Shown: positions 1 through 64,000 of the stretch, piece after piece
How positions within the stretch are numbered: position 1 is the first letter of the stretch
Layout of the letters: every line of letters begins with the position of its first letter
IMG/VR virus record: IMGVR_UViG_3300016725_000004
DNA from: a virus
DNA: 64,000 bases
Reading direction: 5' to 3' (one strand)
Program-made: the position numbers and the translations under genes
Notes under the pieces: generated by a model
The model's input: the letters and a program-made list of their open reading frames with translations, nothing else
Database searches by the model: none
Told to the model about the DNA's origin: nothing

Positions 1-126
1 AACATTAAGTTGAGAATTAGCATAACCCCATTCATCTCTGAGTTGTATTACGTTTTTATCAGTAATTTGTTTTACTTGTAATACCCCATCTAAATCAGTT
101 ACTTTTTCTTCAAAATTCCAACCCAT
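1..126 (-). CDS. partial CDS (N-terminal about 42 codons; continues past window start)
   Basis: ATG at 126 on minus strand opens a frame (MGWNFEEKVTDLDG...) that runs off the window edge; promoter-like element upstream. Confidence 0.3.
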   Translation of the reverse strand, partial: MGWNFEEKVTDLDGVLQVKQITDKNVIQLRDEWGYANSQLNV

Positions 127-217
127 ATTTTCAATTGCAAAACGATCTAATTTGTTAGATTTAACCTGTTGATATGCAATCTTTCTGTCATGCTTAAATT
201 GCTTAAATATACGTTGA

Positions 218-246
218 ATAATACTATTAACTTGAGATAATGTCAA
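218..246 (-). promoter_or_regulatory. sigma70-like promoter (TTGACA-N17-TATTAT)
   Basis: minus-strand TTGACA (241-246) and TATTAT (218-223) with 17-nt spacer, upstream of partial CDS. Confidence 0.35.
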
Positions 247-295
247 GTTAAAAATTACAAAGCTTGTACTAGAGCTATTTGATACGAAACCAAGC

Positions 296-670
296 CTAAC
301 TTGCATACATTTTCTTCATAGAATCAAAGTCTAAATTCTTCTCATATTCACATAATTTATTATAATCATAATCATCTAGTAACGATACAAATGTTTTCCA
401 TTTATTATACCATCTCCAATAATCTTCGGTAGGATTATTGTCTAATATTACTACACCGAAATCTTTAGTACATAATACAGCTTTAAGAATTAACTCTTGA
501 ATCCTTGTTAATTCTTTTTCAATATCTTCAGTTCTTTCATGTTTAGTAGCATGTGCAAATCTAAAGAAAACAGAACCGTATCCCTCAATGTATCTAAATA
601 ATGCTAATTCACATTTATTTTCTACTATTTTTTCAAGAATATTTTTTGTGTCCTTTGAATCTTTTTCCAT
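296..670 (-). CDS. hypothetical protein (124 aa)
   Basis: ORF on uniformly used minus strand, tight packing; no recognisable motif. Confidence 0.5.
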   Translation of the reverse strand: MEKDSKDTKNILEKIVENKCELALFRYIEGYGSVFFRFAHATKHERTEDIEKELTRIQELILKAVLCTKDFGVVILDNNPTEDYWRWYNKWKTFVSLLDDYDYNKLCEYEKNLDFDSMKKMYAS

Positions 671-678
671 ATTTTCTC

Positions 679-1035
679 CTAGTATTTAAGATAGGTCAAT
701 ACTTCAATAGCTTCAAGTAATTTACTAAATAACGGAGTATCAAATTCAATATTATCTAATTTAAGCGTACATTTTTCACTAGAGTAATAGATATGTATTT
801 TACCAAATTCAGAAAAATAAATATTACAGTAAATTTTATCATCATTCCAATAGACTGAAACTTCATTTCCTGTAGCAGCCGATATTCCCGGTAAATTTTT
901 ACCATTAAATAACTCAATAAACTTTTTAGCATAATCTAAACAAATAGGATTAGTTACTAATTCACTTTCATTATCCCAACCTGCGGGCATATTTCTATAT
1001 TCTTCTATTTCTTTAAGTAGGTCTTCTTTTGTCAT
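679..1035 (-). CDS. hypothetical protein (118 aa)
   Basis: minus-strand ORF, 8-nt gap to neighbour. Confidence 0.5.
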   Translation of the reverse strand: MTKEDLLKEIEEYRNMPAGWDNESELVTNPICLDYAKKFIELFNGKNLPGISAATGNEVSVYWNDDKIYCNIYFSEFGKIHIYYSSEKCTLKLDNIEFDTPLFSKLLEAIEVLTYLKY

Positions 1036-1046
1036 ATTAGGCTCCT

Positions 1047-1391
1047 TTAAAAATCACATTCTAACATAGAATCATTCCAATTATTATTTAATGCATTCCA
1101 ATAATTATTATGCAACATTATCATTTGTGCAGTCAATATTTTCTTATGATTTTTCTTTCTACGAAGATAATCTTTTCTAGCTTCTTCAACAGTAGGAAAT
1201 GCCCATTTTCTATTACACTTTAGATTTACAAATCTAAAACTTATCCAAACTCCACATTTGGTAAACTTATTCACTTTATATTTAAAACACTTCGGTTTAA
1301 TACCCAAACGTGAAAATTCTTTGCAATCTTCATATCTATATACATATTTAATATTAGAAAATTCAGAATCACTATTGACCATACAACTCAT
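1047..1391 (-). CDS. AP2-domain-like DNA-binding protein (114 aa)
   Basis: GVWISFRFVNLKCNRKWAFPTVEEARKDYLR resembles AP2 domain (W.A.I..GK...LG.F.T.EEAA.AY) common in phage HNH/homing-endonuclease-associated proteins. Confidence 0.4.
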   Translation of the reverse strand: MSCMVNSDSEFSNIKYVYRYEDCKEFSRLGIKPKCFKYKVNKFTKCGVWISFRFVNLKCNRKWAFPTVEEARKDYLRRKKNHKKILTAQMIMLHNNYWNALNNNWNDSMLECDF

Positions 1392-1728
1392 TAAAGCACT
1401 CCTTAATTTTAATAATTAAATTTTTATAGTCCTGGGTATTCTCAGAATTTAATTCAAATAAATCATTACATATCTTCTTAAATATCTTTTCTTTTTCTAC
1501 TCGCTCTTTTAACTTTTTCTCATTCAATGAAATATGTACATACCCACAGTTACGGCAAATGTGGTCAAAGCTATTCCAATTTGCTCCCCATATTTTAAAT
1601 TTGCTAGTAGCAATGAATTTCTTTGATATATTATGTGTTCTATACGCAGGGAAACTAACTTGTATATCTCCCATCATAACATAATCTTCAACTGCACCAC
1701 ATTTGGGGCATGCAATTTTAGGTGTCAT
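1372..1728 (-). CDS. zinc-ribbon protein (118 aa)
   Basis: CPKCG ... CRNCG pairs; minus-strand ORF. Confidence 0.45.
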   Translation of the reverse strand: MTPKIACPKCGAVEDYVMMGDIQVSFPAYRTHNISKKFIATSKFKIWGANWNSFDHICRNCGYVHISLNEKKLKERVEKEKIFKKICNDLFELNSENTQDYKNLIIKIKECFNELYGQ

Positions 1729-1931
1729 ATTTCAATTTGTGAAGGAGGACAAGTGTATTCTATAATTGCAGTTTTCATATCAGTAAATTTATTAGGTTTA
1801 ATTCTATATTCTAATTTACCTTTAACATATGAGCATCCAATAATACTACCTTCGAGAGTTCTACCGTTAAAGTTAAATCTTACAAATTGGCCCACTTTAA
1901 ACTTCATTTCATGATGTACTTCTTTCGGCAT
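1725..1931 (-). CDS. hypothetical protein (68 aa)
   Basis: small minus-strand ORF abutting neighbours (overlapping stop/start). Confidence 0.4.
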   Translation of the reverse strand: MPKEVHHEMKFKVGQFVRFNFNGRTLEGSIIGCSYVKGKLEYRIKPNKFTDMKTAIIEYTCPPSQIEI

Positions 1932-2113
1932 AAATTCTCCTGAGGAATAGTTAATTCAAGGGTTATATTATCTTTTCCTACATATAATATTCCATTAGTT
2001 AATGTTAATTCAATTTTACTAGTAACAAAGTCTAAAGTAGTTTCAATTATTTCATTATCTGTTTGTGCTAAAATTTCACATACATTAGTAACAACCTGTT
2101 CCCCTTTAATCAT
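1904..2113 (-). CDS. hypothetical protein (69 aa)
   Basis: small minus-strand ORF. Confidence 0.35.
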   Translation of the reverse strand: MIKGEQVVTNVCEILAQTDNEIIETTLDFVTSKIELTLTNGILYVGKDNITLELTIPQENLCRKKYIMK

Positions 2114-2586
2114 TTTAAATATAAAAATGGACAGAAAAATACATTAGCAGTAAAGACAAAAAGCATAATATAAAAATCTTTAGAAATATGCTCAGATTTT
2201 TCTTGGTAAAATTTATAATATGATGGGTAATCTATATAGTCACCAATGTCTATTACACAGAATTTACAAATAGCAGTGCAAATACTTAGAAAAATAATGT
2301 ACCCGCTTCCTTTAAATATAACTTCAGGTTGATAAATAAAATAAACATATTGTGAGAAAGTTGGATAATAGGGCAAATAATAAACAAATTCAAAAATTGC
2401 ATATAAACCTATAAACATACATAAAATAAAAAGTAGCATACCTACCAATATGCTACTTAAACAAACAATAATTTTAATTGTGGTTTTAATGGGTACTTTC
2501 ATAATATTCCAAATATCTACCAAAAATAAATTGTCCAATATATGTTTCCATAAGATTGCCAAAATCTGTTTCATCATTAAATTCAA
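2110..2586 (-). CDS. membrane protein (start uncertain, likely internal Met)
   Basis: multiple hydrophobic segments; 5' end overlaps upstream gene so true start probably near 2502 or 2439. Confidence 0.4.
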   Translation of the reverse strand: MNLMMKQILAILWKHILDNLFLVDIWNIMKVPIKTTIKIIVCLSSILVGMLLFILCMFIGLYAIFEFVYYLPYYPTFSQYVYFIYQPEVIFKGSGYIIFLSICTAICKFCVIDIGDYIDYPSYYKFYQEKSEHISKDFYIMLFVFTANVFFCPFLYLK

Positions 2587-2992
2587 AAATAATACTATTA
2601 TTAGTTATATTCATATCTTCTAAAGTAAAATTTAGTATATCTTTAATTGAAACATTTAACATTTCTTCATTAGCTAAATTATTTCTATTTCTATATGTTT
2701 TAATACCATCTGTAAAGTTTGTAATAACCGATTCAGTATTACCCGGATCAATAAGTGAAGATAACACCTCTAATTTAAGTGAAGCATTATATTCATTAAA
2801 AGAACCATATTCACTAATATGCTGTTCAATTTGATTCCAAATTTCCCGAACTGCTTCTTCAAACTCATAGTCATCTAATGTATCCTGAACTAATAACTCT
2901 CGTAATTCTTCTACTGTATTTGGTATATTTGGAAAATTAACTAAAAAACTAGTGCTTGAACTATTAGATATAAATCCTCTTCTTATTTTCAT
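2486..2992 (-). CDS. paralogous family A protein, copy 3 (168 aa)
   Basis: N-terminus MKIRRGFISNSSSTSFLVNF shared with two upstream paralogs. Confidence 0.55.
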   Translation of the reverse strand: MKIRRGFISNSSSTSFLVNFPNIPNTVEELRELLVQDTLDDYEFEEAVREIWNQIEQHISEYGSFNEYNASLKLEVLSSLIDPGNTESVITNFTDGIKTYRNRNNLANEEMLNVSIKDILNFTLEDMNITNNSIIFEFNDETDFGNLMETYIGQFIFGRYLEYYESTH

Positions 2993-3480
2993 ATAGGTTG
3001 AGTTAATACCAAATGTTTACCAAATATTTTATTCATTCCGGAAGTAAAATAATCAAAAGTAGGATGGTTGTTATCAATATCAAAAATAATACAATTATCT
3101 ACTATTTCAAAATCACCAAGCATATCTTCAGCAATATCTCCAAGTGTTTTAGATTGTAACTGCTTTATACTTAATTTATTATCTTCCATGTATTCATTTA
3201 AACTAGGAATAGTACAAATCAAAGGAACTTCGCAATAATATTTAGATAAATATTCAATTACATTATCTTTTAAATATTCTTTATAATTCTCAAACCCAAT
3301 ATTCTTTGAAATATATTGCAAATCATTCCATATATATTTAAGAACTATTTCAAATTCATATTCTTTACTAGATTGTTTGAACATTTCCATTAATTCTTCA
3401 AGGGAAGACGGAATAGTATCAAATTTAACTACAAAACTAGTGCTTGAACTATTTGAAACAAAACCACGCCTAAATTTCAT
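2989..3480 (-). CDS. paralogous family A protein, copy 2 (163 aa)
   Basis: MKFRRGFVSNSSSTSFVVKFD...; tandem paralog. Confidence 0.55.
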   Translation of the reverse strand: MKFRRGFVSNSSSTSFVVKFDTIPSSLEELMEMFKQSSKEYEFEIVLKYIWNDLQYISKNIGFENYKEYLKDNVIEYLSKYYCEVPLICTIPSLNEYMEDNKLSIKQLQSKTLGDIAEDMLGDFEIVDNCIIFDIDNNHPTFDYFTSGMNKIFGKHLVLTQPI

Positions 3481-3495
3481 TCTTCTCCCCTAAGA

Positions 3496-3975
3496 TTATC
3501 TAATATAATATTTACCAAAAATATCCTTAAAAATGATCGTAGTATGAATAGAATGTGGTATTAGAATACATCCTTTAGTTATATGCACATCATGCAATAT
3601 ATTTTCAATTATATCATCTAATGAGTTATTAAGCAATTGTTCAGTTGATTCTTTATGAGTTAGCCTATACAATTCAAATTTTTCTTTTAAATTGAAACTA
3701 TCTAACCCGCGTGCTTGTGGTTCCTTATATTCAAAATAATCAAATAAGTATCCAATAGCAGATAATTTTAGATGTTTCCAATAATTATCCATATTTTTAT
3801 GTGTATTCATTATATGTTGAATTTGTTCCCAAACTAATTTTGAAGTGGTACTAAAATCTTTAGACTCAGAATTTAACATTGAACATAATTCTTCAAAAGA
3901 AGAAGGCATTTTATCAAATTTAACTACAAAGCAAGTTGTTGAACTGTTAGATATAAATCCGTATCTAACCTTCAC
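3496..3975 (-). CDS. paralogous family A protein, copy 1 (159 aa)
   Basis: MKVRYGFISNSSTTCFVVKFD...; tandem paralog. Confidence 0.55.
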   Translation of the reverse strand: MKVRYGFISNSSTTCFVVKFDKMPSSFEELCSMLNSESKDFSTTSKLVWEQIQHIMNTHKNMDNYWKHLKLSAIGYLFDYFEYKEPQARGLDSFNLKEKFELYRLTHKESTEQLLNNSLDDIIENILHDVHITKGCILIPHSIHTTIIFKDIFGKYYIR

Positions 3976-4334
3976 ATTAGAATCCCAAATATCTCTTTAA
4001 ATTTGAAATAATTAACCATTATCAACAGAAAAGCAACAAGAATTGAATGCATGACTACCAAGGCAATGCTTTGATAAACAGTATCTTTATTCATCGACTC
4101 AAAGATAAAAGAAAAAGACACAGTTATACCTTGAATACAAAATTGAATTAGCATCAAATTAAGTGTAAGAAATAAAGGGAGTAAAAACACTTTATCTGAA
4201 CTTTTAACAAATTCTGGCAAGGTTTGATGTATAACTAAAAAGTCAGCAGGAACTATTAATAATTGATAGGTGTACATGCAAATACATACAGCTAAAAATG
4301 GAAAAATAGAACAAGTTCGAGCAAAACTTTTCAT
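3972..4334 (-). CDS. small membrane protein (120 aa)
   Basis: three hydrophobic helices; minus-strand ORF. Confidence 0.45.
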   Translation of the reverse strand: MKSFARTCSIFPFLAVCICMYTYQLLIVPADFLVIHQTLPEFVKSSDKVFLLPLFLTLNLMLIQFCIQGITVSFSFIFESMNKDTVYQSIALVVMHSILVAFLLIMVNYFKFKEIFGILM

Positions 4335-4708
4335 TGTTTCTCCTTAAAATCAAAGTTATTTACTTGAATCATATTGTCTATATAATCATCTGGATTAAAT
4401 ATTTTACATTTAAGTCGTGTAATATTAAACATTAATGCTTTCTTTATCCTATGTAATCCATCTATTACTTCATAATTTGGATCAATTATTATTGGATATT
4501 TTAAGTCAGCTCGTTCAACTCTATCCATTTTTAATCTATTGCAATCTTCTGATATATCAAATGTTTTTGAATTAGTAGGTAGAGTTATTACCTTAGTGTT
4601 CTTTACGGTATTGAATAAAAAGTTTCTATCAATCCAATACTTTTTTCCTTTCCATCTAATTGGAATCATTTTATTTTTATCTATAACAGACACAATCACT
4701 TTTTTCAT
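4331..4708 (-). CDS. ParB-like nuclease-domain protein (125 aa)
   Basis: YPIIIDPNYEVIDGLHRIKKAL matches ParB/Srx N-terminal motif (v.DGhHR..A). Confidence 0.4.
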   Translation of the reverse strand: MKKVIVSVIDKNKMIPIRWKGKKYWIDRNFLFNTVKNTKVITLPTNSKTFDISEDCNRLKMDRVERADLKYPIIIDPNYEVIDGLHRIKKALMFNITRLKCKIFNPDDYIDNMIQVNNFDFKEKQ

Positions 4709-5277
4709 TATTTTTCCTTATCTTCATACTTTTTTAACAACTTTAATTGCTGTTTAATAATAACTTCACGTTGTTTTACCTCTGAAATTAAATCTTCTTT
4801 AATTTTATCATTAAAATAAATAAGTCTTGGTCGTATATCTTTTAACAAAATGTTTTTCAATAGCATTGCTTCCGTATACCCAAAGCCAAATGCGCTAATC
4901 ACAGGAATGCAAGGTAATTCTAAAGGTTCATCATCAATACAAATGTAATCTGTTTCCGCTACATAGTAAGATTTACAATATTGACGAATTTCTTCATTAC
5001 GATCTGAAAGAATGTTTGTCTTCCAATCTACAGCTAAACACTCACAAAATTCTTGTACTTTATAATCAACATTTTCGGTTATTTTAGCTACAAAGTATTC
5101 ATAAGTACATTTACGCCAACTAGATGAAATTACTATTCTAATTGGAATATATCTTTTTATTTCAAGAACTGCATCTACAAAAAATTCAAAACAATTTCTA
5201 TCAATTAATTTATCTGATAACATAAAACTAGCATCAGTGTTAAGTACGCCATCAATGTCGAGGAAAATAGTTTTCAT
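4708..5277 (-). CDS. HAD-superfamily phosphatase (putative nucleotidase)
   Basis: MKTIFLDIDGVLNTD (DxDGV motif I), downstream SSSW (motif II-like); RBS GGAGAAAG before Met at 5277. Confidence 0.5.
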   Translation of the reverse strand: MKTIFLDIDGVLNTDASFMLSDKLIDRNCFEFFVDAVLEIKRYIPIRIVISSSWRKCTYEYFVAKITENVDYKVQEFCECLAVDWKTNILSDRNEEIRQYCKSYYVAETDYICIDDEPLELPCIPVISAFGFGYTEAMLLKNILLKDIRPRLIYFNDKIKEDLISEVKQREVIIKQQLKLLKKYEDKEK

Positions 5278-5540
5278 TTCTTTCTCCAAATAAGAATACT
5301 CCAAGTAATTAGTAATATAAATACAGAAATAGAAAATGAATAGATATAGGATAATAAATCAATATATCTATGTAAAATTGCACCAAATATTAAATAACAT
5401 AGTACACATAAACAAGATTTTAAATTAACATTAAATCTTGTTCGTTTATCAAAATAATAATATATACTAAAAAATAATACCATCCCTATTAATAGGGATG
5501 GATAATGTAGTAACTCTAGGAGTTGCGTAAAATCTATCAT
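5274..5540 (-). CDS. small membrane protein (88 aa)
   Basis: hydrophobic ORF. Confidence 0.4.
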   Translation of the reverse strand: MIDFTQLLELLHYPSLLIGMVLFFSIYYYFDKRTRFNVNLKSCLCVLCYLIFGAILHRYIDLLSYIYSFSISVFILLITWSILIWRKK

Positions 5541-6034
5541 ATAAGTTTAATTTTAGTAGATATAGGAGCAGCCAGTATATTACATTTTTCATCTAGTAAA
5601 AGAACCATAGTTTGAGAAGATCCGTAGTACATACCTTGATGTTTAACATCATTTATTTCATATTCAACTTTATCTCCAGTCTTAAATTTAAGACCAGTAT
5701 TTTCAATAATAGATCCAAGTACGCTTGAACATAAAGTATTTAGATTTAGTTGGGTTTTAAAAATTTTATCTGAGTTATAAATATATAAACATTGAACCAT
5801 ATCTTCTGATAAATCAGAGCTAAACCAAATAATTAACTTATCGAAATTCTTCTCTATTTCAAGAACAAAATCCCCCAAAATGTCAATAGTTAATATGTAG
5901 TTATCAGTGGATGCTTTAAATAATCTATGTTGAATTAAAACTTTATCTAATTTATCTTTAGATTTTTCTGATATTAAATCATTATCTTCTTTACTAATTT
6001 TGTATAATTCCTTAATTCTGTCTGCTATTGTCAT
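5537..6034 (-). CDS. hypothetical protein (165 aa)
   Basis: minus-strand ORF. Confidence 0.5.
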   Translation of the reverse strand: MTIADRIKELYKISKEDNDLISEKSKDKLDKVLIQHRLFKASTDNYILTIDILGDFVLEIEKNFDKLIIWFSSDLSEDMVQCLYIYNSDKIFKTQLNLNTLCSSVLGSIIENTGLKFKTGDKVEYEINDVKHQGMYYGSSQTMVLLLDEKCNILAAPISTKIKLI

Positions 6035-6305
6035 TATTTTTCCTTCGCAAAATTGTATCTATAACTAAATATATTATACCACATAAAAATATAATTAGCA
6101 AACCGTAAACGTAATAGTTTTTATCAACTCCAAGAGGTTCAAGTATGTATCCAATAATATTAAATAAAAATACAGTTGAAAAGGAGTTAACTATTGAATT
6201 TGCATGTTTTAGCTTTGTTGTTTCAAATAACATAGAACATAGTATAAATACAATTACCCCAATTATACTTGATATTATTTGTGGAATCTCAATTGTGATT
6301 GACAT
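6012..6305 (-). CDS. small membrane protein (97 aa)
   Basis: hydrophobic ORF. Confidence 0.4.
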   Translation of the reverse strand: MSITIEIPQIISSIIGVIVFILCSMLFETTKLKHANSIVNSFSTVFLFNIIGYILEPLGVDKNYYVYGLLIIFLCGIIYLVIDTILRRKNNDNSRQN

Positions 6306-6543
6306 AAAGAACCCCCATGATAATAATTAAAATTAAAATTAACTTTTGAATAGGTTGACTAAAAATAAAATTAATAAATTCAAAAACCAATTGAATTAGT
6401 ATTTCAAAGCAAGCAAATACAATAGAAAAAATAAAACTAATTATTAGTAATGGGATTATAATAATCAGTTCCATACTTTCACCTATAAATGAATTTAAAT
6501 GTAAGGTAGCAAACAAGAAAAGGAATAGTAAAAATAAATCCAA
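6289..6543 (-). CDS. small membrane protein (84 aa)
   Basis: hydrophobic ORF. Confidence 0.35.
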   Translation of the reverse strand: MDLFLLFLFLFATLHLNSFIGESMELIIIIPLLIISFIFSIVFACFEILIQLVFEFINFIFSQPIQKLILILIIIMGVLYVNHN

Positions 6544-6745
6544 CTAAATTAATTGAAAACATTTCATAGAAAATAATACCAAGTATACTAAAGAGAATTA
6601 AAGGGCAAATTACTTCTCTAACTAGAAAGTTAATTTTCCAATTGCGTATAGAAAAGAATCGGTCTAGTATACTAACAGAAAAACTAATACAAATTATGCC
6701 CAATAATAGTGAAGCAAACGCCTTAGTCATCATATAAAAATTCAT
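6479..6745 (-). CDS. small membrane protein (88 aa)
   Basis: hydrophobic ORF, overlaps neighbour, start uncertain. Confidence 0.35.
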   Translation of the reverse strand: MNFYMMTKAFASLLLGIICISFSVSILDRFFSIRNWKINFLVREVICPLILFSILGIIFYEMFSINLVGFIFTIPFLVCYLTFKFIYR

Positions 6746-7092
6746 ATCAACTCTTCATAAAATTCTACTGTATAATCTTGTTCTTCACAATAATGTAGCC
6801 ACATTTTAAATTGTTCAATATGATTTGAAGTTAAATCAGTAGAACCAACTACATCTAAAGTATCACAAGTCATACAATCATAGTCTAGTTCATCCTGCTT
6901 AAATTTAGGTAAACTAGATGAATATTTAGTTACTAATTCAATATATTTAGCAGGTCTATCTTTACTAGGAATACTAAATAAACATTTAGCTTCTGAGATA
7001 TTCCATAAATTAAAAGTTGCATAATCTTTAATTTCTTTAAATTTACCTTTAACACAAACTATTGCTGGACGCCAACCACGAACCTTAATCAT
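6742..7092 (-). CDS. hypothetical protein (116 aa)
   Basis: minus-strand ORF. Confidence 0.5.
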   Translation of the reverse strand: MIKVRGWRPAIVCVKGKFKEIKDYATFNLWNISEAKCLFSIPSKDRPAKYIELVTKYSSSLPKFKQDELDYDCMTCDTLDVVGSTDLTSNHIEQFKMWLHYCEEQDYTVEFYEELI

Positions 7093-7445
7093 TTTCTTCT
7101 CCTTTCATTTTTATATCGTAGATTACTCATTTTATCTGAATAATAATCGGGAAATGCACAAAATAATAAATGACATAAATAAATAAAAATAGTTATTGCA
7201 CCTACTATTAAATTTAATAAAGGAATAATAAAAAGTATATACCAAGTTACTTTAGCTGAAGTTAGTTTATATCCATATATTGTAATGAATAAAAATTTAA
7301 AATGGTCATCTACAATACACATATAACTATGGTAAATAAATAAGAGCAAACTTATAATACTTAGAGTATATGAAATTGTAAATATATAATCTAAATTTGA
7401 GAAAGTTTGTAGGGTACTAAGTATATATTCATAAATATTATACAT
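7089..7445 (-). CDS. paralogous family B small membrane protein
   Basis: shares motif FIIPLLNL...I.GAITIFIYLC with 8157/8480/8818 ORFs. Confidence 0.5.
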   Translation of the reverse strand: MYNIYEYILSTLQTFSNLDYIFTISYTLSIISLLLFIYHSYMCIVDDHFKFLFITIYGYKLTSAKVTWYILFIIPLLNLIVGAITIFIYLCHLLFCAFPDYYSDKMSNLRYKNERRRK

Positions 7446-7446
7446 T

Positions 7447-8184
7447 TTATTCTTCTTTTAACATTTTTAATGTTTCTTTAATAAAGTCAATAATTAAATT
7501 TTTTGACTCTAAGTGTTTAGAATCTAATTTATTAGTAGAATCTTCATAATTTATACCATCATATATGGAAATCCTGTTATTCATCAATATGAAAGAATTA
7601 GCTGAATTTTTCTTAAAAAGAGGATAGTATATATCATATATGCCCCGTTCAATATAATTTAAGCATTGGGTATAAAACCAAATAGCTTCATCTACCCACT
7701 CTTTACTAAATTGTTTAAATTCTTCTTTATATACTAACATATAATTTTCTTGACAAGAAGGATAAAATTCAAAAATAGATGGATTATATGTTACTTGTTT
7801 CCAAAGAATAACATTATATTTTTGCGTGATTTCTTCTTTTTCATGTTCATAAAATACACCTGAAATTTGGCTACTCATATCAGGATAATTTTTGAACCAA
7901 GGTTCCATGCGTTTTGATATTCTAGTATATCCAACATATATTGGAGTTTCATTCCAAAATCTAGCAAAGTCATAATTTGAAATTTCATCAAATTGTTGAG
8001 TATAATAGTTTGAAAGTAATTTATCTGGTGTTATTCCAGTCCCATTTCCATGAATAATATGGTCATTCATGTATAACCTAAAAGTATCAAAATTGGGTTG
8101 TGCAGATATTGCTGGAAATTGATAAGCTAAAAGACATTGTAAATTATGTGGTGAGATCATTTCTCCTCCAGTAGTTTTAAACAA
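7447..8184 (-). CDS. hypothetical protein (245 aa)
   Basis: minus-strand ORF interrupting family B array. Confidence 0.5.
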   Translation of the reverse strand: MFKTTGGEMISPHNLQCLLAYQFPAISAQPNFDTFRLYMNDHIIHGNGTGITPDKLLSNYYTQQFDEISNYDFARFWNETPIYVGYTRISKRMEPWFKNYPDMSSQISGVFYEHEKEEITQKYNVILWKQVTYNPSIFEFYPSCQENYMLVYKEEFKQFSKEWVDEAIWFYTQCLNYIERGIYDIYYPLFKKNSANSFILMNNRISIYDGINYEDSTNKLDSKHLESKNLIIDFIKETLKMLKEE

Positions 8185-8483
8185 AATTTTCCAATTCCCA
8201 TTGGAATCAACACAAAAATAGTATAAACACTACAAAGAAAGATTCCTAATACTGCGGTAATTAAATTAATATAAGGAATAATTAAAAATACCACCCAACA
8301 AATTGCTTGAGTACGAAATATATTGGGTGTAATACAAAAGTTAATAAATCCTAAATTGAAAGTTATTTTAGAATTTGAATTAATACTATTTTTGAATTTA
8401 TAAAAAATATAACTTGAAAAAAGAAAACAAATAATAGAAATAATGTAACTTGTATTTAATACTAATTCTCTATATTCAGTCAT
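8157..8483 (-). CDS. paralogous family B small membrane protein
   Basis: LIIPYINLITAVLGIFLC motif. Confidence 0.5.
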   Translation of the reverse strand: MTEYRELVLNTSYIISIICFLFSSYIFYKFKNSINSNSKITFNLGFINFCITPNIFRTQAICWVVFLIIPYINLITAVLGIFLCSVYTIFVLIPMGIGKFCLKLLEEK

Positions 8484-8818
8484 TTTCTCTCCTCAATATT
8501 TGAAAACTTTGACAAAGTTTTGGAGATAAATTCTGGAATATTTTTAATAGTATTAATTATTCCCATACAAAGTAAACAAATTCCAATAATGACAAGTGTT
8601 GCTAAATTTAGCAATGGAATAATAAATACTAAAATCCAAGCTATATTATATGTATTTAATAGAGATTTCATATTAAAATCAATTTCATATGCTTCTGCAT
8701 TTTTATTATAAAATAATCTAATATGTTCATGTTTCCTAAGATATAAGAAAGATATAATGTACAAAATTAATAGTATTATAGATAAAATTGAACAATATAA
8801 AGTCAGCGTTCCTAACAT
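8480..8818 (-). CDS. paralogous family B small membrane protein
   Basis: FIIPLLNLATLVIIGICLLC motif. Confidence 0.5.
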   Translation of the reverse strand: MLGTLTLYCSILSIILLILYIISFLYLRKHEHIRLFYNKNAEAYEIDFNMKSLLNTYNIAWILVFIIPLLNLATLVIIGICLLCMGIINTIKNIPEFISKTLSKFSNIEERK

Positions 8819-9153
8819 TAATTTTCCCCTGAGATTTTCAATAAAAATTTTCTAAGATTAGTTATACAATATTCAAGAAAAACTAAACCTAAATATAGAG
8901 ATGCGCTTAAAATGCAAGATATTAAAAGTAGTGCATTTAATATTGGAATACAAAATGCTGCCCAACACAGCATAGCTTTTTCATTTAATAGCATCTTAAG
9001 ATCAATAATAAGAACATTACATATTATAATTTGTTTAAATTTCCTTAGATATAAAAATAAACCAATATAACTGATAATAGCTATTCCAGTTATAGGCAAA
9101 CAATAAAAGGCTATTAAACCTAAAAGCTTAAATACAAACTCAAAATATTCCAT
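8818..9153 (-). CDS. paralogous family B small membrane protein
   Basis: FCIPILNALLLISCIL motif. Confidence 0.5.
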   Translation of the reverse strand: MEYFEFVFKLLGLIAFYCLPITGIAIISYIGLFLYLRKFKQIIICNVLIIDLKMLLNEKAMLCWAAFCIPILNALLLISCILSASLYLGLVFLEYCITNLRKFLLKISGEN

Positions 9154-9259
9154 AACTTCCCTTTAAACTAAAATCTACAATAAGATATATCCAAAAGAAA
9201 ATTGCACAAGTTGTACAAAAAGCTAAAATAACTGGGGGTAAATAATTCATAAATTCCTC

Positions 9260-10324
9260 CTATCTAAATTTGAGAAAATAATTCCATAATGTATCTTCAT
9301 CCATATCACTGATTTGATCTGCGTATTTTCCATATCCAACATATTTTTTAATATTTTGTTTATCCAGAAATTCAAATTGTTTTATATCTTCTTCATTATT
9401 TAAGTAATTAATAAAATTCAAAAATAAATGTGTAGGCTTAATAAACTTTACTGCACGTTCATACTGTGTTCTTGAAAAAGTAAATACACGGCGAATACGT
9501 TTTGTTACAGTAGTTATTTCTGGTATTTGTTGAAGTTCATCCCAACTTAATTCTTTACTATCAGGATAAACGGGCCCACTATCACCTAATTCAATTCCAT
9601 TTTCATCTTTAGGATTACCAACTCGAATAGGGAAAGTTCTAATTACCATCATTACATTACCTAAGTCATTAGGATGAAGTCCCACATCACTAAGAACGGC
9701 AGAAGGAGTAACATCAATACTAGTACAGTGTGGGTAAGAATATCCATAATTAAGGCCAAGATCAAAACCTTGGCCTGTTTCAACTAAAATATTTAAGTTT
9801 TGAGAGATAAGAAATTGTAAGTATTCATCATTATATTTATACAATAAATGCTGTAATTCTGGTGTACCTTGAGCTAGAGGATTTTTCCTCATAATTTTAC
9901 TTGCTCTAGCTGCTCCTGCGCCAGATTGCGTACTAGCTATTTTAACTACACCACTTTTATCTTGTTCTGCTTCTTTATCTTGTTTAGTAACAACAGCAGC
10001 CCTAGGATGAATTAAAACTCTTTCATCATCAATATCAAATTCTTTCATTTCTTTAAACAAAACATCTATATCAATTACACTGCCTGCGCTAAGGAAAATT
10101 TGACATCTTTCTTGAATAATACCAGCTACGGGTAACATCTTAGTTACATATTTCTTCCCTTGATAATAAAAAGTATGACCAGCATTTGGAGATAGACGAC
10201 CAACTGCAACATGAACAGTATTATCTAATGCTATTTTATTAGCAATTAATCCTTTACCTGTGGATCCAAATTGACCATCAATAATCATATTACATTTACC
10301 AGATTTAACAAAATCCGATAGCAT
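9260..10324 (-). CDS. adenylosuccinate synthetase homologue, short archaeal/PurZ-like form (354 aa)
   Basis: P-loop IIDGQFGSTGKGLI (cf. PurA QWGDEGKGK), ASTQSGAGAA (cf. TTKRGIGP), TVTKRIRRVFTF (cf. TTGRRRRCGW); about 80 aa shorter than bacterial PurA; Asp of GDEGKGK replaced by Ser. Confidence 0.6.
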   Translation of the reverse strand: MLSDFVKSGKCNMIIDGQFGSTGKGLIANKIALDNTVHVAVGRLSPNAGHTFYYQGKKYVTKMLPVAGIIQERCQIFLSAGSVIDIDVLFKEMKEFDIDDERVLIHPRAAVVTKQDKEAEQDKSGVVKIASTQSGAGAARASKIMRKNPLAQGTPELQHLLYKYNDEYLQFLISQNLNILVETGQGFDLGLNYGYSYPHCTSIDVTPSAVLSDVGLHPNDLGNVMMVIRTFPIRVGNPKDENGIELGDSGPVYPDSKELSWDELQQIPEITTVTKRIRRVFTFSRTQYERAVKFIKPTHLFLNFINYLNNEEDIKQFEFLDKQNIKKYVGYGKYADQISDMDEDTLWNYFLKFR

Positions 10325-10325
10325 T

Positions 10326-10634
10326 TTACTTTCGATTCATTCTATTTTTAACTTTCGACAAAAGATTAGTCAATCTATTTAAATTATGAATTTTCCTTTC
10401 TTCACAAGATAAGCCAACAATGTCCTCCTCAATACATTGTTGATCTACTTCCTTTAAATATTCCGAAAAGATTGAAATTATAAGAATATAACAGGAAGGT
10501 TCTGTTACTTTAAATTCTTCTAAAAATTCTGTAATTTTATTGTATTCTTCTACTTCTAATCCATATGCACGATAAATTAATTGTCCGTAATTTCGCATAA
10601 AATTTAAATTTTTAAATGTGGTTCGTTCATTCAC
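10326..10634 (-). CDS. hypothetical protein (102 aa)
   Basis: minus-strand ORF. Confidence 0.45.
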   Translation of the reverse strand: MNERTTFKNLNFMRNYGQLIYRAYGLEVEEYNKITEFLEEFKVTEPSCYILIISIFSEYLKEVDQQCIEEDIVGLSCEERKIHNLNRLTNLLSKVKNRMNRK

Positions 10635-11059
10635 AAATATTGCTCCATATTAGATATAATCTTCTTCAGTTGTTCAAATCTAAATTCATCCATTTCTGAA
10701 TCAGAAAGTTGCACTTTAGTTGTTTCTAATTTATAACGTGTTATATCTTGTAAATTATTTGATATTGCAAGTACACATAGCTTAATTGGAAATGAACTAG
10801 AAGTTAATAACTTATCTTGAATTACATTCATTGAAACTTTAGGATAAAAGCTAGTTATAAATCCCACAACAAAATTAAATTCAGTAATATTCATTTTATA
10901 TTTAGAACGAATTAAGTCTTCACCCGTCATCAAGGTATCAAATTTTAAACAAGTAATTGGACTAATATCTTCAGGTACTAAATTAGGCTCAATTAAATTT
11001 AGATTCTTAAATGTGTTGTTACCGCATTTAATTCCACCATTTATTTGAATATCCTTCAT
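10631..11059 (-). CDS. hypothetical protein (142 aa)
   Basis: minus-strand ORF. Confidence 0.5.
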   Translation of the reverse strand: MKDIQINGGIKCGNNTFKNLNLIEPNLVPEDISPITCLKFDTLMTGEDLIRSKYKMNITEFNFVVGFITSFYPKVSMNVIQDKLLTSSSFPIKLCVLAISNNLQDITRYKLETTKVQLSDSEMDEFRFEQLKKIISNMEQYL

Positions 11060-11400
11060 TTCATTCCTCCAGTATTTAAAGGAATCAATTTACCATTTTT
11101 CCATTTACCAATTACTTTAATTCTTTCTATATCCATATTTCTACCATGACCAGAAATATATTGTAATTCATTTATATCATTATCAGTAAGAAATTTATTT
11201 TCGCAATAAATAGTATCAGTAATAATCTCTTGTCGTAAATATACATCAGTCCAAGCTATAGTAATTTGAATTTCAAATTTACCCTCTTTATCTTTATCAG
11301 GTATAACTCGCTTTCTAGGAAATCTTACATAAGTATTAAACGCACAAACTATTAATATAATCGAGGCGATAAGTATTAATAAATATTCTACACGTCCCAA
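11056..11400 (-). CDS. hypothetical protein with N-terminal TM helix (TTG start)
   Basis: ORF begins with TTG; hydrophobic N-terminus. Confidence 0.4.
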   Translation of the reverse strand: MGRVEYLLILIASIILIVCAFNTYVRFPRKRVIPDKDKEGKFEIQITIAWTDVYLRQEIITDTIYCENKFLTDNDINELQYISGHGRNMDIERIKVIGKWKNGKLIPLNTGGMK

Positions 11401-11546
11401 AGGTCAAATCCAGCATCATCGTTACTTTCTTGTATTTCTAATTTACATTGTTTACACATTCCAATAAAACGTGCTTCAGTTAAATAATCATCTTCTATAT
11501 AAGTACAACCACAAATTCTGCAAGTTTGTAGTTCATCAAAGGGCAT
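11386..11546 (-). CDS. small zinc-ribbon protein (about 53 aa, not in ORF track)
   Basis: MPFDELQTCRICGCTY...CKQCKLE; ATG overlaps upstream TAA (TAATG coupling). Confidence 0.4.
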
Positions 11547-11767
11547 TAGTTATCACATGATATAGACATTTCTGTAGCACCTTTACCTGAAATAACTAAA
11601 GTTTTACCTTTAATGCATAGGAAATCTACACCATACCCATTTTTATAATAATAATGTCCCATATATCTAACAGGAAATTCAGTAATAGTATAAGAACTAT
11701 TACTTTCACTATTACAAGAAATAAGAAAAAAGCAAATAGTTAGAAGTAAAATTGTTATCAACTTCAT
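11546..11767 (-). CDS. putative lipoprotein (73 aa)
   Basis: signal peptide plus lipobox-like LISC. Confidence 0.45.
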   Translation of the reverse strand: MKLITILLLTICFFLISCNSESNSSYTITEFPVRYMGHYYYKNGYGVDFLCIKGKTLVISGKGATEMSISCDN

Positions 11768-12057
11768 TGCAAAGAAACTCCAACAATCCTATTATCTTCT
11801 TCATCAATTCTAAATATAAGTCTATGGTCATAAAAAGAAAGAATAGTATTAATAAGTCCAAAGGTTGTAATACGATTATCTGATCCAATTACCAAGTTTG
11901 GATTATCCTTTTCAAAATTTGAAACTTCTTCTTCAGGAAGATTTAATTTTGAGTTCAAATCATCAGCATAAATAGTAAAAGTAGAAAAGAGATTATTAAG
12001 TAGTGTAACCATTTCGTCTGTATTAGCCATTTGTGTTTCCTCCGAATATTTTTCCAT
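11764..12057 (-). CDS. hypothetical protein (97 aa)
   Basis: minus-strand ORF. Confidence 0.45.
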   Translation of the reverse strand: MEKYSEETQMANTDEMVTLLNNLFSTFTIYADDLNSKLNLPEEEVSNFEKDNPNLVIGSDNRITTFGLINTILSFYDHRLIFRIDEEDNRIVGVSLQ

Positions 12058-12706
12058 ATGTACTTTCCCACGTATTTTCCCAAATGTTTCTTAACTGAAG
12101 TAATAATTCAAATTCTTGTTTTGATACTACATTATTACTAAACATTAATATATTAGTCATAGTATCTTCTATCAAATCCTTATAAGTATAGTTTATAGCA
12201 CTCCCATCTTCGTAATTAGCGATATAATCATCATCTATTTTTTCAAGATAAAAATATACTCTATCATTATCTTTGTAAGAATACCCCATAGATCCTGTAA
12301 CTAATATGGTATTATACCAGTTACTTTTGATTAAATCAATATAAGTAATATAAGATTTAAGTAACAATTTAGAATCAGAGTTAACTAGTTTCTTTACATA
12401 TCTCACATATTTTGCAAATTCCACATTTTGTTCAAATTCAGCAACATGTTTAGATAAATATGAAAGAGGAATGAAACGATAAGATGATCTTTCATCTAAA
12501 AGTTGCGCAATTATTGTAGCTATACCCAAATCTTCATATGGAATTGTAGTACATCCAAAACATTCTTTTATTGTAGCAATTTCATTAAAAACATTATATC
12601 CAATAACAGAGTCTTTTTCAAGTTTTAATGCGGTCATTAATTCAAAATGTTCATTAACAAACATTTCACCTAAATGAAGAGGTTCACGGGTCATGATGGA
12701 TTGCAC
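12023..12706 (-). CDS. hypothetical protein (227 aa)
   Basis: minus-strand ORF. Confidence 0.5.
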   Translation of the reverse strand: MQSIMTREPLHLGEMFVNEHFELMTALKLEKDSVIGYNVFNEIATIKECFGCTTIPYEDLGIATIIAQLLDERSSYRFIPLSYLSKHVAEFEQNVEFAKYVRYVKKLVNSDSKLLLKSYITYIDLIKSNWYNTILVTGSMGYSYKDNDRVYFYLEKIDDDYIANYEDGSAINYTYKDLIEDTMTNILMFSNNVVSKQEFELLLQLRNIWENTWESTYGKIFGGNTNG

Positions 12707-12930
12707 TCCAATTCAATTATATTATTCCCATCAGGATTAAAAATAGCTGCACATCGAACCTCTGTTCGTATAATTTTTATTTTTCCTTCTTTATATATTC
12801 TTGGAGTTGCATCTTCAATAGCTTTTCGTTTAGCTGATTCTTCATCATTATTTTGTACTGTATAATGATTAAGACATTCTCCTCTGGAATCGTGTATTTC
12901 AAATCTAACAGTTACTTCATTTATTTGCAT
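12691..12930 (-). CDS. hypothetical protein (79 aa)
   Basis: minus-strand ORF. Confidence 0.4.
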   Translation of the reverse strand: MQINEVTVRFEIHDSRGECLNHYTVQNNDEESAKRKAIEDATPRIYKEGKIKIIRTEVRCAAIFNPDGNNIIELECNPS

Positions 12931-13127
12931 TTTTTGCCTCTTTTTAAGTCCTTAATTATAAGTCCGTATTCAAGTGAAAGAATTGGTTCTTTTTTACATT
13001 CTAAAAGATATACAGGTTGTTTAAATAATTTTGCGTCATTTATTCCTTCTTTAATCATATAATCTAAATATGATTGTGGAGCAACTCTATAACATAGAGT
13101 GCGAAATAACTCATATGAAGTTTTCAT
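12921..13127 (-). CDS. hypothetical protein (68 aa)
   Basis: minus-strand ORF. Confidence 0.35.
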   Translation of the reverse strand: MKTSYELFRTLCYRVAPQSYLDYMIKEGINDAKLFKQPVYLLECKKEPILSLEYGLIIKDLKRGKKCK

Positions 13128-13330
13128 TAAATTTCTTGAACCTCCGGTTTTAATGCCCCTCTTGCTACATTATAACAATGTGTAATAATTGTACCCATTT
13201 TAGATGCTTCAATTAAAGATATATCTGTTTTTGAAAAAGTTACATTACATAACATACAATCTTTCAATATAATACTAGCCATAAAGTCATTTAAAGTGAG
13301 ATCTTTATATTCATTATTTGTAAAATGCAC
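13127..13330 (-). CDS. hypothetical protein (GTG start; may extend upstream)
   Basis: open frame continues to 13438 without ATG; start codon unclear. Confidence 0.35.
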   Translation of the reverse strand: MHFTNNEYKDLTLNDFMASIILKDCMLCNVTFSKTDISLIEASKMGTIITHCYNVARGALKPEVQEI

Positions 13331-13438
13331 AGTAATTACATCTGTTATACTTGTTACATATCCAAGATAATATTCAGAGGTTAATTTATATTTAACACAA
13401 CTTCCTACTTGAATTAACTCACGGCAATCGCGCTTTTC

Positions 13439-14416
13439 CTAAAACTCGGAAGAATCATTTTGAATCCAGTTAAACACTTGCAAAGAATCAATAATCTTCT
13501 CCAAAATTTGTTCTTGAGTAAATTTACCACATTCATTATTAGTATGATCCCTTATAAAACTTGATAAAATATTATTTTCATCTACAATATATGCTTGCTG
13601 CCATACAGATTCATTTGTGTCTATTGTAATATATCTTTCTGAAATAGTAATTGAAACTTTATTAATATTATTTTCCCAAATAAGACTTGAATTTGTTGGG
13701 TTAATATGTACATCTGGAAGAGGTAAGTACCATGGAATATTTTCATAAATAAATTTTATTACTTTTTCAATTTTTTCATTGGTATTATTCATAACGTAAT
13801 GATTAATAATATATTTATAATTAGCGATCTTTAATTTAAGAATATCTATAGCTTCTTGTAATTCTTCATTTGGAATGTAAAAGAAAGGACAACCGACATT
13901 AACATTAAATGTTGTTTTATTATTAAAATTATTATTTCGTAGATATGCAAAAACAAAAGAAGTAAACTTAGTTGGAAAATAAGGATCAAGTTCTTCCTTA
14001 TTCTTCATATATTCGTCTCTAATAAACATATCAAAAGAAGTATCTGAAATAGAATGATTTTGGCGATACATTGCGAGATTAATTTTCTTTAACATAAATT
14101 TTCTATATTCAATAAGCAATTTTTTAAAGAGACCAATATTTGTTTGAGTAATATATGGACGGCAAATAATTGCATTATATATTTCAATCAATTTTTCTAC
14201 AGAACATTCTTTTAATGCTTTTGTATTAACTATTATATGCTTATTAGATTGAGTATAAATATCAAAATCTAAATTTAACTTATATTCACGTTCCATAAAT
14301 AGTTTTATCTTATATGATATTGCATCTGCTAATGTATATTTAAAATTCATAAAACAAGCTAAATTTTTTAGCTTCTGCTCAAGTGTTGCACACAAAATGC
14401 GGTGGTCTTTGTTCAT
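13439..14416 (-). CDS. hypothetical protein (325 aa)
   Basis: long minus-strand ORF. Confidence 0.55.
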   Translation of the reverse strand: MNKDHRILCATLEQKLKNLACFMNFKYTLADAISYKIKLFMEREYKLNLDFDIYTQSNKHIIVNTKALKECSVEKLIEIYNAIICRPYITQTNIGLFKKLLIEYRKFMLKKINLAMYRQNHSISDTSFDMFIRDEYMKNKEELDPYFPTKFTSFVFAYLRNNNFNNKTTFNVNVGCPFFYIPNEELQEAIDILKLKIANYKYIINHYVMNNTNEKIEKVIKFIYENIPWYLPLPDVHINPTNSSLIWENNINKVSITISERYITIDTNESVWQQAYIVDENNILSSFIRDHTNNECGKFTQEQILEKIIDSLQVFNWIQNDSSEF

Positions 14417-14727
14417 TGAAAACTCCCTCGAATACTAGGCATTTCACATAGAGAGACAGTTACTTTACAAAGCTTACCTTTAAGATTTCCTGAATATAAT
14501 TCATATGCATTAGGATAACAATCAATTAGTTTATCTGCTAAATCATCATATTTAAAAACTCTATTATACTTTCGTTTTATTGTATCTTTAATTTTAATAG
14601 TAGTTGATACTATAGAACCTTTTAATGTTTCCTTATTTAAAACAAAATAAAATTTAGTATTACTTTCTTCAAATTTAATATCTCTATACTTTATAGATAA
14701 AAGAAGACAATTGATTCGTTCACTCAT
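14413..14727 (-). CDS. hypothetical protein (104 aa)
   Basis: minus-strand ORF. Confidence 0.45.
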   Translation of the reverse strand: MSERINCLLLSIKYRDIKFEESNTKFYFVLNKETLKGSIVSTTIKIKDTIKRKYNRVFKYDDLADKLIDCYPNAYELYSGNLKGKLCKVTVSLCEMPSIRGSFQ

Positions 14728-14942
14728 TACCTTGCTCCTAGTAGTTGTTGAAGTAATACTTTTCTATCTTCACTTGACATATGAGGATTAAACTGCTGCA
14801 TTCTCATTAAATGAGTGCTAGACATATACAATATAATTAATTCTAATTCTTTATTAGATTTATTATTTAACGCACTAGTTATTATTTGAAATTCATCTTC
14901 AGTTAATGGAAATTCAGGAAAAACTTTTCCAAAATTTGTCAT
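14727..14942 (-). CDS. hypothetical protein (71 aa)
   Basis: minus-strand ORF. Confidence 0.4.
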   Translation of the reverse strand: MTNFGKVFPEFPLTEDEFQIITSALNNKSNKELELIILYMSSTHLMRMQQFNPHMSSEDRKVLLQQLLGAR

Positions 14943-15382
14943 TTCTTTTTAACTATATCATTTACACCTGAAATAAGTTTATTCAAGATTTCATCTTTGC
15001 ACCATTCTTTATCAATCATTTCCCATGTATAATTTTTAAGCATATTTTGTATATTACCTTCAAGAAATATTCCATCACTTATTGCAACAATATGCCAGCA
15101 ATCTTTAGGATTACCTAAATTTTTACAAGAAAGGACTTTAAAAACACGAAATTTATTATCAGGATTTATAATAATAAAATCATTAATTGAAATAGGTACA
15201 TCTGCGAAGACCATCCCAGAAAGTGAAGTGATACCACAATTATTAGAACTTTCAATATCTAAAGGCGTCAGAGTTGGTTTCCATCCCATAGGGACTCCCC
15301 AACCCCAAGACATGTTATTTGTAAAATCAAATACTCGCTTACCTTCTTTACCCATATAAAGATCACTATGAAGCATACTCAT
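14939..15382 (-). CDS. hypothetical protein (147 aa)
   Basis: minus-strand ORF. Confidence 0.5.
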   Translation of the reverse strand: MSMLHSDLYMGKEGKRVFDFTNNMSWGWGVPMGWKPTLTPLDIESSNNCGITSLSGMVFADVPISINDFIIINPDNKFRVFKVLSCKNLGNPKDCWHIVAISDGIFLEGNIQNMLKNYTWEMIDKEWCKDEILNKLISGVNDIVKKK

Positions 15383-15394
15383 GTCCTTTTCCTC

Positions 15395-15748
15395 CTAAAC
15401 ATGTTTCATATATAATTTTTTCAACTTCCAACTATCATTAAAGTCTTCTATAAATTGTAAGGTTAAGTTTTCTCGTTTTTTAATGAAGCTACTCAATAAT
15501 TTAATTAGTTCTTGTTTTCTATTAAAAAGTGAATTTGTATAATTTCGTTGTAATGTTTTTTCAATACAATTAATTTTAAAACGTATGTCGCTTTCAGAGC
15601 AATAATAGTAATCAAGTGAATTAATATATTTCTTTGTAAAAAAATTAGGTGTTAAAAGAAGGACTTCACCAAGGTAAGGTTCTAGATCATTTTCATTGTT
15701 TGAAATTGCAAGTAGTTTAAGTTTATTATAGGCTGCATAAATTCTCAT
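15395..15748 (-). CDS. hypothetical protein (117 aa)
   Basis: minus-strand ORF. Confidence 0.45.
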   Translation of the reverse strand: MRIYAAYNKLKLLAISNNENDLEPYLGEVLLLTPNFFTKKYINSLDYYYCSESDIRFKINCIEKTLQRNYTNSLFNRKQELIKLLSSFIKKRENLTLQFIEDFNDSWKLKKLYMKHV

Positions 15749-15785
15749 AATTCCTCCTAATATTAGTATACCACATAATTATATT

Positions 15786-16469
15786 TTATACAAATTCATG
15801 TAGATTAACTAAATTTAATTTAATATGCTTTTTATTTTTAATAGAAATAGAAAAAAAGTATGATGTATTATTAATAATATTAAAAATTAGATTATCATAA
15901 TCTAATTTAGCACGGGTGTATCTTGATACTATTCTTTTAACTTTTGGCATCACCAAACTCAAGCTATTTTCAATTGAATATCTTCTATCGAGTTCAATAT
16001 AGGAATTAATAAATCGTGGTTCACGTTTATCTAAATTATGAATACTTATTCTAATCGCATTGTACTTTGTATCTTCAAATAATGTTAAATTATAAGAATA
16101 CCAAGATTCCAAACTAAACGTAATTTTAATATTATCTATTGTTCGGGATACTATGTCCCATTCTAGTGGACTATATTCACCGAGTAATTCAGTCGCAGAA
16201 AAGGAATCATGTATATTAATTAAATGAGTAGTATTATTAAGTAACTCAATTTTAATCCTTTCATGAACTTTATCTATATATTCTCTAGTAAAAACATCCG
16301 TTAAATATTTAACAGCAGGTAAAGGAAAGCTATGAAATAGTTGATAGATTGTTTCATACATTAACTCAGAAAAATTTGAAACTGAATCGTAATTATCAAA
16401 GTTATATTGGATATTGTAATTTTTATTGTTTATAGTACAAGAAATATGTAAACGAAGTGGACTTAACAT
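15786..16469 (-). CDS. hypothetical protein (227 aa)
   Basis: minus-strand ORF. Confidence 0.5.
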   Translation of the reverse strand: MLSPLRLHISCTINNKNYNIQYNFDNYDSVSNFSELMYETIYQLFHSFPLPAVKYLTDVFTREYIDKVHERIKIELLNNTTHLINIHDSFSATELLGEYSPLEWDIVSRTIDNIKITFSLESWYSYNLTLFEDTKYNAIRISIHNLDKREPRFINSYIELDRRYSIENSLSLVMPKVKRIVSRYTRAKLDYDNLIFNIINNTSYFFSISIKNKKHIKLNLVNLHEFV

Positions 16470-16897
16470 TCTTCTAAATTCTGTATAATTTTATTAACCC
16501 TATTAAGGTATAATATATGTTGGTCTGTAATCATTTTACTAAACTTTTGTGGAATATGAGTTAAATAATAAGCAATCTCTTTAAAATAATTATGGTAATT
16601 GAGTTTTAATTTATCTTTTTCTTCTTGTGAAGAGGGTAGATATGCATCATTCAAAAGATTTTTATATGAAATATAAAATTCTAATCCAGAGTCTTGAAGA
16701 TATAATGCTAACGTAACTTCTTCTTTGGTAATAATTTCATAGTCAGAAGAATTAGTAAAATTAAATTGAAATAAATATCTTGAAGGAGGCATTAATTTAA
16801 TACCAGTGTACAATGCACCACCTACATTTCGTTGAATATTAACACACATAAGAAGTTCATTAGACTTAGTTAAAAAACAATCGCCGGGTAGTAACAT
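16463..16897 (-). CDS. hypothetical protein (144 aa)
   Basis: minus-strand ORF; RBS GGAGGAGC upstream. Confidence 0.5.
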   Translation of the reverse strand: MLLPGDCFLTKSNELLMCVNIQRNVGGALYTGIKLMPPSRYLFQFNFTNSSDYEIITKEEVTLALYLQDSGLEFYISYKNLLNDAYLPSSQEEKDKLKLNYHNYFKEIAYYLTHIPQKFSKMITDQHILYLNRVNKIIQNLEEC

Positions 16898-17252
16898 AGC
16901 TCCTCCTAGTAGGAAATATTATCGAATTAATTATCATATTTTTAGCAAAATCATTTAACGTGACTGGAATACTTTCAACATTAGCAATTAATGGAACACT
17001 CATACACATTGAATCGAAAATAATGGTATTACTAGGGATTTCATTATTTTTTCAAAAGTTCTTTTAAAGCTACTTCCATAGAAATAATATTCATACTATG
17101 GATATCTTCTAATTTCTTTTCATCAGTACAAGTAACACAATTCATAAGTGTTTTGTTAGAATAATTCTTTGATAACTGTTCAAAGAATTATTCTTTTTCA
17201 ATATTACCTTGCAATACATAATCCATAATATCTGAAAAATCCAAAGTATAAT

Positions 17253-17603
17253 TCATTTAAACTCCTTTATTCTACCAATATTATCTATACTCTTTATAAC
17301 TTTACCATAAATAGTAGACGTCCATCCATTTTCATGACCATGATTGTTAGAAATTTTATAAACTTTTATTCCTTTTTCAATCTTTACCCCAGTTATTAAA
17401 TGAGAATCAATCCAACGACCTTTTACTTTACAAAATACAATATCACCTTTGTTATAACTATCTCGTACTTCATAATAACAGGTACTTGCATTAGGTAGTA
17501 TTGGGAGCATTGAATTACCAAAGCACTTCATGCTACCCATTCCTGTTGTTTCTAAATCATGTTTCAACCGAGTATATTTACTTTGTAATACATTGTCCTG
17601 CAT
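17253..17603 (-). CDS. S24/S26-family serine peptidase-like protein
   Basis: GNSMLPIL (cf. G.SM.P.L nucleophile motif of LexA/signal peptidase I), GDIVFCKV, beta-rich C-terminus; start taken at MQDNV (17603). Confidence 0.45.
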   Translation of the reverse strand: MQDNVLQSKYTRLKHDLETTGMGSMKCFGNSMLPILPNASTCYYEVRDSYNKGDIVFCKVKGRWIDSHLITGVKIEKGIKVYKISNNHGHENGWTSTIYGKVIKSIDNIGRIKEFK

Positions 17604-17955
17604 TTCTATTCTCCACATATTTTTGTAATTCTTTGTATAAATCACTTGAGTTAAAGTTTTCAATAGGTACATCATCAAAATACAATTTTTGTTCTCTATC
17701 AGCAAAACAGTGAACTACACCATTTCCATATAGTGATAAAATAAAATTTCTATGATTATCATAAGACCACTCAAGAATAATTTCATTATCGGGACTTGGC
17801 CCATAATGACTAGGCATAAGATTTTCAGGTAATTGCTCAAGCAATTTTACTGCATCTTCTATTACATTAGGTGTAATAGGATTAGCTCCATATCCATCCC
17901 AATTATGTTTTAAATTTGATAAATTCTGGACTTTCTTTATGAAATTATCTTTCAT
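17578..17955 (-). CDS. hypothetical protein (125 aa)
   Basis: minus-strand ORF. Confidence 0.45.
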   Translation of the reverse strand: MKDNFIKKVQNLSNLKHNWDGYGANPITPNVIEDAVKLLEQLPENLMPSHYGPSPDNEIILEWSYDNHRNFILSLYGNGVVHCFADREQKLYFDDVPIENFNSSDLYKELQKYVENRNAGQCITK

Positions 17956-18683
17956 ATCAGTTCCATTTTTTCTTTCATTTCTTTTATAATATAGTTAGAA
18001 TAATTTGATTCATGCTGATAAGATAATTCAAGATACCATAAGGATAACTTAGATAGAATTTCACTTTTACCTGAATTAAATGCATTTAAGAATACAGGTG
18101 TACTAAAATGAATTGAATTTAGATAAGACTTAATGGAAGATTCCATATTTTTAAAATTATCTAATGACAGTTCTTGTTTATATTCATTAATTTGAAATAA
18201 GAATGAAGCTAAATAGTAATCTTCATATAATACCATAGAATGATCGCATTCTACAAATATCTTTTCTAAACCAGTTAATTCTATTTTAGTACATTTAGGA
18301 TATTCTGTACTACTAATCAGACTTTTAATAAGGTCTAAAGAATGACCATTTTTTCCTGTAAAATTAATATAGTTTTCAAATCCTTCAACTGCTGCTTCAA
18401 TATTTGGAACATCATATTTTTCATTATGTGCATCAAAATGATGGTAATTAAAATCATGAAAAATAGCTGCAATCATCATTGAACGTAATTGAGAATATGT
18501 AGTTGAAAAATAAGTTGTATTAGATAATTCATATAGAGAGCAAATAAATTTTACAACATGCATATATCCATGATATGAATTTCTATAAGAACTAGCATTA
18601 TATAATTTATAATAGTTAAGTGGCTCGGTTAATTTAAAATAATCTACAATTAAATTAAATTTAGAGGTATTTAGAAGCATCAT
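17952..18683 (-). CDS. HD-domain phosphohydrolase (243 aa)
   Basis: HGYMHVVKF ... AAIFHDFNYHHFD (H..H...HD..D metal-binding pattern). Confidence 0.5.
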   Translation of the reverse strand: MMLLNTSKFNLIVDYFKLTEPLNYYKLYNASSYRNSYHGYMHVVKFICSLYELSNTTYFSTTYSQLRSMMIAAIFHDFNYHHFDAHNEKYDVPNIEAAVEGFENYINFTGKNGHSLDLIKSLISSTEYPKCTKIELTGLEKIFVECDHSMVLYEDYYLASFLFQINEYKQELSLDNFKNMESSIKSYLNSIHFSTPVFLNAFNSGKSEILSKLSLWYLELSYQHESNYSNYIIKEMKEKMELI

Positions 18684-18942
18684 CTGTCCAAATATATTTG
18701 ATATTTGTTATATTCATGGTATTGAGGTTCCTCCTAAGATTAAAATATTTTTCATTTGAAATATCCATTTCAGTCACATCACCGCAATATGAATAATCAT
18801 CTTTAAAACTTTTAGGAGAATGATCTAAATTATACTTTATATACTTATCTTTATCTTCTTTAGTTGGACAAATTACAACACCGTCATCTTTATCAGTACA
18901 ACCACTAGAACGTTCTATCATTTTGATAATATAAATTTTCAT
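18661..18942 (-). CDS. hypothetical protein (93 aa)
   Basis: minus-strand ORF. Confidence 0.4.
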   Translation of the reverse strand: MKIYIIKMIERSSGCTDKDDGVVICPTKEDKDKYIKYNLDHSPKSFKDDYSYCGDVTEMDISNEKYFNLRRNLNTMNITNIKYIWTDDASKYL

Positions 18943-19331
18943 GACTTAATCTTAAATTCAGGAACTTTAATATCTAGTTCAGTTTCAAGCCAGTCAGCAA
19001 CAATTCTTCTATGACAAAAATCACCAGGTTTTTCATAACAAAGCAAAATAATTTTATCTGAATTATATGAAAGTTTAGCTAGTTCGTTAAATACATTTTT
19101 AGCCTTTAATGTATTCAATACCTCTTTATAATATGCAATACGATAATCATGTTCTTTATATTCACCAGATTTATACTTTTGAAAAAACCAATATTTGGGA
19201 GCTAATTTTTTATATTGAAGTCTATCAGAAGTTTCCCAAAATGCAGGAGCTTTACCTGCAATAGAAATTCCAATTAATCCATTTGATTCATATAATGGTA
19301 ATTTTGCATAATATCCCGTATAGATTTTCAT
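18939..19331 (-). CDS. DUF488-family protein (130 aa)
   Basis: MKIYTGYYAK ... LLCYEKPGDFCHRRIVADWL (DUF488/YeaO signature). Confidence 0.5.
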   Translation of the reverse strand: MKIYTGYYAKLPLYESNGLIGISIAGKAPAFWETSDRLQYKKLAPKYWFFQKYKSGEYKEHDYRIAYYKEVLNTLKAKNVFNELAKLSYNSDKIILLCYEKPGDFCHRRIVADWLETELDIKVPEFKIKS

Positions 19332-19840
19332 GGTTTCGTCATGATCTTATCAGTTAATGCTTTAAAAAATTCAGGATCTGTATCCAAATGTTCTTTCAAT
19401 GTACCAACTGTATTAGTCAATATACTTTTTAATTCATCTGAAAAGCCAAATCTCTTTTGACAAAAATCAATTGATTTATAAATATTACCATCTTCCATAC
19501 GAGAGCAACTTGCAAGCCAATCGCAAAACATTTCTATTACATCAAATAGATCCATTCCTGAAATACCATTTTCATAATGTTCAGGATGATGACTATTTGC
19601 AGCATAATGGTGGTCGAGTGCTACTTTAAGTTCTTTCAAACATGCATTATATTCATCTGTACCAAATTTCATTTCTTTAAGTTTCGGAGTATAAATATCA
19701 AATAAACTTTTTTCAGGTTCTTCTAACTTGGAAGCATCATGATTTTTAACTTGAGTTAATACAATAGTAGTACAAGCTTTAACTAATTGTTTAACTTGAA
19801 ACATATGTTTTCGTGTATCATCCGTACAATCATATGCCAT
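19328..19840 (-). CDS. hypothetical protein with His-rich motif (170 aa)
   Basis: start at MAYDCTDD with RBS AAAAGGAGAA; motif DHHYAANSHHPEHYENG. Confidence 0.45.
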   Translation of the reverse strand: MAYDCTDDTRKHMFQVKQLVKACTTIVLTQVKNHDASKLEEPEKSLFDIYTPKLKEMKFGTDEYNACLKELKVALDHHYAANSHHPEHYENGISGMDLFDVIEMFCDWLASCSRMEDGNIYKSIDFCQKRFGFSDELKSILTNTVGTLKEHLDTDPEFFKALTDKIMTKP

Positions 19841-20180
19841 TTGTATTCTCCTTTTCTTTTTCTGACTTATATTTAATAAATGCTTCTTTAACCTCAGTGA
19901 AATATTCAAGATAATCTTTATAAAATATACTCCACAAAAATATTGTAAAAAGTAGAAGTATAAAAGAAGAAAAATATGAAATATATATTGGTCCATATAT
20001 TTCATATTTTAATAATATATCTTTAGTATAATAAATTACGATAACAGGAAATTGAAAAGGAAAAATAGAACAAAGTCCGAGTATGGAAAAGAAAAATAAA
20101 ATACAAATTTTGCAAAGTAAATCGTTTCTATAATCATTTAATTTATTCATACAACGATTCCAAATTAGAATTCCAACCAT
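19830..20180 (-). CDS. small membrane protein (116 aa)
   Basis: hydrophobic ORF. Confidence 0.4.
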   Translation of the reverse strand: MVGILIWNRCMNKLNDYRNDLLCKICILFFFSILGLCSIFPFQFPVIVIYYTKDILLKYEIYGPIYISYFSSFILLLFTIFLWSIFYKDYLEYFTEVKEAFIKYKSEKEKENTNGI

Positions 20181-20538
20181 AAAATATGCTTCCTATATAA
20201 AGTACAAGAAGTATAACACTTATGTATGCAGTATAATATGAAAAGATACGGGTTTTTGATAAGGGTCTACAAAAATAATATTTAAAATAAAAGTATGATT
20301 TTTCATTTATTAATTTTACTAAACCCGGAAAGAATCGTGCTAAAAGAAAGTTAATATCTTTCTTTAATAAATTATAACAAAATTCTATAAGACTAATTGA
20401 TATTAAATAAATTATTGCTCCAACCATAGATTGGTAATAACAAATAAACAAATAAAATACTAGAACACATAAAGTCTGTTCTAGTATAAATAACAATCTT
20501 CTATATTTTATATAGCATATTTCGTCTTTGGATACCAA
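20143..20538 (-). CDS. small membrane protein (TTG start)
   Basis: hydrophobic ORF preceded by GGAGG RBS and promoter. Confidence 0.4.
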   Translation of the reverse strand: MVSKDEICYIKYRRLLFILEQTLCVLVFYLFICYYQSMVGAIIYLISISLIEFCYNLLKKDINFLLARFFPGLVKLINEKSYFYFKYYFCRPLSKTRIFSYYTAYISVILLVLYIGSIFYGWNSNLESLYE

Positions 20539-20570
20539 AATTTACCTCCAAAGTATAAGTTATTAACTGT

Positions 20571-20599
20571 AATATAGCATAATAAATGCTAAAAGTCAA
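20571..20599 (-). promoter_or_regulatory. sigma70-like promoter (TTGACT-N17-TATATT)
   Basis: minus-strand -35 at 20594-20599, -10 at 20571-20576. Confidence 0.4.
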
Positions 20600-20610
20600 A
20601 TAACACGAAT

Positions 20611-20645
20611 AGCCCCCACATGGTAATTTTAACCATGTGGGGGCT
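20611..20645 (-). terminator. stem-loop, candidate intrinsic terminator after nrdD operon
   Basis: 13-bp perfect stem agcccccacatgg/ccatgtgggggct, 9-nt loop, T-rich tail on minus strand. Confidence 0.4.
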
Positions 20646-20658
20646 ATGTTTAGTACAC

Positions 20659-20796
20659 CTATTTGTGCTTTACGCGGTCGTGTTCCTCGGCGCGTTTGGC
20701 ATTGTTGAATCTGTCAGTCGTACCTACCAAGTAGCCTGTGATGCGGCGTGTGCGTTGAAAACGCAACCCAGCACCAACAATTTCATTTTCTGGCAT
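20659..20796 (-). CDS. NrdD glycyl-radical domain peptide (45 aa, stand-alone)
   Basis: MPENEIVGAGLRFQRTRRITGYLVGTTDRFNNAKRAEEHDRVKHK. Matches class III RNR C-terminal radical motif (T4 NrdD: RRVCGYLGSPDARPFNAGKQEEVKRRVKH); AGGAGG RBS 7 nt upstream; GC-rich codons. Confidence 0.6.
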   Translation of the reverse strand: MPENEIVGAGLRFQRTRRITGYLVGTTDRFNNAKRAEEHDRVKHK

Positions 20797-20834
20797 AATT
20801 CCTCCTGAATGTTTTCGGTGTATATTTAAACTGG

Positions 20835-21347
20835 TTACATTTTTTTAGTAGTATTAGGAAGAACTATTTGGTGAGAAGTATCAGTATCATCTTCATATAT
20901 CAAAACTGAATCATTATCTGAAAGTTCTGAAATATGATCTTTAGTTAAATTAAGTTTTATACAGCAATTCTTACCTACTAGTGATTTTAAATACTCTGAA
21001 ATATTAATATCAGGAATATCTTGAATTAATATCTTATAAGGTATAGTTTTAAACAAATTAGAAATAGGATAAGACTGATTACTTAAATAAGTAATATAGC
21101 GTTTAACCAACGCGGATTCTTCTAAATCAGTAGGATTTTCAATAAAATTACCTAATAAATATCCAACTGGTATAGATTGAGTAGAACCAATAGTTAAGCT
21201 TAGTCCATCAGAAATAGTTGCTAAAAAATAATTAGAATAATCTATAGAAGGTGGAAGTTTAATTCTTTTAAGACTAGAGTCAGCTAATTGCAATGCACCA
21301 TCAAAATCAATATCTTCAAAACCGAAAGCAAATATTAGAAATCTCAT
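20835..21347 (-). CDS. paralogous family C protein (170 aa)
   Basis: MRFLIFAFGFEDIDFDGALQL... similar to adjacent MKFAILTFGFNFISFEAAFLL... Confidence 0.5.
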   Translation of the reverse strand: MRFLIFAFGFEDIDFDGALQLADSSLKRIKLPPSIDYSNYFLATISDGLSLTIGSTQSIPVGYLLGNFIENPTDLEESALVKRYITYLSNQSYPISNLFKTIPYKILIQDIPDINISEYLKSLVGKNCCIKLNLTKDHISELSDNDSVLIYEDDTDTSHQIVLPNTTKKM

Positions 21348-21811
21348 TGAGCATTATTCTCTTGAAGTTTCTGTTGCAATTCATCCGAAACTTTTAAACT
21401 AGCTATGATTGAATCTTCATTTTCACGCAATTTATAAATATATTCATCTAGTTCTTCATCTGTATCTGGAATTTCACCAATATTTATAATGTAAGGTTTA
21501 GAATCGAGTGCAATACCTAAAATATAATCATCTTGTTTCAAAAAGGAAACAATCTTTTGCTTTATTACTTCATCAGAATCATCTTCTCCAAAATTAACTT
21601 TGTTACCTTTTATATGACCACTAGGAATACCATCAAATAATGTATCCAAACCTTGTTGAAAATTATATTGAATATACTGCATAAGGGAAGTTTCTTCTTG
21701 TTCATGTTCATCAACTATTTCATCATAGGGCGGCATAATATTTACGCCAAGCAAAAATGCAGCTTCAAAAGATATAAAGTTGAAACCAAATGTCAGGATT
21801 GCAAATTTCAT
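21344..21811 (-). CDS. paralogous family C protein (155 aa)
   Basis: N-terminus similar to 20835-21347 product; acidic. Confidence 0.5.
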   Translation of the reverse strand: MKFAILTFGFNFISFEAAFLLGVNIMPPYDEIVDEHEQEETSLMQYIQYNFQQGLDTLFDGIPSGHIKGNKVNFGEDDSDEVIKQKIVSFLKQDDYILGIALDSKPYIINIGEIPDTDEELDEYIYKLRENEDSIIASLKVSDELQQKLQENNAQ

Positions 21812-21870
21812 GATATTTCCCCTCTTTGTTTGGGAGGAGGATTTTACCTCCTCCCATAAGTTATATGTTC

Positions 21871-22374
21871 TTATTCCGTTGTATTATCAGAATCATCATA
21901 GGAACCGATAAAATCGGGCATCCTATCTGATTCATCATTGATACAAGTAGTATCAAAAGGTTTCATCCAAAAAGATAATTCACCTTTTTCTTCAGCTTCT
22001 TTATATTTAGCGATACATAATTCTTCAGCACGTTCTAAAGCCATGCGTAAAGTTTGAATTTCTTTAATACTACGAAGAGTAAAACTGCAAGTAGTTTCAT
22101 CTCCAAAGTGATTAGTACAACTACTAAGAGTTATACCACCAAATTGAGCGCATTCTAATTTACCATAAATACAATCAATTCCATGAAAACCATTACTTCT
22201 AGCAGGCACAATAGAAATTTTAAATCTATCTTTTTCAACTTTGGTAGATATTAAATCTTTAACTCTATCAACAAAACAGTCACCATTAGGTGTAGTAACA
22301 GTTAATGCATGGCGTACATATTCTTTTTGTTCTTCTGTCATAGGAATAAAGTACATATTATGTATATGTTGCAT
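21871..22374 (-). CDS. hypothetical protein (167 aa)
   Basis: minus-strand ORF immediately downstream of nrdD. Confidence 0.5.
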   Translation of the reverse strand: MQHIHNMYFIPMTEEQKEYVRHALTVTTPNGDCFVDRVKDLISTKVEKDRFKISIVPARSNGFHGIDCIYGKLECAQFGGITLSSCTNHFGDETTCSFTLRSIKEIQTLRMALERAEELCIAKYKEAEEKGELSFWMKPFDTTCINDESDRMPDFIGSYDDSDNTTE

Positions 22375-22382
22375 TTTTCCTC

Positions 22383-24791
22383 CTAGATATTAAATTTATT
22401 ATTTACTTTATCAAATTCTTCAGCAATTTCATCATTTACACGATATTCTTTATTACAAGATAATGCCAAAGCAAGTTGAGCTTTGGTTATTCCTTCACCA
22501 TCTTTACGGCCACATCTTGGGCAAGAATCACCAATTACGCCAACATATCCACATAATGGATCCCTGTCTACTGGATGATTAATTGATCCATACCCAATAC
22601 CTGCATGTTTCATATATTGAATAATTTGTTCAAATGCTTCTGGATTCTCTGCTACGTCACCAGTTACTTCAACATATGAAATATGTCCACCATTTTCATA
22701 TGCATGATAGGGAGCTTCAATATCAATCTTATCAGTAATTGAAATATCATAATATACAGGAACATGATTACTATTTGTATAATAAGCCCTATCAGTTATA
22801 CCGGGAATAACACCAAACTTCTTTTTATCAATATCAACAAATCTACCAGAAAGACCTTCAGCAGGTGTACCAATCAAAGAAAAATTCAACTGTGTTTTCT
22901 GTGTTTGTTCATCACAGCGGTCACGTAGATGCTTTACAATTTTAAGACCTAATTCCTGTGCTTCCGCACTTTCACCATGATGTTTACCAATAAGAGCAAC
23001 TAAAGTTTCAGCTAATCCAATAAATCCAACAGTTAATGTACCATGCTTAATTATTTCTCTAACTTCATCTTCAGGCCCAAGCTTTTCACTGCCAATATAG
23101 ATATGTTGTCCCATAAGGAATGGCATATTTTTACATTTACGTTTAGCCTGTACTTCAAATCTATCCATAAGTTGAATAAAAACTAAATCCAACAATTTGT
23201 CAAGGGATTCAAAGAACTGGTCAATATTATGATTTGCAAGAATACCCAATCTAGGAAGGTTAATACTTGTAAAACTTAAATTACCTCTACCAGTAAAAAC
23301 TTCATAATCTTTATTCACATTACCAACAACACGAGTACGGCATCCCATCGTAGCGGATTCTGTTTCAGGATGACCCGGTACATAATATTGTTTATTAAAC
23401 GGTGCATCCAGAAAAGTAAAGTTAGGAAATAATCTACGACCGCTCACTTTACATGCAAGCTGAAATAGATCATAATTTATATCACCGGGAGTACCATTGA
23501 TTCCGTCCATAACTTTAAAAATATGGATTGGGAAAATAGCAGTTTCCCCATGTCCTAAACCAGCATCAAGAGCATAAAGTAAATTGCTAATAAGCATACG
23601 ACCTTCGGGAGTAGTACAAGTGCCGTAGTTTACACTACTAAATGGAACCTGACTTCCTGCGCGAGAATTTAATGTATTCATATTATGAACAAAAGATTCC
23701 ATAGCTTGATATGTTGATTTATTAGTACGTTTATGAGCAAGTTTGAATACCTTGCGTAAACTATATGCCATATCAAATTCTGTATCATGCACAACATATT
23801 TTTTAATATCACCACTTTTAGCTTGTTCTATATTTGGCATGGAACTTATATGGTCATAACAATCAACTAAACATTCTTCAGTTAATACTGAACCAGTATA
23901 TACTTTAAAAAAGTGCTTAATTTCTTTATAAAGGGGGAAATCTGCAATATCTTCATCTTCAACATAATAGAATGTTTCAATAATATCAAGAACATGTTTT
24001 GCAAAGGTCTTACTAATATATGGAGCTAAATCATAATCAAATTTTGCAATACTCTGACCACCAAACATATCATTCTGACTTGATTGAATAGCAATTGCTG
24101 CAAGAGCAGCAGCAGTTTGAATTGCAGAAGGTTCACGCAAATGTCCAAATCCAGTATTAAAACCATTTTCAAAAAGTTTTCCCAAATCAATTTGAACACA
24201 ATTCAAGCACAGAGGATAAAAATCTAAATCATGAATATGAATACTACCATCAAGATGAGCTTTACTTATTTCAGGACGAAGAAGCATTAAATGTGTAAAC
24301 CGCTTACTTGCTTCTGAACCATAGCGAAGCATAATACCCATACTACCATCACCATTAATATTTGCATTCTCACGCTTTAAATCATTATCTGCTGCATCAC
24401 GCAAAGTTAAATCAGCAATAGTAGTTATCAAATATGAATTTGTTTCTCTTGCTCTATCTCTAGTATAACGATAAGAAATATATTCCTGAGCTAATTCATT
24501 ATAACCAAAATCCATTAACATAAATTCTACTTCATGCTGAATAACATTAATAGTAATTGTAGATTCATTATAGCTGTTAAGCTTTTGTACAACCTGATCG
24601 GTAACACGCATTAAATCTTCATCAGCAATCAATTCAAAATTTTCATTTTTAGATTTTACTGCATCTTGAGCCAAACGAATAGCATGATAAATACGGTTAG
24701 CATCGAACTCTACAGTTTGATTGTCCCGTTTAATTACATTTGTGACCATATGGGTTCCTCCGATTTTTGGGTCAAAAAATAGCTGGTACAT
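22383..24791 (-). CDS. nrdD: anaerobic ribonucleoside-triphosphate reductase (class III RNR) lacking the glycyl-radical tail
   Basis: N-terminal ATP-cone (VIKRDNQTVEFDANRIYHAIRLA), long class III RNR body, C-terminal Cys cluster CGYVGVIGDSCPRCG; no R..GY radical motif at its end. Confidence 0.8.
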   Translation of the reverse strand: MYQLFFDPKIGGTHMVTNVIKRDNQTVEFDANRIYHAIRLAQDAVKSKNENFELIADEDLMRVTDQVVQKLNSYNESTITINVIQHEVEFMLMDFGYNELAQEYISYRYTRDRARETNSYLITTIADLTLRDAADNDLKRENANINGDGSMGIMLRYGSEASKRFTHLMLLRPEISKAHLDGSIHIHDLDFYPLCLNCVQIDLGKLFENGFNTGFGHLREPSAIQTAAALAAIAIQSSQNDMFGGQSIAKFDYDLAPYISKTFAKHVLDIIETFYYVEDEDIADFPLYKEIKHFFKVYTGSVLTEECLVDCYDHISSMPNIEQAKSGDIKKYVVHDTEFDMAYSLRKVFKLAHKRTNKSTYQAMESFVHNMNTLNSRAGSQVPFSSVNYGTCTTPEGRMLISNLLYALDAGLGHGETAIFPIHIFKVMDGINGTPGDINYDLFQLACKVSGRRLFPNFTFLDAPFNKQYYVPGHPETESATMGCRTRVVGNVNKDYEVFTGRGNLSFTSINLPRLGILANHNIDQFFESLDKLLDLVFIQLMDRFEVQAKRKCKNMPFLMGQHIYIGSEKLGPEDEVREIIKHGTLTVGFIGLAETLVALIGKHHGESAEAQELGLKIVKHLRDRCDEQTQKTQLNFSLIGTPAEGLSGRFVDIDKKKFGVIPGITDRAYYTNSNHVPVYYDISITDKIDIEAPYHAYENGGHISYVEVTGDVAENPEAFEQIIQYMKHAGIGYGSINHPVDRDPLCGYVGVIGDSCPRCGRKDGEGITKAQLALALSCNKEYRVNDEIAEEFDKVNNKFNI

Positions 24792-24830
24792 TTGATTGTA
24801 CCAGCTATTTTTTTATAAGTCGAGTAATAT

Positions 24831-26135
24831 TTACACTAAAACCTTTGAGTGCAAAATCTTTGTCATCACAGGATAAGGTTCATTAGAACTATCTCTGTCC
24901 CAATTTACTTTAACCTTTTTCCCAACAATGTTGAACACATTCAAATCCAACCAATCTTTAAAAACTGAGAATTGTTTAATATAAATTGTTCTACCAAACA
25001 TATCTTTACATACAATGTGGTCGATAATATATCGGCGCAGTTTAGTTGGCGTAACCTCTTGTCGAAGTTTATAATCCTCAACAATCATGGTTTCGTTTTT
25101 ACTAAACTGCTTTACTGTTTTATAAATTTTATCAGAGAAAAGTTTATTCTTTCGGATAATACAACTACCATATCTATCATTCATACGTTTAATAAACGAA
25201 TCCACATGTTCCTTGGAATCAAGCTTTTTATATGGAACACAGTAAATACGTTTAATTCCATGTTTAGTACATTTGTCAACAAGATGATTAATTCGTTCCA
25301 ATCGTTTAAGAGTTTTAGCTTCATCACCTTTCTTATACATATCTAGTATGACGAGATTACATTTTTTCAATTTTTCATCAGAACAAAGAACTTGGTCAAG
25401 CTTAGACAAAGCCCATTTATCATCAGAATTTATAGGCTGAAGTATAAAATCAAGAATAACAGGTGTATTTTTGGGAAGGAACTTTGCAATCTTTTTAAGA
25501 ACTTTAAATTTATCTGTATACTCATGGTTATCACTACGAATAACCGTAATATCTCCGTGCATAATACGAGCTTTAAATCTAAAACCCGTAACATTCATTT
25601 GTCCAATAACAGGGTAAGATTTTGTTTCTATTTCTTCTACATAAGTAGCCTTATTAAACTTAATTTTAAAATTAACAAAATCTTCCCCAAACAAACAAAC
25701 CTTGAGCAATTTGTAACCAAAACCAAAACGACAATTAGTAAACAAATCAAGATAGAACTTTGCTTCCTCACAAGAAATTTGCACATTACGAAAAACACGC
25801 TTAATAAGATCCATAGATGGATTTTTTTCTATCAGATCAAGAATGGAATTAAATCTTGATTCAATTTGTTTATCAAAATTAAAAGAAATATTGTCGCTAA
25901 CTTCAAACCAACTAATAGGATGCAAATCATTTTTAAAGTCAGTTGAAAAAAAGTATTTAGTGTTAACCGTATTACACGTTGGAATAGTATTATTCCAGAT
26001 AAGTGAAAATAACAATTTTAACTGTTCATTCTTCTTATTTTTTTTCAAAATAGATTTACACTCTGCAATTGAAATCAATCTATATTGCATTTTTTGCATA
26101 AAACTTATAATATCTGCGGCAGAATTAAAGGTCAT
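24831..26135 (-). CDS. hypothetical protein (434 aa); weak ligase-like motifs, unverified
   Basis: VILDFILQP and GSCIIRK resemble ligase motifs III/IV but no KxDG motif I found. Confidence 0.4.
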   Translation of the reverse strand: MTFNSAADIISFMQKMQYRLISIAECKSILKKNKKNEQLKLLFSLIWNNTIPTCNTVNTKYFFSTDFKNDLHPISWFEVSDNISFNFDKQIESRFNSILDLIEKNPSMDLIKRVFRNVQISCEEAKFYLDLFTNCRFGFGYKLLKVCLFGEDFVNFKIKFNKATYVEEIETKSYPVIGQMNVTGFRFKARIMHGDITVIRSDNHEYTDKFKVLKKIAKFLPKNTPVILDFILQPINSDDKWALSKLDQVLCSDEKLKKCNLVILDMYKKGDEAKTLKRLERINHLVDKCTKHGIKRIYCVPYKKLDSKEHVDSFIKRMNDRYGSCIIRKNKLFSDKIYKTVKQFSKNETMIVEDYKLRQEVTPTKLRRYIIDHIVCKDMFGRTIYIKQFSVFKDWLDLNVFNIVGKKVKVNWDRDSSNEPYPVMTKILHSKVLV

Positions 26136-26164
26136 AATTTGCTCTCCCTTTTTCTACGTTATCT

Positions 26165-26211
26165 AAATATAAAAAATGGGTAGATAAAACATTACTGTAA
26201 TATCTACCCAT
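26165..26211 (-). terminator. intrinsic terminator of GC-rich two-gene insert
   Basis: 10-bp stem atgggtagat/atctacccat followed on minus strand by TTTTTTATATTT. Confidence 0.55.
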
Positions 26212-26233
26212 TATAAATGGCGGCGGCAGACTG

Positions 26234-26905
26234 CTAGGACTGCGTTTCGTACACAGTCTTGATAAGCAGATGCTTGCCAAACTTGAAGATTTGAGCCGTA
26301 GCCCACAGGCTCTTGAGGGCGCAAATGCGAGTGTACAGGGACTTGAAGATTTCAAGTTCCCGCTCACAGTTGTCAAGATTGCCCTTTTTAGGGCACAGCA
26401 GCTTGAAGGAATCGTTCAGGGCGTTAAAGGCTTCGAGGTAATCGGAGGTTTCTTCTTCGTCCAAACATTCAAAAGCCTCGTCTTCGTCCGGAACTTCACT
26501 GCCGGTAGATTCCGCTTCCTGCTGCACTTCAACGATACGCTGGGCGATTGCCTCGGTATTCAGCATGTAGCTGTTTACCAAGCCTTCGAGGGCTTGTATG
26601 CGGTCTTCATCGACCAGAAAAACTTCGCCAAAGTTTGCTTGCGTGGCGTCATCCTCTGATTCTTCATCAGAAGGATGCACGATAAGGATGACTTCCACAG
26701 AGGATGCAGTTGGCAAAATGTTGCCAGTATCCAGGGCGGCGCAGATAACGCCACGAATGGCATTCTGCATGGGGTCAGAGACGTCGAGTTCTTTCAACGT
26801 AAGCTGGTCAGAGTCATCGGAAGATTCGGCGTCATCTTCGGAACCATCAAGTTCCTGACCGTCAACTTCCTGACCTTCTTCCTCAATTTCACGTTCATTT
26901 TTCAT
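26234..26905 (-). CDS. highly acidic protein (223 aa) in GC-rich insert
   Basis: AAGGAG RBS; D/E-rich throughout (EEEGQEVDGQELDGSEDDAESSDDSD...); GC-rich codons. Confidence 0.55.
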   Translation of the reverse strand: MKNEREIEEEGQEVDGQELDGSEDDAESSDDSDQLTLKELDVSDPMQNAIRGVICAALDTGNILPTASSVEVILIVHPSDEESEDDATQANFGEVFLVDEDRIQALEGLVNSYMLNTEAIAQRIVEVQQEAESTGSEVPDEDEAFECLDEEETSDYLEAFNALNDSFKLLCPKKGNLDNCERELEIFKSLYTRICALKSLWATAQIFKFGKHLLIKTVYETQS

Positions 26906-26928
26906 GATGGCTCCTTGAGTTTCAAGTT

Positions 26929-26951
26929 GGAGGGGGCAGTTAACCCCCTCC
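26929..26951 (-). promoter_or_regulatory. GC hairpin between the two insert genes
   Basis: ggaggggg-cagttaa-ccccctcc; no U-run, so probably an RNA stability/processing element rather than a terminator. Confidence 0.3.
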
Positions 26952-26986
26952 TATATAGGTGGCGCGGAGGTGACTAGTGGTTGGGA

Positions 26987-27769
26987 TTAATCCCAATCGT
27001 CTTCGTCATCATCCTTGCTGCCCTTCTTGCCTTTGCCCTTGCCCTTGGCAGCCTTGCCGCCCTTGGCAGACTTGCCGCCCTTCTTGCCCTTCTTGGGCTT
27101 TTCTTCTTCGTCATCGTCATCATCGGCGTCCCCGTCATCGTCATCGTCCTCGGAGTCGCCGTCATCATCATCGTCATCGTCCCCGTCATCGTCATCGGAG
27201 TCGCCGTCATCGTCATCGCCGTCATCATCATCGGAGTCGCTGTCATCGTCATCGTCATCGGCGTCCTCGTCCTCGTCCTCGTCTTCGTCCTTCTTCTTCT
27301 TGGCGGCCTTGGCGGGCTTCTTCTTGGCCTTCTTGGAGCCACCGTCCTCGTCTGCGTCTTCGCCGCTCAGTACAGCAGCGTCTTCAGCGACCAGGAACAC
27401 AGCACCGTCTTCATTGGTGACGGCAACAAAGCCGGGCACAGGGCTTTCGGTCAGTTCGCCGGAGTCGTCAGTAATGCTGACAACGCGGGCCCGCGTGGTG
27501 ATAGTCACTTCGTTGCCCTCTTCGTAGCCACCTTCGGCGAAAACGGTGAGCAGGCCGTCATAGGGGAAAAGTTCCACGGTGGAAAGCTGCTTGCGCGGCT
27601 TGCGGTAGGAAATGAGAAGGCCGTTGTCGAGGATTTCCTTGATAGTGCCGGAAATGGTCTGGGGGACAGAAGCTTCGGCTTCAAGCGTATAGGTCTGCAC
27701 AGCAGCCTTCTTGGAAGCCTTCTTGTTGTCCTTCTTACCGCCCTTCTTGGAAGCTTTAACTTTAGCCAT
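26987..27769 (-). CDS. Lys-rich / poly-Asp low-complexity protein (260 aa)
   Basis: ATG at 27769 with AAGGAG RBS; KVKASKKGGKKDNKKASKK N-terminus, globular core, KKAKKKPAKAAKKKK, then about 70-residue Asp tract and KGKGKGKK tail. Confidence 0.55.
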   Translation of the reverse strand: MAKVKASKKGGKKDNKKASKKAAVQTYTLEAEASVPQTISGTIKEILDNGLLISYRKPRKQLSTVELFPYDGLLTVFAEGGYEEGNEVTITTRARVVSITDDSGELTESPVPGFVAVTNEDGAVFLVAEDAAVLSGEDADEDGGSKKAKKKPAKAAKKKKDEDEDEDEDADDDDDDSDSDDDDGDDDDGDSDDDDGDDDDDDDGDSEDDDDDGDADDDDDEEEKPKKGKKGGKSAKGGKAAKGKGKGKKGSKDDDEDDWD

Positions 27770-27904
27770 GATGGAACTCCTTTTCGCCGTATTGGCGTAA
27801 TATGTTGTTTGAGAGCAAAAACATCTTTGGCTCTCGTTCAAGTTCCAACTAATAAGTTGGACATTGTGGTGAACCAATGACAAGTAAATTTAAACTGTGT
27901 TTGC

Positions 27905-27933
27905 ATTATATGCTAAACCAAGTTAAATGTCAA
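27905..27933 (-). promoter_or_regulatory. consensus sigma70 promoter (TTGACA-N17-TATAAT) driving GC-rich insert
   Basis: minus-strand -35 at 27928-27933, -10 at 27905-27910. Confidence 0.55.
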
Positions 27934-28069
27934 GAACTTTTTTCCCGAATTTTTAACTTTTTTGGAACTCCCACGTTTTCAATTGTGGCGGGCGGGCACA
28001 CAAATTTGAAAGTTTCCTCGGTATTTGCTTGCGCAAAGTGGTAAACTTACAACCTGCGTTCCAAAAAAG

Positions 28070-28240
28070 TTAATCAATTACGTTCTGACACTTAAACTCA
28101 AAGCGCAATGCTGTTTTAAATGACTTCAATGTCTTCGACATGCCCATACGTTTTCTGGACTTTTTACATTTGCAATGTTTTTTGTCCATCTTGTCGTAGT
28201 TCACGTCACTAAGTTTGTGAATACCAACATAGGGTTTCAT
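28070..28240 (-). CDS. small basic protein (about 56 aa)
   Basis: MKPYVGIHKL...CKCKKSRKRMGMSK; AAGGAAAAAAC RBS; hairpin just upstream. Confidence 0.35.
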   Translation of the reverse strand: MKPYVGIHKLSDVNYDKMDKKHCKCKKSRKRMGMSKTLKSFKTALRFEFKCQNVID

Positions 28241-28439
28241 GTTTTTTCCTTGGTTGAGGTTTAACTCAACCAACTTCAAACTTGAGCATTTCGACCTCCT
28301 ATGTTTGAAGGTGTAGCACCCAATAAGTAATGAGTGCAGTAAATACAACATTGTGTGACAAACTATATATCACAACTGCCACAAGAGCAATTGATATTTT
28401 ATCTTTCATTTTATCCTCCAACTTAGAGGATTTGGTTAT

Positions 28440-28838
28440 TTACAAATCATCATCGTCATCATCGTCATCTTCAGTATAACCAAAAATGTCTTTTTCATAG
28501 TTGTGAATACCTTCTGAAGATTCTAAAATCTTCGGAGTAGGAAATTCAGGCATAGCATCACCAAGCGCAATGTCACAACAAATGACAGGGTTGACCTTCC
28601 AGCTATGCTGAATCAGCGCAGCTTTTACTTCACTGAGAGTAGCCGGAGTGAGGTCACAGGAATGAATATTGAATGTGCAGTTTTGTTCCGGACTATACAC
28701 TGTGGTTTCACCACTGCCATGCATTCTGATAACTTGAACGACACACTCTTTATCAAAAGCTTCTTCAACACTAGAAACGTAAGATACTTCGCCATTGGTA
28801 GAATCATCATACACTGTAACCAAGCTGCCAACTTTCAT
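28440..28838 (-). CDS. family E protein with poly-Asp C-terminal tail (132 aa)
   Basis: MKVGSLVTVYDD...EDDDDDDDDL; paralog of 36712-37212. Confidence 0.55.
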   Translation of the reverse strand: MKVGSLVTVYDDSTNGEVSYVSSVEEAFDKECVVQVIRMHGSGETTVYSPEQNCTFNIHSCDLTPATLSEVKAALIQHSWKVNPVICCDIALGDAMPEFPTPKILESSEGIHNYEKDIFGYTEDDDDDDDDL

Positions 28839-28864
28839 ATCTGACTCCTTGTATTTCTTATACG

Positions 28865-29200
28865 TTATATTTGATAACCAACTTTCGGAGGGCTATCATG
28901 TTTATATGCAATTCGCATCAAGTCTATAGTAGCCCAATTCAAAACTCTTTTCAACAAGTCAGCGTGTTCGGGAATGAATCCTTCATTTGCTGAGATAGTC
29001 TGAAAAATTTCAGCCACTTTCCAATGGTGGGCCAAACCATAATATAAGCAAACTTGCTTGTCTTCAATTGCAGGAAAATGCCGCGAACGAACAAGCATCA
29101 AGTATGAATGATCCGGACACACAGTAACAGAATAAGTGTGTCCTTGTGAAAGGTTAAGCTTATCAACAACTACACCCTGCTGATTGATTAGCACTTCCAT
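28865..29200 (-). CDS. family D small protein (111 aa)
   Basis: MEVLINQQGVVVDKLN... shares N-terminal pattern with 37226-37522 and 33821-34189 products. Confidence 0.5.
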   Translation of the reverse strand: MEVLINQQGVVVDKLNLSQGHTYSVTVCPDHSYLMLVRSRHFPAIEDKQVCLYYGLAHHWKVAEIFQTISANEGFIPEHADLLKRVLNWATIDLMRIAYKHDSPPKVGYQI

Positions 29201-29227
29201 TCAGAAATCCTTTTAATCACCAAAACT

Positions 29228-29256
29228 AGTATAACACTTTGGTGTGAGTTTGTCAA
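29228..29256 (-). promoter_or_regulatory. sigma70 promoter (TTGACA-N17-TGtTATACT extended -10)
   Basis: -35 at 29251-29256, -10 at 29228-29233. Confidence 0.5.
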
Positions 29257-29286
29257 GAACTAAATTGACTTGTTTTTGGCTTACTT

Positions 29287-29790
29287 TTAGTACCCCTGAA
29301 TAATCTTTTCGATTTTATGAAGCTTTCGTTTCAGTTCTTTAACTTCGGCTTCCTTAGCGGCAAGCTTGTGCCTGAGCTTGAGGAAGTCTTCACTGTCAAC
29401 TTCAAAGTACAACACTTCCGCAAGTTTCTTTTGCGTCAAAGTCCGAACGGGTTTAATATCAGTAATCATTGCAGTAAAACAACCAGATTGGTAAAAAGAT
29501 ACGTCAATCATCGGATCTGCCAAAGATCGGCAAGTAACTTTCCACCCATCAGGGTAAACATCATTCGGCCCGTGCCCTGTACCACCACCTTCTAAGTTTG
29601 CTTTATATACAACAAACTCACCAAGAAGGTGGCTGAAATTTTCTTCATCTATGGTTACTGCATGTTCAGTCAATTTACTACTGAATTTTCGGTTGGCATA
29701 AACTAGCCGCTCCTCAATCCAAGCATAAACTTCATATCCGGGTTTAAGTTCAATAATATCCCCAACTTTCAAATAATTTTTCTTAGACAT
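29287..29790 (-). CDS. hypothetical protein with C-terminal coiled coil (167 aa)
   Basis: start MSKKNYLKVGD with AAGGAGAAGG RBS. Confidence 0.5.
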   Translation of the reverse strand: MSKKNYLKVGDIIELKPGYEVYAWIEERLVYANRKFSSKLTEHAVTIDEENFSHLLGEFVVYKANLEGGGTGHGPNDVYPDGWKVTCRSLADPMIDVSFYQSGCFTAMITDIKPVRTLTQKKLAEVLYFEVDSEDFLKLRHKLAAKEAEVKELKRKLHKIEKIIQGY

Positions 29791-29800
29791 GACCTTCTCC

Positions 29801-29980
29801 TTAAAAGTTAGGTTCAACAATCGCTTTGCAAAAGGCGGTCACATCCTGCTGGTCTTCCTTGGAAAAGGAAGAGTCAGCCAACACTGTTGAAATAGCATCA
29901 TCAATGGATGATGTAGGATTGTTTGCCAAGTATTCAGTTACGTCCGTTGCCACAGCAAGAGCATCAATGTCGCGTATCAT
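29801..29980 (-). CDS. small acidic protein (59 aa, not in track)
   Basis: MIRDIDALAVATDVTEYLANNPTSSIDDAI...; AAGGAAA RBS. Confidence 0.4.
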   Translation of the reverse strand: MIRDIDALAVATDVTEYLANNPTSSIDDAISTVLADSSFSKEDQQDVTAFCKAIVEPNF

Positions 29981-29995
29981 AGTAGTTTCCTTATT

Positions 29996-30769
29996 TTACA
30001 TAGATTCAACAACTTTTTGCAGTTTTTCAACTGCATCAATAAAAGATTGTTTATCATTTTTTGACAATTTATTTCTTGTTTTGTGTATCTTACCTGAAAT
30101 TGACATTTTCAAATCTACAGTAAGAATATTTAATTTTTCTAAAAACTTAGCAATTGTAAGATTTTTACAGGCATTATCTTCACAGATTTTATCTGAATTT
30201 AATTCATTACACAGATCTGCATACATACGCTTTTGCATAATTTCATCTTTATCATTCCTAGCAATTTTCAACAAACGTTCCCGTGTCATTTCTGGTTTAT
30301 TTCTGGCATCATCAAGAATGTCTTGAGGAAGTTTATTAATCTTTAAAATTTCACTCACGGTACTCTTTGATTTGTGAAGTAATCTTGCAAGTGCATCATT
30401 AGAACATTGCTTTTGTTCTTTAAGAAACAAAAGTGATTCTGATAATTCAACTGCTGTTAAATCAGAACGCAAACAATTTTCAATTAAAGCCAAAGATAGT
30501 GCATAACCACCAATAAATGTAGCAGAAACAGTTACTCTCTTCAAGAGATTAAGGGCATGGACAAGACGTTCACCAGAAAGAAGAACGAGACGTTTATTAC
30601 AATAAGTAAAAACAATACTTTTATGTAAATCTTCATCTTTAATATTTTTAGCAAGTGCTATAACTTCATCCTCAGTGAAATATTCACTTGAATGTTTTTT
30701 GCTGGAAAGCAAATCTTTAATATTAAGTAAATATTCTTTACCATTCTCAAATTCAATTGTATTTTTCAT
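29996..30769 (-). CDS. ParB-like DNA-binding/nuclease-domain protein (257 aa)
   Basis: VLLSGERLVHAL and LIENCLRSDLTAVELSESL resemble ParB box (GERR..A / EN..R.DL...E). Confidence 0.45.
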   Translation of the reverse strand: MKNTIEFENGKEYLLNIKDLLSSKKHSSEYFTEDEVIALAKNIKDEDLHKSIVFTYCNKRLVLLSGERLVHALNLLKRVTVSATFIGGYALSLALIENCLRSDLTAVELSESLLFLKEQKQCSNDALARLLHKSKSTVSEILKINKLPQDILDDARNKPEMTRERLLKIARNDKDEIMQKRMYADLCNELNSDKICEDNACKNLTIAKFLEKLNILTVDLKMSISGKIHKTRNKLSKNDKQSFIDAVEKLQKVVESM

Positions 30770-30791
30770 GCGTCCTCCAATTATAAATGAT

Positions 30792-30814
30792 GGGAAGGTA
30801 ATAATTACCTTCCC
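30792..30814. terminator. stem-loop between 420-aa gene and ParB-like gene
   Basis: gggaaggtaat-a-attaccttccc palindrome; weak T-tract. Confidence 0.3.
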
Positions 30815-30829
30815 ATATATAGTGGTCAG

Positions 30830-32092
30830 TTAGTCGAGGCGACCACGAAGCTGACTGATAGCAGACAGGCAAGCATTCCGGTCAGCCTCATGCTGCATAT
30901 TGCAGCCAAACCCGAAAATCAAGTTCATGTCGTCAAACTTGGTTTGGGTAAGAAGGGCATACAGAGGCTTTTCTACCTCCGTAAGCTTTACGGGGGAGGT
31001 TGCACCTTCATGAGCAAGCAGAGCGGTTTCAACCGTATTCAGCACTTCCTTTATGTGCTCAGACTGCTGCTGATTTTTCATGTTGCCTTGGACGCCGAAA
31101 AACATGGCGGCAGCGTTGGGATCCTGCTGCAAAGTACGGCTGTGAAGCAGAGCCTTGAAGGTTGCTTCAAATTCAGGGTCAGGCATTTCCTGCGTCATGC
31201 AGTTGCCGCCGCATGCACAAGTATGCGGCTTGTCCACAGATATAGGTGAAGGAATGGCAGGAACATCTTCGGCAGCAGTTGCCATGCGAACATACTGCCC
31301 GAAGTTGACCAAGTGTTCGCAGTCAATAACTGCGACATCCTTGTAGGAACGGGCCAGCATGGCTTCTGTAAGCCGGGCGCGGGGCGTCTGCTTGACGATT
31401 ATGCCCACGCAGTATTGCGGCGCAGGAAGTTTGTCACCAAGCTGCTTCAACAAGCAGCAAACCGCGTTAATGTCCTGGCTGTTGAATGGGGCCAGCATGC
31501 GCGGCTCAATCAAAAGCGTGACTTCGCGCAAATTGACATTTTCGCCCTTCAAGGACTTGGCGGTGAAGTCGCCGGACTGAATGCGGGCGGTGAGTTCAGA
31601 AGTAATGGGAGATTCAACGATAAGAGTTTTGCATTCGATGGTTTTCATGGTTTTGCCTTTTGGTGGAGTTTTGGGTTTAAGTTCATCAGGAAGATGAACG
31701 CCTTCTGCTTCCAATTCTTCCTGAGCCTTGATAATGTTGGTCAAGATTTTTTCCAAGGTGGAAAAATCTTTCACTGCGTACCTGCGGGAAAACTTTTTGC
31801 GCATTTTGTTAGTAAGTTTTCCCACAGTGGCCCTTTCCAAAATAAAGCCCACTGAAAATTCAAGTTGATAGACCGGTGAAGAATCCTCAAGAAGAAAGGA
31901 ACCCGAAATGCCGGGTTCAGGAAAAAGCGGTGAAGAGCCAAAAATACTTTCACCGACCAGCAAGTTTACCGTGTGGGAATTTGGAAACAATTCAGTCAAT
32001 TTTTCAAGGGAAGTGTTTGCTTGAACTTGTTTCAAGTTGACCGGATTGCTATCCAAGGGATTGAGTACAAAGACGCGGCATGCAATTTTCAT
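30830..32092 (-). CDS. hypothetical protein (420 aa), GC about 50%
   Basis: long ORF with GC-rich codon usage unlike AT-rich regions. Confidence 0.55.
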   Translation of the reverse strand: MKIACRVFVLNPLDSNPVNLKQVQANTSLEKLTELFPNSHTVNLLVGESIFGSSPLFPEPGISGSFLLEDSSPVYQLEFSVGFILERATVGKLTNKMRKKFSRRYAVKDFSTLEKILTNIIKAQEELEAEGVHLPDELKPKTPPKGKTMKTIECKTLIVESPITSELTARIQSGDFTAKSLKGENVNLREVTLLIEPRMLAPFNSQDINAVCCLLKQLGDKLPAPQYCVGIIVKQTPRARLTEAMLARSYKDVAVIDCEHLVNFGQYVRMATAAEDVPAIPSPISVDKPHTCACGGNCMTQEMPDPEFEATFKALLHSRTLQQDPNAAAMFFGVQGNMKNQQQSEHIKEVLNTVETALLAHEGATSPVKLTEVEKPLYALLTQTKFDDMNLIFGFGCNMQHEADRNACLSAISQLRGRLD

Positions 32093-32102
32093 CAGTTTCT
32101 CC

Positions 32103-32423
32103 TTAAATATTTTTCCAATCTTGGTAATATTTTTTCATTTTAACATACGAATTTCGTATGATAGATATATTGAATTTCCAAAAGATAATAGTAAGAATAA
32201 GAGAAAGAGCAGCAGAGATTCTGAGAATGTAAATATACATAATTGGAATGGTAAGTATTTTCATATGTGAATTTAAATTGCTATACAAATGAGCCATGAT
32301 AGCAGGTGCAAGCCAAGGGACGAAAGACAAAATGAAAAAGACAGTATAACACACAAGCAGTCCAAGTTCGCAGTAAAAATACTCAAAACGAATTTTCTTC
32401 ATCTCATGGTCATATGCGTTCAT
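32103..32423 (-). CDS. small membrane protein (start at internal Met)
   Basis: MNAYDHEMKK... with GGGGGAATT RBS, downstream of promoter; upstream part of track ORF overlaps promoter. Confidence 0.4.
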   Translation of the reverse strand: MNAYDHEMKKIRFEYFYCELGLLVCYTVFFILSFVPWLAPAIMAHLYSNLNSHMKILTIPIMYIYILRISAALSLILTIIFWKFNISIIRNSYVKMKKYYQDWKNI

Positions 32424-32449
32424 AATTCCCCCTTTCAAAGCATGGTATA

Positions 32450-32478
32450 TTATACCATGCTTTGAAAAGAAAGTCAAT
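32450..32478 (-). promoter_or_regulatory. consensus sigma70 promoter within 35-bp palindrome
   Basis: TTGACT-N17-TgGTATAAT; palindrome tttcaaagcatggtatattataccatgctttgaaa (32434-32468). Confidence 0.55.
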
Positions 32479-32490
32479 GGGTCAAAACAA

Positions 32491-33024
32491 CTAAATTTTG
32501 TCAAATTTGACTTCAACGAGAATGGCTCGAAGAAAATCATCACTGCCATCAGTTATTTGTGTAAGTCTAACCTTCCTACCATTAAGTTCAACAATGGGAT
32601 GATTACCTGCCCCACCACTCCACGGATGCTTACCACATATCTTTACAAAGTATTTGTTCAAAAGTGAAACACAACGAGCAAACTGCAAATGCTTTTTTGC
32701 AAACTTTTCAAACTTGTGATAGCGAGAAACCTTCTCCGCATTTGTTTCGTAATGCAAATCCTGAAACTGAAAACAAATGGTAGCTTCACCCCTGCTGGGA
32801 GCAAATTCACAAAGTGTAGTTTTGACTTTGACATTTTCCGAAGATGTCACATCCTTCAAAAGATGAAACATTGCGCCAGAGATAATCTCCGAAATGGAGT
32901 TGGAATAAGTAACAAGGTCTTCAAGCTGTTTCACACGCTGTTCTGCCCGAAGCCGAATGTTAGCAGAGCGGCGTTCGATACCTAATTCCTTAACCACAAC
33001 TTTTTTCAATGTATTAGCTTTCAT
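32491..33024 (-). CDS. hypothetical protein (177 aa)
   Basis: AAAGGGGTAATTT RBS; follows promoter. Confidence 0.5.
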   Translation of the reverse strand: MKANTLKKVVVKELGIERRSANIRLRAEQRVKQLEDLVTYSNSISEIISGAMFHLLKDVTSSENVKVKTTLCEFAPSRGEATICFQFQDLHYETNAEKVSRYHKFEKFAKKHLQFARCVSLLNKYFVKICGKHPWSGGAGNHPIVELNGRKVRLTQITDGSDDFLRAILVEVKFDKI

Positions 33025-33052
33025 AAATTACCCCTTTTTCAAAGTATGGTAT

Positions 33053-33081
33053 ATTATACCATACTTTGAAAAGAATGTCAA
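33053..33081 (-). promoter_or_regulatory. consensus sigma70 promoter within 35-bp palindrome
   Basis: TTGACA-N17-TgGTATAAT; palindrome tttcaaagtatggtatattataccatactttgaaa (33037-33071). Confidence 0.55.
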
Positions 33082-33093
33082 GAGGCTGAAAAA

Positions 33094-33306
33094 CTACGAA
33101 ATAAGCGGTTCAGCGGCGATTTCAAAAAGGTAGGTTCCTTCTTTGTCAAGTTGAAACGTACCATTTTGCTTGTTCACCCAAAGTTTGGGAAAACGGGTGC
33201 GTAGCTCTTTTTCAGCCGCAGCTTTACTTGCGGCCACAAAGAGAAATTCAGCTACGCCAAATGGTTTGAACTTGGTCACAACAAAAACTTCTTTGTTAGT
33301 GTTCAT
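33094..33306 (-). CDS. hypothetical protein (70 aa)
   Basis: minus-strand ORF. Confidence 0.4.
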   Translation of the reverse strand: MNTNKEVFVVTKFKPFGVAEFLFVAASKAAAEKELRTRFPKLWVNKQNGTFQLDKEGTYLFEIAAEPLIS

Positions 33307-33808
33307 GCTTATCCTCCAAAATGTTTAAGGTGAAATTAGGTTGTTTATCTCTCGCAGGTGTACGAGAGATAGAAACAGTTATAGCCACATCATGTAAAAC
33401 CGTATCATCTTTTGTCATATCCAAAAGATAAGTATTCAATTCATTGAATATTGTTTTAGAGAATGTTCCAAACATATTCACATCACCAGATTCAGTAATA
33501 ATCGAACCTAAGGGTGGCATGATAATCTCATGCCGCTTTTTGTTACATTGCTTCATTATCCAACGCAATGGCCCAATTAGCCATTTTTTATTAATTTCAG
33601 TATCTGAAGGATTTATTGTAAAAGAACACAAATCAAAAATTGCAGAAGGGGAAAGATTTCCTATCTTTCCAGCAAAAGGTATGCCTTCAACATATCCATT
33701 GAAAAGCTCTTCAATCATAAGGTAATTGTCATTAAGCGTGAAACGACAAAAACCTCCATATGTCATGACATGAGAAATAACACCCTGAGGGTTGATTGCA
33801 AATTTCAT
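33296..33808 (-). CDS. hypothetical protein (170 aa), distant family D-like N-terminus
   Basis: MKFAINPQGVISHV... Confidence 0.5.
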   Translation of the reverse strand: MKFAINPQGVISHVMTYGGFCRFTLNDNYLMIEELFNGYVEGIPFAGKIGNLSPSAIFDLCSFTINPSDTEINKKWLIGPLRWIMKQCNKKRHEIIMPPLGSIITESGDVNMFGTFSKTIFNELNTYLLDMTKDDTVLHDVAITVSISRTPARDKQPNFTLNILEDKHEH

Positions 33809-33820
33809 TTTAATCTCCTT

Positions 33821-34189
33821 TTAATCGCGTTTAGAAAAATCTTTCCCAAATTCAGGTGTACGAATTACAACATTATTCAATTGCTGTTCTATAATCCACA
33901 AAACACAATTCAGCAAAGCTTCATTAATTATAGTACGAATCTTTTTGCTGGTTGTATTTTGAGGAATAAGAACAGATTGCTCTTTCAATTTAGAATATGC
34001 ATCTAATAGACCTCCTACTTCATATGAGTTAACTCCTATATCCATAGTGAATATATCATGGCATTCACCACGAATAAATGAGGATATTTCAATAATATTT
34101 TCATGTACTGTTACTTTAAATTTCGGTGCATGATATCCTATCTTATGAGGATTAACTACCACACCTTTAGCAGTAAGGAGAAAGTGCAT
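33821..34189 (-). CDS. family D small protein (122 aa)
   Basis: MHFLLTAKGVVVNPHKIG... Confidence 0.5.
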   Translation of the reverse strand: MHFLLTAKGVVVNPHKIGYHAPKFKVTVHENIIEISSFIRGECHDIFTMDIGVNSYEVGGLLDAYSKLKEQSVLIPQNTTSKKIRTIINEALLNCVLWIIEQQLNNVVIRTPEFGKDFSKRD

Positions 34190-34200
34190 TTTAATTCTCC

Positions 34201-34614
34201 TTATACGAGTTTCACATTAAGGAATTTTTGTATTTCTTCTGGAGTTTGTTCAAAAATATCGTTAATACCTTTTTTCAATGAAACATAAGTTGATTGACGT
34301 AGTTGCTCAAATGCAGGAGCATACTGCAAAGTAAGTAATTTAAGTTCATCATCTGAAACTAATTTATACTTATGACATTCAATTGAATACAAAATATAAT
34401 CTGCAATCCCAAAGTTACCTGAAACAAGAACTCCCCAGATATCATCAAATCTGTACATATGAATGGTAGCATCATTAGAAATGCGCTTCATTTTTATGTA
34501 GGGTGTATCTTTTTCAAGTTCAATTTCACAAAGCCAAGGTAAGGCTGTCATTTCACAAGCGCGTAAAATATCACTAAAAGATGAAATTCCTAATTGCAGA
34601 TTTGGTAAAAACAT
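34201..34614 (-). CDS. hypothetical protein (137 aa)
   Basis: minus-strand ORF. Confidence 0.5.
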   Translation of the reverse strand: MFLPNLQLGISSFSDILRACEMTALPWLCEIELEKDTPYIKMKRISNDATIHMYRFDDIWGVLVSGNFGIADYILYSIECHKYKLVSDDELKLLTLQYAPAFEQLRQSTYVSLKKGINDIFEQTPEEIQKFLNVKLV

Positions 34615-34626
34615 ATACCCTCCTTT

Positions 34627-35070
34627 CTATTTGTAAATGTTAAGCATTAACGATAACAAAAAAGAATCAGGACGCACATTATGTGCATGAATGTAATGTG
34701 TATATCCATCAGGAATAACAAAAGTGTACCCTTTATATTCAGCTTTTATTTCACTACTTCCGTTAAGTTTGCCACAAATACGGCAAATAGAAGAACCCTT
34801 ATAAAAGGATCTGCTACCGGAACAGAGAAGCTTTGAAAATTTCTTTGTAAAAAGCTTCATCTGTTCTTCGGTAAGATTATTGGAATCTTCAACGGGTTTA
34901 TTGAATTTAAACCAATAACCTATTGCAACATTACCACGTTCCGTAATATGTGCAGTCTTCAAAGTATTGCGAATGGATATTCTAAGTTTTTTATGTTCAG
35001 GAAGATTAACTTCTTTCAAAGCTACATATGCATTTTCAAGAAGTTGGTAAGCATCAATATCTATAAACAT
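34627..35070 (-). CDS. hypothetical protein (147 aa)
   Basis: minus-strand ORF. Confidence 0.5.
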   Translation of the reverse strand: MFIDIDAYQLLENAYVALKEVNLPEHKKLRISIRNTLKTAHITERGNVAIGYWFKFNKPVEDSNNLTEEQMKLFTKKFSKLLCSGSRSFYKGSSICRICGKLNGSSEIKAEYKGYTFVIPDGYTHYIHAHNVRPDSFLLSLMLNIYK

Positions 35071-35441
35071 TATGCACCTCCTTTAGCAGCAGCACACATT
35101 TTAGTATAAGTATATATTCTATCACGCTCACCATATTCGAGCATTTGAATCGAATACGGAGCACGTTCTTTCAACTTGGGAGTGAAACGAGATCGTTTCA
35201 AAACACGGCAAATAATACCGGGATAAAATCCCATTACCGGATGGAGCACTAAACACACATTCCCTGCCTTTGGGGGAATCACAGGAAGACCAGCCGCACC
35301 CATAACAACCACGTTGGTAAAGCGGAAGAAGCAATCTTCTGTATGCATCAAAATTGCTTCGGGAGTATCAAGCGCATGGTTAAGGTATGTTTCAGGAATT
35401 TCTTCGACAATTGCCACCGCAGTGCATTCATATATTTCCAT
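35070..35441 (-). CDS. hypothetical protein (123 aa)
   Basis: minus-strand ORF. Confidence 0.5.
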   Translation of the reverse strand: MEIYECTAVAIVEEIPETYLNHALDTPEAILMHTEDCFFRFTNVVVMGAAGLPVIPPKAGNVCLVLHPVMGFYPGIICRVLKRSRFTPKLKERAPYSIQMLEYGERDRIYTYTKMCAAAKGGA

Positions 35442-35488
35442 AACTACTCCTTTCCTACCCAGTAGGTAGGAATTACATTCTGTTCTCC

Positions 35489-35728
35489 TTATTTTGAATA
35501 AATTTTACGGTTATTTGGTGTATTGATAACATACATAGATTCATGTGCCCGCAAAATAACACCACGCCGAGCCAAGCGGTTGAGAATCTTTACAACAAGA
35601 GGGCGGTCTTTTTCTTCATATTCTTCAAGATGAACATGCCAAAAATCGCCCAAGTTTTGGGAAAGAGATTTCCGAAGGCCGGTAAAAATCTCTTTGGAAG
35701 TAAGGCTGCGCTTTTGTTCAGTAGACAT
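35489..35728 (-). CDS. small basic protein, possible winged-helix (79 aa)
   Basis: start MSTEQKRSL with AAAAGGGGAGAA RBS; VVKILNRLARRGVILRAHE. Confidence 0.4.
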   Translation of the reverse strand: MSTEQKRSLTSKEIFTGLRKSLSQNLGDFWHVHLEEYEEKDRPLVVKILNRLARRGVILRAHESMYVINTPNNRKIYSK

Positions 35729-35742
35729 AATGTTCTCCCCTT

Positions 35743-36132
35743 TTATTTGTTTACAAAATACAAAACGAGGAAGACGATTTGAAACGCTGCCAGTCCAAAA
35801 TAAAAGTATGCATCCCACATATAGTCAGCAGAACGTCTGCGAGAATTTTCTATAACTTCATCTAATGCTTTTATATGTTTCTCTTGGATGCTAGTCAACT
35901 TGTCACAGTTTTCAATCACTCGCGGGAGTTTTCTCTGCTTTACCAAATTATCCAAATATTGAAGTCTTTCCAAAACTTTTTCCCGTTCTTCTTTCTCGAA
36001 GAAATGAAATTGAATATCAAGAATGGCCCGTTGGCGGTCGGTAGCAGAGGTATTCAACCATGCAATAAAACCAAGTTGATCTTCCTCTGACATGTTAAAC
36101 ATATCCATCCATTTTGTATTTTCGTACATCAT
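35743..36132 (-). CDS. hypothetical protein with C-terminal TM helix (129 aa)
   Basis: minus-strand ORF. Confidence 0.45.
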   Translation of the reverse strand: MMYENTKWMDMFNMSEEDQLGFIAWLNTSATDRQRAILDIQFHFFEKEEREKVLERLQYLDNLVKQRKLPRVIENCDKLTSIQEKHIKALDEVIENSRRRSADYMWDAYFYFGLAAFQIVFLVLYFVNK

Positions 36133-36316
36133 ACACCTCGAAGTTAGAAAGAGTGCAAAGCTTCTCGCAATGCCCGTTTAATCGGTTGGCCCAATTCATC
36201 CACCAGCAACAGTAAATGTTTTGAATTTTCAACTTTTGGGTTAAAAGAAAAAGTTATAAAATTTTGTGAAATTTCAATATAATCAACTTCCATTTCTTTC
36301 TCTGTATTTTCCACAG

Positions 36317-36586
36317 TTAGTCTCCTTTGATATTTTCAGAAATAAGTAAAAAGTTCAACATACATATAACCTGATGTTGATACTCCCTAGGAAGATTGTA
36401 AAATTGTTCATCTAATATTTGAATTTGGCTAGATGAAAGTTTTCGTAACCACTTCAAAAATTTATTATGATGAAGTATATTCATTTCAATATAATCCATC
36501 CAGTTAAAATTACCAATATGGGTGGATTTATCATAAAAGTTTCCAGTGAAAAGCAAATAGTTAACTTTATCAATTGCACTTTTCAT
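36317..36586 (-). CDS. hypothetical protein (89 aa)
   Basis: minus-strand ORF. Confidence 0.4.
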   Translation of the reverse strand: MKSAIDKVNYLLFTGNFYDKSTHIGNFNWMDYIEMNILHHNKFLKWLRKLSSSQIQILDEQFYNLPREYQHQVICMLNFLLISENIKGD

Positions 36587-36711
36587 ATTTACTCCTAAAT
36601 TAATAATTTACTTTCATTAAGAATTTTTATTTCTCCCCTACCAGTATCACGGTTAAATTCTTCTGACAAAGCTGTCAGTTGTTTGATTTGTGCCTCTGTC
36701 ATATATCCTCC

Positions 36712-37212
36712 TTATTTGCAAAGGTAACAAATACCAATAAAGATAAGTGCAACTACAGTGAATGAACCAAGCAAAACTCCAAGAAACTTGGCGATACTTA
36801 CATTAGGAGTATTATCCTCATCTTCATCATCCTCGTCATCATCGTCATCTTCACTGATAGGACGAATTTGAAGGTTAATTTGTTTGCGTTCCTCCGAAGA
36901 AAGTAAAACGGCTTGAGGTATAACCGGAAGTTCATCGGTTCCTTTAAGTTCAAATGAAATAACGGGTTCAATATACCACTTGTATTTCTCCAAACTCTCT
37001 TGAACTTCATCAAGTGAACAAAGTTCAAGTTCGCCAGCATACACGTTAAAAGCGGTATTAAGATGAGGGCAAAAGACAGTTATCTCATTTCCACGAATGG
37101 CGATAACTTGCAAAATATAATCTCCCTCGAACGCAGTAATGACGTGAGGCACATACATTTCATAGCCTTCGTCATCAATATCAGATATAGTAACCAAGCT
37201 ACCAAGTTTCAT
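36712..37212 (-). CDS. family E protein with poly-Asp tract and C-terminal TM anchor (166 aa)
   Basis: MKLGSLVTISDIDD...EDDDDDEDDEDEDN...FTVVALIFIGICYLCK. Confidence 0.55.
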   Translation of the reverse strand: MKLGSLVTISDIDDEGYEMYVPHVITAFEGDYILQVIAIRGNEITVFCPHLNTAFNVYAGELELCSLDEVQESLEKYKWYIEPVISFELKGTDELPVIPQAVLLSSEERKQINLQIRPISEDDDDDEDDEDEDNTPNVSIAKFLGVLLGSFTVVALIFIGICYLCK

Positions 37213-37225
37213 AACAACTCCCTAC

Positions 37226-37522
37226 TTAATATTTGTCCATGAATTTTATTATGGTGGTAAACAACTTAATTTCTTTTGGAGTCATACCCTCCAAAGCATC
37301 CTTATTATTTACCTCCTCAAGAATTTTCTCTAATGAGGTTGTGCGAAAATTTCCTGTCCAAAGAACAGCAGGTTCTTCAATATCAGGACGAAGAACCCTC
37401 GGATGAAAATAATTACGAGTAATCGTAAGTATCTCTCCCTCAACTTCAACTTCAAACGTAATGCCAACATATTTATTGACCTGGTCTACCACAGCACCAG
37501 CATGATTTACGAAAAATTTCAT
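37226..37522 (-). CDS. family D small protein (98 aa)
   Basis: MKFFVNHAGAVVDQVNKYVG... Confidence 0.5.
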   Translation of the reverse strand: MKFFVNHAGAVVDQVNKYVGITFEVEVEGEILTITRNYFHPRVLRPDIEEPAVLWTGNFRTTSLEKILEEVNNKDALEGMTPKEIKLFTTIIKFMDKY

Positions 37523-37573
37523 CTACCCTTCTCCTTTTCAATGGCGATAGCTGCCAGTTTTCGGCTATGGTAT

Positions 37574-37602
37574 ATTATACCATAAATAGCCGTTGGTGTC
37601 AA
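37574..37602 (-). promoter_or_regulatory. consensus sigma70 promoter (TTGACA-N17-TgGTATAAT)
   Basis: -35 at 37597-37602, -10 at 37574-37579; core palindrome ctatggtatattataccatag. Confidence 0.55.
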
Positions 37603-38064
37603 CTAGGCCAAATTAATGGCGTGGTACGGCAGTTTGTGCGGCTTGCTTGCTTTTAGCAATTCCACATATCCCAAGTTGAACAAGTCGCCGTTGCGCAACT
37701 TGCTAAAATAAAATTCAGCGTAATCTTTTGTCGTAAAACTGGTTCGATTATCATTTTCAGGGTTAATCAAATCCGTATACAACACGCGCCAACTAATTTG
37801 GCCGGGCGAAGAACTATCACAATATATATTAAAAATTCTTATTAGGAATGTTATCTCTCCACACTCAAAGGTTGGAGGTACTTCAAATAATACTGCATAA
37901 ACTTCTCGGTCAGTAAACTCATAATATTCACAGTCAGTGACACCCAACTTTATAAAGTTCACACAAGTTTTATTTCGTATCGGATCTGTTTGTTGTGTAG
38001 ATTTAATAAAATCTGCAAAGTTTGCAAATTTTGAAAAATCATGGTGAGCGAATTTTATTTGCAT
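37603..38064 (-). CDS. hypothetical protein (153 aa)
   Basis: minus-strand ORF. Confidence 0.5.
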   Translation of the reverse strand: MQIKFAHHDFSKFANFADFIKSTQQTDPIRNKTCVNFIKLGVTDCEYYEFTDREVYAVLFEVPPTFECGEITFLIRIFNIYCDSSSPGQISWRVLYTDLINPENDNRTSFTTKDYAEFYFSKLRNGDLFNLGYVELLKASKPHKLPYHAINLA

Positions 38065-38073
38065 AATGACTCC

Positions 38074-38336
38074 TCAATATAATTGACGAAACGTAGTTGA
38101 AGCTTCAACTCTGTCAAATAAAGTTGTGCCTTTATCATTAAAGACAAAATCAATTTTTAGAGTTTGCACATTAACTTTCAATATTTGATATGTACCTGTC
38201 ATGTATTCATGAAGGATTACTGCATAACTATTCTCCGCAAGATTTTTTATTCCAACACAGGATTCAGTAAGCAATCCACTACTTTTAGCTACAATATTCT
38301 CTTTAAACTTTTCCTGAATTTCCTCAAATTTCATTG
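38074..38336 (-). CDS. small protein (87 aa) overlapping stop of HTH gene
   Basis: MKFEEIQEKFKEN...; the 207-aa track ORF upstream of this Met is out-of-frame overlap with HTH gene. Confidence 0.35.
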
Positions 38337-38824
38337 AGGAAATCCTTTGCGGAACAACCAAAAATACCACCAAGCAGCTTTGCTTTGTTTCTTGGAATGT
38401 TACGCTGACCAAGTTCATATTGGCTGATATGTGATTGCGGCACACCGAGATCCTGTGCGAGTTCTTTTTGCGTGAGATTTGCATTCCTACGCAATTCTCG
38501 CAAAATGTCACACGGATACTTTGCGCTTTTAGGTTTAACAATTTTCCAAGTTTTGGGATTAGGAAAAGAATACATGCTAATATCCAATTGTCCCAAACAA
38601 ATAGTTTCAGAGGTACAATCTTTTCTTTCCACCTCCAAAACCAGCGCAAAACCAATTTCACCTTTAGGATTACAGATAGTAATAATACTATCTGCATCTA
38701 CTACAAAAAATGATCTTACAGTAATTTGGTCTGAAATTTTAACCATATCAAGGTCAGTACCTTGATAAATGGCAAAGTTACGAATGTTGGGTTTTTTCAA
38801 AGGAAGGCAAGTCAGAGTATACAT
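38324..38824 (-). CDS. XRE-family HTH protein with unknown N-terminal domain (166 aa)
   Basis: C-terminal LRELRRNANLTQKELAQDLGVPQSHISQYELGQRNIP (Cro/C1-type helix-turn-helix). Confidence 0.55.
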   Translation of the reverse strand: MYTLTCLPLKKPNIRNFAIYQGTDLDMVKISDQITVRSFFVVDADSIITICNPKGEIGFALVLEVERKDCTSETICLGQLDISMYSFPNPKTWKIVKPKSAKYPCDILRELRRNANLTQKELAQDLGVPQSHISQYELGQRNIPRNKAKLLGGIFGCSAKDFLNEI

Positions 38825-38833
38825 TTCGTTCTC

Positions 38834-39646
38834 CTAAGCAAGACGAATATAATCAGTAAGTTGATCCACATAGCCAGTAAGCTGAATAAAGGATTCAGCA
38901 CTGCCGCCCAAATCAGGATGGTGAATCTTTGACAAAGCACGGTATTGCGATTTGATTTGCTCCAAAGTAAGTTCTTCAATTGAGTCAAGCAAACCAAGAA
39001 ATTCAGCAGCTTCAATAACCTTACGCGGAAATCCACGCAATTTGGACTGCGCATTCATTTCCTCAACTTGCTCTTTTGTGTAATCCGAAAGAACAACATC
39101 CTGTTCAATGTTGAAACAAACTTTAATACCTTCTTTCAGAAAAGCATAAAAACTGCGGTAGTGCCAATCACTAGCACGATAATATCCTGCACCACCACAA
39201 TAATAGGAACCACTTTTATTTTCATAGTTTGAAAAATGTTGTGGCTTCACAACACTGCCGGGTCGATATTTATTCTTTAAGTCTTCTGTAGCTTTTGAAG
39301 CTGCCATAGCCTTTGTTGCAGTTGCCATTGAAATGGCTTCGGCTTCAAAGGCAGAAGCCCTATAATAATCATCATCCTTCCTCCAGTAAATGCGGTAGGA
39401 AGGCATGAGAATGCGGGCATAGAAATACTTTGCCAAGTTCTGGTGAGCTTGGTCATCAAGCTCAATTCGCCGGGCAATATTCTTAATCTTTTCAAAGATT
39501 TCTTTTGCGCCGTTACGAAAACGGATGGTGGTCATCTTACCTTCGTGAAGTTTCAAGTAATCACGAAAGTCTTCTGCCAAGTCTTCAACAATGTTGAGCA
39601 AGTTGAAATTTCCGAGATACTTCTTTTCATAAGCCTTGGGTTTCAT
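38834..39646 (-). CDS. J-domain (DnaJ-like) protein (270 aa)
   Basis: C-terminal QIKSQYRALSKIHHPDLGGSAESF (HPD tripeptide, J-domain helix II/III). Confidence 0.6.
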   Translation of the reverse strand: MKPKAYEKKYLGNFNLLNIVEDLAEDFRDYLKLHEGKMTTIRFRNGAKEIFEKIKNIARRIELDDQAHQNLAKYFYARILMPSYRIYWRKDDDYYRASAFEAEAISMATATKAMAASKATEDLKNKYRPGSVVKPQHFSNYENKSGSYYCGGAGYYRASDWHYRSFYAFLKEGIKVCFNIEQDVVLSDYTKEQVEEMNAQSKLRGFPRKVIEAAEFLGLLDSIEELTLEQIKSQYRALSKIHHPDLGGSAESFIQLTGYVDQLTDYIRLA

Positions 39647-39671
39647 TTATAACTCCTTTTTGGTATGGTAT

Positions 39672-39700
39672 ATTATATCATAATATATGGTAATTGTCAA
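39672..39700 (-). promoter_or_regulatory. consensus sigma70 promoter (TTGACA-N17-TATAAT)
   Basis: -35 at 39695-39700, -10 at 39672-39677; tggtatattatatca core. Confidence 0.55.
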
Positions 39701-39762
39701 GTATCTGACACATACGAAAAATGGCTGAAAACCAGCCATTTACGCCAATTTTCAGCCATTAA

Positions 39763-39969
39763 TTAAATGGGATTTGAGATACTATTCAATCGTTGAAGTA
39801 TGTCTGCTTGGCAGTTATCATGCAAATGAATAATAACACGACCATACCTATGAGAACCATCAGCTTCATCTGTACGTTCCATAAAGGTAAAGGTGTTAGT
39901 ATTATCTGGAATGATAACTTGTTTGCATTTATCGCAAATATAAACCGTATCTAATTTCACTATTTCCAT
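39763..39969 (-). CDS. small Cys-containing protein (68 aa)
   Basis: CDKCKQ...HDNCQ; minus-strand ORF. Confidence 0.4.
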   Translation of the reverse strand: MEIVKLDTVYICDKCKQVIIPDNTNTFTFMERTDEADGSHRYGRVIIHLHDNCQADILQRLNSISNPI

Positions 39970-40235
39970 TATTCAACCAATTCACAAATCTTAAATTTAA
40001 GTTTAAATTCTGCGAGCATTTTTCCTTCAAATTTAAGAAATTGCACAATACCAATTTCATAGTTCACATATACACATTCAATAACTGTACCCGCCTTAAA
40101 TTTTCCAATATCTTTACGAAGCTCTACATTTTCATATTGAATAGAAAAATCTTCTGCGGTATCAAACTCAGAAAACTTTACAAAATATTGGTACAGCGGG
40201 TCTTTTTTCTTAAACTTGGTAGTTTTCGTTTTCAT
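39969..40235 (-). CDS. hypothetical protein (88 aa)
   Basis: minus-strand ORF. Confidence 0.4.
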   Translation of the reverse strand: MKTKTTKFKKKDPLYQYFVKFSEFDTAEDFSIQYENVELRKDIGKFKAGTVIECVYVNYEIGIVQFLKFEGKMLAEFKLKFKICELVE

Positions 40236-40259
40236 ATGTTCTCCTTTTTTCTTATTATA

Positions 40260-41138
40260 CTATATCCTTTCTTGATTGTCAAGATTAGAATATTGACGAA
40301 AATTATCATAGCTACCTTTGCGAATACAAAGTTTAGATATATCTCCAAAGTATTCTTCTAAACAATCAAATAATAATTGGGTAATTTTTACTTCATCTGG
40401 CATTTCAGGTAAATCACAGGATTTACATAATTGATGCAATTCTTTTTCCTGATCTGCAAACCAATTAAGCACCTCGTGTTTAGACCAAGCACCAGTACGA
40501 ATATCTTGTAAATCTTTCTTACGATAATGTAAATCTATCTGTCCAGATTGTAAAATTTGCCTAGCTTCATTTACCAATCTAACTAAGTTGTATGCATATT
40601 TTACATCATATCCATATTTTTCAATTAGTATGCGCCTTTTAGAAAGGCTATCAGGATTCCATTTTGCTTGTAATTTATGTTTCTGTTTATATGCATAACC
40701 AAGATATGTTTTCTTACATAGTTTAGTTACAAATAAACTTCTATTATCACGAACCATCTTTCCAATCTTAGTTTGATTAAGAATACAATCTTGAGAAGAA
40801 AATAAGGAATCAAGAATATTTGGGTTACTTTCAAGTAATAATCTAAAATAATGAACAATATTATAAATTGTTAAATCATGAGATTTATTTTGATACATAA
40901 TATGTGATGGATAATAACCAGTAAATGTAGGAATAGCTGTTGAGAATCCATGTATTTTACCAAAGGAACTAGGAAAAATTAATTCAATAGGAGGGATACA
41001 AAAACTAAAAATATCAATATCTGAAGTTTCAGTTGCTAATCCATAGGCATGACTACCAAGGATAGTTTCATATTCAGTAGTAATTGGAAAATTATAACTA
41101 ATTAAACCGTGTTCAAATAACTGTGATACAATTGACAT
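40260..41138 (-). CDS. nucleotidyltransferase-fold protein (Pol beta superfamily, 292 aa)
   Basis: ILGSHAYGLATETSDIDIFSF (GS..YG...SD.D minimal NTase motif). Confidence 0.5.
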   Translation of the reverse strand: MSIVSQLFEHGLISYNFPITTEYETILGSHAYGLATETSDIDIFSFCIPPIELIFPSSFGKIHGFSTAIPTFTGYYPSHIMYQNKSHDLTIYNIVHYFRLLLESNPNILDSLFSSQDCILNQTKIGKMVRDNRSLFVTKLCKKTYLGYAYKQKHKLQAKWNPDSLSKRRILIEKYGYDVKYAYNLVRLVNEARQILQSGQIDLHYRKKDLQDIRTGAWSKHEVLNWFADQEKELHQLCKSCDLPEMPDEVKITQLLFDCLEEYFGDISKLCIRKGSYDNFRQYSNLDNQERI

Positions 41139-41147
41139 TGTTCTCCT

Positions 41148-41510
41148 TTAAAATAATTGTATATTACCACAAGAATCAATATATGTGACATAAGGTGTAC
41201 GAATAAGATTAACTCCTTTAAACTCTTTAGTATAATTAAATATGTCATTTAAAACCTTTGCAGCTACTTTATCTTCATATTCTTGCAAATTAATATCAGG
41301 TTGTTCTTCAATACAATCTAAATCCTCTGAAAAACTTGAAAGTAAACAATCCAATTCAATACCAGAATTGGTTAATATTGCAATATATTCAAATCCATCA
41401 TCAATATAACGAAAATTAGTTACAGTTACTATTTCATGTTTTGATATTACAGGATTATTATTTTGCAATATATTATGTAAACATTTAACTTTCTGTCCTA
41501 TTTTAAGCAT
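41148..41510 (-). CDS. hypothetical protein (120 aa)
   Basis: minus-strand ORF. Confidence 0.45.
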   Translation of the reverse strand: MLKIGQKVKCLHNILQNNNPVISKHEIVTVTNFRYIDDGFEYIAILTNSGIELDCLLSSFSEDLDCIEEQPDINLQEYEDKVAAKVLNDIFNYTKEFKGVNLIRTPYVTYIDSCGNIQLF

Positions 41511-42364
41511 GCTGTTATCTCCAATATTTCTAGCAACTGGTCATAATTAAGTTTTGAGTAATCTATATCTTTTTTACCTGGAAAGTATTTACAAATCTTT
41601 TCTTCTAGTAGTCTAGCATTAGCTTTGTATATTCTACTTTCTTCTTTACTTCCTTTAGGTTGACAATTATGTTTGTCTTCACTCTCTTTAATATTAGCTT
41701 CAATTTTAGCTATAAGTTTAGATTTTAATTCATCTTGATTCATAACTTTGATAGCGGCATTAACTAGTTGTTCTGGAACTTCTAAAAATTTAGAAAAATC
41801 ACTAGAAGTAAGTTTATTGTGAGGAATAAGAGTATTATACATTTTAATTAATGAAACTATAGTTTCCACTTTTGAAAGATATGGCTCCCTGTATTTATGA
41901 ACTACGAAATATTTATTAGGCAAAGAAATAATAGCTCGTTCTTCTTGATGTTGTATTCTAATATTTGCTTCAATAATACATTTATCTTTTTCTTTAAGTT
42001 CATAAACTAAATTTTTAATATATTCCTCGGATTTTTCATCTTTTATATCTTGAAGAACTTGTTCAACATAACATGTGCAAATTTCTAATATATCAGCGAG
42101 ATCAGTAGCATCCAAATTATTGTCAGGTGCATAAGAATTAAAAGTATCCACTAATCTTTTAGCGGTAAAATTACTAACTTTTCTTGGACAAGAAGCACAT
42201 TCTTTAGCTATTTTATCAAATTCTTCATCAGACATAAAACCAGCTAAATTAGTTACTTGAGCCCGACTAAATTTTAACATGCGTATCAATGACGTTATTA
42301 TTATTTTAATATCAGGGTTAATACTATTCATTAATAACCTCCTGTTCTCGATTATATTTATCAA
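41498..42364 (-). CDS. hypothetical protein (288 aa)
   Basis: minus-strand ORF. Confidence 0.5.
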   Translation of the reverse strand: MINIIENRRLLMNSINPDIKIIITSLIRMLKFSRAQVTNLAGFMSDEEFDKIAKECASCPRKVSNFTAKRLVDTFNSYAPDNNLDATDLADILEICTCYVEQVLQDIKDEKSEEYIKNLVYELKEKDKCIIEANIRIQHQEERAIISLPNKYFVVHKYREPYLSKVETIVSLIKMYNTLIPHNKLTSSDFSKFLEVPEQLVNAAIKVMNQDELKSKLIAKIEANIKESEDKHNCQPKGSKEESRIYKANARLLEEKICKYFPGKKDIDYSKLNYDQLLEILEITACLK

Positions 42365-42932
42365 TAATCATTTTTCTAATTGTTGAATTAATACCTGGAT
42401 TAATTTGTAATACTTCTGGGATTATATTATGTCGTATTCTATTTCTTGGGTGATATACATCTTTATTAGTTTCATCTTCAATCCAACTATAATTATGTTT
42501 AGTCATATATTTAATTAGTTCTTCTTTTGGAGTAAGAAGAAAAGGACGAATAATATTATTACGAGAATAAGGGATTAATTTAGGCTTACCATGAAATGCA
42601 GAAAATAAATAAGTTTCAACACAATCATTTAAATGATGCGCAGTAATTACTGGAGCATCTAAACTCTCTAAAAAATTATATCTATGTTCTCTCCAATATG
42701 CCTCTTTATTTCTTAATATATTATATTTAATCTTTTCAACAATTAAATTAGGTAATCGTTCTTGTAACCAAGCTAATGCATTTTTTGACGTTTCAGTAAG
42801 ATGATTAAAAAATACAGGAATAACTTTACGATTTTTATCTGCACATATAAAATAATAAGCACACATTGAATCTACACCACCGCTAACTGCAACATAGCAA
42901 GTATTTGGAAGCTTTCCTAATAGCTTAATCAT
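42324..42932 (-). CDS. PP-loop ATPase, TilS (tRNA-Ile lysidine synthetase) N-terminal-domain-like (202 aa)
   Basis: YVAVSGGVDSMCAYY (SGGxDS PP-loop) and ITAHHLNDCVETYLF (TilS-like AHhlDDqaET motif). Confidence 0.6.
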   Translation of the reverse strand: MIKLLGKLPNTCYVAVSGGVDSMCAYYFICADKNRKVIPVFFNHLTETSKNALAWLQERLPNLIVEKIKYNILRNKEAYWREHRYNFLESLDAPVITAHHLNDCVETYLFSAFHGKPKLIPYSRNNIIRPFLLTPKEELIKYMTKHNYSWIEDETNKDVYHPRNRIRHNIIPEVLQINPGINSTIRKMIIDKYNREQEVINE

Positions 42933-43219
42933 TCTTCCTCTGATGAATATGGATCTACAAGAACAACGGTTGTTATTTCTTTATCATCTATATAAAAGGT
43001 ATACATTATATGACCAGCATAATCATAACTAATATCTATTGATGAAAAAGTTTCACCACAAAGAAACTTACCATCATAAGGTGTTATATATTGTCTTGGA
43101 GGAAACTTATCAAAATCTCTTAATAATGTTACATTGTGGTAAGATTCAGAAGCAACATCTATAATTGGTAGACTCTCAGAATATGAAAACATAATATGCG
43201 AATCAACAAAGTAGCTCAT
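42929..43219 (-). CDS. hypothetical protein (96 aa)
   Basis: minus-strand ORF. Confidence 0.4.
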   Translation of the reverse strand: MSYFVDSHIMFSYSESLPIIDVASESYHNVTLLRDFDKFPPRQYITPYDGKFLCGETFSSIDISYDYAGHIMYTFYIDDKEITTVVLVDPYSSEEE

Positions 43220-43228
43220 TATTTCTCC

Positions 43229-43684
43229 TTAATACAAATCGTAGTCAGGTGTAGTTTTATAATAAAACTTTAATTTTAGAATATCCTGATTATCTTTCTT
43301 TTTATCAAGAATTTTTAATCTAATTATACCATCAGTTAAATTGAGCATATAATAGAATTTCTCTCTATGATAGGAATATGGTGTAACATCTTTACCATAT
43401 TCCCAACGATAACTAGTGTTAGTTTCTGCTACAATACATGCAGATAAAAAATTAGGAGAATTTGATGCAAAGGAAGTTAATGCCTTCAATTTATCAAATT
43501 CTCCAAGTTTAAAGTTATTTATTATAGGATAAAATCTATGTAGAAGATTAATATTAGTAATAGATGTATATTGTTTGTATAGGTTAATAGCATTAAAAAA
43601 TGCATCTTGATTTGTAGCTTCTCCAACTAAAAAGAAGCACTCTATATATGGTTGTTTGCCTTTACCAATATCAAAATTTAACAT
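43229..43684 (-). CDS. hypothetical protein (151 aa)
   Basis: minus-strand ORF. Confidence 0.5.
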   Translation of the reverse strand: MLNFDIGKGKQPYIECFFLVGEATNQDAFFNAINLYKQYTSITNINLLHRFYPIINNFKLGEFDKLKALTSFASNSPNFLSACIVAETNTSYRWEYGKDVTPYSYHREKFYYMLNLTDGIIRLKILDKKKDNQDILKLKFYYKTTPDYDLY

Positions 43685-43692
43685 AGTTTCTC

Positions 43693-44292
43693 CTAAACTA
43701 AAATAGTAAATTTTCCATCTACATTAAAAGTTATAAAACTCATTCCACTTTTAAGTCTATGTCTTGTCAATATTTTTGATTGTAAAGTAATATCATCCAT
43801 TTTACCACGAAGTATATCATCTGCATTCAACACATAAGTATAAAATACTAACAAATCTGTATTATTAAAGAAATCTTCAAAAGAATATGATTCAGTTTTT
43901 AGTAAATAATCTACTTCAAATTTCTGTCGTATAACGTCAACCAAAATAATTACACCTGTTCCGTTATCATCAGAAGATACTAGTCGTCCAGCCGTAATAT
44001 ACTCTAGTATATTATGTTTACGTTTTTCAATTAGTTTTTCATTATATATTCTACAAGTTACCGTTTCATCATCATATTTAGTTATTTCTAAATCAATATA
44101 ATATTCAGCATGACATGAGTTTTGATAATAGAATTTAAAAACTTCTATACTTTTAACTTTTTCGTCTATATTTAGTAATTCAGATAATTTTATTAATGGA
44201 GTACATTTTTCGTATTTATACCAATCTGTATACATTTTATTACAATCTTCATAAGTAAAAAGTGGCAAATCAAATTCAGTGAAAGTATTCAT
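43693..44292 (-). CDS. hypothetical protein (199 aa)
   Basis: minus-strand ORF. Confidence 0.5.
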   Translation of the reverse strand: MNTFTEFDLPLFTYEDCNKMYTDWYKYEKCTPLIKLSELLNIDEKVKSIEVFKFYYQNSCHAEYYIDLEITKYDDETVTCRIYNEKLIEKRKHNILEYITAGRLVSSDDNGTGVIILVDVIRQKFEVDYLLKTESYSFEDFFNNTDLLVFYTYVLNADDILRGKMDDITLQSKILTRHRLKSGMSFITFNVDGKFTILV

Positions 44293-44756
44293 TAGTAAGT
44301 AGTAAAGGATAAATTAAAATGTATTTTAAAATCATCTTGATGAATATGAAGTCTATGATAAATACTTTTTACTTCTATATCAAGTATACTTTGTTTTTTC
44401 TGTAAACTTAGTCTTTCAGAATAAGGTGTTAATTTCCATGAAAAATAAGAAGGTGAAGTAGGTATTTTTACAAAGTATTTAATTTTTGCATGTATAAAAT
44501 TAGTATCATTAATCATTCCTCTACACATCAATCGTGTAAAATCTACCAAATTCAATGTATTATTATATTTATTTGGAAATTCTTTTAAATATAATTTAAA
44601 CCTATCTATGTAATCCACATCAAATGCATATTTAGTACGGGCGCAGGCACTATAAAATTCATCTAATTTAGTAGAAGAAATTAGAATTGGTGGAATACAA
44701 AAAGTATTACAAAAGAAGGATAACATTGTTGTATGTTTGTTATGTATTATTTTCAT
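44292..44756 (-). CDS. hypothetical protein (154 aa)
   Basis: minus-strand ORF. Confidence 0.5.
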   Translation of the reverse strand: MKIIHNKHTTMLSFFCNTFCIPPILISSTKLDEFYSACARTKYAFDVDYIDRFKLYLKEFPNKYNNTLNLVDFTRLMCRGMINDTNFIHAKIKYFVKIPTSPSYFSWKLTPYSERLSLQKKQSILDIEVKSIYHRLHIHQDDFKIHFNLSFTTY

Positions 44757-44758
44757 TT

Positions 44759-45130
44759 TTACTCCTTAATTAATAACTCTATTTTTAAATAATTTTTTAA
44801 TTTATAGAAGGTTATTGAATATTGTTTTAAATGCAAAATATATCTAAATATCTTATAACTACGAAGTTTTATACTTTCTTCATTATTTTGAATTGTCCAA
44901 TTACAGAATACATCATAAATATTACATCCAATAAATAATTGATTTACGGAAAATTGTCTTGAAAAAGAACGTAAATTAACTACTACTTTTTCATTATATA
45001 ATATACTTGTAATTCTTTCAATTATATCTATTATTTCTTTTGGAATATCAGTAACCTTCTTAAAAGAAGCATATTCTTTAGTACAATAAAATGTATGTTT
45101 GTTATTTTTATGAATATGACGTAAGATCAC
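44759..45130 (-). CDS. hypothetical protein (123 aa)
   Basis: minus-strand ORF. Confidence 0.45.
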   Translation of the reverse strand: MILRHIHKNNKHTFYCTKEYASFKKVTDIPKEIIDIIERITSILYNEKVVVNLRSFSRQFSVNQLFIGCNIYDVFCNWTIQNNEESIKLRSYKIFRYILHLKQYSITFYKLKNYLKIELLIKE

Positions 45131-45133
45131 ATG

Positions 45134-45553
45134 TTATCCATAATAAAATAAAACACTAAGAATAAGAATATAAATAGTATTATGTGCTAATTGATCTAAT
45201 CCAAAACACATCCAATATTTCTTATCTGATGCTGAATATTTTCCTCCATAATTTGGAGAAGCTTTTAATCTATCAATAATAAAATGTGATACAAAATCAA
45301 ATAATCCAAGATAAAAAGAAACTTCTGTATCTTTAAGTACGCAATAACTAATCGCAATTGTTGGCAGCATATGAATAAAGCAATGACTAGATAATGGTAA
45401 AATCCAGTCATTGCTTGATTTAGGCTTGCCACATAGCATATCTAATATCCAACTGTCTTTAACACCTTTATTCAACATAAATTCTGTGACAAATAAATAG
45501 TCACAGGCATAGTGCTTCAATTGAAACAAAAACAAAAGAAGCAATAATTCCAT
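45134..45553 (-). CDS. membrane protein (139 aa)
   Basis: hydrophobic segments. Confidence 0.45.
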   Translation of the reverse strand: MELLLLLFLFQLKHYACDYLFVTEFMLNKGVKDSWILDMLCGKPKSSNDWILPLSSHCFIHMLPTIAISYCVLKDTEVSFYLGLFDFVSHFIIDRLKASPNYGGKYSASDKKYWMCFGLDQLAHNTIYILILSVLFYYG

Positions 45554-45921
45554 TATTTATTTTCCTTAATATCATTAGCAAACATTAACAATCCTGAAAT
45601 CAAACGTGAAAGAATACCAGAATAATTAGATTCAGTACCATCAAAAACTAAGCGTTTAATTTTACCATAGTTAACATATATTCGTTCATTCGATCTTTCA
45701 ATAAGAAAAGGAAGTTCATTACTCTCACAAAAACTAGCAATACAATTTTGTATTGTATCTATAGATAAATATTTTTCATATTCTTGTCTACAGTTATTAT
45801 ACCCTTCATTGATAGCAATATTTTTAGCAAATTTAAGTTCAGATCTGAGAACAATTATTTCGTAGTTTAACTTTTCTTCTGAAGTCATTTCACACCTCAC
45901 ATGGCATATGGTTACTACCAA
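45553..45921 (-). CDS. hypothetical protein (122 aa)
   Basis: minus-strand ORF. Confidence 0.45.
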   Translation of the reverse strand: MVVTICHVRCEMTSEEKLNYEIIVLRSELKFAKNIAINEGYNNCRQEYEKYLSIDTIQNCIASFCESNELPFLIERSNERIYVNYGKIKRLVFDGTESNYSGILSRLISGLLMFANDIKENK

Positions 45922-46093
45922 AAAAATTTATATATAAACAATCATCTTCATGTACACAACCACAACAAGTATTGATAGGTATATTGGTATTACTCATTAA
46001 TTGTATATTAGGATTATCTTTAATATGTAAGATGGCAGTACCGTATTTTTGAATACGTTCTTTCATAGATATATTTAGAATTTTTTCTTTCAT
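45890..46093 (-). CDS. small Cys-rich protein (67 aa)
   Basis: CCGCVHEDDC...HMPCEV. Confidence 0.35.
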   Translation of the reverse strand: MKEKILNISMKERIQKYGTAILHIKDNPNIQLMSNTNIPINTCCGCVHEDDCLYINFFGSNHMPCEV

Positions 46094-46362
46094 TTTCGTT
46101 TACACCCAATTACAACATAAGGTGTAAAATGATTTGCTATTAAATACTGCATATTACAATTATGATCTTCTAAATATTCGGTTAAAGGAGTATATACTGT
46201 TTCTTGTGATAATATACCGGTATCTTTAAGAGTCATTATATGAGTTACCTTATCTTTTTCATCAATTTTAACTCCAATACAAGCTTTTGGAATTAAAACA
46301 AAATCAATATCAGAAGCAAAACAATTTGTAGAAAGTAAAAGAGTAAGTATGATAGCTAACAT
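46090..46362 (-). CDS. secreted small protein (90 aa)
   Basis: N-terminal signal peptide MLAIILTLLLSTNCFASD. Confidence 0.45.
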   Translation of the reverse strand: MLAIILTLLLSTNCFASDIDFVLIPKACIGVKIDEKDKVTHIMTLKDTGILSQETVYTPLTEYLEDHNCNMQYLIANHFTPYVVIGCKRK

Positions 46363-46919
46363 GATATAGATATATTAACTTTATGTTGAATAAAATCATA
46401 TGAAATCTTAACTATATAACCTAGGTTTTTAATCTTTTTAATTGAAGAAAAATTATAAAGAGTTTCGAGTAATCTTGAAGTTGGTTTATTCTCGGAGTCA
46501 CATAAATCAGAAGATGTAGATGAATATTCTTGGAATACTCTTTTACAAATTGTATTATAAATTTCATATGTCGTTATATTAATGTCTTGAGTGTAATTAT
46601 ATAATTTTGCAGTCTTGCGAAGTATAGTAGATAATTTACTTTCAACAACTACTTTACACAATTGGTTCACATATAATGTAAACCCCAAAGTTATATTTGG
46701 ATCTGTATTTGAATTTTTTGAACAAAGCTTATCAAATTCTCTATTGGCATTTTTTATAAAGTTGGATTGTTCTTCTAAGGTAATTATAATGTCTCTATCA
46801 AGCATATCTTTACATTCATTAACAATATTATTTATATCTTGCGTACTTTCCTCAATAATACGTTTAATCATTTCTTGATTAAACTGAATTTTTCGTTTCA
46901 TTTCATTAGCAGATATCAT
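46356..46919 (-). CDS. hypothetical protein (187 aa)
   Basis: minus-strand ORF. Confidence 0.5.
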   Translation of the reverse strand: MISANEMKRKIQFNQEMIKRIIEESTQDINNIVNECKDMLDRDIIITLEEQSNFIKNANREFDKLCSKNSNTDPNITLGFTLYVNQLCKVVVESKLSTILRKTAKLYNYTQDINITTYEIYNTICKRVFQEYSSTSSDLCDSENKPTSRLLETLYNFSSIKKIKNLGYIVKISYDFIQHKVNISISC

Positions 46920-47547
46920 TATTTGGTATCTCCCATTTTAATCCACACTCGTAACAAGTATATTGACGCATTGCATCTAATGCGTCAGTTTGACCACAAA
47001 CACCGCCACAATTTGGACAATATGTATAATCTTTAGTTTTAAAACTAGCATGAATACTTTGTTCAATATCATTCTTTAGTGAAACTATTTTTGTAAGCAT
47101 TCCATCAACTAATATTTTAGACCGAAGCAAAGCTTCTAAATCACCGTGTATAACTTTTGGATGTACAAAATTAAATTCATCTAAAAGAACTTCAAGATTA
47201 TTTTCAGCTACCATTGAGTATAGTTGTTCATTAAAATCTCTATTAGTCATACTCAAACTTTCATTAGATTTTTTCATACAAGCATCAATATTTGAATTAG
47301 TAATAATACACAAAACATTACTTAATTTAGTATGATCTACGTCACCAACTAATTTACAGTAATCGACTTTAGCAAATTTTAATCCGTGTTTTGTAGAAAC
47401 AAGTACACGAGATCCAACTGTTATTGGTTTAGCGTAATAAAAATGATATACTTTTTGTTTAACAGGTTCAGTAGATAACTGGTAAAGAGAAGGAATAGAG
47501 GAAGTGGCACTATCAGTATAATGGCGGCAACCAATGATGTAACCCAT
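46906..47547 (-). CDS. protein with C-terminal zinc ribbon (213 aa)
   Basis: CPNCGGVCG...CYECGLKW. Confidence 0.5.
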   Translation of the reverse strand: MGYIIGCRHYTDSATSSIPSLYQLSTEPVKQKVYHFYYAKPITVGSRVLVSTKHGLKFAKVDYCKLVGDVDHTKLSNVLCIITNSNIDACMKKSNESLSMTNRDFNEQLYSMVAENNLEVLLDEFNFVHPKVIHGDLEALLRSKILVDGMLTKIVSLKNDIEQSIHASFKTKDYTYCPNCGGVCGQTDALDAMRQYTCYECGLKWEIPNNDIC

Positions 47548-48026
47548 TAATTCCTCCTCAAATTAATCACAGCTTGCATAAGCAAGAAAAGATTTTCTTT
47601 ATCAGAAGCAGATAAATTTTTCAAAAAACTGTTAATCTTTGATTCAATTTCAAGATTGCGAACCATTTCAATTTTATCCAAGTGAATTGCATTTTGCTCA
47701 ATAGCATAAGCAATCTTATCTTGAACTTGAGTAATGTCTAAATCTGAAAAAACAGAAATACCATTAACTACAGGAACCTTGATTCCTGAATTTAGTACAA
47801 CACATTCTTTAATAGTAAAAGTTATTTTCCTACAAGATTTATTATTAAATTTTCTAGGTCTTTCATTATAATCACCTCTATTACCTACTTCAACTTGAAT
47901 AATGGGTTCTAAATCATTAAGTCTCCAATATGCAAACTTAATCTTTTCCATAATTTCTTCAATAGAAAATTTTTCAAAATCTTCAATCTCTTCAAACTTA
48001 TGTCCGCACTGAATTACCAAGTCCAT
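47547..48026 (-). CDS. hypothetical protein (159 aa)
   Basis: minus-strand ORF. Confidence 0.5.
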   Translation of the reverse strand: MDLVIQCGHKFEEIEDFEKFSIEEIMEKIKFAYWRLNDLEPIIQVEVGNRGDYNERPRKFNNKSCRKITFTIKECVVLNSGIKVPVVNGISVFSDLDITQVQDKIAYAIEQNAIHLDKIEMVRNLEIESKINSFLKNLSASDKENLFLLMQAVINLRRN

Positions 48027-48038
48027 AATTCTCTCCTT

Positions 48039-48686
48039 TTATAACCCAAGTTTCATTAGTGCTGATATACTTACATCAAAAAATCCAGTTGGAAAAGAAC
48101 AACGCTTTCCATCTATATTATAATAACCATCAGAATCAATTTTAATTTTATTTAACTTATCATTAAGATAATAAATAGTAGTATCTAAATTATTTTGATA
48201 TGTCTGACTTCTTAAACTATTTATTAATTGTTCACTATTGGTATGTATAAGAAGTTTAAGATTTCTTTTTAAAGCAAATGTAAAAAATTCTCCTAAATTA
48301 AAACAATCCTGAGGTGATAAATATAGTTCAGGGTGGTCAATAATTAGTCCATAATATTCTCGCGTTGTAATACAAGCGGTTAATATTTTTTGTAAAAAGG
48401 TACAATTAATGTCATCATAAGAATATAATAAGTCTGTTCCAACAATATTTCTTAGCCAAAATCGTACTTCTTGTCTATCTTCCATTCTTCGACAGAAAAA
48501 TGCACTTGTATCTGGATACACCCTTTCATAAATAAATTTATCTTCTTCTTTAGGAAAAGAAATAATAGGATTACCTAACGAGTTAGTAACAAAAAGTGTT
48601 AAAGGGCTAATTGTGATAGGTTGAGTTACATCTTTGTATCTAACGAGGATTGAATCCATACACCTTCTCCAAAAGATTTTTGTCAT
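48039..48686 (-). CDS. hypothetical protein (215 aa)
   Basis: minus-strand ORF. Confidence 0.5.
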   Translation of the reverse strand: MTKIFWRRCMDSILVRYKDVTQPITISPLTLFVTNSLGNPIISFPKEEDKFIYERVYPDTSAFFCRRMEDRQEVRFWLRNIVGTDLLYSYDDINCTFLQKILTACITTREYYGLIIDHPELYLSPQDCFNLGEFFTFALKRNLKLLIHTNSEQLINSLRSQTYQNNLDTTIYYLNDKLNKIKIDSDGYYNIDGKRCSFPTGFFDVSISALMKLGL

Positions 48687-49242
48687 ATTGAATATTTAGT
48701 ATTGTTGCAATTTGAGTCATAATATATGCATTATTTTCTAATTCAAAATAGGGGACTTTAAATTGTTTCAACATATTTTTAATTTTAATATCAATTGCTA
48801 TAGCTTCTTCAATACGAGATTGTGTTCTACCAACTGTAGAAAATTTAAATGAGGAATTACGTTCAACAAAGATATTAATACTTTGATATTTTTCATGAAG
48901 CGAAAAACATAAATCAGATAAAGCTTGTTGATTAATACTTTCAGGGTTATTGTATGTACAAGTAAGCAATAAAGGTGAATCACAAATTACAAAGTCAACT
49001 TGCTCAATGACACGGGAAATTCGTCTATTTTGTTTAGCAAGAATATATGCTTGGTCGTGTTGAAGAACATTAAAACGATTTTCGTGTACTAAATCTCTAG
49101 CATATTCTAAAGCTAGTTCACAACTAAAACCTAAAATACTTAAATCGGAAAATAAACGAGCGGCTAAAACAGATTTTCCAGAATTTGGGCCAGCAAAAAG
49201 GTTAATAAGTATTTTCTTAGGTTGGTATTCTGATTGGGCCAT
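48640..49242 (-). CDS. P-loop NTPase (putative kinase/ATPase, about 200 aa)
   Basis: Walker A LFAGPNSGKSVLAARL; start MAQSEY with GGAGGA RBS; hhhhD (DFVICDSP) Walker B-like. Confidence 0.5.
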   Translation of the reverse strand: MAQSEYQPKKILINLFAGPNSGKSVLAARLFSDLSILGFSCELALEYARDLVHENRFNVLQHDQAYILAKQNRRISRVIEQVDFVICDSPLLLTCTYNNPESINQQALSDLCFSLHEKYQSINIFVERNSSFKFSTVGRTQSRIEEAIAIDIKIKNMLKQFKVPYFELENNAYIMTQIATILNIQYDKNLLEKVYGFNPR

Positions 49243-49498
49243 TCCAAAGTCCTCCGAGCAAACTTGTAGCAATTGCATTATAATTATCTAGTAATTGACA
49301 TTTACCACAACAGGTTGTTGCTACATCTCCATCAGCAATATTTGGAAATACTTTAGTCATCTTTACTACAATAATTTTTTCAGTCATAAAAATTTTATGT
49401 GTAGATAGATAATCTGGAGAATCTGGATTGGGTTTCCAAAAATAAAATTCAACATTTTGTATCATAATTGGTGGTCCAGTGAACCAAATATCAGACAT
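49217..49498 (-). CDS. small Cys-containing protein (about 93 aa)
   Basis: start MSDIWF with AGGA RBS; TTCCGKCQ. Confidence 0.35.
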   Translation of the reverse strand: MSDIWFTGPPIMIQNVEFYFWKPNPDSPDYLSTHKIFMTEKIIVVKMTKVFPNIADGDVATTCCGKCQLLDNYNAIATSLLGGLWNGPIRIPT

Positions 49499-49781
49499 GA
49501 TGACATTGTATCCTATCAATATCTTCTTTCTTTTTAAGAGGAAGATTGTCAATCTCATATTGTGCTTGAATGTATATCCAAGATTCAAAAGAAGTTCCAA
49601 AATATTTGGCTAGTCTTAATGCAGTATCGACAGTTATACCTCTACGATTTTCACAAATTTCCTGTATTCTACTATACGGTAATCTCAAGTCATAGGCAAG
49701 CTGTGATTTTGAAATATTCAAAGGATTTAAGAATTTCTCAACTAACCATGTGCCGGGATGCTGAACCATAATAAACTCCAT
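49491..49781 (-). CDS. HigA-like XRE-family HTH protein (about 96 aa)
   Basis: HPGTWLVEKFLNPLNISKSQLAYDLRLPYSRIQEICENRRGITVDTALRLAKYFGTSFESW matches HigA antitoxin HTH pattern. Confidence 0.5.
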   Translation of the reverse strand: MEFIMVQHPGTWLVEKFLNPLNISKSQLAYDLRLPYSRIQEICENRRGITVDTALRLAKYFGTSFESWIYIQAQYEIDNLPLKKKEDIDRIQCHHV

Positions 49782-49998
49782 TATGTTTGGACTCCCATAT
49801 ATTTCAAGATTCACTTGCGTGAGTGGTCATTTCAACTTGCGTCCAAAACTTTTTAATCCATATATTTTATAAGTTTGTACACACAATAAGCTACAACAGA
49901 AATAAATCCTACTACGATAAAAATTTTTAAAGCATTTATAAATAGAGTTATAAGGCCTGCAATAATAAACAGGCCTATAATTGCGAGTTTATATTTCA

Positions 49999-50730
49999 TT
50001 AAAACTTTTCAAAATTTTTGGCTGTCGGCTTCGTTGAAGGAAGAAGGTCTTTCTCCAAATCCTTCAAGGAATCCGCTTCAGTCTGTGAAGAGTTCATCAA
50101 TTCAGTACGAGTTTTACTAGCTTCCAGTTTAGCCTGTAGCTCTGCCGCTTTCCTATCCATTGCAGTAGAAGCAACATTAATGGAAGAATGCTCCTTCGTA
50201 AGACCTTTGATTTCACGCTGGCGCTGTTCCATCTGTTCAGCTTGCTCAAGCTTTGCTTTTGTAATCTTAAGATTACTGGCGCTTTGAGCAATACGTTCTT
50301 TGGCAGTTTCAATAGTCTGCCAATACTGCTTAACAATAGCATTAAGTTCAGTATACTGAGAAGTAGCAACTTCGGCTTCGTCAATTTCTCGTTTAACCTT
50401 ATCATGCATTTTAGCAAGGGTATCATTTATAGTATTCAAACTCTTAGTATTCTTTTCAACATCAATTCCATCTTCAATACGTTTAGCAGCAATATCACGC
50501 ATATCTATATATTTGTTAAAATTGGAGCGAGCTTCATCAGCTTCTTTCTGCTCCCTATCCATATCCATCTTAGCTTTAGCCAACGCACCAGAAAGTTCTT
50601 CAAACTTCTGAAGCATGGCATCAAGCTCGGCTTGAGTCGCAAGCTCCGGATTATTCAAAGCAATAAAATCAGTTACTTTATTTTTAAGTTCAAGAAGAGA
50701 ATTTTTACCAAACATTGTGAAGAATCCCAT
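49999..50730 (-). CDS. PspA/IM30-like coiled-coil protein (243 aa)
   Basis: MGFFTMFGKNSLLELKNKV N-terminus (cf. PspA MGIFSRF), long heptad-rich alpha-helical body; AAGGAG RBS. Confidence 0.4.
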   Translation of the reverse strand: MGFFTMFGKNSLLELKNKVTDFIALNNPELATQAELDAMLQKFEELSGALAKAKMDMDREQKEADEARSNFNKYIDMRDIAAKRIEDGIDVEKNTKSLNTINDTLAKMHDKVKREIDEAEVATSQYTELNAIVKQYWQTIETAKERIAQSASNLKITKAKLEQAEQMEQRQREIKGLTKEHSSINVASTAMDRKAAELQAKLEASKTRTELMNSSQTEADSLKDLEKDLLPSTKPTAKNFEKF

Positions 50731-50741
50731 GATACTGCTCC

Positions 50742-51698
50742 TTACCAACGCCTACGGCGATTGGAGTAAAAATGCCACACAAGCAATATGCTTGCAACAC
50801 TAAAACCAACTAACACGATTGTTCCGAATCCCCAAGAGTCAGCATCGTCTTCATCGACTTCGACAGCCTCAACATTGTCCGGAACAAAATCAGGATTAAT
50901 AGCTACATTAGCAGCTTTCATTTCTTCCATACTCTTTTTTACTTCATCAAGTTGCTTCCTTAAATCTTCATTATCTTTAGCCAATACTTCTGCTTCTGCC
51001 AAGAATGCCTTTACACCTTCATCATTTTGACGATGATAAAAGAAGGCACCTTGATTATTCAAAGCATTAGCAGTAGCCTGATTAGCAGCAGCTTGAGCAT
51101 TAACTTTATTAGAATGATCTAACATCATAAATAACATCATAGAATCCCACCCACCGAAACTAGAATGGGTATTATACACATAAGATGGAGGATTTGAATA
51201 ATAATTATTATTAGGTGTAATAAATGTATAAGTTTTACCTGAAGAACTTGTATATGAATTGGGAATAGTAGGTTTACTTGTATTATATGAGCTAATAGAA
51301 TTTCCCTGTTTTGCAAATTTAGTAGAATCGACTTTAGGTACATTATTCATAATTGTAGTTTTGGTAGCTTTCGGTGTACCTGAACCAAATGAACCTGTAA
51401 AAGAATTATTTACTTTTGGTGTAGAGGGGGAAGTAGAGGATTGAGAAGTTTTAGGAGTAGAGGTAACTTTTGGTGTACCTGAACCAAATGAATCTGTAAA
51501 AGAATTATTTACTTTTGGTGTAGAAGATGAAGGTGAAGAATAAGAGGGTTTAGAGCTAACACTGGGCCTGCTACTCGAAAAACCTCCTCCTCTTCCGCCA
51601 CCACCACTACTTCCACCTTTAGCATCAGTAATTGCGGGAAGAAAAGCTAAGGAAACTACGCAAAATATGATAAGTAGAATACTACTAAATTTTTTCAT
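50742..51698 (-). CDS. secreted/membrane-anchored repeat protein (318 aa)
   Basis: signal peptide, Gly/Ser-rich region, two 33-aa repeats (TPKVNNSFTGSFGSGTPK), C-terminal TM plus RRRRW. Confidence 0.5.
   Translation of the reverse strand: MKKFSSILLIIFCVVSLAFLPAITDAKGGSSGGGGRGGGFSSSRPSVSSKPSYSSPSSSTPKVNNSFTDSFGSGTPKVTSTPKTSQSSTSPSTPKVNNSFTGSFGSGTPKATKTTIMNNVPKVDSTKFAKQGNSISSYNTSKPTIPNSYTSSSGKTYTFITPNNNYYSNPPSYVYNTHSSFGGWDSMMLFMMLDHSNKVNAQAAANQATANALNNQGAFFYHRQNDEGVKAFLAEAEVLAKDNEDLRKQLDEVKKSMEEMKAANVAINPDFVPDNVEAVEVDEDDADSWGFGTIVLVGFSVASILLVWHFYSNRRRRW
51361..51527 (-). repeat. about 99-bp direct tandem repeat (x2) inside CDS 50742-51698
   Basis: ggtgtacctgaaccaaatgaa(c/t)ctgtaaaagaattatttacttttggtgtaga occurs at 51373-51425 and 51472-51524. 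Confidence 0.6.
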
Positions 51699-52291
51699 TA
51701 CTCATTCTTAAATGAAATATCCGAAGGAGAAATTGCATATCCATCATAAAAGACTGTTTCATTTTTATTTACATCATATTCAATATAAAGCATAACAGAA
51801 TTAGTAATTTGAGAATAATCCTCATTGGTATAAATCATAAATTTAAATTTTGACCCAAACCTTTCAGATAGGTTACGTTTATTAACTTCAAATGGATTAA
51901 TAGGCTCTTTAATTTCAGGGGACATATCCCGTTCATACAAAATATTATTAACTTCAATAATATCATCACCCAATTCTTTCATCTCATATTTATAATTAAA
52001 TTTACGCTTAAATAGGAAGCCATCATTTAAATGGCCTGTAGCTTTATTATAATTCAAACGAATAAAATTTCCATCCTCAGTAAAAATATCGTAACAAACA
52101 ATTTCAGGAAGTTCTATTTCACAGATATTATTTGAAAATATATTCATAATAATTGGTTCAGGGGATGAATCCTTTGTAGGGCATGAAAAATATGTAAGGT
52201 TAACATTCATAAAACCACCAATAATAGGAATATTAATCAGGGGTTTAATATTCTCATTTGGCTTTTTAAGAAGCTTGTCAGTTCCAAACAT
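51698..52291 (-). CDS. hypothetical protein (197 aa)
   Basis: AAAAAAGGAGGAGCAA RBS; follows promoter. Confidence 0.5.
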   Translation of the reverse strand: MFGTDKLLKKPNENIKPLINIPIIGGFMNVNLTYFSCPTKDSSPEPIIMNIFSNNICEIELPEIVCYDIFTEDGNFIRLNYNKATGHLNDGFLFKRKFNYKYEMKELGDDIIEVNNILYERDMSPEIKEPINPFEVNKRNLSERFGSKFKFMIYTNEDYSQITNSVMLYIEYDVNKNETVFYDGYAISPSDISFKNE

Positions 52292-52309
52292 TTGCTCCTC
52301 CTTTTTTAA

Positions 52310-52337
52310 ATTATACCATACTATTATATATTGTCAA
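52310..52337 (-). promoter_or_regulatory. sigma70 promoter (TTGACA-N16-TgGTATAAT)
   Basis: -35 at 52332-52337, -10 at 52310-52315. Confidence 0.5.
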
Positions 52338-52497
52338 CTTCATCAACTTCAGTATATTTACTATGTCTGCAAAGATTATCATGAAGAGAAGCAGTTTTAA
52401 TTCTTACATTATTATCTTCTTTATAAAAGACAACTGGAGGAGTACAATATTCTAATAAATTTATGCTATGTATATATGCCCAATCCTAAATTCAAAT

Positions 52498-52953
52498 TTA
52501 ATCATCACCACTACTGCTGAAATCAGAAGAAGAAGAAGCAGAATCTGTATCAAAAGATTTATATGAGTCATCCGTATCTGAAATATTATTACTTGAAGAA
52601 GTAAATAATTCATTTATAGCTATTGTAGATGCCACATCTGCTAAATCATCAATTACAGTATCTAAATCATTATTTTGTGAAGCTTGAACCCCGCGAGTTG
52701 GGCGGTATCCTCCATATCTAAAAGTTGACCTTTGAGGTTGTGGAATCTCACGCCGTAAAACCGGTCTAGGATGTGGCTGTGAAGATTGTATAGATATAGA
52801 TGGTGAAGGCGGTGTAGAAATAAAGTTTTTTCCCCCACAGCTTAGTTTAACATCTTCTATTTCTTCTATTTCTTCATTTACTTCATTAGGTTTATTTTTC
52901 TTAAACAAATTTTTAAAAAAAATGATGATTGCGTTAATCATTTTTCCCTCCAT
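52498..52953 (-). CDS. membrane-anchored protein with Ser/Asp-rich acidic tail (151 aa)
   Basis: N-terminal hydrophobic helix; C-terminal DTDDSYKSFDTDSASSSSDFSSSGDD. Confidence 0.45.
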   Translation of the reverse strand: MEGKMINAIIIFFKNLFKKNKPNEVNEEIEEIEDVKLSCGGKNFISTPPSPSISIQSSQPHPRPVLRREIPQPQRSTFRYGGYRPTRGVQASQNNDLDTVIDDLADVASTIAINELFTSSSNNISDTDDSYKSFDTDSASSSSDFSSSGDD

Positions 52954-53267
52954 TACTCACAAAATAAAATTAACATTTTATTTTCATCATATAAATATGT
53001 ACTACCCTTAAATTTACAATTATTTTTATTTGCAAATTCTTCAAAAGATTCACAAGTATCAGTACAAAATCCTATTACGTTACCATCTTGTACAAATGGA
53101 GTTGCATTATTTATAGAGAAAGCAGATTGTTTAATAGGTTTAGATTTTGTAGAAGAAGGAAATGAAGTTCTCCTTTGTTCAATCCAGGTACTTACAAATA
53201 AACAAAGGATACCAATAATGAATACATAAAAATACCATTTATTAGAAGAAGACATTATTATCTCCAA
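52953..53267 (-). CDS. membrane-anchored small protein (104 aa)
   Basis: N-terminal TM helix. Confidence 0.45.
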   Translation of the reverse strand: MEIIMSSSNKWYFYVFIIGILCLFVSTWIEQRRTSFPSSTKSKPIKQSAFSINNATPFVQDGNVIGFCTDTCESFEEFANKNNCKFKGSTYLYDENKMLILFCE

Positions 53268-53361
53268 GTTATAGGGTTACTACGCACGAAAAGGCGAGAG
53301 GACAAACCCTCTCGCCTTTATATATTTGCGATAAGGGAATTAAACCCCTTATATTGTTTTC

Positions 53362-53437
53362 TGGTGGGCCTGTCCAGATTCGAACTGGAAGTCCAAGACT
53401 TAGAAGGTCTTTGCATTATCCGTTATGCTACAGGCCC
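53362..53437 (-). tRNA. tRNA-Arg (anticodon UCU)
   Basis: 76-nt cloverleaf GGGCCTG-TA-GCAT-AACGGATA-ATGC-A-AAGAC-CTTCTAA-GTCTT-GGACT-TCCAG-TTCGAAT-CTGGA-CAGGCCC-A-CCA; all four stems perfectly paired, U33, TTCGAAT T-loop, encoded CCA. Confidence 0.85.
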
Positions 53438-53444
53438 AGAAATA

Positions 53445-53699
53445 TTATTTTCCATCGAAAGGAAAATCAATAAGCTGCAAGTATCCTTTCATTTGAGCAA
53501 TAGCAGCTTTTCTCCCTTTGTTAAAACCAAGGGAGTAACTTGTTTGGTGAATAGTTTTCAACTGCTCTTGTAAAGAGCAAATTTTAGTATTACTCTCTTC
53601 TAAGTTTAATAGACACTGAAACTTTTCTTCTGTAGTATCATTTAATTTATCTAGCCAAATTTGGCAAGCATCATGTACTACTAAAGGTTTTTCATCCAT
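53445..53699 (-). CDS. hypothetical protein (84 aa)
   Basis: minus-strand ORF. Confidence 0.4.
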   Translation of the reverse strand: MDEKPLVVHDACQIWLDKLNDTTEEKFQCLLNLEESNTKICSLQEQLKTIHQTSYSLGFNKGRKAAIAQMKGYLQLIDFPFDGK

Positions 53700-54238
53700 T
53701 ATTTATTCTCTCGAATAATTTTAAAAATAAAATCAACAAATTTTTTGTTGAAAAAGTCCTTTCCATATTTTTCAATCATCATCTTCTTAGTAGATTTTGC
53801 CAACTTGTAGTTTGATGGGCCTTCATACAATTTACCAACAAAAGAAGGATAAACTAAAGTGTCAAAGTCCATCGGCGTCTTGACTTCAATTTCAGCGGAA
53901 ATCAGGTTGGTATCATCATAAGAATCAACTTCCCAAATATCAGAACCAATACAAACTTGATAGCGAGTTTTATAATTAAAAACTCCATCGCACATTGAAA
54001 ACAAACTATAAGCTTCCATTCGAGAAACGGGAATATTTACTTCTTCCCGTGAATGCTTGGAAAGTTGTTGCTTCAAAGTAAGGCAATAGGAAATCTTTCC
54101 AGAAATATTTTCAATTCGGATACGACCAACTTTGCCGTCATCATGAAATATAAACCCTTGAAGCATTTTAGAGGTTGACGTAACATGTTCTTTCCAAGAG
54201 TCGCCAACCACTTCAAATTTACGTTCAATTTCGCGCAT
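53699..54238 (-). CDS. CYTH-domain (triphosphate tunnel metalloenzyme) protein (179 aa)
   Basis: N-terminal MREIERKFEVV (EIExKF CYTH signature); follows promoter. Confidence 0.55.
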   Translation of the reverse strand: MREIERKFEVVGDSWKEHVTSTSKMLQGFIFHDDGKVGRIRIENISGKISYCLTLKQQLSKHSREEVNIPVSRMEAYSLFSMCDGVFNYKTRYQVCIGSDIWEVDSYDDTNLISAEIEVKTPMDFDTLVYPSFVGKLYEGPSNYKLAKSTKKMMIEKYGKDFFNKKFVDFIFKIIRENK

Positions 54239-54297
54239 GATTTTATCCTTTTTTCAATTACTAGTATTACTGGCAAAATTACCAATTCACTAGCTAA

Positions 54298-54326
54298 ATT
54301 ATACCATATTTTTATGGTTATGTCAA
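54298..54326 (-). promoter_or_regulatory. consensus sigma70 promoter (TTGACA-N17-TgGTATAAT)
   Basis: -35 at 54321-54326, -10 at 54298-54303. Confidence 0.55.
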
Positions 54327-54880
54327 GGTTCGATTAAATCAATATATAAGCCACAATGGCATTTTCCTACCACCCGCACTTCCTTGCATGGGCAAATTGT
54401 ATCTTCATTTTCGTAAGTAGTACAAGGACAATGACCATTACGATTTTTAATTCTAAAATAAATACGGTCAACTAATTCGGTATTTGGATTCATTACCAAA
54501 ATATTACCTGATTTTGAAAAAATCATAGTACGAGAATTAAGTGAAGAATAATCAGGTTGAGAATTAATAGAATTAAACTTAATTTGTTCCTTGGGAAGTA
54601 TATACCTCCTACCATTACAATTTTGAACCAAGTATTTATCAGTTACTTCAATATCTAATATTCTTGGAGATATTTTTGGACTTTTTGAATCAAAAGCTTT
54701 CTCCCCCAAAGCTTCAATACATGCTACTAAAATAGGAGAATGCTGAGGATAAATTAAATTTGCAATAAAATTTGGATAAACTAAATCAATATTAATATTT
54801 TTTAAATGAGCTAAATTTGGATCGTTTTCAATAAACCATTTAACTGCTTCCTTAGAAAATGTATCACTCAAATTAGTCAT
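54323..54880 (-). CDS. protein with C-terminal CPC..CPC..CHC cysteine cluster (ferredoxin-thioredoxin-reductase catalytic-subunit-like)
   Basis: GHCPCTTYENEDTICPCKEVRVVGKCHCGLY (CPC-x9-CPC-x8-CHC); start taken at MTNLSD. Confidence 0.35.
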   Translation of the reverse strand: MTNLSDTFSKEAVKWFIENDPNLAHLKNINIDLVYPNFIANLIYPQHSPILVACIEALGEKAFDSKSPKISPRILDIEVTDKYLVQNCNGRRYILPKEQIKFNSINSQPDYSSLNSRTMIFSKSGNILVMNPNTELVDRIYFRIKNRNGHCPCTTYENEDTICPCKEVRVVGKCHCGLYIDLIEP

Positions 54881-55415
54881 TGCGAATTTCAAGTTTTCCC
54901 CTCCATTTAATATCATAAGCATATGATAAAAATTCTTGAAATCTAGCAATATGGTCATCAAAAAAGAAATTAAATATTGGAAGTTTATAATGTTGGGCAA
55001 TTCGCAATGCTTGTGTAGTGCCACCAGATTTAGGTGTCCAGCACACAATAAATTCTGTAGGAGTTTTTAAATCAAATCCTAAAACTTGATAGCAATTTCT
55101 ACCATGTAATCGTTGACCATAATCAGATAAGTTAAACCACGCAGGATGAAATTCACAAGCCATATCTAAAGCTTTACCTGTAACTTTATATAAAGGAGAA
55201 GGATTATTATTAAAATTCTTTTCGGGTAAATATATTTCTTTCTTACCTTTTACTAAATCACAACCACGTTCAAATGCAGAATCTGCACCATCTGCACCTC
55301 CAGAACGTAGTATAAATTTATTTTTACCCAAAAGCTTTCCAATATTAACCATTAGTTTTAATATGAACTTAGGAGTATCTCTACTACCAATGCCAGTATA
55401 AATATTAGGAGTCAT
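54873..55415 (-). CDS. SLOG/DprA-like Rossmann-fold protein (DUF2493-type, 180 aa)
   Basis: YTGIGSRDTP ... ILRSGGADGADSAFERG (DprA/SLOG nucleotide-binding motifs). Confidence 0.5.
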   Translation of the reverse strand: MTPNIYTGIGSRDTPKFILKLMVNIGKLLGKNKFILRSGGADGADSAFERGCDLVKGKKEIYLPEKNFNNNPSPLYKVTGKALDMACEFHPAWFNLSDYGQRLHGRNCYQVLGFDLKTPTEFIVCWTPKSGGTTQALRIAQHYKLPIFNFFFDDHIARFQEFLSYAYDIKWRGKLEIRND

Positions 55416-55638
55416 TTTTACGTTCTTTTATTTGTCTTTCATCATATTCATTTGTTATTTCTTTAATCTTTAATACACAAGCATCATATCCAAGTTGATA
55501 CATATTACGTTTATCTTGCTTTAATTCTTCAATCACTTGAAGAGCTTCATTTAATTTTGTTTCAAGGTGTTCAATTCGTTTAAGTAATTGTTTAGTATTG
55601 TTTGGAGGTGGTGGCGGTGGTGGAATAGAGTTTAGCAT
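55405..55638 (-). CDS. Pro-rich/coiled-coil small protein (77 aa)
   Basis: MLNSIPPPPPPPNN then heptad region. Confidence 0.4.
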   Translation of the reverse strand: MLNSIPPPPPPPNNTKQLLKRIEHLETKLNEALQVIEELKQDKRNMYQLGYDACVLKIKEITNEYDERQIKERKNDS

Positions 55639-56063
55639 TATTTTTCCTCCTTAGATTTATCTTTCTCAATTGAGAATACTGAGGGTATAACAACTTTGAA
55701 TTGTTCTCGAATATACTCACAAATTTCTTCAGATACCTTACAAGTAGCAACAATAAATATAATTTGACCTTTCAAAAATGTATGAAGAATCTTCAAATCT
55801 TTTAATTCAATCTGCTTAGTAGCAAATTGTGTGTTATATAAATAAGTAAAATTAACTTTTTCATTTTTATTAAGGTATTCATTAATTCTAGTAACGTAAT
55901 AAATATAATCCGTACCATCAAGAGATAATACTTTGGTAAAAGTTACTTTATGAGCACCAGAAACAACATTATAATCTAAATCCGTAAAACGAAAATCGTT
56001 AAATAATTCAGGAAATTCAAGTGATTTAGGTTCTTGCTTTTTAGGCAACTTTTTGCTTTTCAT
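55638..56063 (-). CDS. hypothetical protein (about 141 aa)
   Basis: start MKSKKLPKK with GGAGGAAAAG RBS. Confidence 0.45.
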   Translation of the reverse strand: MKSKKLPKKQEPKSLEFPELFNDFRFTDLDYNVVSGAHKVTFTKVLSLDGTDYIYYVTRINEYLNKNEKVNFTYLYNTQFATKQIELKDLKILHTFLKGQIIFIVATCKVSEEICEYIREQFKVVIPSVFSIEKDKSKEEK

Positions 56064-56592
56064 CTTTTCCTCCACAGAAAATACAACGATATGTTTCTGA
56101 TGCATTATCATCATCAAAATGCATTACATGTAAACCACAAGGTGAATGGTAACATGGATGATACCCAATCATAAAATTATCATTATATTTAATTTTATTT
56201 TTTATCATTATATCTTCAACATACTCTCTTATAGTATTTTCATATCCCCAAACATATCTAACTACTTCAGCACAACTTTTTTGCAAAATATGCAAACATT
56301 CTATTTTATATTTTAAAGTAGGTTTAGCATTAATTGGTGTAAAACTTTCTTTTGTGGATAATCCACAAAAAATACAAGTTTTATCTCCATAAAATATATC
56401 AGTTATAGCATGATATCCAAAGGGGGAAATAGAACATGTTCCAAAAGTATAATAGGATTCAATTTGAGAATTTTGAATTAAACCTTGTTTAACACAGCAT
56501 TTACCTAAATCATCAAGAAAATTTAATCTAATATTTAGTGAACTTCGTTGTAAATTTCTTAAAGTTAAATAGGATGATATTAATTTTTCCAC
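56041..56592 (-). CDS. Cys/His-rich protein (183 aa)
   Basis: multiple C..C and H..C pairs (CIFCG, PCYHSPCG, CIFCGG). Confidence 0.45.
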   Translation of the reverse strand: MEKLISSYLTLRNLQRSSLNIRLNFLDDLGKCCVKQGLIQNSQIESYYTFGTCSISPFGYHAITDIFYGDKTCIFCGLSTKESFTPINAKPTLKYKIECLHILQKSCAEVVRYVWGYENTIREYVEDIMIKNKIKYNDNFMIGYHPCYHSPCGLHVMHFDDDNASETYRCIFCGGKDEKQKVA

Positions 56593-56912
56593 GGTGAATA
56601 CTTTACTAATTCTTCCATACTCATTACTTCTTTAATAGTACGCTTTCTCAAATCGAGATACGCTTCTTCATTTTGACTTGCAAATACGCAAAAACCCTTT
56701 CCACATTCAGGACAAATAGAATCAATCCAATAATCATCTTGTGAAGGATCATAATTACCTGTATCTGAACTAAGTTTAGAATAGACTTGATTATGATTAC
56801 ATTTACTTTGAAAATTAGCAACTTGTTTCCAAAGTTCAACTTTTTCATCTACATTTCGTCTAATTGCTTGAATAAGATTATTTCTAATTTCTTGCATTTC
56901 AGGAGATTTCAT
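56580..56912 (-). CDS. hypothetical protein with CPECG motif (110 aa)
   Basis: minus-strand ORF. Confidence 0.4.
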   Translation of the reverse strand: MKSPEMQEIRNNLIQAIRRNVDEKVELWKQVANFQSKCNHNQVYSKLSSDTGNYDPSQDDYWIDSICPECGKGFCVFASQNEEAYLDLRKRTIKEVMSMEELVKYSPWKN

Positions 56913-57351
56913 TATTTGACTCCATTGAATTTAGTTCAGTTAGTGATTGCATCATTATATCAGGATTTACAATATTAATCAACATGTCGCCATGCTCAAG
57001 TATACCATCAAGAAAACCCAAATCTCGAAGTACATCAGGTTTCTGTATTTTAGCATCTTTCTTATTTAAGATTTGATTAATTTCATCAATTATAAATCCA
57101 ACCTTATTATTCAAATTACAAACAATAATCTTACAATTTTCATGAATTTCATATGTATTAGAACTTGAACAAATCATACGAAAATCAATAATAGGAACAA
57201 TAGTTCCTCTTAAATTTATAATACCTGCAAGATAATCAGGTGAATTAGGAAGTTTAGTTATATTAGGAATTTTTATAATACAATCCATTTTATTAATATC
57301 CAAACCATATTCAGTATTACCGCATTTAAATGTAATTATATGAATGTCCAT
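56899..57351 (-). CDS. CheW-like domain protein (150 aa)
   Basis: KCGNTEYGLDINKMDCIIKIPNITKLPNSPDYLAGIINLRGTIVPIIDFRMI matches CheW fold signature (..YG....V.EI.....P.....G..NLRG..VPVIDLR). Confidence 0.6.
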   Translation of the reverse strand: MDIHIITFKCGNTEYGLDINKMDCIIKIPNITKLPNSPDYLAGIINLRGTIVPIIDFRMICSSSNTYEIHENCKIIVCNLNNKVGFIIDEINQILNKKDAKIQKPDVLRDLGFLDGILEHGDMLINIVNPDIMMQSLTELNSMESNNEIS

Positions 57352-57352
57352 A

Positions 57353-58108
57353 TTAGACCTCCTGTACTGTAATTTTTAGCCTTGGGCCAGAAATCCAATC
57401 TTCAGCTTCAACATGTTTTAATTCTTGAGGTATTCTATTATAATCTTGATAACAAGTACGCAAACTAACATAATGTTCCTTACGATAATAGTAAAAGCCC
57501 CGTTTACCTTCTCCAATATAACAATCAATTAAAATTTCTGGAATTATTCCCGTACATCTATTTTTCAATTCAATTTGTCTAGTTTCTGGATTCCATACAA
57601 TATCAGCAACTAAGATTTTATTATCGCATTTTAAACAAATACAATAAATTACATATGGATTTAATCTATCTTCTTCTCCATAAGTATTAAACATTGTATA
57701 TTTCTTTTTATTAAACATAAAAGTACAACCACCATAAGCATCAATCCAAGTAGAATTTTTAATAGTATTAGCTATAGTGTTGGTAGATATACCAGCACCC
57801 ATCCAAAAATAATCTGTAAAACCTTCTTCATTTAGAGCTTCCCATTCACTTTCAGTATAATCTTCAATTTCTTCTGGTGTTAAATCACAAATATCATTCA
57901 TACAAAATTCAAGATTCTTATCTGCACCCATAAAAAAGATAATATTTTTTGAAAAACAATATTCAACAAATTTATTATAAATATCTTTATCCCAATGATA
58001 AGGTTGATTTATGCAATCTAAATACCTTTCAATCTTTTTAGGATTATCCATAATACAATATTTAAATTGTTTAAATATAGATAAAAAATAGTCAAATACT
58101 TCCATCAT
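57353..58108 (-). CDS. hypothetical protein (251 aa)
   Basis: minus-strand ORF. Confidence 0.5.
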   Translation of the reverse strand: MMEVFDYFLSIFKQFKYCIMDNPKKIERYLDCINQPYHWDKDIYNKFVEYCFSKNIIFFMGADKNLEFCMNDICDLTPEEIEDYTESEWEALNEEGFTDYFWMGAGISTNTIANTIKNSTWIDAYGGCTFMFNKKKYTMFNTYGEEDRLNPYVIYCICLKCDNKILVADIVWNPETRQIELKNRCTGIIPEILIDCYIGEGKRGFYYYRKEHYVSLRTCYQDYNRIPQELKHVEAEDWISGPRLKITVQEV

Positions 58109-58109
58109 A

Positions 58110-58514
58110 TTAACTCCTCAAATGTGGTGGTTTACAATTATGAATTAAATATTCTTTATCTTCTAATTTAGCTAAATTACATAAATCTGAGAAATAAGGA
58201 ATTTCAGACTCTAGAAAATAAATATGCTTATCATAAGCCAAGGCAAATAATATTTCATCCCAAGCACCCATTCCAATATACCCATTGGTATTTAATACAA
58301 AAATACTATCTGATTGAAATATTTTTTGCTGGTACATTTCATCTAACATGTGTTTTACTTTACCACTCATATCTAAATTCTCTACATGACCAAATAATCC
58401 AACGGTATGAACAATATATCCATCTAAGGTACAACATTTTAATTGCTCTTTCCAAACATTAGGAAATTTAGTTGAGCCGACTAGTGTTAGTGTTGGGAAC
58501 ACAATTATTCCCAA
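58110..58514 (-). CDS. hypothetical protein (134 aa)
   Basis: minus-strand ORF. Confidence 0.45.
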   Translation of the reverse strand: MGIIVFPTLTLVGSTKFPNVWKEQLKCCTLDGYIVHTVGLFGHVENLDMSGKVKHMLDEMYQQKIFQSDSIFVLNTNGYIGMGAWDEILFALAYDKHIYFLESEIPYFSDLCNLAKLEDKEYLIHNCKPPHLRS

Positions 58515-58777
58515 CTTACAGTTGTTTTATCATAATCATTATCATAAGATACTTTATAATCATCTTTTCGTAATTGTTTAATTGTTTGTTCTATTACTTT
58601 ATTTTGGATAGATGCAGGAGAAGATTTAACAATATTTAATAAATTCACGGTACACTGAAAATATCCTTGTACTGCATTTTGCATACAAAGTTGTGTTACT
58701 TTGTAAATACATTCATCAACCTTTTGTTCAATATTAAGTGTAGTATTAGCTATTTCTCTCAATTTAGCCGCATTCAT
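58505..58777 (-). CDS. hypothetical protein (90 aa)
   Basis: minus-strand ORF. Confidence 0.4.
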   Translation of the reverse strand: MNAAKLREIANTTLNIEQKVDECIYKVTQLCMQNAVQGYFQCTVNLLNIVKSSPASIQNKVIEQTIKQLRKDDYKVSYDNDYDKTTVSWE

Positions 58778-59540
58778 AATTTCCCCCTAATTCAGGATGA
58801 AAATTTATTAATTGTTTGCTTTGCTTATTATACATTATTTCAGTCAATAACACAAACACTTGCAATCTATCAATTTGAGTATTTGTACTTAATACAAAGA
58901 TATATTTAGTTAAACAAATACCATCTGAAGGAGTATTAGTACAAAGATTACATTTAATACTAGTTTTAATATTAAAAGATTTTATTGCTTCTTTAATACA
59001 GGCATTACAATTATTTTGCATTTCATCAAAATAATTAAATATTTCTTTTTCGACAAATTCAACTAAATTATTTAGTTTCTTTTTAATTGTAGGAAAAGCA
59101 TATTCATATTTTCTAATCAATTTATTACGAGTAAATTCATCTAATTTTGCCATTCTATCTTTAGCAGTATTATGACTCATATCTGAGTATTTTATACAAA
59201 TCAATTCTAAATTATTTGTTGCCAATATATCTTCTATATAATCAATATATTTTTTATGTTTGTTGTTAAGTAATTGAATTAAATTTTTTGCATAAGGTGA
59301 TAACGTAATATTAATTTTAGCTAAATCTTCTTCGAGTATATCTAATGTAATATCTGTGTCTTCTAATAAATCATGAAAATATGCTGCAAGTCTTGCTGAA
59401 TTTGAAACCCAAATAGGTAAGTTATTTGAAACAGCTATAGGATGATGATAATAAGGTTTTCCAACCTTATCAACTTGAGTACCATGATATTTTATTAGTA
59501 ATTGGGCAATTTGTTCTGATTGTTTTAAACTAAATCCCAT
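58764..59540 (-). CDS. RelA/SpoT-type HD-domain hydrolase (small alarmone hydrolase-like, 258 aa)
   Basis: KYHGTQVDKVGKPYYHHPIAVS ... LAAYFHDLLEDTDIT (RSH hydrolase motifs G.PY..HP..VA and HDxxEDT). Confidence 0.6.
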   Translation of the reverse strand: MGFSLKQSEQIAQLLIKYHGTQVDKVGKPYYHHPIAVSNNLPIWVSNSARLAAYFHDLLEDTDITLDILEEDLAKINITLSPYAKNLIQLLNNKHKKYIDYIEDILATNNLELICIKYSDMSHNTAKDRMAKLDEFTRNKLIRKYEYAFPTIKKKLNNLVEFVEKEIFNYFDEMQNNCNACIKEAIKSFNIKTSIKCNLCTNTPSDGICLTKYIFVLSTNTQIDRLQVFVLLTEIMYNKQSKQLINFHPELGGNYECG

Positions 59541-59794
59541 AAGTCATCCCCTTCTACTTCATCAACTTTATCAGTTTTAACAGGTTTAGAATCAAATCCA
59601 TATTCATATAGTTCTTTCCAAGCTTCATAAGGAATACATGCAGATACATCATCAGGTTTTTGAGCAATAACAACCATATCTATAAATTCATCAATTTGCT
59701 TCTTCTCTTCTTCAGTAGCATTAGGAAATGCACCACTTCCAAGAGTAGCTTTAATTATTTCATTCATATTACCACCAACTAATTCTGTTAACAT
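59525..59794 (-). CDS. small acidic protein (89 aa)
   Basis: minus-strand ORF. Confidence 0.4.
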   Translation of the reverse strand: MLTELVGGNMNEIIKATLGSGAFPNATEEEKKQIDEFIDMVVIAQKPDDVSACIPYEAWKELYEYGFDSKPVKTDKVDEVEGDDLWDLV

Positions 59795-59857
59795 AAATTA
59801 TACGTTTTTTACTTAAACGGTAAGTAAGAGGGAATTTAGAAACTTTGAAATAACTCA

Positions 59858-60163
59858 TTAAAACACCCAACCTAAAATTGCACCAAATGGATATACAATT
59901 ACACCTAAGCAACATAATATAAAATGTGTAGTACATGCAGATAAATATGTAAAAATATTTGTAGTAGTAATAGGTAAATCAGGAGCTAGAGTATATACAT
60001 TTTCAAAATTAATTAAATATCCAATGATATACAAGTATGTCAGACATCTAAATAATACTTTAATATACCAGTTAGATGTTTCTAACTTAAATTTATAAAA
60101 GAATAAATTAATTTGGAATTTCTCTTTAACTTTAGTTATTCCTAACTTTTCTCGAATATTCAT
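59858..60163 (-). CDS. small membrane protein (101 aa)
   Basis: hydrophobic ORF. Confidence 0.4.
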   Translation of the reverse strand: MNIREKLGITKVKEKFQINLFFYKFKLETSNWYIKVLFRCLTYLYIIGYLINFENVYTLAPDLPITTTNIFTYLSACTTHFILCCLGVIVYPFGAILGWVF

Positions 60164-60501
60164 TTTAGCAGCTTTGATTTGTAACTATCTAAAATTGTAT
60201 TATGATGTCCAATGCTCTCTTCTAAAGAAGGTCTAGCATCTTTATTTTTAATGTTAGGAGTAGGAGGGGTTTTTACTTTTGGAGAAGTATCCGGAATATT
60301 AGAGGTAGTAGCAAATAATGAGGAAGGTATCACACCAAAAAATGTAGCAGCAGAAGAAATACTAAACATTAAAGTAATTAAAATTATTACAATACAAAGG
60401 ATACGAATCTTTTTGTTCTTATACACAGAAAAACAATAACAAGAAATTAATAGTATAAACATTATAATAGCCGTTACGAATAATATTGAAAATAATGACA
60501 T
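60160..60501 (-). CDS. small membrane protein (113 aa)
   Basis: two TM helices. Confidence 0.4.
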   Translation of the reverse strand: MSLFSILFVTAIIMFILLISCYCFSVYKNKKIRILCIVIILITLMFSISSAATFFGVIPSSLFATTSNIPDTSPKVKTPPTPNIKNKDARPSLEESIGHHNTILDSYKSKLLK

Positions 60502-61349
60502 TATTTTGTACTCTTACATATAGGAAGCATTCCACCACCTAAAGCAATGGGTGTACCTTCATCGGCTGCATCTGCAAATCTTTCAATAGTTTTAAGAAGC
60601 ATAAATTCAGAAGTAGGAATACCTAATTCTTTTGCTATAGCAGCATCATTTCTAGCACGAACAGCTTGAACAGCTTGCCGCTGACTTTCAATTGCAAGTT
60701 GAGCTTCAAGCTCCCGAAGTTTACGCGCTCTTTCTTCATTTACTGCATATAGACGTTCTTTAGCATCAAGAACAACTTTAGGTGGAGTACCAACACCATT
60801 AGGAAATCCAAATTCAGTTATTTCAATAGGTGTAGATTCAAGTTCTTTATTTAGGGCAGCTTTAGCTTGCTTAGATATTTCTGAAACATTTGACAGAACA
60901 TCATCAATAGAATATTCACGCAAAATATCAATTACAACTTCAGGGGCTTTTCGAGCAATATAGGTATTATACATCATTTCAGAAGTAATTACAAATGTTG
61001 AATCCTTTTCTTTTTCAGCACGAGTAGAAAAAGCTTCATTAATAGATGCTTTATCTTCCTTCACACGAAATTGAATACCAAAGGTAACATCATCAACAGT
61101 TACATTTGATATGGGAAGAAATATTTTATCCACATGAATAGTATGAGCAGAGAAAGAGGTTTGTAATCGTACAAGTTTAGGACAAGCAGAAATAAAACAA
61201 ATATCCATACGAAATGTTCCCGGCTCACGAATTGTTGATTCTAAACCAGAAGATGTTAATTGTTTACCTTTTTCACCATTATTAATGGTTACTTGTTCGC
61301 CACATGCAGTTAGCATGAGAAGCAAACAAATAATAAAGATATTTTTCAT
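60501..61349 (-). CDS. SPFH/band-7-domain lipoprotein (282 aa)
   Basis: lipoprotein signal MKNIFIICLLLMLTACGE; VTVDDVTFGIQFRV...INEAFS...RKAPEVVIDILREYS and Ala/Gln-rich coiled-coil tail typical of prohibitin/HflC-like proteins. Confidence 0.45.
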   Translation of the reverse strand: MKNIFIICLLLMLTACGEQVTINNGEKGKQLTSSGLESTIREPGTFRMDICFISACPKLVRLQTSFSAHTIHVDKIFLPISNVTVDDVTFGIQFRVKEDKASINEAFSTRAEKEKDSTFVITSEMMYNTYIARKAPEVVIDILREYSIDDVLSNVSEISKQAKAALNKELESTPIEITEFGFPNGVGTPPKVVLDAKERLYAVNEERARKLRELEAQLAIESQRQAVQAVRARNDAAIAKELGIPTSEFMLLKTIERFADAADEGTPIALGGGMLPICKSTK

Positions 61350-61582
61350 GAATTTCTCCGAGTTAAGGTTAATGGGCCTGAGGTAAAAGTTACTCCCACG
61401 TCATGCAAACCAAGTGCTGCACACCGTTTAGCAATACAACAAATACACAATAATCCTGCCCCTTCTATTTCAGGAATAGGACTAATAACTCTCCAAACTT
61501 CATCAGGAACTATACAATCAATCCAACCTAAACCACCATATTTTCTACCGCAATCATAACATTCACCACTAGGTCTAATCAT
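61346..61582 (-). CDS. small Cys-rich protein (78 aa)
   Basis: CYDCG ... CICCIAKRC. Confidence 0.4.
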   Translation of the reverse strand: MIRPSGECYDCGRKYGGLGWIDCIVPDEVWRVISPIPEIEGAGLLCICCIAKRCAALGLHDVGVTFTSGPLTLTRRNS

Positions 61583-62196
61583 TATTCTTGCTCCATTATT
61601 TCAACATCATGTTTAAAAATATTAATACAATCTTCTAATCTATATTTACGAATTACTCGCTTTTTCTTAATATAAAGTTGTCCATCTTTTTTAAAAAATT
61701 CGACTTCATCTCCATCCGACAAAGATAAATCTTTAAGAATTTCTTTAGGAAGACGAATAGCCAAGCTATTGCCCCATTTACTAACCTTAGAACTAAAAAC
61801 TTTTTCATATTGAGCATTAAGAATTTTCAGTATTTTATCACTAGCATTATATACTTTATATCCAATATAATATACACCTTCTCTAAAATTACAAAATTCT
61901 AAAATTACATCCATTTGAATAAATTCATCAAATAATTTAGTTGAAACAAAGGAGGGATCATTTTCATAATTATATTTTTTATATTTATCAAAAATAAGAT
62001 CATAAACTTCTTTATCATTAGAATTATTACAAGCAAGTTTATATTCTATAATAAAAGGATTAGTATTTAAATCCTGATAACCACCATTTTTGGTATAAAT
62101 TCTGTTATAAGTACACATATTAATAATATCTTGCGCTTTAACTGGTGCTTCCAATTTGATTTCCATTTTTCCCTCCATAAATTTCGTTAAGGTCAA
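61582..62196 (-). CDS. protein with C-terminal AbrB/MazE-type swapped-hairpin domain (204 aa)
   Basis: C-terminal VSKWGNSLAIRLPKEILKDLSLSDGDEVEFFKKDGQLYI. Confidence 0.45.
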   Translation of the reverse strand: MTLTKFMEGKMEIKLEAPVKAQDIINMCTYNRIYTKNGGYQDLNTNPFIIEYKLACNNSNDKEVYDLIFDKYKKYNYENDPSFVSTKLFDEFIQMDVILEFCNFREGVYYIGYKVYNASDKILKILNAQYEKVFSSKVSKWGNSLAIRLPKEILKDLSLSDGDEVEFFKKDGQLYIKKKRVIRKYRLEDCINIFKHDVEIMEQE

Positions 62197-62569
62197 GTTG
62201 CTTCTTAATATTTACTATATTTTTATGTTCATTCCAATCGGGTACTTTAAAGGTTAAAATAATTTTCATATGATCTTTACATGGCTGCATTTCAATACTA
62301 GTCAAGTTTACATATGCTTCAATACTTCCACATTTAGTTTCAAAATTTATTTTATCTGTAAATAAACGAAAATCACTTAATTCTCTTATTGTATGTTTAA
62401 AATATTGATTTGTTATTTTTTCATATTTTAAATAGTCTTCCATAGATAAACAGGGTCTTTCAAAAATAATATCTAAATCTTGATCGTGAAACATACAAGT
62501 TGAAGTACATGAAAAATTTATACCTACAAATTCAAAATCATTTATCAGTTTTTGTGCTGTTAGATCCAT
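62138..62569 (-). CDS. hypothetical protein (143 aa)
   Basis: minus-strand ORF. Confidence 0.45.
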   Translation of the reverse strand: MDLTAQKLINDFEFVGINFSCTSTCMFHDQDLDIIFERPCLSMEDYLKYEKITNQYFKHTIRELSDFRLFTDKINFETKCGSIEAYVNLTSIEMQPCKDHMKIILTFKVPDWNEHKNIVNIKKQLDLNEIYGGKNGNQIGSTS

Positions 62570-62834
62570 TTCTTCCTGAAGTTACATCTTTAACAATAGT
62601 AACTGCACAAAATACCATTGCTTGCAATGCAATTATCATTCCAACAATAAATAATAGTAGTAGCATTCCAAAAAGTATTGAAGGAATAAAACAAGTAATC
62701 CAATCCATATCTTGGTACATATAATGCTTCAAACAGAGAAAAGATAATTGGCTACTAAGCCAAGCAGTAACACCAATGCAAATTAGCAACAATCTATCAA
62801 AAGCAGTTTCCGTCATTTTGATTTCATTTTCCAT
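62538..62834 (-). CDS. small membrane protein (98 aa)
   Basis: hydrophobic ORF. Confidence 0.4.
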   Translation of the reverse strand: MENEIKMTETAFDRLLLICIGVTAWLSSQLSFLCLKHYMYQDMDWITCFIPSILFGMLLLLFIVGMIIALQAMVFCAVTIVKDVTSGRNGSNSTKTDK

Positions 62835-63151
62835 TATTTTTCTCCGCTATATTTTTTCAAGGTTTCCAAAATACTAGTAAAACAAGAAGTTGTAGCTTGT
62901 CCAATTTCATTTTCTATTTGAAATATATTCAAGTCCTTATTTATCTCTATACATATAGTGCGCAAAGCATGTTCAAATTGACGTTGCACATCTTCAAGAG
63001 TTGCATTTTGTTTATTACAAATATATTCTTTTCCAAGCACATTAAATGTGAAGGATTTAGAATGAATAAAATATTTAATACATCCAAATTTACATTCAAA
63101 AACTTGAAATAAAGATTTATTAATTGATTTATTTTCTGTCCAAGCTATCAT
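62834..63151 (-). CDS. hypothetical protein (105 aa)
   Basis: minus-strand ORF. Confidence 0.45.
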   Translation of the reverse strand: MIAWTENKSINKSLFQVFECKFGCIKYFIHSKSFTFNVLGKEYICNKQNATLEDVQRQFEHALRTICIEINKDLNIFQIENEIGQATTSCFTSILETLKKYSGEK

Positions 63152-63860
63152 TCCCTTCCCCCAGTAATTGCTTAGAAAAAGCTAAAATGCAAAAACAATG
63201 AAAAATTACTTTCAAGGCATACATACTTTCAGAAGAAATAAAATAAGTAGTGGACATTACTTCTGAATAATTCACAGGATCGTTCAAAAACAAACAAATC
63301 AATATAAGATAAAAAGATTTAACTAAATAACTCTTATTAAAATACTTGGGATTAAATTTTTTACTGAATGTAGCAACACAATACATTAAAAATATACCCA
63401 AAAAATATTCAGGAAAATGTTTAGTAATTTGAGTATAATCATTATATTTAAACATTATCCTAATCTGTAAAAGTATTGAAAGTGCTCCAAGAATACGAAT
63501 TAGTCTTGGACGTATACTAATAAAATTTTCAACTTTTTCCAAAGTTGTCATATATTCCTCCATGTTAAAATCAGCTTCACATAAATTAAAAGTTCTATCT
63601 TTCAATATATTACAATTTCCATTAGAAATATATTCATCATCTGTTATTAACAATGATACTTCTTGGTATGAAGTTAAAGTATTAACTGGATTAATTATAA
63701 TTAGTCCATACTTATATTTTTCACCATGTTTAAACTTTCCAAAATCATATAAAATTTCTATATCATATATTTGCATAAACTCGCGTGATGGAGTTAAACT
63801 AGTGATACACCTTAAAATTACACGATCATTAATCTTTACGAGATATCTTTTCTTTTCCAA
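63129..63860 (-). CDS. membrane protein (243 aa)
   Basis: central and C-terminal hydrophobic helices. Confidence 0.5.
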   Translation of the reverse strand: MEKKRYLVKINDRVILRCITSLTPSREFMQIYDIEILYDFGKFKHGEKYKYGLIIINPVNTLTSYQEVSLLITDDEYISNGNCNILKDRTFNLCEADFNMEEYMTTLEKVENFISIRPRLIRILGALSILLQIRIMFKYNDYTQITKHFPEYFLGIFLMYCVATFSKKFNPKYFNKSYLVKSFYLILICLFLNDPVNYSEVMSTTYFISSESMYALKVIFHCFCILAFSKQLLGEGNDSLDRK

Positions 63861-64000
63861 ATTAAATTAATTCAGTAACTAAAAATTCTTTAAATTTTTT
63901 AAGTTCATTTGGATATTCAATGTAAAATTCAGTGCCTAACAAAGCAACACCATCATCCGTATTAGCCTCTACTATTTTTCCATCTGCTGAAAAATCGAAA

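Follow-up and report, generated by a model that had tools for sequence, protein, structure and literature searches.

Two lineage-specific gene families in a plastic, promoter-studded region of an uncultivated giant phage

We analyzed a 64,000-nucleotide stretch (the window) of the IMG/VR virus record IMGVR_UViG_3300016725_000004, which derives from an uncultivated giant (jumbo) phage. Several metagenomes yield contigs of this phage, the longest reaching 233 kb, and the relatives compared here are about ten related metagenomic contigs, most of them short. The phage backbone consists almost entirely of ORFans, and T4 core genes are absent from the window. Six minus-strand ORFs, to which an earlier note had drawn attention, are all real and were exactly placed. 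They belong to two previously undescribed, lineage-specific multigene families, D and E (Table 1), neither of which had a sequence match in Pfam, PHROG, PADLOC or PDB that would assign a function. The D and E genes occupy an accessory, highly plastic early-type region; such regions are the usual home of host-takeover and anti-defence genes.

Table 1 Predicted promoters, genes and protein segments, with their positions in the window
Feature	Positions	Strand	Description or basis
P37602 (promoter)	37574..37602	-	TTGACA-N17-TATAAT + TGn
P33081 (promoter)	33025..33085	-	palindrome and repeat analysis
P32477 (promoter)	32421..32481	-	repeat copy of P33081
P29256 (promoter)	29228..29256	-	TTGACA-N17-TATACT + TGn
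P27933 (promoter)	27905..27933	-	downstream boundary of the D1-E1 indel
D2, 98 aa	37226..37522	-	shortened member, recognisable by its N-terminal half only
E2, 166 aa	36712..37212	-	barrel domain (residues 1 to ~118), acidic linker, C-terminal TM anchor
E2 acidic linker EDDDDDEDDEDED	36814..36852	-	GAT/GAC/GAA repeats
E2 TM helix FLGVLLGSFTVVALIFIGI	36730..36786	-	KD19 2.57, residues 143-161; 5 residues after
147-aa protein	34627..35070	-	best-conserved gene of the block, ~50% identity in relatives
D3, 122 aa	33821..34189	-	external HMM
D4, 170 aa	33296..33808	-	external HMM; tandem to D3
177-aa gene	32491-33024		bracketed by repeated promoters P33081 and P32477
D1, 111 aa	28865..29200	-	full-length family D member
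E1, 132 aa	28440..28838	-	soluble: beta-barrel domain and EDDDDDDDDL tail, ends at TAA
36-aa hydrophobic ORF (MKDKISIALVAVVIYSLSHNVVFTALITYWVLHLQT)	28299..28409	-	in E1 frame, 10 codons past the E1 stop
56-aa K/R-rich ORF	28070..28240	-	last gene of the P29256 unit

An HMM of family D was built solely from sequences of the relatives, outside the window, and tested on 309 six-frame ORFs. The four best-scoring ORFs were D4 (1e-12), D1 (2e-6), D2 (6e-4) and D3 (1.7e-3), the fifth-ranked reaching only E = 0.24. The proposed family of D1, D2 and D3 is recovered by an outside profile; BLASTP among these three gave zero alignments. Similarity past the N-terminal motif was upheld in part: with the motif removed from the HMM, D4 (1e-9) and D1 (3e-4) were still detected and D3 ranked third (0.1), but D2 was lost. 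Ungapped scores past residue 13 were at background level, and only the D1-D2 pair stood out in anchored N-terminal scores (rank 6 of 8001 pairs). D4, previously taken for a different partner of D3, also belongs to family D. The family pattern runs from M-x-F-F-V-N-x-x-G-x-V-V at the N-terminus through two beta-strand motifs to W...P-P/E-x-G at the C-terminus; the C-terminal W-x-P-E-F-G of D3 aligns with the family, and D2 has no W...PPxG motif. D3 is 42% identical over 55 aa to L022:8555-9076, D4 is 35% identical to L018:4903-5562, and D1 is 70% identical to P0007, encoded by a relative that lost E1; homologues in this 35-70% range occur in phages with very different GC content. The family D domain is soluble, of the alpha/beta class and ~100 aa long, and some members carry long C-terminal extensions. 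The family is present in four copies in the window and three to five in relatives, and only 16 clusters among 5.8e9 belong to it, all of this lineage.

The relationship between E1 and E2 is also real (36.7% identity over 109 aa, E = 4.6e-20), and an exhaustive HMMER search found only 8 true 50%-identity clusters of family E. As modelled by AlphaFold2 (pLDDT 86), the domain of ~115 aa is a small beta-barrel of SH3/KOW/Tudor-like fold that also contains helices, a generic fold match. Membership in the SH3-like/KOW/Tudor group is unsupported by sequence, with one of ten family E members matching a KOW Pfam model (E = 0.019), and unlike small barrels of that group the family E domain contains additional helices as well as a ~40-residue extended segment. 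To our knowledge, no KOW/Tudor protein has an acidic linker and tail anchor as in family E.

The C-terminal TM anchor ascribed to E2 was confirmed. Five of the eight family E clusters (P0009-P0012 and P0014) end in a TM helix followed by 1-5 residues, and the ancestral architecture of the family is membrane-anchored. Truncation has removed the anchor in three independent events: in E1 by an in-frame TAA, after which the TM ORF survives separately; in L018/L019 by a GAA>TAA change seen in two samples, with intact TM codons; and in L008 by a +1 frameshift. The 36-aa ORF past the E1 stop, which corresponds to the anchor fused in E2, has its own GGAGG ribosome-binding site and a KD19 of 2.01, and is a gene call in JGI contigs. 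Since the soluble domain stays under purifying selection despite these three losses and P0008 has no anchor, the domain can apparently work off the membrane. A positively charged YTRKRA directly before the helix in P0012 and P0014 suggests an N-in topology for the family, judged from the flanking charges of these two distant members; the flanks of the E2 helix (-12 upstream, +1 downstream) alone would favour the opposite orientation.

The acidic tract is long only in a clade of close relatives, E1, E2, P0008 and P0009; distant members have a short tract or one of mixed composition. Its length in E2 varies between strains (a 9-nt deletion in L008), and it is predicted to be disordered, with pLDDT <50 at its start. 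The tract is mainly a variable linker between the folded beta-barrel and the TM anchor, which argues against the suggestion that the poly-Asp tail is a DNA-mimic element. E1, E2 and P0008 carry net charges of -20 to -23 (E1, -20), of which the domain alone, with a pI of ~4.3-4.5, accounts for -11 to -14 (E1, -11); a pI <4.5 was found in only 7% of window ORFs.

P37602 and P29256, claimed as strong promoters, are indeed perfect extended -10 sigma70 sites, with TGn just 5' of the -10. Seven perfect matches to the consensus (presumed to serve as sigma70-type sites in the host) occur in the window, where chance would give 0.09; every one is on the coding strand, and six fall inside 27.9-40.3 kb. 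We infer promoter activity and timing, and the function of the hairpins described below, from sequence; the D/E region would likewise be expressed early. Good ribosome-binding sites precede the D and E genes of the window, which also have consensus promoters. Their transcription units are longer than the two-gene cassettes first described. P37602 leads ~13 genes, with no strong promoter and no convincing terminator found from there to P33081, and the P29256 unit holds four: D1, E1, the 36-aa TM ORF and the 56-aa K-rich ORF, the last being conserved in L009 and called as a gene in L003. P27933 leads the gene for a K-rich/poly-acidic protein of 260 aa.

The two D-to-E spacers of the window measure just 13 and 26 nt, and both E genes of the window directly follow a D gene (p = 0.015 if the 29 island genes were ordered at random), so that within this genome the adjacency is probably not due to chance. 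It is not conserved in the relatives, where a D+E two-gene unit does not hold. Among the relatives, with gene orders compared in L013, L017, L018, L020 and L022, E genes usually form tandem E-E pairs, and a 63-aa, a 76-aa or an acidic protein is encoded upstream of E. A 131-kb relative (L025/L026) has three D genes and zero E, D1 in L009 is accompanied by no more than a remnant of E1, and the whole D1-E1 unit is absent from L012. D and E do not form an obligate pair. Directly upstream of the first E in L018 lies the gene for a D-family protein of 330 aa; together with the adjacency in the window, this makes some functional or duplicative link possible.

The region is not rapidly evolving in the sense of fast substitution, as had been supposed. 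The dN/dS values were 0.11-0.27 for D1, D2, D4 and E2 (D1, 0.13; D4, 0.23; D2, 0.27, resting on 2 changes only), indicating purifying and no diversifying selection; variation arises via gain, loss and swap of cassettes. The promoter/stem-loop elements are sites of segment insertion, deletion and exchange between strains. In L012, a deletion from P29256 to P27933 removes the D1-E1 unit and keeps P29256 itself; in L009, a different hairpin promoter stands in place of E1; and the 177-aa gene between the P33081 and P32477 repeats is swapped between strains, with a dS of 1.18 vs <=0.18 for neighbouring genes. The -10 of P37602 lies within a stem-loop (ggctat..tatggTATAATataccatagcc; fold z = -3.9), P33081 is a perfect palindrome with 18-nt arms centred on the -10 (z = -6.7), and P32477, its direct repeat, has a compensatory change in both stem arms (z = -7.2). 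P29256 has only a weak 8-bp palindrome, with no significant hairpin (z = +1.0), and P39700 and P40282 are likewise promoters without one. One palindrome (ATGGTATAATATACCAT) is common to four promoters and could alternatively be an operator.

These elements resemble the PeSLs (promoter-early stem-loops, as defined in PMC2839356) of T4-type phages, which combine a strong promoter of sigma70 consensus with a stem-loop, often over the -10 (PMC2839356, PMC4122927). PeSLs lie directly 5' of ORFans, are concentrated in the variable region (Arbiol et al. 2010, PMC2839356; Comeau et al. 2014, PMC4122927) and coincide with end points of insertions, deletions and replacements between related T4-type phages (PMC2839356, PMC4122927). 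Shared with the window are the sigma70 promoters, the hairpin over the -10, the position 5' of ORFans in a variable region, and the end points of the L012 deletion, the L009 replacement of E1 and the swap of the 177-aa gene at promoter elements. Unlike PeSLs, which have polyG/polyC stems, the hairpins here are AT-rich palindromes centred on the -10, some promoters have none, and the phage is not recognisably T4-type.

Taken together, the locus probably consists of two lineage-specific families in a hyperplastic, promoter-studded early-type region and is not a dedicated two-gene module. Of the host-takeover or anti-defence locus type proposed in the earlier note, the diversified paralogues, the strong sigma70-type promoters and the plastic region remain, but the fixed pair and the rapid evolution do not. 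The SPO1 host-takeover module and the T4 early ORFans are paralogous ORFan families of phage early/takeover regions. Like them, the region studied here has numerous small genes encoded on a single strand, strong host-type promoters in repeated copies, paralogues and non-essential variable content; unlike them, it has no homology to any of their genes. The family E barrel would be displayed at the inner face of the membrane, facing the cytoplasm, through its single C-terminal TM helix, and E1-type forms would be free in the cytoplasm after loss of the anchor. The acidic barrel may bind proteins, sequestering or binding a host or phage factor, with the poly-Asp tract as a flexible spacer repelled by the membrane; the D proteins would be soluble effectors acting independently, which share the variable region with E without being its obligate partners.

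A quite unlikely alternative is that D and E form a duplicated two-component host-takeover or anti-defence module, in which the polyanionic tail of E mimics DNA and blocks a DNA-binding protein of the host, either a defence or a nucleoid protein. The order of D before E, twice in the window and again in L018, agrees with such a module, as do spacers that fit co-translation and the accessory early-type location. The strong acidity of E1, E2 and P0008 is in spirit like that of T7 Ocr, whose 116 aa include 34 acidic and 6 basic residues (PMC3439906). E proteins share with Ocr a small size, a very acidic character (E1 net -20 in 132 aa) and a position behind strong putative early promoters, but they have no likeness in sequence or fold to Ocr or other known mimics, and no PADLOC match; the family E domain is an SH3/KOW-like barrel, whereas Ocr is a helical dimer. 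Characterised mimics such as Ocr carry their charges on a folded surface (PMC3439906), and the Asp run of E is a linker or tail predicted to be disordered, not a structured charge array. Unlike Ocr, family E is ancestrally membrane-anchored, and it is this anchor, not the acidic tract, that is conserved across the family; the tract of E2 is tethered within a few residues of the membrane. Mimicry of DNA by the soluble E forms, through their folded acidic domain, is unsupported though conceivable. E-E tandems, E genes after non-D genes, D genes without E and D1 next to a decayed E1 also speak against a module, and the dN/dS values carry no arms-race signature.

The known phage exclusion and division-inhibitor proteins are small, single-pass membrane proteins expressed early, and E might be an envelope-acting protein of this kind, serving in superinfection exclusion, in lysis timing or in blocking host machinery of the membrane, for example the divisome or a transporter. 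The barrel would then be the effector domain, the anchor would provide targeting, and the D proteins would be unrelated neighbours. The C-terminal TM helix of most family E members, the moron-like organisation as promoter-led accessory genes and a presence/absence polymorphism typical of non-essential fitness genes are in keeping with this reading; we nevertheless hold it to be unlikely, given the three anchor losses with the soluble domain under purifying selection, the anchorless P0008, and no similarity to known exclusion, holin/antiholin or division-inhibitor families. Very improbable is a trivial similarity, with family D a chance N-terminal motif and the ORFs decaying or non-functional filler. 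It would accommodate the blank BLASTP result, the background scores past residue 13, and the nonsense and frameshift lesions in E genes. It is largely refuted by the external HMM, which picks exactly the four D ORFs of 309 and finds D4 and D1 without the motif, and by the dN/dS values; the homologues across GC contents, the good ribosome-binding sites and the consensus promoters also count against it.

The gene for the 147-aa protein, which has a weak match to Pfam DUF7919, marks a synteny of the form E ... 147 aa ... D3 ... D4.

Two orphan gene families make up the locus. They are new members of a class of phage genome feature that is already known, namely accessory ORFans bounded by promoters in a hyperplastic region of early type. 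The earlier note had described promoter-led cassettes of two genes, in which a small protein of family D precedes a protein of family E with a poly-Asp tail that could mimic DNA. All of its ORFs and both of its promoters were found where it had placed them (Table); overall, its observation was partly confirmed and its interpretation partly supported. We consider the structural and evolutionary statements made below likely to be correct and are much less sure of the part that concerns function.

Coordinates of the features discussed and gene orders in related contigs (positions are those of the window unless a contig, L plus number, is named)
Feature	Position	Strand	Details
D1	28865-29200	-	family D
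D2	37226-37522	-	family D
D3	33821-34189	-	family D
D4	33296-33808	-	family D
E1	28440-28838	-	family E
E2	36712-37212	-	family E, C-terminal TM anchor
Promoter P29256	29228-29256	coding	TTGACA-N17-TATACT, TGn extended -10
Promoter P37602	37574-37602	coding	TTGACA-N17-TATAAT, TGn extended -10
Strong promoters	40282, 39700, 37602, 33081, 32477, 29256, 27933	coding	
Palindrome copies	39663-39708, 37565-37610, 33044-33089, 32440-32485; partial 54298-54326		
Xre-type HTH protein	38324-38824		Pfam HTH_3, E = 1.7e-12
177-aa gene	32491-33024	-	L012 counterpart 1324-1863
tRNA-Arg(TCT)	53362-53437	-	sole tRNA of the window
Tandem triple of ~160-aa paralogues	2486-3975	-	31-37% identity, E down to 1e-23
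Tandem paralogue pair 20835/21344	20835-21811	-	E = 3e-6
Weak paralogue pair 35743/36317	35743-36586	-	E = 6e-4
260-aa acidic protein	26987-27769	-	
Third acidic-tail family	L018 139-543, L020 1487-1963, L022 4168-4563, L025 10608-11000		
L022 gene order			D(201), acidic-tail protein, D(335), 63 aa, E, E, 182 aa, D(122), 148 aa, D3-like
L018 gene order			as L022 minus the 63-aa gene, so that D is directly before E
L020 gene order			acidic-tail protein, then E-E
L017 gene order			E-E-D-D (D after E)
L013 gene order			lone E (P0008) behind a separate hairpin promoter, flanked by a 76-aa gene and the K-rich/acidic pair
L025/L026 (from a 131-kb contig)			three D genes, zero E

The window (64 kb) is one long series of small minus-strand genes at ~26% GC, and an island of higher GC (36-60%) lies inside this backbone at ~26000-40300. 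Besides its tRNA gene, it contains nrdD, an adenylosuccinate-synthetase-like gene, and an RlaP-like gene; nearly all other genes have no Pfam or PHROG family. Megablast of the island and of the initial 20 kb found 0 matches among 50,697 phage records, and at the DNA level nothing resembles known phage genomes. Identical sequence is present in four metagenome assemblies, on contigs of up to 233 kb. Given these contigs, the mostly family-less genes, and the lack of a known phage DNA match, the source is an uncultivated jumbo phage or phage-like element. No relatives, and hence no pointer to a host, turned up in pattern scans of IMG/VR (two scans), JGI metagenome contigs, or GTDB genomes. The related contigs that were recovered have a GC content of about 50-53%, and detectable relatives of the island genes were seen only on such phage contigs (L013-L026). 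The base composition suggests that the island module was exchanged between phage lineages of very different GC content and was possibly partly ameliorated.

Family E, as the earlier note had supposed, is real: E1 and E2 are 36.7% identical over 109 residues (E = 4.6e-20). When 1.84 billion representatives were searched exhaustively with HMMER and a profile of the E domain, only eight credible clusters came back; one further match, P0013 (1184 aa, repetitive, and of high GC), was set aside as false. The distant members P0010, P0011, P0012, and P0014 (161-185 aa), as well as the E2-like fragment P0009, end in a hydrophobic helix. In these proteins and in E2, the hydrophobicity score KD19 is 1.9-2.9 and 1-5 residues follow the helix, which is single, sits at the extreme C-terminus, and is accompanied by no N-terminal signal sequence, as expected of a tail anchor. 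It is missing from E1 and P0008. As for topology, the flanking charges point both ways: R-K-R precedes the helix in P0012 and P0014, which would agree with a cytoplasmic N-terminal domain (N-in), but E2 has -12 upstream and +1 downstream, which taken alone would favor the reverse. The long acidic tract is found only in E1, E2, P0008, and P0009; in the distant members (P0010-P0014) it is a short, mixed acidic/aromatic stretch, and its length differs by 9 nt between two strains of the window's own phage. Because the helix is kept in the distant members and the acidic tract is not, the conserved architecture of family E is a domain, a linker, and a tail anchor.

AlphaFold2 modeled the E2 domain from a nine-sequence alignment with a pLDDT of 86.2 and a pTM of 0.80, as a small beta-barrel with helices at its flanks, while the model of E1, from a two-sequence alignment, was unusable (pLDDT 46). 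The E domain is thus predicted to be a generic SH3-like barrel, a fold-level match by which no functional relative is indicated: it resembles SH3-like/KOW/Tudor barrels in fold, but membership in a curated family is not supported by sequence. A match to KOW6_SPT5 was seen in just 1/10 E members and was below threshold (E = 0.019). Family E gains a confident fold and architecture from this analysis: a tail anchor joined through a linker to an acidic SH3-like barrel.

BLASTP gave no alignment at all among the family D members of the window, and by an anchored N-terminal score only the D1-D2 pair stood out (rank 6 of 8001). The N-terminal signature M-x-[FVLI]-x-[ILV]-[NT]-x-x-G-x-[VI]-[VIS] has exactly 4 matches in six frames, all at start codons; the fourth copy belongs to D4, which had been regarded as a different partner of D3. 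Relatives were found via family E and profile search. An HMM built from eleven D-like proteins of other contigs, with the window sequences excluded, was run against 309 six-frame ORFs of the window, and its top four hits were D4 (1e-12), D1 (2e-6), D2 (6e-4), and D3 (2e-3), with the next at 0.24. Since some of the relatives had been chosen by motif, a motif-free control was run in which the first 13 model columns and the first 12 target residues were removed. D4 (1e-9) and D1 (3e-4) were still significant, D3 came third via a common C-terminal motif, W-x(8-12)-P-[PE]-x-G, and D2 was lost. Family D is therefore a real domain of about 100 residues, and D2 is a shortened member of it. The family recognized in the earlier note is therefore shown by the external HMM, for D4 and D1 also without the motif, but not by BLASTP, nor for D2 once the motif is removed.

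In a database of 5.8 billion clusters, only 16 belong to family D; each of them comes from this lineage of phages, and no Pfam domain occurs in any. A T4-style capsid-targeting or leader peptide at the N-terminus of D was rejected, as the conservation spans ~100 aa and one paralogue has the module internal, behind a K-rich leader. D1 and D4 are 72% identical in DNA over 47 nt (29172-29218 and 33780-33826), comprising the ribosome-binding site GATTAAAAGGA together with codons 1-9; the rest of the two genes is less alike, and the stretch is possibly a recombination or translation-initiation module. Searches of Pfam, PHROGs, and PADLOC with the D and E proteins of the window found nothing, scans of this type with all family members gave scattered single matches only, and profile searches of D and E against PDB sequences gave none below E = 0.5. 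Two protein families absent from Pfam, PHROGs, PADLOC, and the PDB are defined here.

Perfect promoter matches in the window number 7, against 0.09 expected; 7/7 are on the coding strand and 6/7 lie inside the island, at 27.9-40.3 kb. P37602 and P29256 (promoters are named by window position) match 11-12/12 sigma70 consensus positions, carry the TGn element, and stand directly 5' of an ORFan. P37602 is followed by D2, E2, and then eleven more genes, including D3 and D4, up to P33081 (13 genes). P29256 is followed by 4 genes up to P27933: D1, E1, a 36-aa hydrophobic ORF, and a 56-aa K-rich ORF. No convincing terminator was found after E1 or E2. With units of 13 and four genes behind the two promoters, the two-gene cassettes proposed earlier do not hold. 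The unit for screening is a single gene or a promoter-bounded segment, not the D+E pair.

At several promoters, the -10 hexamer lies within a palindrome. Stem-loops were detected by fold z at P33081 (-6.7), P32477 (-7.2), P37602 (-3.9), and the promoter of the E homolog P0008 in contig L013 (-4.7), but no significant stem at P29256 (+1.0), P39700 (+1.0), or P40282 (-1.5). P33081 and P32477 repeat each other directly over 50-62 nt; the two stem arms show a compensatory change, and the single 177-aa gene lies between the copies. Four strong promoters have in common the palindrome ATGGTATA-A-TATACCAT, centred on the -10, which could be an operator for the Xre-type protein, instead of or besides a hairpin. 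In L013 (160-700 and 1095-1140), each small gene is led by a separate promoter of the form TTGACA-N17(..ctgtga)-TATAAT that carries a G+C-rich hairpin; one of these promoters (~496-524) is followed by ~110 nt free of ORFs before the next promoter and may drive a small RNA.

Strain comparisons indicate how the region changes. The dS of the 177-aa gene between two strains is 1.18, whereas that of the flanking genes is <=0.18; this contrast between the inside and the outside of the promoter repeats points to an allelic cassette that was swapped whole. L012, a strain of the window's phage, lacks all sequence between the D1 start codon and a point shortly 5' of P27933, and in its segment 3563-4013 two small ORFs (65 and 57 aa) replace the ParB-like gene of the window (29996-30789; 257 aa, PHROG ParB-like, E = 1e-10). 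This replacement begins right past a conserved terminator-like hairpin (30790-30816). In L009, the first 79 nt (of 1-130) are 100% identical to window 29746-29824 and are followed by a ~300-nt internal deletion in a 177-aa phrog_7702 gene and then by 73-79% identity, a sharp mosaic junction; its D1, 70% identical, is followed by a start-less E1 remnant of ~20 codons and then by a different palindromic promoter. The rapid evolution suggested in the earlier note is not supported for the coding sequences themselves: dN/dS is 0.13 for D1, 0.27 for D2 (two changes only), 0.23 for D4, and 0.15 for E2, compared with 0.11-0.25 for neighbour genes, and gives no sign of diversifying selection in any of these.

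In T4-type phages, promoter-early stem-loops (PeSLs) combine a strong sigma70 promoter with a stem-loop that often covers the -10; they stand 5' of ORFans in hyperplastic regions, where they serve as recombination points (PMC2839356, PMC4122927). The mode of shuffling seen here appears, by analogy, to match this concept. Promoters of sigma70 consensus stand right before ORFans, copies of the element are clustered in the hyperplastic region (6/7 promoters, the P33081/P32477 repeat, and the four-member palindrome family), and indels and replacements end at the elements, as in the L012 deletion running from the P29256 leader to P27933, the promoter in place of E1 in L009, and the gene with a dS of 1.18. 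Unlike the PeSL phages, the window phage is not recognisably T4-like, its stems are AT-rich palindromes or, at P29256, not significant, and the palindrome common to four promoters could be an operator. PeSL-like modular shuffling would thus extend to a jumbo phage lineage unrelated to the T4 group.

The proposed pairing of D and E is not conserved among relatives, in which E is preceded by another E, a 63-aa, a 76-aa, or an acidic-tail protein, and D stands directly before E only in L018. Nor are the two families present or absent jointly: L025/L026 have D without E, L009 has D1 with the E1 remnant, and L013 has E without D. In L013, P0008 occupies the position equal to that of E1 in the window (a position at which L020 has nothing), its upstream neighbour is the non-D 76-aa gene, and no D-family gene was found in the 7.1 kb of this contig that was covered. 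These gene orders and presence/absence patterns indicate that D and E share a variable region but are gained and lost independently. The double D-then-E adjacency in the window is unlikely to be due to chance (p = 0.015) and is the main point in favor of the pair view; an ancient duplication of the segment, or a loose link in function, may lie behind it.

Loss of the E anchor was seen repeatedly. E1 stops at a TAA; a 36-aa ORF that follows ten codons later, in frame with E1 and behind a GGAGG site that belongs to it, encodes ...KISIALVAVVIYSLSHNVVFTALITYWVL..., which corresponds to ...NVSIAKFLGVLLGSFTVVALIFIGICYLCK in E2. The first E paralogue of both L018 and L019, which come from separate samples, carries a GAA>TAA change exactly one residue before the helix, with the 18 anchor codons past it intact; L022 and L023 retain Glu there. 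In strain L008 (97.7% identical), E2 is cut short ahead of the acidic tract by a +1 insertion, and P0008 has no anchor whatsoever. Domain and anchor were separated in three independent events (E1, L018/L019, and L008), and the barrel domain remains under purifying selection (dN/dS 0.15). The events may reflect a relaxed need for the anchor, adaptive toggling, or readthrough. Recoding of TAA was rejected, as TAA terminates many ordinary genes here. This recurrent, exact removal of the anchor is a concrete and testable lead on effector diversification.

In the functional reading that we favor, E proteins would be made early, and their tail anchor would keep an acidic, protein-binding barrel on the inner side of the membrane, with the Asp/Glu run as a flexible spacer. 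Soluble derivatives of E would arise repeatedly, and D proteins would be independent soluble effectors of the same variable region. DNA mimicry, as put forward in the earlier note and known from Ocr, seems distinctly unlikely. E1, E2, and P0008 do have net charges of -20, -23, and -20 (-11 to -14 for the folded domain alone), and the soluble forms are as acidic as known mimics (Ocr figures from PMC3439906), but the Asp run is predicted to be disordered, membrane-proximal, and outside the confident fold (pLDDT <50), it is strain-variable and short or mixed in P0010-P0014, and comparison with the PDB by sequence and by fold gave no match to any known mimic. The non-conserved tract and the absence of similarity to known mimics count against the claim; an Asp tract by itself is a poor predictor of DNA mimicry.

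An envelope-directed role of E, such as superinfection exclusion, agrees with the anchor but is at odds with its repeated loss, and we consider it unlikely. It is improbable, in our view, that family E is a new effector class with two switchable forms, one tail-anchored and one a free acidic SH3-like protein made through a stop exactly between domain and anchor, of the kind seen independently in E1 and in L018/L019, where the anchor codons are intact and in frame. In that case, both isoforms could result from readthrough at a low level or from translation of the anchor on its own. The acidic barrel with its Asp tract could tie up a DNA-binding or defence protein of the host, whether at the membrane or in the cytoplasm, and the D family would supply co-evolving partners that confer specificity. 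That the families are a chance motif or junk is refuted by the external HMM, by its motif-free version, and by dN/dS. The most useful leads are the confident E-domain model, the exact recurrent removal of the anchor, and PeSL-like shuffling beyond the T4 group.

Long acidic tracts also occur in other proteins of the island and its relatives. The 260-aa protein is K-rich at both termini; between them lie a beta-rich middle part and then, encoded by GAT/GAC repeats (local GC 60%), a very long Asp/Gly/Ser/Glu tract. Counterparts of the same architecture are found in L013, L020, and L025, each after a K-rich small protein; BLASTP did not show homology between the window protein and the L013 counterpart because composition correction removed the score. 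A third recurrent family in the relatives (130-158 aa) starts with MTK(S/T)SF(I/L)VTCQDNPN... and ends in long C-terminal tails rich in Asp/Glu. In this phage lineage, acidic tails are a general habit rather than a peculiarity of family E.

Follow-up and report, generated by a model that had tools for sequence, protein, structure and literature searches.

Nearly all bacteria possess tRNA(Ile)-lysidine synthetase (TilS), which is essential in them. Every Type I or Type II enzyme described so far carries a C-terminal domain (CTD1) for binding of the tRNA body and anticodon stem, and Type I enzymes alone add a second one (CTD2) that reads the acceptor stem. To our knowledge, TilS stands alone among wobble-modifying enzymes in being held to require such appended domains, a need put down to its substrate having the same anticodon as tRNA-Met. 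For Type II enzymes, it is an open question which minimal determinants tRNA-Ile2 recognition depends on (PMC11947777). TilS has been annotated in phages too - the Pseudomonas jumbo phages PA5oct and MIJ3 (gp263), pelagimyophage group A and Ralstonia phage RsoM2USA (ORF84, which at 349 aa is a longer form) - in papers that just list the gene, either with no assigned function or with the remark that it 'may function in tRNA maturation' (PMC6892783, PMC7029224, PMC8504454), and the MIJ3 authors state that its function is not known (PMC6892783). So the kind of gene is a known one; its catalytic-domain-only form is not described in searchable papers, and the searchable literature makes no mention of missing C-terminal domains in phage TilS or of a coupling to tRNA-Ile2.

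Here, we analysed a stretch of viral DNA of 64,000 nucleotides (the window; IMG/VR record IMGVR_UViG_3300016725_000004) in which a tilS-like gene (42324..42932, minus strand) encodes a stand-alone TilS N-terminal catalytic domain. In our preferred reading, which we hold with a probability of roughly 0.7, the product would be a tRNA(Ile)-lysidine synthetase that is active in minimal form and favours as substrate the tRNA-Ile2(CAU) that the phage itself encodes; what we infer here is that the protein is catalytically active, that lysine donates the amine, which tRNA is chosen and how the phage benefits. As established for TilS, C2 of cytidine 34 in a tRNA with a CAU anticodon would be adenylated by the PP-loop domain at the expense of ATP, the epsilon-amine of lysine would displace AMP to give lysidine at position 34, and the tRNA thus modified would read AUA rather than AUG and be charged by IleRS rather than MetRS. 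The preferred substrate would be supplied by a same-strand tRNA cluster, host tRNA-Ile2 may be a second one, and enzyme and tRNA together could provide the phage with its own AUA-decoding capacity in infection.

The open reading frame is real: the exact coordinates of the earlier note were recovered, and the 202-aa ATG-to-TAG translation holds both motifs quoted there, YVAVSGGVDSMCAYY, which is the PP-loop SGGxDS, and ITAHHLNDCVETYLFSAF. Read from the sequence, a purine-rich Shine-Dalgarno-like stretch (AGAGGAAGA, 42933..42942, minus strand) stands immediately 5' of the ATG. The TGA of the upstream ORF shares bases with the start (ATGA at 42929-42932) and a downstream ORF of 277 aa (41498..42331, minus strand), which is probably translationally coupled to the tilS-like gene, starts with an overlap of 8 nt with its stop. 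These overlaps place the gene in a tightly packed, co-directional operon, and all ORFs of at least 100 aa in the window (87/87) lie on the minus strand. With a TAG end and nearest GenBank relatives among ~640-kb megaphages, stop-codon recoding was considered and rejected, because the ORFs of the window use all three stops (TAA 49, TGA 20, TAG 18), which makes the tilS-like TAG a real stop of the standard code, and because packing is tight, the ATG of the next gene overlapping that TAG. A megablast search with 10 kb of the window found no match among 50,697 phage records; judged from NrdD relatives, the host is probably a low-GC gut anaerobe.

The product combines a PP-loop ATP pyrophosphatase core with the TilS-specific helical subdomain that follows it, and both profile scores and fold search support the earlier reading of a TilS-like PP-loop ATPase corresponding to the N-domain of lysidine synthetase. 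In NCBIfam it scores 105.6 bits (E=2.8e-30) on TIGR02432 (lysidine_TilS_N), above the curated cut-off of 93.6; Pfam PF01171 matches at E=1.3e-27 with no second Pfam domain in the protein, and the best PDB sequence matches are all TilS, with A. aeolicus TilS (1wy5) at E=2.5e-18. An AlphaFold (AF2) model (pLDDT 95.7) searched with Foldseek again ranks TilS structures first (TMq 0.77-0.80), among them the ATP/Mg/Lys complex of A. aeolicus TilS (2e89; TMq 0.80, 31% identity) and E. coli MesJ (TMq 0.77, 25% identity), and helices 154-201 of the model superpose on TilS structures, the C-terminal helix (residues 181-201) being basic. One may ask at this point whether the protein belongs to some other PP-loop family (a TtcA/TtuA-type thiolase, QueC, MnmA or an NAD/GMP synthetase) or is an inactive remnant of a bacterial tilS that a phage captured. 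TtuA does form the second tier of fold matches (TMq 0.66-0.75) and a HxxDDxxET-like motif common to TtcA gives a weak NCBIfam match. The identity to TtuA, however, is 15-19% versus 30-31% for TilS, NadE and GMP-synthase folds stay at TMq <=0.5, and the TtcA and MnmA profiles give 20.1 bits (cut-off 272) and 14 bits, respectively. PHROGs hold no family corresponding to the product, the best matches being marginal PP-loop ones (QueC-like, E=0.013; NAD synthetase, E=0.0036) that each span ~40-60 residues round the PP-loop. TtuA and TtcA, moreover, need conserved Cys residues for an Fe-S cluster and zinc fingers, whereas no Cys is invariant across 37 members of the phage family, which excludes Fe-S thiolase chemistry. 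None of the families that the earlier note had named as competitors (TtcA, QueC, GuaA) thus matched better than TilS and, with length and catalytic motifs conserved over at least 150 clusters at 50% identity speaking against a remnant, we regard the other-family or remnant option as largely refuted.

Catalytic-residue conservation was compared at the level of motifs. Alignment to TilS/MesJ, as the earlier note had proposed, reveals 24 positions common with E. coli TilS, including S17, G18, G19, D21, S22, H44, E77, R81, R84, Y85, L101, D103, E106, G115, R129, P130, D153, N156, R163, N164, R167 and P172. Within the 37 family members (41-57% identity) the motifs SGGxDS, H44, E77-W80-R81-R84, H99-x-L-x-D103-x-x-E106, R129-P130, D153-x-x-N156 and R163-(N164)-x-x-R167 are kept; S17-G18-G19-V-D21-S22 (present in E. 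coli TilS, too) as well as D153, N156, R163 and R167 are invariant. The stretch WIEDETNKDVYHPRNRIRHNIIPE aligns with the motif w-x-E-D-x-S/T-N ... R-N-x-I-R-h of the A. aeolicus and E. coli enzymes. The family also has features of its own, all of them in the window protein and not in E. coli TilS: an N-terminal MIKLLGK, W80, K118 and a C-terminal I-N-P-G. These, together with the existence of other C34 derivatives of tRNA-Ile2 (ava2C and agmatidine, reviewed in PMC11947777), may be taken to suggest that the chemistry, while TilS-like, uses another amine or that its product is processed further, giving a lysidine analogue, for instance of the ava2C type, in place of plain lysidine. To our minds, this is very improbable, as the subdomain that binds lysine in TilS (PMC12069591, citing Nakanishi 2005) is retained with its D-x-S/T-N and R-N-x-x-R motifs, and the best structural matches include the lysine-bound A. 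aeolicus complex.

That the protein amounts to the catalytic N-domain only, as had been noted, is borne out: in the alignment with E. coli TilS it stops at about residue 215-220 of 432, and neither this alignment nor Pfam shows CTD1 or CTD2 in it. Lack of CTD2 does not speak against TilS membership, since bona fide Type II enzymes are also without it. The gene is no fragment, for the short form is conserved family-wide. The window protein shares 41-58% identity over at least 93% of its length with more than 120 clusters; of the best 120 clusters at 90% identity, nearly all have 195-220 aa (a few reach 248), and at 50% identity 127 representatives score E<=1e-30 and almost every one of the top 150 has 190-230 aa. 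In sum, the ~200-aa form is encoded by more than 522 IMG/VR contigs and comprises at least 150 clusters at 50% identity, the proteins of PA5oct-like Pseudomonas jumbo phages included. A split TilS with its C-terminal domains in the downstream 277-aa ORF was tried as an explanation and rejected: this ORF has no Pfam match, no PDB sequence match, E=3.9 in BLASTP against E. coli TilS and a sole, weak PHROG match to a family without assigned function, so none of these searches reveals a TilS CTD.

How well might a TilS without both C-terminal domains work? Removal of CTD2 from B. cenocepacia TilS lowered activity 'dramatically but not completely' (PMC11947777), and as distal domains contribute to catalysis by bacterial TilS, an enzyme devoid of both CTDs could have low activity or depend on assistance. 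This is the basis for a scenario in which the N-domain, inactive or very weak by itself, becomes competent only with a tRNA-binding partner, be it host full-length TilS in a heterodimer or another RNA-binding protein of phage or host. Apart from the need for distal domains in efficient bacterial catalysis (PMC11947777), the probable translational coupling of the tilS-like gene to two ORFs without assigned function would fit, and a host partner had been raised as a possibility in the earlier note. Yet no protein neighbour is conserved family-wide - in 25 of 80 loci it is the tRNA itself that directly follows tilS - the neighbours of tilS in PA5oct are unrelated small ORFs, and the 277-aa ORF is without sequence similarity to TilS CTDs or any known fold. 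Moreover, hosts are as different as Pseudomonas, gut anaerobes and probably SAR11, and a contact surface with host TilS is less likely to be conserved over such a range. Overall, therefore, dependence on a partner seems unlikely to us. For a lysidine synthetase that acts alone, as we prefer to see it, the lack of both tRNA-reading domains would leave three bases of recognition: the anticodon stem-loop (loop CUCAUAA; G30-C40), co-evolution with the phage's tRNA, or simply how abundant that tRNA is.

Where, then, is the candidate substrate? ARAGORN and Rfam (RF00005, 66.8 bits) confirmed the previously reported tRNA-Arg(UCU) at 53362..53437 (minus strand), 10.4 kb upstream of the tilS-like gene, as the sole tRNA of the window; no CAU tRNA was found inside it by ARAGORN, by Rfam at the gathering threshold or by a dedicated covariance model. 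A contig (L090) that is 99.99% identical to window positions 53129-64000 (10.9 kb) extends past the right end, and with it a phage tRNA cluster emerges: tRNA-Arg(UCU), its proximal member, is followed by Lys-UUU, Leu-CAA, Asn-GUU, Thr-UGU and an Ile2-like CAU tRNA. The latter (L090:5569-5645, window-equivalent 68132-68208) is on the same strand as the tilS-like gene, ~4 kb beyond the window and ~25 kb upstream of the gene, hence non-adjacent in this phage; the contig extending the left end (L091) has no tRNA. For this CAU tRNA, the best E. coli match is tRNA-Ile(CAT) (full length, 82.1%, acceptor 5' strand identical), and identities amount to 0.79 for Ile2, 0.69 for Met and 0.62 for fMet. On a covariance model built from tilS-adjacent tRNAs alone it scores 85.2 bits as compared to 79.4 for E. 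coli Ile2 and 76.3 for Met, a model that parts E. coli Ile2 from elongator Met by 3 bits only. As it also has C3-G70, which is no hard Ile discriminator by the rules of Silva et al., the Ile2 call depends mainly on how closely the tRNA resembles E. coli Ile2 overall. The search for tRNA-Ile(CAU) beyond the window thus located such a candidate and, in line with the family-wide coupling described below, bears out the idea that the enzyme may act on a phage tRNA encoded elsewhere.

Across 80 related viral loci, a CAU tRNA is found within 10 kb of tilS in 43 and not within that distance in 37. In 29 of the 80 it adjoins the gene (1.2 expected by chance), always on the same strand (29/29): 25 of these tRNAs lie 9-63 nt after the tilS stop, four are 16-88 nt upstream, and in 21 loci the adjoining CAU tRNA is the only tRNA. 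After de-replication at 70% identity, the linkage holds in 14 of 33 clusters. The strand-matched adjacency of short tilS to tRNA-Ile2(CAU) across viral loci is new here. Because covariance models separate Ile2 from Met weakly, we told the two apart by published acceptor-stem discriminators for tRNA-Ile(CAT) (Silva et al. 2006, PMC1635315), read with a pairing-based register, and by the best annotated E. coli match. All 29 adjoining tRNAs (22 unique) have such discriminators, 28 show G3/A3 or C70/T70 and most have C4-G69 plus C5-G68; none is of Met-like type or has initiator marks. G30-C40 is nearly invariant in tilS-linked tRNAs. The link to tRNA-Arg(UCU) recurs as well, namely in PA5oct, L094 and L097 and with 10 tRNAs among the 80 viral loci.

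The same data bear on the idea of a promiscuous C34 modifier that would also lysidinylate host elongator tRNA-Met(CAU) so as to deplete AUG decoding in a host takeover or to shield CAU tRNAs from a host anticodon nuclease. CTD2 removal is known to loosen acceptor-stem discrimination by B. cenocepacia TilS (PMC11947777), and the window holds two RNA-repair-associated genes, RlaP (40260-41138) and HAD_SAK_2 (4708-5277). The CTD2-less B. cenocepacia enzyme, however, still rejected tRNA-Met (PMC11947777), linkage in the phages is tight, strand-matched and to Ile2-type CAU tRNAs (0/29 Met-like or initiator), and the phage itself needs AUG decoding, with ~24 AUG per 1000 codons. A promiscuous activity of this kind strikes us as decidedly improbable.

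If the enzyme does serve Ile2 tRNA, as we prefer to think, codon use should be considered. The phage had been called extremely AT-rich and AUA/AGA-heavy. AT-rich it is, with 30.4% GC in the window, and AGA makes up 31-34% of Arg codons; 'AUA-heavy' is only moderately true, since AUA (22-25 per 1000 codons, 25-27% of Ile codons) counts as high by the categories of PMC12514573, yet AUU dominates with 65% of Ile codons. A remodelling of decoding for rare codons, as had been suggested, may be envisaged for this phage by analogy with PA5oct only. PA5oct uses AUA at 44-45 per 1000 codons, and 9-10 kb upstream of its tilS (203 aa) it carries two Ile2-like CAU tRNAs; P. aeruginosa uses 0.9 AUA per 1000 and its own TilS is slow (PMC12514573, Table 1).

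Taken further, the ~200-aa phage proteins may be a third class of TilS by architecture (N-domain only), fully competent and part of a mobile two-gene AUA-decoding cassette with a co-evolved tRNA-Ile2(CAU), a proposal for and against which we see the odds as evenly balanced. If true, the catalytic domain alone would make lysidine and discriminate tRNA-Ile2 from tRNA-Met, presumably via the anticodon stem-loop, which would contradict the current view that TilS requires at least one appended tRNA-binding domain. A large catalytic-domain-only family with paired candidate substrate tRNAs would be a ready experimental system, and short TilS and tRNA as a pair could reveal the minimal determinants of tRNA-Ile2 recognition. 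For phage biology, scattered annotations of a 'curiosity' would become a defined translational module of enzyme and tRNA that would give AT-rich phages host-independent AUA decoding. PA5oct would be the clearest case, with AUA use ~50-fold above that of its host and a slow host enzyme. In codon reassignment, too, such a pair could be of use, as a compact and orthogonal means of decoding AUA.

Compared with known systems, the archaeal agmatidine synthetase TiaS is a functional analogue, which modifies C34 of tRNA-Ile2(CAU) for AUA reading; its catalytic domain and mechanism are unrelated (PMC12069591), and it has no sequence or fold similarity to the phage protein. The tRNA sulfurtransferases TtuA and TtcA have the PP-loop ATP-pyrophosphatase fold in common with the phage protein and follow the same logic of adenylating C2 of a tRNA pyrimidine, and differ in the Cys requirement and in profile scores far below cut-off (see above). 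Type I TilS (E. coli TilS/MesJ, 1NI5; G. kaustophilus TilS-tRNA complex, 3A2K) has a homologous catalytic N-domain with the same predicted chemistry and substrate class (tRNA-Ile2, CAU), but the 432-aa E. coli enzyme reads the tRNA body and acceptor stem (4:69, 5:68) through CTD1 and CTD2, neither of which the phage protein has. Closer still is Type II TilS from A. aeolicus (1WY5, 2E21, 2E89), the best match in both sequence and structure (E=2.5e-18; TMq 0.77-0.80; 30-31% identity), with which the phage protein has in common the PP-loop, a HxxDDxxET-type motif, the D-E-T/S-N...R-N-R-I-R helix and the lack of an acceptor-stem-reading CTD2; at 317 aa, the A. aeolicus enzyme keeps a CTD1 that reaches the anticodon stem and elbow, whereas the 202-aa phage protein is confined to the N-domain. 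In this very respect the window protein resembles the annotated TilS of the Pseudomonas jumbo phage PA5oct (QCG76301.1, 203 aa), which has the same N-domain-only size; proteins of this type share 39.6% identity over 87% of the window protein, and their tilS likewise lies downstream of a tRNA cluster with Ile2-like CAU tRNAs and tRNA-Arg(UCU).

Homology, fold, retention of the catalytic motifs, purifying conservation and gene linkage together lead us to read the phage protein as a putative active lysidine synthetase, which would mature a phage-encoded tRNA-Ile2 and in this way allow the phage to read AUA (22-25 per 1000 of its codons). We give this reading, which upholds the TilS function in AUA decoding proposed in the earlier note, a probability of about 0.7. 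The gene was found precisely where the note had put it (42324-42932, minus strand, 202 aa, ATG to TAG), and both motifs quoted there (...YVAVSGGVDSM... and ...TAHHLNDCVETYLF...) are present in the translation. A purine-rich, Shine-Dalgarno-like AGAGGAAGA lies immediately 5' of the ATG, the start codon overlaps the stop of the upstream ORF (ATGA) and the tilS stop overlaps the ATG of the following ORF by 8 nt. Because tilS terminates with TAG, and because the GenBank relatives closest to it belong to ~640-kb megaphages, we examined stop usage in the window: TAA (49), TGA (20) and TAG (18) all serve as stops, so the genetic code is standard, the 202-aa length is real and TAG recoding can be ruled out.

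That the protein is a TilS, as first suggested from sequence, follows from several profiles and structures. Pfam returned a single match (PF01171, PP-loop, E=1.3e-27), and the NCBIfam equivalog for the TilS N-domain (TIGR02432) scored 105.6 bits against a curated cut-off of 93.6. A better match to TtcA or QueC, which the earlier note saw as the way to overturn the assignment, did not emerge, with 20 bits for the TtcA model (cut-off 272), 14 bits for MnmA and E=0.013 at best for a QueC-like PHROG. Significant PDB sequence matches were to TilS only (A. aeolicus, 2.5e-18; E. coli MesJ, 9e-10; G. kaustophilus, 1e-6). In agreement, an AlphaFold2 model built from an alignment of 37 homologs with very high confidence (pLDDT 95.7, pTM 0.90) ranked A. 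aeolicus TilS first in Foldseek searches of the PDB (TMq 0.77-0.80, 30-31% identity) and E. coli MesJ second (TMq 0.77). The A. aeolicus matches include 2E89, a complex with ATP, Mg and lysine; use of a different amine in place of lysine we hold to be very unlikely. The Fe-S sulfurtransferase TtuA ranks after the TilS structures with 15-19% identity, and the phage family alignment has no invariant cysteine, which excludes TtcA/TtuA-type chemistry and, together with the low TtcA score, a thiolase identity. Some other PP-loop chemistry, or a dead remnant, thus seems to us improbable in the extreme, given that the catalytic motifs are retained.

In an alignment to the 432-aa TilS of E. coli, this protein and its relatives cover the entire N-terminal catalytic domain and stop at about residue 215-220, so that the note's description as catalytic N-domain only proved apt: the TilS-specific helical subdomain with its D-x-S/T-N and R-N-x-x-R motifs is kept, the C-terminal tRNA-reading domains CTD1 and CTD2 are both absent, and the phage representatives share 24 positions with the E. 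coli enzyme. Removal of CTD2 from BcTilS lowers activity 'dramatically but not completely' (PMC11947777; also PMC12514573), and one might envisage that the phage TilS depends on a partner, an option we regard as unlikely. A downstream 277-aa ORF, probably translationally coupled to tilS, has no Pfam or PDB match, aligns to E. coli TilS by BLASTP at E=3.9 only and has as its sole PHROG match a weak one to a family without assigned function, which rules out a detached TilS C-terminal domain.

The short form is a lineage and not a fragment. A word-indexed search with the phage protein yielded 346 proteins, whose 120 best clusters are nearly all 195-220 aa long (a few up to 248) at 40-58% identity, and exhaustive HMMER searching gave E<=1e-30 for 127 representatives of clusters formed at 50% identity, with lengths of 190-230 aa in nearly all of the top 150 representatives. 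At least 522 IMG/VR viral contigs carry a relative. PHROGs v4 contains no corresponding family. Among GenBank phages, the protein is best matched in a pair of uncultured ~640-kb phages (41%) and in Pseudomonas jumbo phages of the PA5oct/MIJ3 group (39.6%), whose 203-aa gene is annotated as tRNA(Ile)-lysidine synthetase.

To assess linkage to candidate substrate genes, 80 viral loci related to this one, flanks of 10 kb included, were scanned for tRNAs. A CAU-anticodon tRNA is present in 43 and adjoins tilS in 29 (1.2 expected under uniform placement), 9-63 nt past the tilS stop (median 19) in 25 loci and 16-88 nt upstream in four; in 21 of these 29 it is the locus's sole tRNA. All 223 tRNAs of the 80 loci share the tilS strand, and CAU is the commonest anticodon, three times as frequent as the next (46 versus 15). 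Adjacency persists in 22/49, 14/33 and 7/12 clusters when tilS is de-replicated at 90%, 70% and 60%, so the linkage is not a redundancy artefact. Among CAT-anticodon tRNAs, neither Met nor fMet is compatible with G3/A3 or C70/T70, C4-G69 with C5-G68 is typical of tRNA-Ile(CAT), and initiators are recognised by A11-T24 together with a C1xA72 mismatch (PMC1635315). By these discriminators each of the 29 adjoining tRNAs, which comprise 22 unique sequences, is classed as Ile and none as initiator; 28 satisfy the hard rule for 3:70, with C4-G69 and C5-G68 present as well in most. Their median identity to E. coli Ile2 is 0.75, compared with 0.69 for elongator Met and 0.64 for fMet. All have the anticodon loop CUCAUAA and nearly all G30-C40, whereas E. 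coli elongator Met has C30-G40, which makes the 30:40 pair, speculatively, a candidate recognition element. Promiscuous C34 modification that would include tRNA-Met we consider quite unlikely: BcTilS without CTD2 relaxes 3:70 discrimination and still rejects tRNA-Met (PMC11947777; also PMC12514573).

Several 75-190-kb viral contigs also encode a tmRNA at ~0.4-9 kb upstream of short tilS and its CAU tRNA (L010:7873-8309, L011:6867-7171, L012:5308-5609, L015:9257-9565, L040:721-1028, L065:9133-9533; two are permuted forms), a second RNA linked to translation that accompanies the module. In five loci, CUA-anticodon tRNAs (ARAGORN 'Pyl'; amber-suppressor-like) lie ~2 kb downstream of tilS (L027/L030/L035:12466-12539, L031:12117-12191, L047:11882-11957), and TAG may be recoded in those phages. 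The closest GenBank TilS homolog, from a 635-kb uncultured phage (L098, LR745206.1 359005-389583), sits between two large tRNA clusters with two CAU tRNAs (7224-7298, 30424-30495) and two tRNA-Ile(UAU), placing both known AUA-decoding solutions within one genome.

In the window the sole tRNA found is the Arg(UCU) gene already seen in the earlier note (53362-53437, minus strand); no CAU tRNA was detected there, and a covariance model trained on the tRNAs adjoining tilS gave none either. With the proteins at the ends of the window as queries, we recovered contigs of this phage from other assemblies: L090, 99.99% identical to 53129-64000 (1 mismatch in 10,872 nt), runs ~9.8 kb further, and L091 and L092 lengthen the left end. 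L090 carries Lys(UUU), Leu(CAA), Asn(GUU), Thr(UGU) and one CAU tRNA (L090:5569-5645, window-equivalent 68132-68208), on the tilS strand ~25 kb upstream of tilS. Its C11-G24 and paired 1:72 indicate that it is not an initiator; it has C4-G69, and its best E. coli match is tRNA-Ile with a CAT anticodon (82.1% over full length; acceptor 5' strand and D-arm identical). Identities to E. coli Ile2, Met and fMet are 0.79, 0.69 and 0.62, and the family covariance model scores it at 85.2 bits (E. coli Ile2, 79.4). On this evidence the enzyme and a plausible tRNA substrate for it are both encoded by the phage, together with Arg(UCU), in line with the note's idea of a phage tRNA encoded elsewhere. The closest protein relatives (52-54% identity) also lie near tRNA-Arg(UCU), one of them 1.6 kb from a CAU tRNA. 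A weak match between tRNA-Lys and tRNA-Leu (L090:3099-3175, window-equivalent ~70602-70678; 27 bits on the custom model, missed by ARAGORN) may be a degenerate or unusual tRNA.

PA5oct argues compellingly for an AUA-decoding module carried by the phage. Its tilS is found 7-10 kb downstream of 12 clustered tRNAs, among them Arg(UCU) and three 'tRNA-Met' genes, two of which (CAU1 and CAU2; L005 27559-27635, 28040-28116) have one common body, the anticodon stem-loop core of E. coli tRNA-Ile(CAT), GCGACTCATAATCGC, and as best full-body E. coli match an annotated tRNA-Ile with a CAT anticodon; the third, with a C1xA72 mismatch, looks like an initiator. The two Ile2-like tRNAs are identical from position 8 to 65 and wholly different in their acceptor stems (CCCTCGG/TCGAGGG versus GGGACTT/AAGTCCC; CAU2 has G3-C70), which is unusual for a recent duplicate and could reflect differing synthetase or processing requirements. 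AUA accounts for 44-45 per 1000 PA5oct codons (53% of Ile codons). In P. aeruginosa it accounts for 0.9 per 1000 and is absent from highly expressed genes, and the P. aeruginosa TilS is ~17-fold less efficient than that of E. coli (PMC12514573, Table 1).

For the window phage, an anaerobic ribonucleotide reductase with ATP-cone (NrdD, 22383-24791, minus strand, E=1.8e-177), most closely related among phages to human-faecal contigs (55%) and to Clostridioides phages (42%), suggests a low-GC gut anaerobe as host, so the benefit may be extra capacity during infection rather than gap filling. The window has 30.4% GC and all 87 ORFs >=100 aa on the minus strand over 64 kb, most without recognisable family, a layout reminiscent of the long early or accessory regions, all in one direction, seen in jumbo phages; the contig it comes from measures 0.2-1 Mb. 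An RlaP-family nucleotidyltransferase (40260-41138, minus; Pfam 3.2e-14, phrog_388 1.5e-47) lies two genes downstream of tilS and, with a HAD_SAK_2 'Swiss Army Knife RNA repair' protein (4708-5277, minus), the tRNA cluster and tilS, hints at a wider tRNA maintenance or counter-defence theme. A 354-aa adenylosuccinate-synthetase homolog (9260-10324, minus) best matches PurZ in NCBIfam (succino-amino-deoxyadenylate synthase, NF038379; 260 bits, below the 300-bit cut-off and well above PurA models), and the phage might make 2-aminoadenine (Z) DNA; Pfam found no MazZ- or DatZ-like neighbour among 10 flanking ORFs. Secondary BLAST matches revealed a 63-nt direct repeat (51363-51425 and 51462-51524, minus; 95% identical, 99 nt apart), implying a 21-residue repeat at 33-residue spacing in the 318-aa protein at 50742-51698.

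The window gene belongs to a phage family known so far by annotation. TilS occurs in some group A pelagimyophages (PMC7029224), and the MIJ3 paper lists a 'putative lysidine synthase, TilS', described as so far unreported for phages, with no function assigned (PMC6892783). In the literature searched, we found no description of an N-domain-only TilS class or of tilS/tRNA-Ile2 gene linkage, and both the lack of any C-terminal domain and the tight gene coupling are new relative to these papers. Phage TilS and tRNA form a clean, testable minimal system for the open question of TilS substrate recognition. Recognised classes are Type I (NTD+CTD1+CTD2), Type II (NTD+CTD1) and long fusions (PMC11947777); unlike Type I, the phage form has neither CTD1 nor CTD2, and it differs from Type II in dispensing with CTD1 as well.

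Follow-up and report, generated by a model that had tools for sequence, protein, structure and literature searches.

A likely array of separately functioning accessory genes in the genome of a probable jumbo phage

The interval described here lies in a 64-kb stretch of DNA (the window) from a 233,379-bp contig whose genes are closely packed on one strand; the GC content of the source genome is 27%. A first-pass annotation had flagged five genes in the interval, encoding a CYTH protein, a Cys-cluster protein, a SLOG/DprA-like protein, a CheW-like adaptor, and a SpoT-type HD hydrolase, and all five are present where it had placed them, on the minus strand (Table 1). From the HD gene through the Cys-cluster gene, adjacent genes lie 1 nt apart or overlap by no more than 23 nt, and seven unrelated ORFs are interspersed among the flagged genes. 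orf90 matches phrog_8208 (E = 1.8e-5), orf110 is zinc-ribbon-like (phrog_4837), and orf183 is Cys-rich, while searches of Pfam, PHROG, and PDB returned no match for orf134 and nothing in Pfam, PHROGs, NCBIfam, or PADLOC matched orf251. Nucleotide-related genes are also spread across the rest of the window (NrdD, PurZ, PP-loop ATPase, RlaP, DUF488, and AAA_28). No virion gene was identified within the 64 kb, and the label "phage" is therefore based on PHROG matches, genome architecture, and relatives in IMG/VR.

Table 1. Features of the interval, with the PurZ and NrdD genes found elsewhere in the window
Feature	Position	Strand	Description
HD protein	58764..59540	-	258 aa; RelA/SpoT-type small alarmone hydrolase, Aph1 kind
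orf90	58505..58777	-	Overlaps both neighbors
orf134	58110..58514	-	ORFan
orf251	57353..58108	-	Stops 1 nt ahead of CheW start
CheW	56899..57351	-	150 aa; full-length CheW adaptor homolog (Pfam CheW)
orf110, orf183, orf141, orf77	55405..56912	-	Four small ORFs, overlapping
SLOG/DprA-like	54873..55415	-	180 aa; single domain; phage family PHROG 768
Cys-cluster protein	54323..54880	-	185 aa; 8-nt overlap with SLOG stop
Promoter	54298..54326	-	Perfect sigma-70, TTGACA-17-(TG)GTATAAT; in the region's only sizeable intergenic gap
CYTH	53699..54238	-	179 aa; CYTH/triphosphate-tunnel metalloenzyme homolog; heads own transcription unit
orf84	53445-53699	-	CYTH unit member
tRNA-Arg(UCU)	53362-53437	-	CYTH unit member
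GC hairpin	53290-53319	-	Terminator-like; end of CYTH unit
NrdD	22383-24791		
PurZ	9260-10324		

The HD protein comprises an N-terminal hydrolase domain of about 150 aa and a C-terminal, lineage-specific extension of about 110 aa. In line with its SpoT-type assignment, it matches TIGR00691 (spoT_relA; E = 1.6e-9, profile positions 7-119), phrog_990 (E = 5e-22), and, among PDB structures, Aph1 (7SMG; E = 3.5e-10) and Rel hydrolase domains (E = 1e-7), and the family alignment shows no variation at the catalytic residues H33, H56-D57, E60-D61, D120, and N124. Judged by its sequence, it is a RelA/SpoT-type hydrolase to which the (p)ppApp hydrolase Aph1 is nearest. Aph1 comes from a Bacteroides caccae prophage, where it confers immunity to the MuF-fused toxin Apk2 (PMC10083569). 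Both proteins belong to the HD fold family, with the catalytic series H, HD, ED, D...N, and of the Aph1 signature residues defined in that study, D24, K25, R129, and Y145 are kept in the HD protein; these include the K-Y pair and the counterparts (D24 and R129) of the Aph1 specificity determinants D24 and R119. The two differ in that identity is only about 30 to 35%, R96 and D116 are not kept, and the extension is peculiar to the HD protein and its three closest homologs, most of the 3,181 homologs being 140 to 170 aa long. Their settings differ too: Aph1 is part of a prophage toxin-immunity cassette, and the HD gene sits in a large, lytic-type genome.

Its residues and family suggest that the HD protein would strip the 3'-pyrophosphate from (p)ppApp, most likely, and perhaps from related 3'-pyrophosphorylated substrates, which would neutralize a growth-arresting toxin of the RelA/SpoT type, whether part of host defense or phage borne. 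A counter-defense function for this gene is plausible because the family includes a member with a demonstrated toxin-neutralizing role, and it is the only one of the five flagged genes with a precedented counter-toxin or counter-defense role. By analogy with Aph1 and Apk2, the HD protein might instead protect against a (p)ppApp-synthetase toxin injected by the phage itself, with no part in opposing host defense. Aph1, its closest solved relative, does play such an immunity role. In precomputed Pfam assignments, however, neither a RelA/SpoT synthetase nor a MuF domain is recorded in the roughly 10 kb flanking CheW on each side (a span that takes in the surroundings of HD), and Aph homologs are mostly not found beside such toxins (PMC10083569). 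We regard self-immunity as highly improbable.

At the other end of the interval, the CYTH gene is transcriptionally set apart. The window has seven perfect sigma-70 sites, every one of them on the minus strand, where 0.12 would be expected by chance; among them is the promoter in the 84-nt gap between the Cys-cluster stop and the CYTH start. This promoter had been described as standing over the whole group of domains; being on the minus strand, it serves the CYTH unit, with only CYTH, orf84, and tRNA-Arg downstream and the Cys-cluster, SLOG, CheW, and HD genes upstream. The CYTH assignment itself was borne out by a match above threshold to Pfam PF01928 (27.9 bits; cut-off 23.2), a match to phrog_6660 (E = 5e-9), and a full set of charged motifs (E3-x-E5-x-K7, R39-x-R41, E103-x-D105, and E116-x-E118). 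Jumbo phages of Vibrio, Pseudomonas, Xanthomonas, and Erwinia carry homologs with 26 to 33% identity, some of them annotated as CYTH or inorganic triphosphatase. The protein is probably a triphosphate-tunnel hydrolase, made along with tRNA-Arg from its own host-type promoter and acting on a (d)NTP or inorganic triphosphate.

The SLOG/DprA-like protein was likewise correctly recognized. It belongs to PHROG 768 (E = 1e-56), its Pfam matches to LDcluster4 and DNA_processg_A both being subthreshold, and its AF2 model (pLDDT 95.5) has the SLOG fold; the top PDB folds found by Foldseek were DprA, the Moco carrier protein, LOG, ShosA, and PpnN, at a TM score of about 0.55. The protein thus shares the Rossmann-like fold of the SLOG superfamily with the ThsA sensor of Thoeris and with the single-stranded DNA (ssDNA)-binding SLOGs of DprA and ShosA, and it is no closer to any one of these than to the others (TM about 0.55; identity below 20%). 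Unlike ThsA it lacks effector domains, whether SIR2, TIR, or another, and unlike DprA it has no SAM or winged-helix domain. It represents a highly conserved phage family of its own, with more than 2,274 homologs, 1,477 GenBank phage records, and 21 invariant columns in an alignment of 56 sequences. We surveyed the Pfam families of the 128 immediate neighbors of SLOG genes in 80 viral loci. RNR came first (four), ahead of DUF3987 primase/helicase (three) and AAA_19/30 helicases (two), with one each of ThyA, ThyX, dUTPase, dCMP deaminase, PolA, PhoH, and UDG. In jumbo contigs, SLOG genes are found in the company of helicases, NAMPT, NADAR, dUTPase, and RNR, among others.

The Cys-cluster protein contains the predicted CPC-x9-CPC-x8-CHC motif at residues 151 to 176. 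It matches phrog_38239 and, barely over the cut-off of 22 bits, Pfam FeThRed_B (22.7 bits, covering only the Cys core), and it is 46% identical to crAss001 gp5, annotated as a "putative ferredoxin-thioredoxin reductase." On this sequence evidence, the cluster is the core of the catalytic subunit of ferredoxin:thioredoxin reductase (FTR), with which it shares six Cys residues plus a His; it differs in comprising only the Cys core of about 30 to 45 residues, fused to an N-terminal domain of about 130 aa, and in having a first spacer of 9 residues, compared with 16 in plant and cyanobacterial FTR. The adjacency of SLOG and Cys-cluster genes recurs once elsewhere, in contig L077, where SLOG is followed by a 59-aa FTR-like ORF (42% identity), a NrdH/glutaredoxin-like gene, NrdD, and NrdG. 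FTR-like disulfide reductases are known to feed class III RNR via a NrdH-like redoxin, for example in Methanosarcina barkeri. The L077 order resembles that arrangement and NrdD is present in our window, but no redoxin partner was identified there, neither NrdH-like nor NrdG genes being recognized. Because of the L077 order and the RNR, ThyA, dUTPase, and helicase neighbors, we tie the pair to dNTP supply rather than to signaling. The overlapping genes would form a pair in the phage DNA/dNTP-metabolism tool kit, in which SLOG may bind a nucleotide, an ADP-ribose-like ligand, or ssDNA and, if the L077 order is a guide, the mini-FTR Fe-S domain probably hands reducing equivalents to a redoxin that serves the anaerobic RNR, NrdD.

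To place the genes in context, we compared 240 viral loci, totaling about 4 Mb, that had been retrieved around homologs of SLOG, HD, or PurZ. In single-sequence tblastn searches, which homologs below about 25% identity can escape, CYTH and CheW homologs were found in none of these loci. Loci with both HD and SLOG came from just two contigs. In one of them, L019, the genes for HD, SLOG, a Macro domain, and PurZ are consecutive, so HD and SLOG may be functionally coupled to some degree. A relative, L011, keeps SLOG and its downstream genes and lacks FTR and CYTH. Comparators carrying the same genes are few and distant (three or four contigs), and the missing synteny is partly due to the lack of close relatives.

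The PurZ gene in the window encodes a homolog of phiVC8 PurZ (E = 2e-51) and S-2L PurZ (E = 3e-45) in which the catalytic Asp of PurA is replaced by Ser. The HD, orf134, SLOG, FTR-like, and CYTH genes might all serve phage DNA-precursor supply, including PurZ-made 2-aminoadenine (Z) DNA, with CYTH and/or HD clearing unwanted (d)NTPs like DatZ and MazZ of known Z-phages. The PurZ-linked order in L019, the RNR, ThyA, dUTPase, and dCMP deaminase neighbors of SLOG, and the L077 array fit such a role, as does contig L099, which carries PurZ, a 97-aa ORF, a homolog of orf134 (55% identity; L099:11304-11855), and class II RNR in that order, and CYTH and MazG triphosphatases of jumbo phages have been proposed to clear canonical NTPs (PMC7824862). 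However, 44 kb separate PurZ from the interval, no CYTH gene is near PurZ in any of 80 PurZ loci, and the PurZ loci of relatives instead have classical partners, namely a dATP/dGTP pyrophosphohydrolase (PF04447) and a YfbR-like HD. The HD protein described here bears the Aph1 alarmone-hydrolase signature, DatZ is absent from its 12 PDB matches, and DatZ and MazZ may sit in the other 169 kb of the genome, outside the analyzed window. We therefore consider a shared role in pool remodeling unlikely.

The CheW-like call also held: the match to Pfam CheW is full length (E = 8e-25, profile positions 2 to 135 of 138), covering both subdomains, PDB CheW structures match at E = 1e-17, and the conserved residues G43, N46-L47-R48-G49 (the N-L-R-G loop), and P53 are present. 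Its closest relatives are bacterial CheW genes within MCP/CheA loci, whereas the gene described here has neither CheA nor MCP nearby and belongs to a virus-like genome. Identity is at most 39% to species-representative genomes and at most 39 to 44% to any bacterial CheW found; the gene is presumably of bacterial origin and diverged. Its product could insert into host chemoreceptor arrays and upset chemotaxis signaling. Virus-borne CheW is rare.

The five genes had been read as a counter-defense set jointly degrading or sequestering the signaling nucleotides of Thoeris, CBASS, Pycsar, or toxSAS systems, HD destroying alarmones, CYTH cleaving a triphosphate-bearing signal, and SLOG acting as a sponge for cADPR-type signals. 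The domain identities stand, and so does a plausible role for HD as an Aph1/SpoT-type hydrolase; the joint set does not, and we judge it improbable. ThsA senses its ligand through a SLOG fold, and some phage SLOG homologs are fused to ADP-ribose-processing NADAR or, in one case, neighbor a Macro domain, but our model is no nearer to signal-binding SLOGs than to DprA or LOG (TM about 0.55; 14 to 19% identity). An Apyc1 anti-Pycsar homolog is 1 of the 128 SLOG neighbors, yet these are overwhelmingly replication and dNTP genes beside a very large phage family, and the SLOG/Cys adjacency recurs ahead of genes for ribonucleotide reduction. HD adjoins SLOG in L019, and jumbo phages are predicted to carry counter-nucleotide enzymes (PMC7824862); against this, the promoter cuts CYTH off from the rest, CheW and the FTR-like redox domain, which lie in between along with the seven unrelated ORFs, are not nucleotide-signaling domains, CYTH and CheW are missing from the 240 loci, and no PADLOC defense-system model matched. 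Nor was clustering of the flagged genes beyond chance borne out, given the intervening ORFs, the nucleotide genes found window-wide, and the absence of the combination from the comparison loci.

Overall, the interval is probably a stretch of a one-directional accessory-gene array in a probable jumbo phage of about 233 kb and not a single system, the functions being those proposed gene by gene; as part of this explanation, its genes fall into two transcription arrangements and cover four or more unrelated functions. The flagged genes would then represent an enzyme that degrades alarmones, helpers in nucleotide supply, a triphosphatase, and a chemotaxis adaptor that was borrowed, with no sign of a coordinated anti-defense system. 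DprA/SLOG, CYTH, and HD-alarmone phosphodiesterase genes of jumbo phages have already been cataloged, scattered (Iyer et al. 2021, PMC7824862). As in that catalog, the three domain types occur here as single genes in a genome of more than 200 kb; unlike there, they lie within 6 kb, a closeness not conserved in other genomes, and the kinds of gene are ordinary and already known.

The interval lies on a 233,379-bp metagenomic contig (ena:ERZ27250305:k141_22416) that contains the whole window, and the same genes were also found on two shorter contigs from other samples. GC content is about 27% over most of the window, and the minus strand holds every ORF of at least 120 aa, once ORFs that merely overlap a longer gene are excluded. 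Several of the window proteins match phage families, and the relatives of individual genes are found on IMG/VR contigs of 67 to 254 kb. The source is likely to be a jumbo phage, a reading that falls short of proof because the large mid-window ORFs found no match in a PHROGs search and no virion gene was recognised within the 64-kb window. The 5.8-kb interval itself gave no megablast match among 50,697 phage records.

The genes running from HD through the Cys-protein form a tightly packed string in which neighbours overlap by 1 to 23 nt or lie 1 nt apart. The intergenic gap that follows contains a perfect extended -10 sigma-70 promoter, TTGACA-17-TGGTATAAT (54326-54298, minus strand). Seven perfect TTGACA-N16-18-TATAAT sites are present in the window, all on the minus strand, against 0.12 expected by chance, and five of the seven have the extended -10 TG; they probably mark early transcription units read by host RNA polymerase. 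The first-pass annotation had placed the five domains under this promoter and downstream. As this predicted promoter lies between the genes for the Cys-protein and CYTH, it would drive only CYTH, orf84 and the tRNA gene, and the other four flagged genes lie upstream in the separate, much longer string. A terminator-like hairpin follows the tRNA gene; together with the promoter split between Cys-protein and CYTH, it predicts that the flagged genes do not share one transcription unit. An Rfam search returned nothing beyond the tRNA.

Features of the flagged interval, in transcription order, and perfect promoter matches in the window
Feature	Coordinates	Strand	Remarks
HD	59540-58764	-	first in transcription order
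orf90	58777-58505	-	
orf134	58514-58110	-	
orf251	58108-57353	-	
CheW	57351-56899	-	
orf110	56912-56580	-	
orf183	56592-56041	-	
orf141	56063-55638	-	
orf77	55638-55405	-	
SLOG	55415-54873	-	
Cys-protein	54880-54323	-	
84-nt gap	54322-54239		between Cys-protein and CYTH
CYTH	54238-53699	-	
orf84	53699-53445	-	
tRNA-Arg(UCU)	53437-53362	-	co-oriented with, and directly downstream of, the CYTH-orf84 pair
GC-rich hairpin, then short T-run (TTTT)	53319-53290	-	terminator-like; second of two hairpins after tRNA-Arg
Perfect promoter	27905-27933	-	sequence match
Perfect promoter	33053-33081	-	sequence match
Perfect promoter	37574-37602	-	sequence match
Perfect promoter	39672-39700	-	sequence match
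Perfect promoter	40254-40282	-	sequence match
Perfect promoter	52310-52337	-	sequence match
Perfect promoter	54298-54326	-	sequence match

The five flagged proteins had been proposed to form a set that degrades or sequesters signalling nucleotides in counter-defence. Using all minus-strand window ORFs as queries, we searched 80 viral loci around homologs of each of SLOG, HD and PurZ, about 4 Mb in all. The search found no homolog of CYTH or of CheW in any of the 240 loci. HD and SLOG shared a contig in two cases, adjacent in IMGVR_UViG_3300029305_005136 (loci L019, L100 and L179) and 9.4 kb apart in L251, and an FTR-like domain adjoined SLOG in one case among the 240 (L077). SLOG persists in L011, a locus of a distant relative (247-kb contig), as do counterparts of the window genes at 50742-51698 and 49999-50748, but neither an FTR-like gene nor CYTH lies between them. 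CYTH or CheW homologs also occur on human-faecal fragments recorded as "Bacteriophage sp.", which were set aside since they have no other gene in common with the window. PADLOC models matched none of ten proteins. The recurrent co-occurrence that would mark a multi-gene anti-defence system was not seen in the 240 loci, and we found no evidence that the flagged genes cluster non-randomly: they are adjacent without conserved linkage. Counter-defence is a tenable reading for the HD enzyme only; for a set acting together, both the promoter split and the lack of recurrent co-occurrence argue against it. Three of the domain types (DprA/Smf SLOG, CYTH and HD-alarmone PDEase) have been catalogued as scattered genes in a comparison of 224 jumbo phages (PMC7824862), and the window SLOG, CYTH and HD add new, diverged members to these types. 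As found, the import of the interval is limited, each gene being a diverged representative of a family that large phages are already known or predicted to carry.

The SpoT-type assignment of HD was borne out by TIGR00691 (spoT_relA, E = 1.6e-9) over profile positions 7-119, the hydrolase part, and by Rel/RelA hydrolase domains in the PDB (E = 1e-7 to 1e-5); the match to Pfam HD_4 is weak (14.3 bits against a cut-off of 27.2). Among solved structures the best match is Aph1, the (p)ppApp-specific hydrolase of a Bacteroides caccae prophage (7SMG, E = 3.5e-10). A word-indexed homolog search returned only HD itself, and an exhaustive representative search gave 3,181 homologs, most of them 140-170 aa long and stand-alone; the last ~110 residues of HD are common only to its three closest homologs. 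In an alignment of 41 sequences, HD and its 40 best homologs, the catalytic residues H33, H56-D57, E60-D61, D120 and N124 are invariant, with D24-K25, R129 and Y145 fully or almost fully conserved. The signature residues of Aph1 are D24, R96, D116, R119, K133 and Y134, and mutagenesis has shown that D24 and R119 set its (p)ppApp specificity (PMC10083569). HD retains both specificity residues, as D24 and R129, as well as K144-Y145 in place of K133-Y134, whereas the equivalents of R96 and D116 are not conserved. Judged from its sequence, HD is a concrete and testable candidate (p)ppApp hydrolase encoded by a virus. The "HD-alarmone PDEase" proteins of jumbo phages have been suggested to counter alarmone-based immunity (PMC7824862).

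The SLOG/DprA-like protein belongs to phrog_768 (E = 1e-56), and an AlphaFold2 model built from a 56-sequence alignment with 21 invariant columns has the Rossmann-like SLOG fold with its Gly-rich N-terminal loop (pLDDT 95.5). The motifs GIGSR and SGGADGAD are both visible. Scores against Pfam LDcluster4 and DNA_processg_A are sub-threshold, and a sequence search of the PDB gave no match. Foldseek returned 22 matches to the model at E <= 0.001, comprising DprA, Moco carrier protein, LOG, ShosA, YgdH and the structural-genomics protein TM1055, and the nearest solved folds (DprA, Moco carrier protein, LOG, ShosA and PpnN) all align with a TM score of about 0.55 and 14-19% identity. Since these folds are all equally distant, the model places the protein in a family of its own within the SLOG superfamily rather than among DprA orthologs. 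DprA proper was rejected on two further counts, a DNA_processg_A score of 14.1 bits against a cut-off of 29.6 and an architecture of one 180-aa domain in place of the DprA set with its SAM-like N-terminal domain and C-terminal winged helix. DprA/Smf-type SLOG proteins of jumbo phages have been suggested to bind single-stranded DNA (PMC7824862).

A Pfam scan of 128 immediate neighbours of SLOG homologs identified ribonucleotide reductase (four), DUF3987 (three), AAA_19/AAA_30 helicases (two), and one each of thymidylate synthase, ThyX, dUTPase, dCMP deaminase, family-A polymerase, PhoH, UDG and the anti-Pycsar protein Apyc1. The PHROG 768 family also shows a recurrent tie to ADP-ribose processing: SLOG is fused to NADAR in two proteins (P0066 and P0139) and to NADAR and DUF4326 in a third of 509 aa (L025:9959-11494), a Macro-domain gene follows SLOG in L019, and NADAR genes lie near SLOG in L013 and just past the end of the window. 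The L019 homolog (L019:10001-10477) has an in-frame TGA at the family's conserved Trp (YLPW), which could reflect TGA-to-Trp recoding, a sequencing error or a pseudogene.

The Cys-cluster protein has its CPC-x9-CPC-x8-CHC motif at residues 151-176, and the motif matches the Cys core of the ferredoxin:thioredoxin reductase (FTR) catalytic chain (Pfam, 22.7 bits against a cut-off of 22). The complete chain of ~106 positions is absent, residues 150-180 matching only profile positions 45-86. The protein also matches the small crAss001 gp5, annotated as "putative ferredoxin-thioredoxin reductase". In L077 (9767-13386), SLOG is followed in order by a 59-aa FTR-like ORF (CPC...CPC...CIC), a 73-aa NrdH/glutaredoxin-like ORF (CSAC), NrdD and NrdG; an apparent SLOG-FTR fusion at this locus proved to be two adjacent ORFs. 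The window contains NrdD (22383-24791), and queries with the NrdH-like protein and NrdG of L077 found no counterpart there. On the simplest reading, the mini-FTR domain would give reducing power to the anaerobic reductase, and the SLOG protein would be part of the same DNA-precursor/replication module. By its context, the L077 gene order suggests a role in anaerobic ribonucleotide reduction for the mini-FTR proteins of phages, crAss001 gp5 among them, and it links class III ribonucleotide reductase operons to these proteins and to the very common PHROG 768 SLOG family. Together, the gene-order ties to class III reductase, NADAR and Macro narrow the functional experiments for a SLOG family found in ~1,500 sequenced phages.

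CYTH was recognised by Pfam PF01928 over residues 1-121 (27.9 bits against a gathering threshold of 23.2, E = 2.5e-6), and its sequence shows the N-terminal ExExK motif and all of the charged motifs of the alternate strands (E3-I-E5-R-K7, R39-I-R41, K90-T-R92, E103-V-D105 and E116-I-E118). No PDB sequence matched, and a single-sequence AlphaFold2 model (pLDDT only 36.9) was too poor to show the eight-stranded beta-barrel tunnel. Homologs in cultured jumbo phages lie amid long runs of hypothetical genes, occasionally near MazG/Nudix-type enzymes, thioredoxin or ribonucleotide reductase. Literature searches found no study of phage CYTH function; the CYTH and MazG triphosphatases of jumbo phages have been suggested to remove canonical NTPs (PMC7824862).

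The window also encodes a homolog of PurZ-type succinoaminodeoxyadenylate synthetase (9260-10324, minus strand), with best PDB matches to phiVC8 PurZ (E = 2e-51) and S-2L PurZ (E = 3e-45) and with Ser in place of the PurA catalytic Asp in the motif GQFGSTGKG. Given this gene, the phage may make 2-aminoadenine (Z) DNA. A single-protein scan of IMG/VR with PurZ returned nothing; L099, a 254-kb IMG/VR contig, encodes a PurZ 77% identical to it. Neither DatZ nor MazZ was recognised beside PurZ or elsewhere in the 64 kb of the 233,379-bp contig, which would leave room for CYTH, expressed from its early promoter, and possibly also the Aph-like HD and orf134, to act as non-orthologous replacements that clear dATP or supply dGMP. 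In L099 a 55% identical homolog of orf134 (11304-11855) is placed beside PurZ, with a class II ribonucleotide reductase on its other side, and weaker homologs occur in L102, L085 and L086. PurZ, however, is 44 kb away from the flagged genes, HD bears the alarmone-hydrolase signature, and the argument covers 64 kb, with the other 169 kb of the genome outside it; we regard such replacement as improbable, although, if real, it would mean that the 2-aminoadenine DNA pathway exists in a new enzymatic form. A by-eye assignment of orf134 as nucleoside 2-deoxyribosyltransferase-like or DUF1937 gained no support from Pfam (E <= 10), from the PDB or from a BLASTP comparison with the DUF1937 protein encoded beside a CheW homolog, and orf134 could be matched to no family or fold. 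More broadly, HD, SLOG, Macro and PurZ are contiguous in that order in L019, and the closest PurZ loci also carry PF04447 dATP/dGTP pyrophosphohydrolase, YfbR-like HD, PolA and ribonucleotide reductase; with L099, these PurZ-associated gene orders support a nucleotide-supply theme for part of the interval. A second HD protein in L019, adjoining PurZ, is not recognisably DatZ.

CheW is a full-length member of its family (Pfam E = 8e-25, 87.5 bits against a cut-off of 23.5, covering positions 2-135 of the 138 in the profile), matches solved CheW structures (E = 1e-17) and conserves the NLRG loop. Its closest relatives are bacterial genes inside MCP/CheA loci, whereas no chemotaxis gene (CheA or MCP) lies within ~10 kb on either side of the window CheW. 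Compared with representatives of 185,579 species, its identity is 30-39%, 39% at the highest; Lachnospiraceae and other Clostridia supply many of the best matches, and this genome scan pointed to no clear host. No viral relative emerged from single-protein and alignment-based pattern scans covering 2.9 million IMG/VR contigs, GenBank phages gave six weak matches, and searches of the literature turned up no paper on a phage-encoded CheW. In L014, the small ORF that follows CheW shows no homology to orf110. The gene is best seen as a rare CheW, presumably of bacterial origin, and has no link to nucleotide signalling; it offers a way to ask whether phages manipulate host chemotaxis.

Further accessory genes are spread over the window (18939-20005, 40260-42932 and 60501-62196; L001:1068-1577), encoding DUF488-N3a, DUF5662, an RlaP nucleotidyltransferase, a PP-loop ATPase, an SPFH/Band-7 lipoprotein, a protein with a C-terminal MazE/AbrB domain, and NADAR, the last sitting just past the window end. 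At 26987-27883 (minus strand), a 49% GC island in this 27% GC genome codes for a low-complexity protein with Lys-rich segments and a long poly-Asp/Glu tract made of imperfect 6-36-nt tandem repeats.
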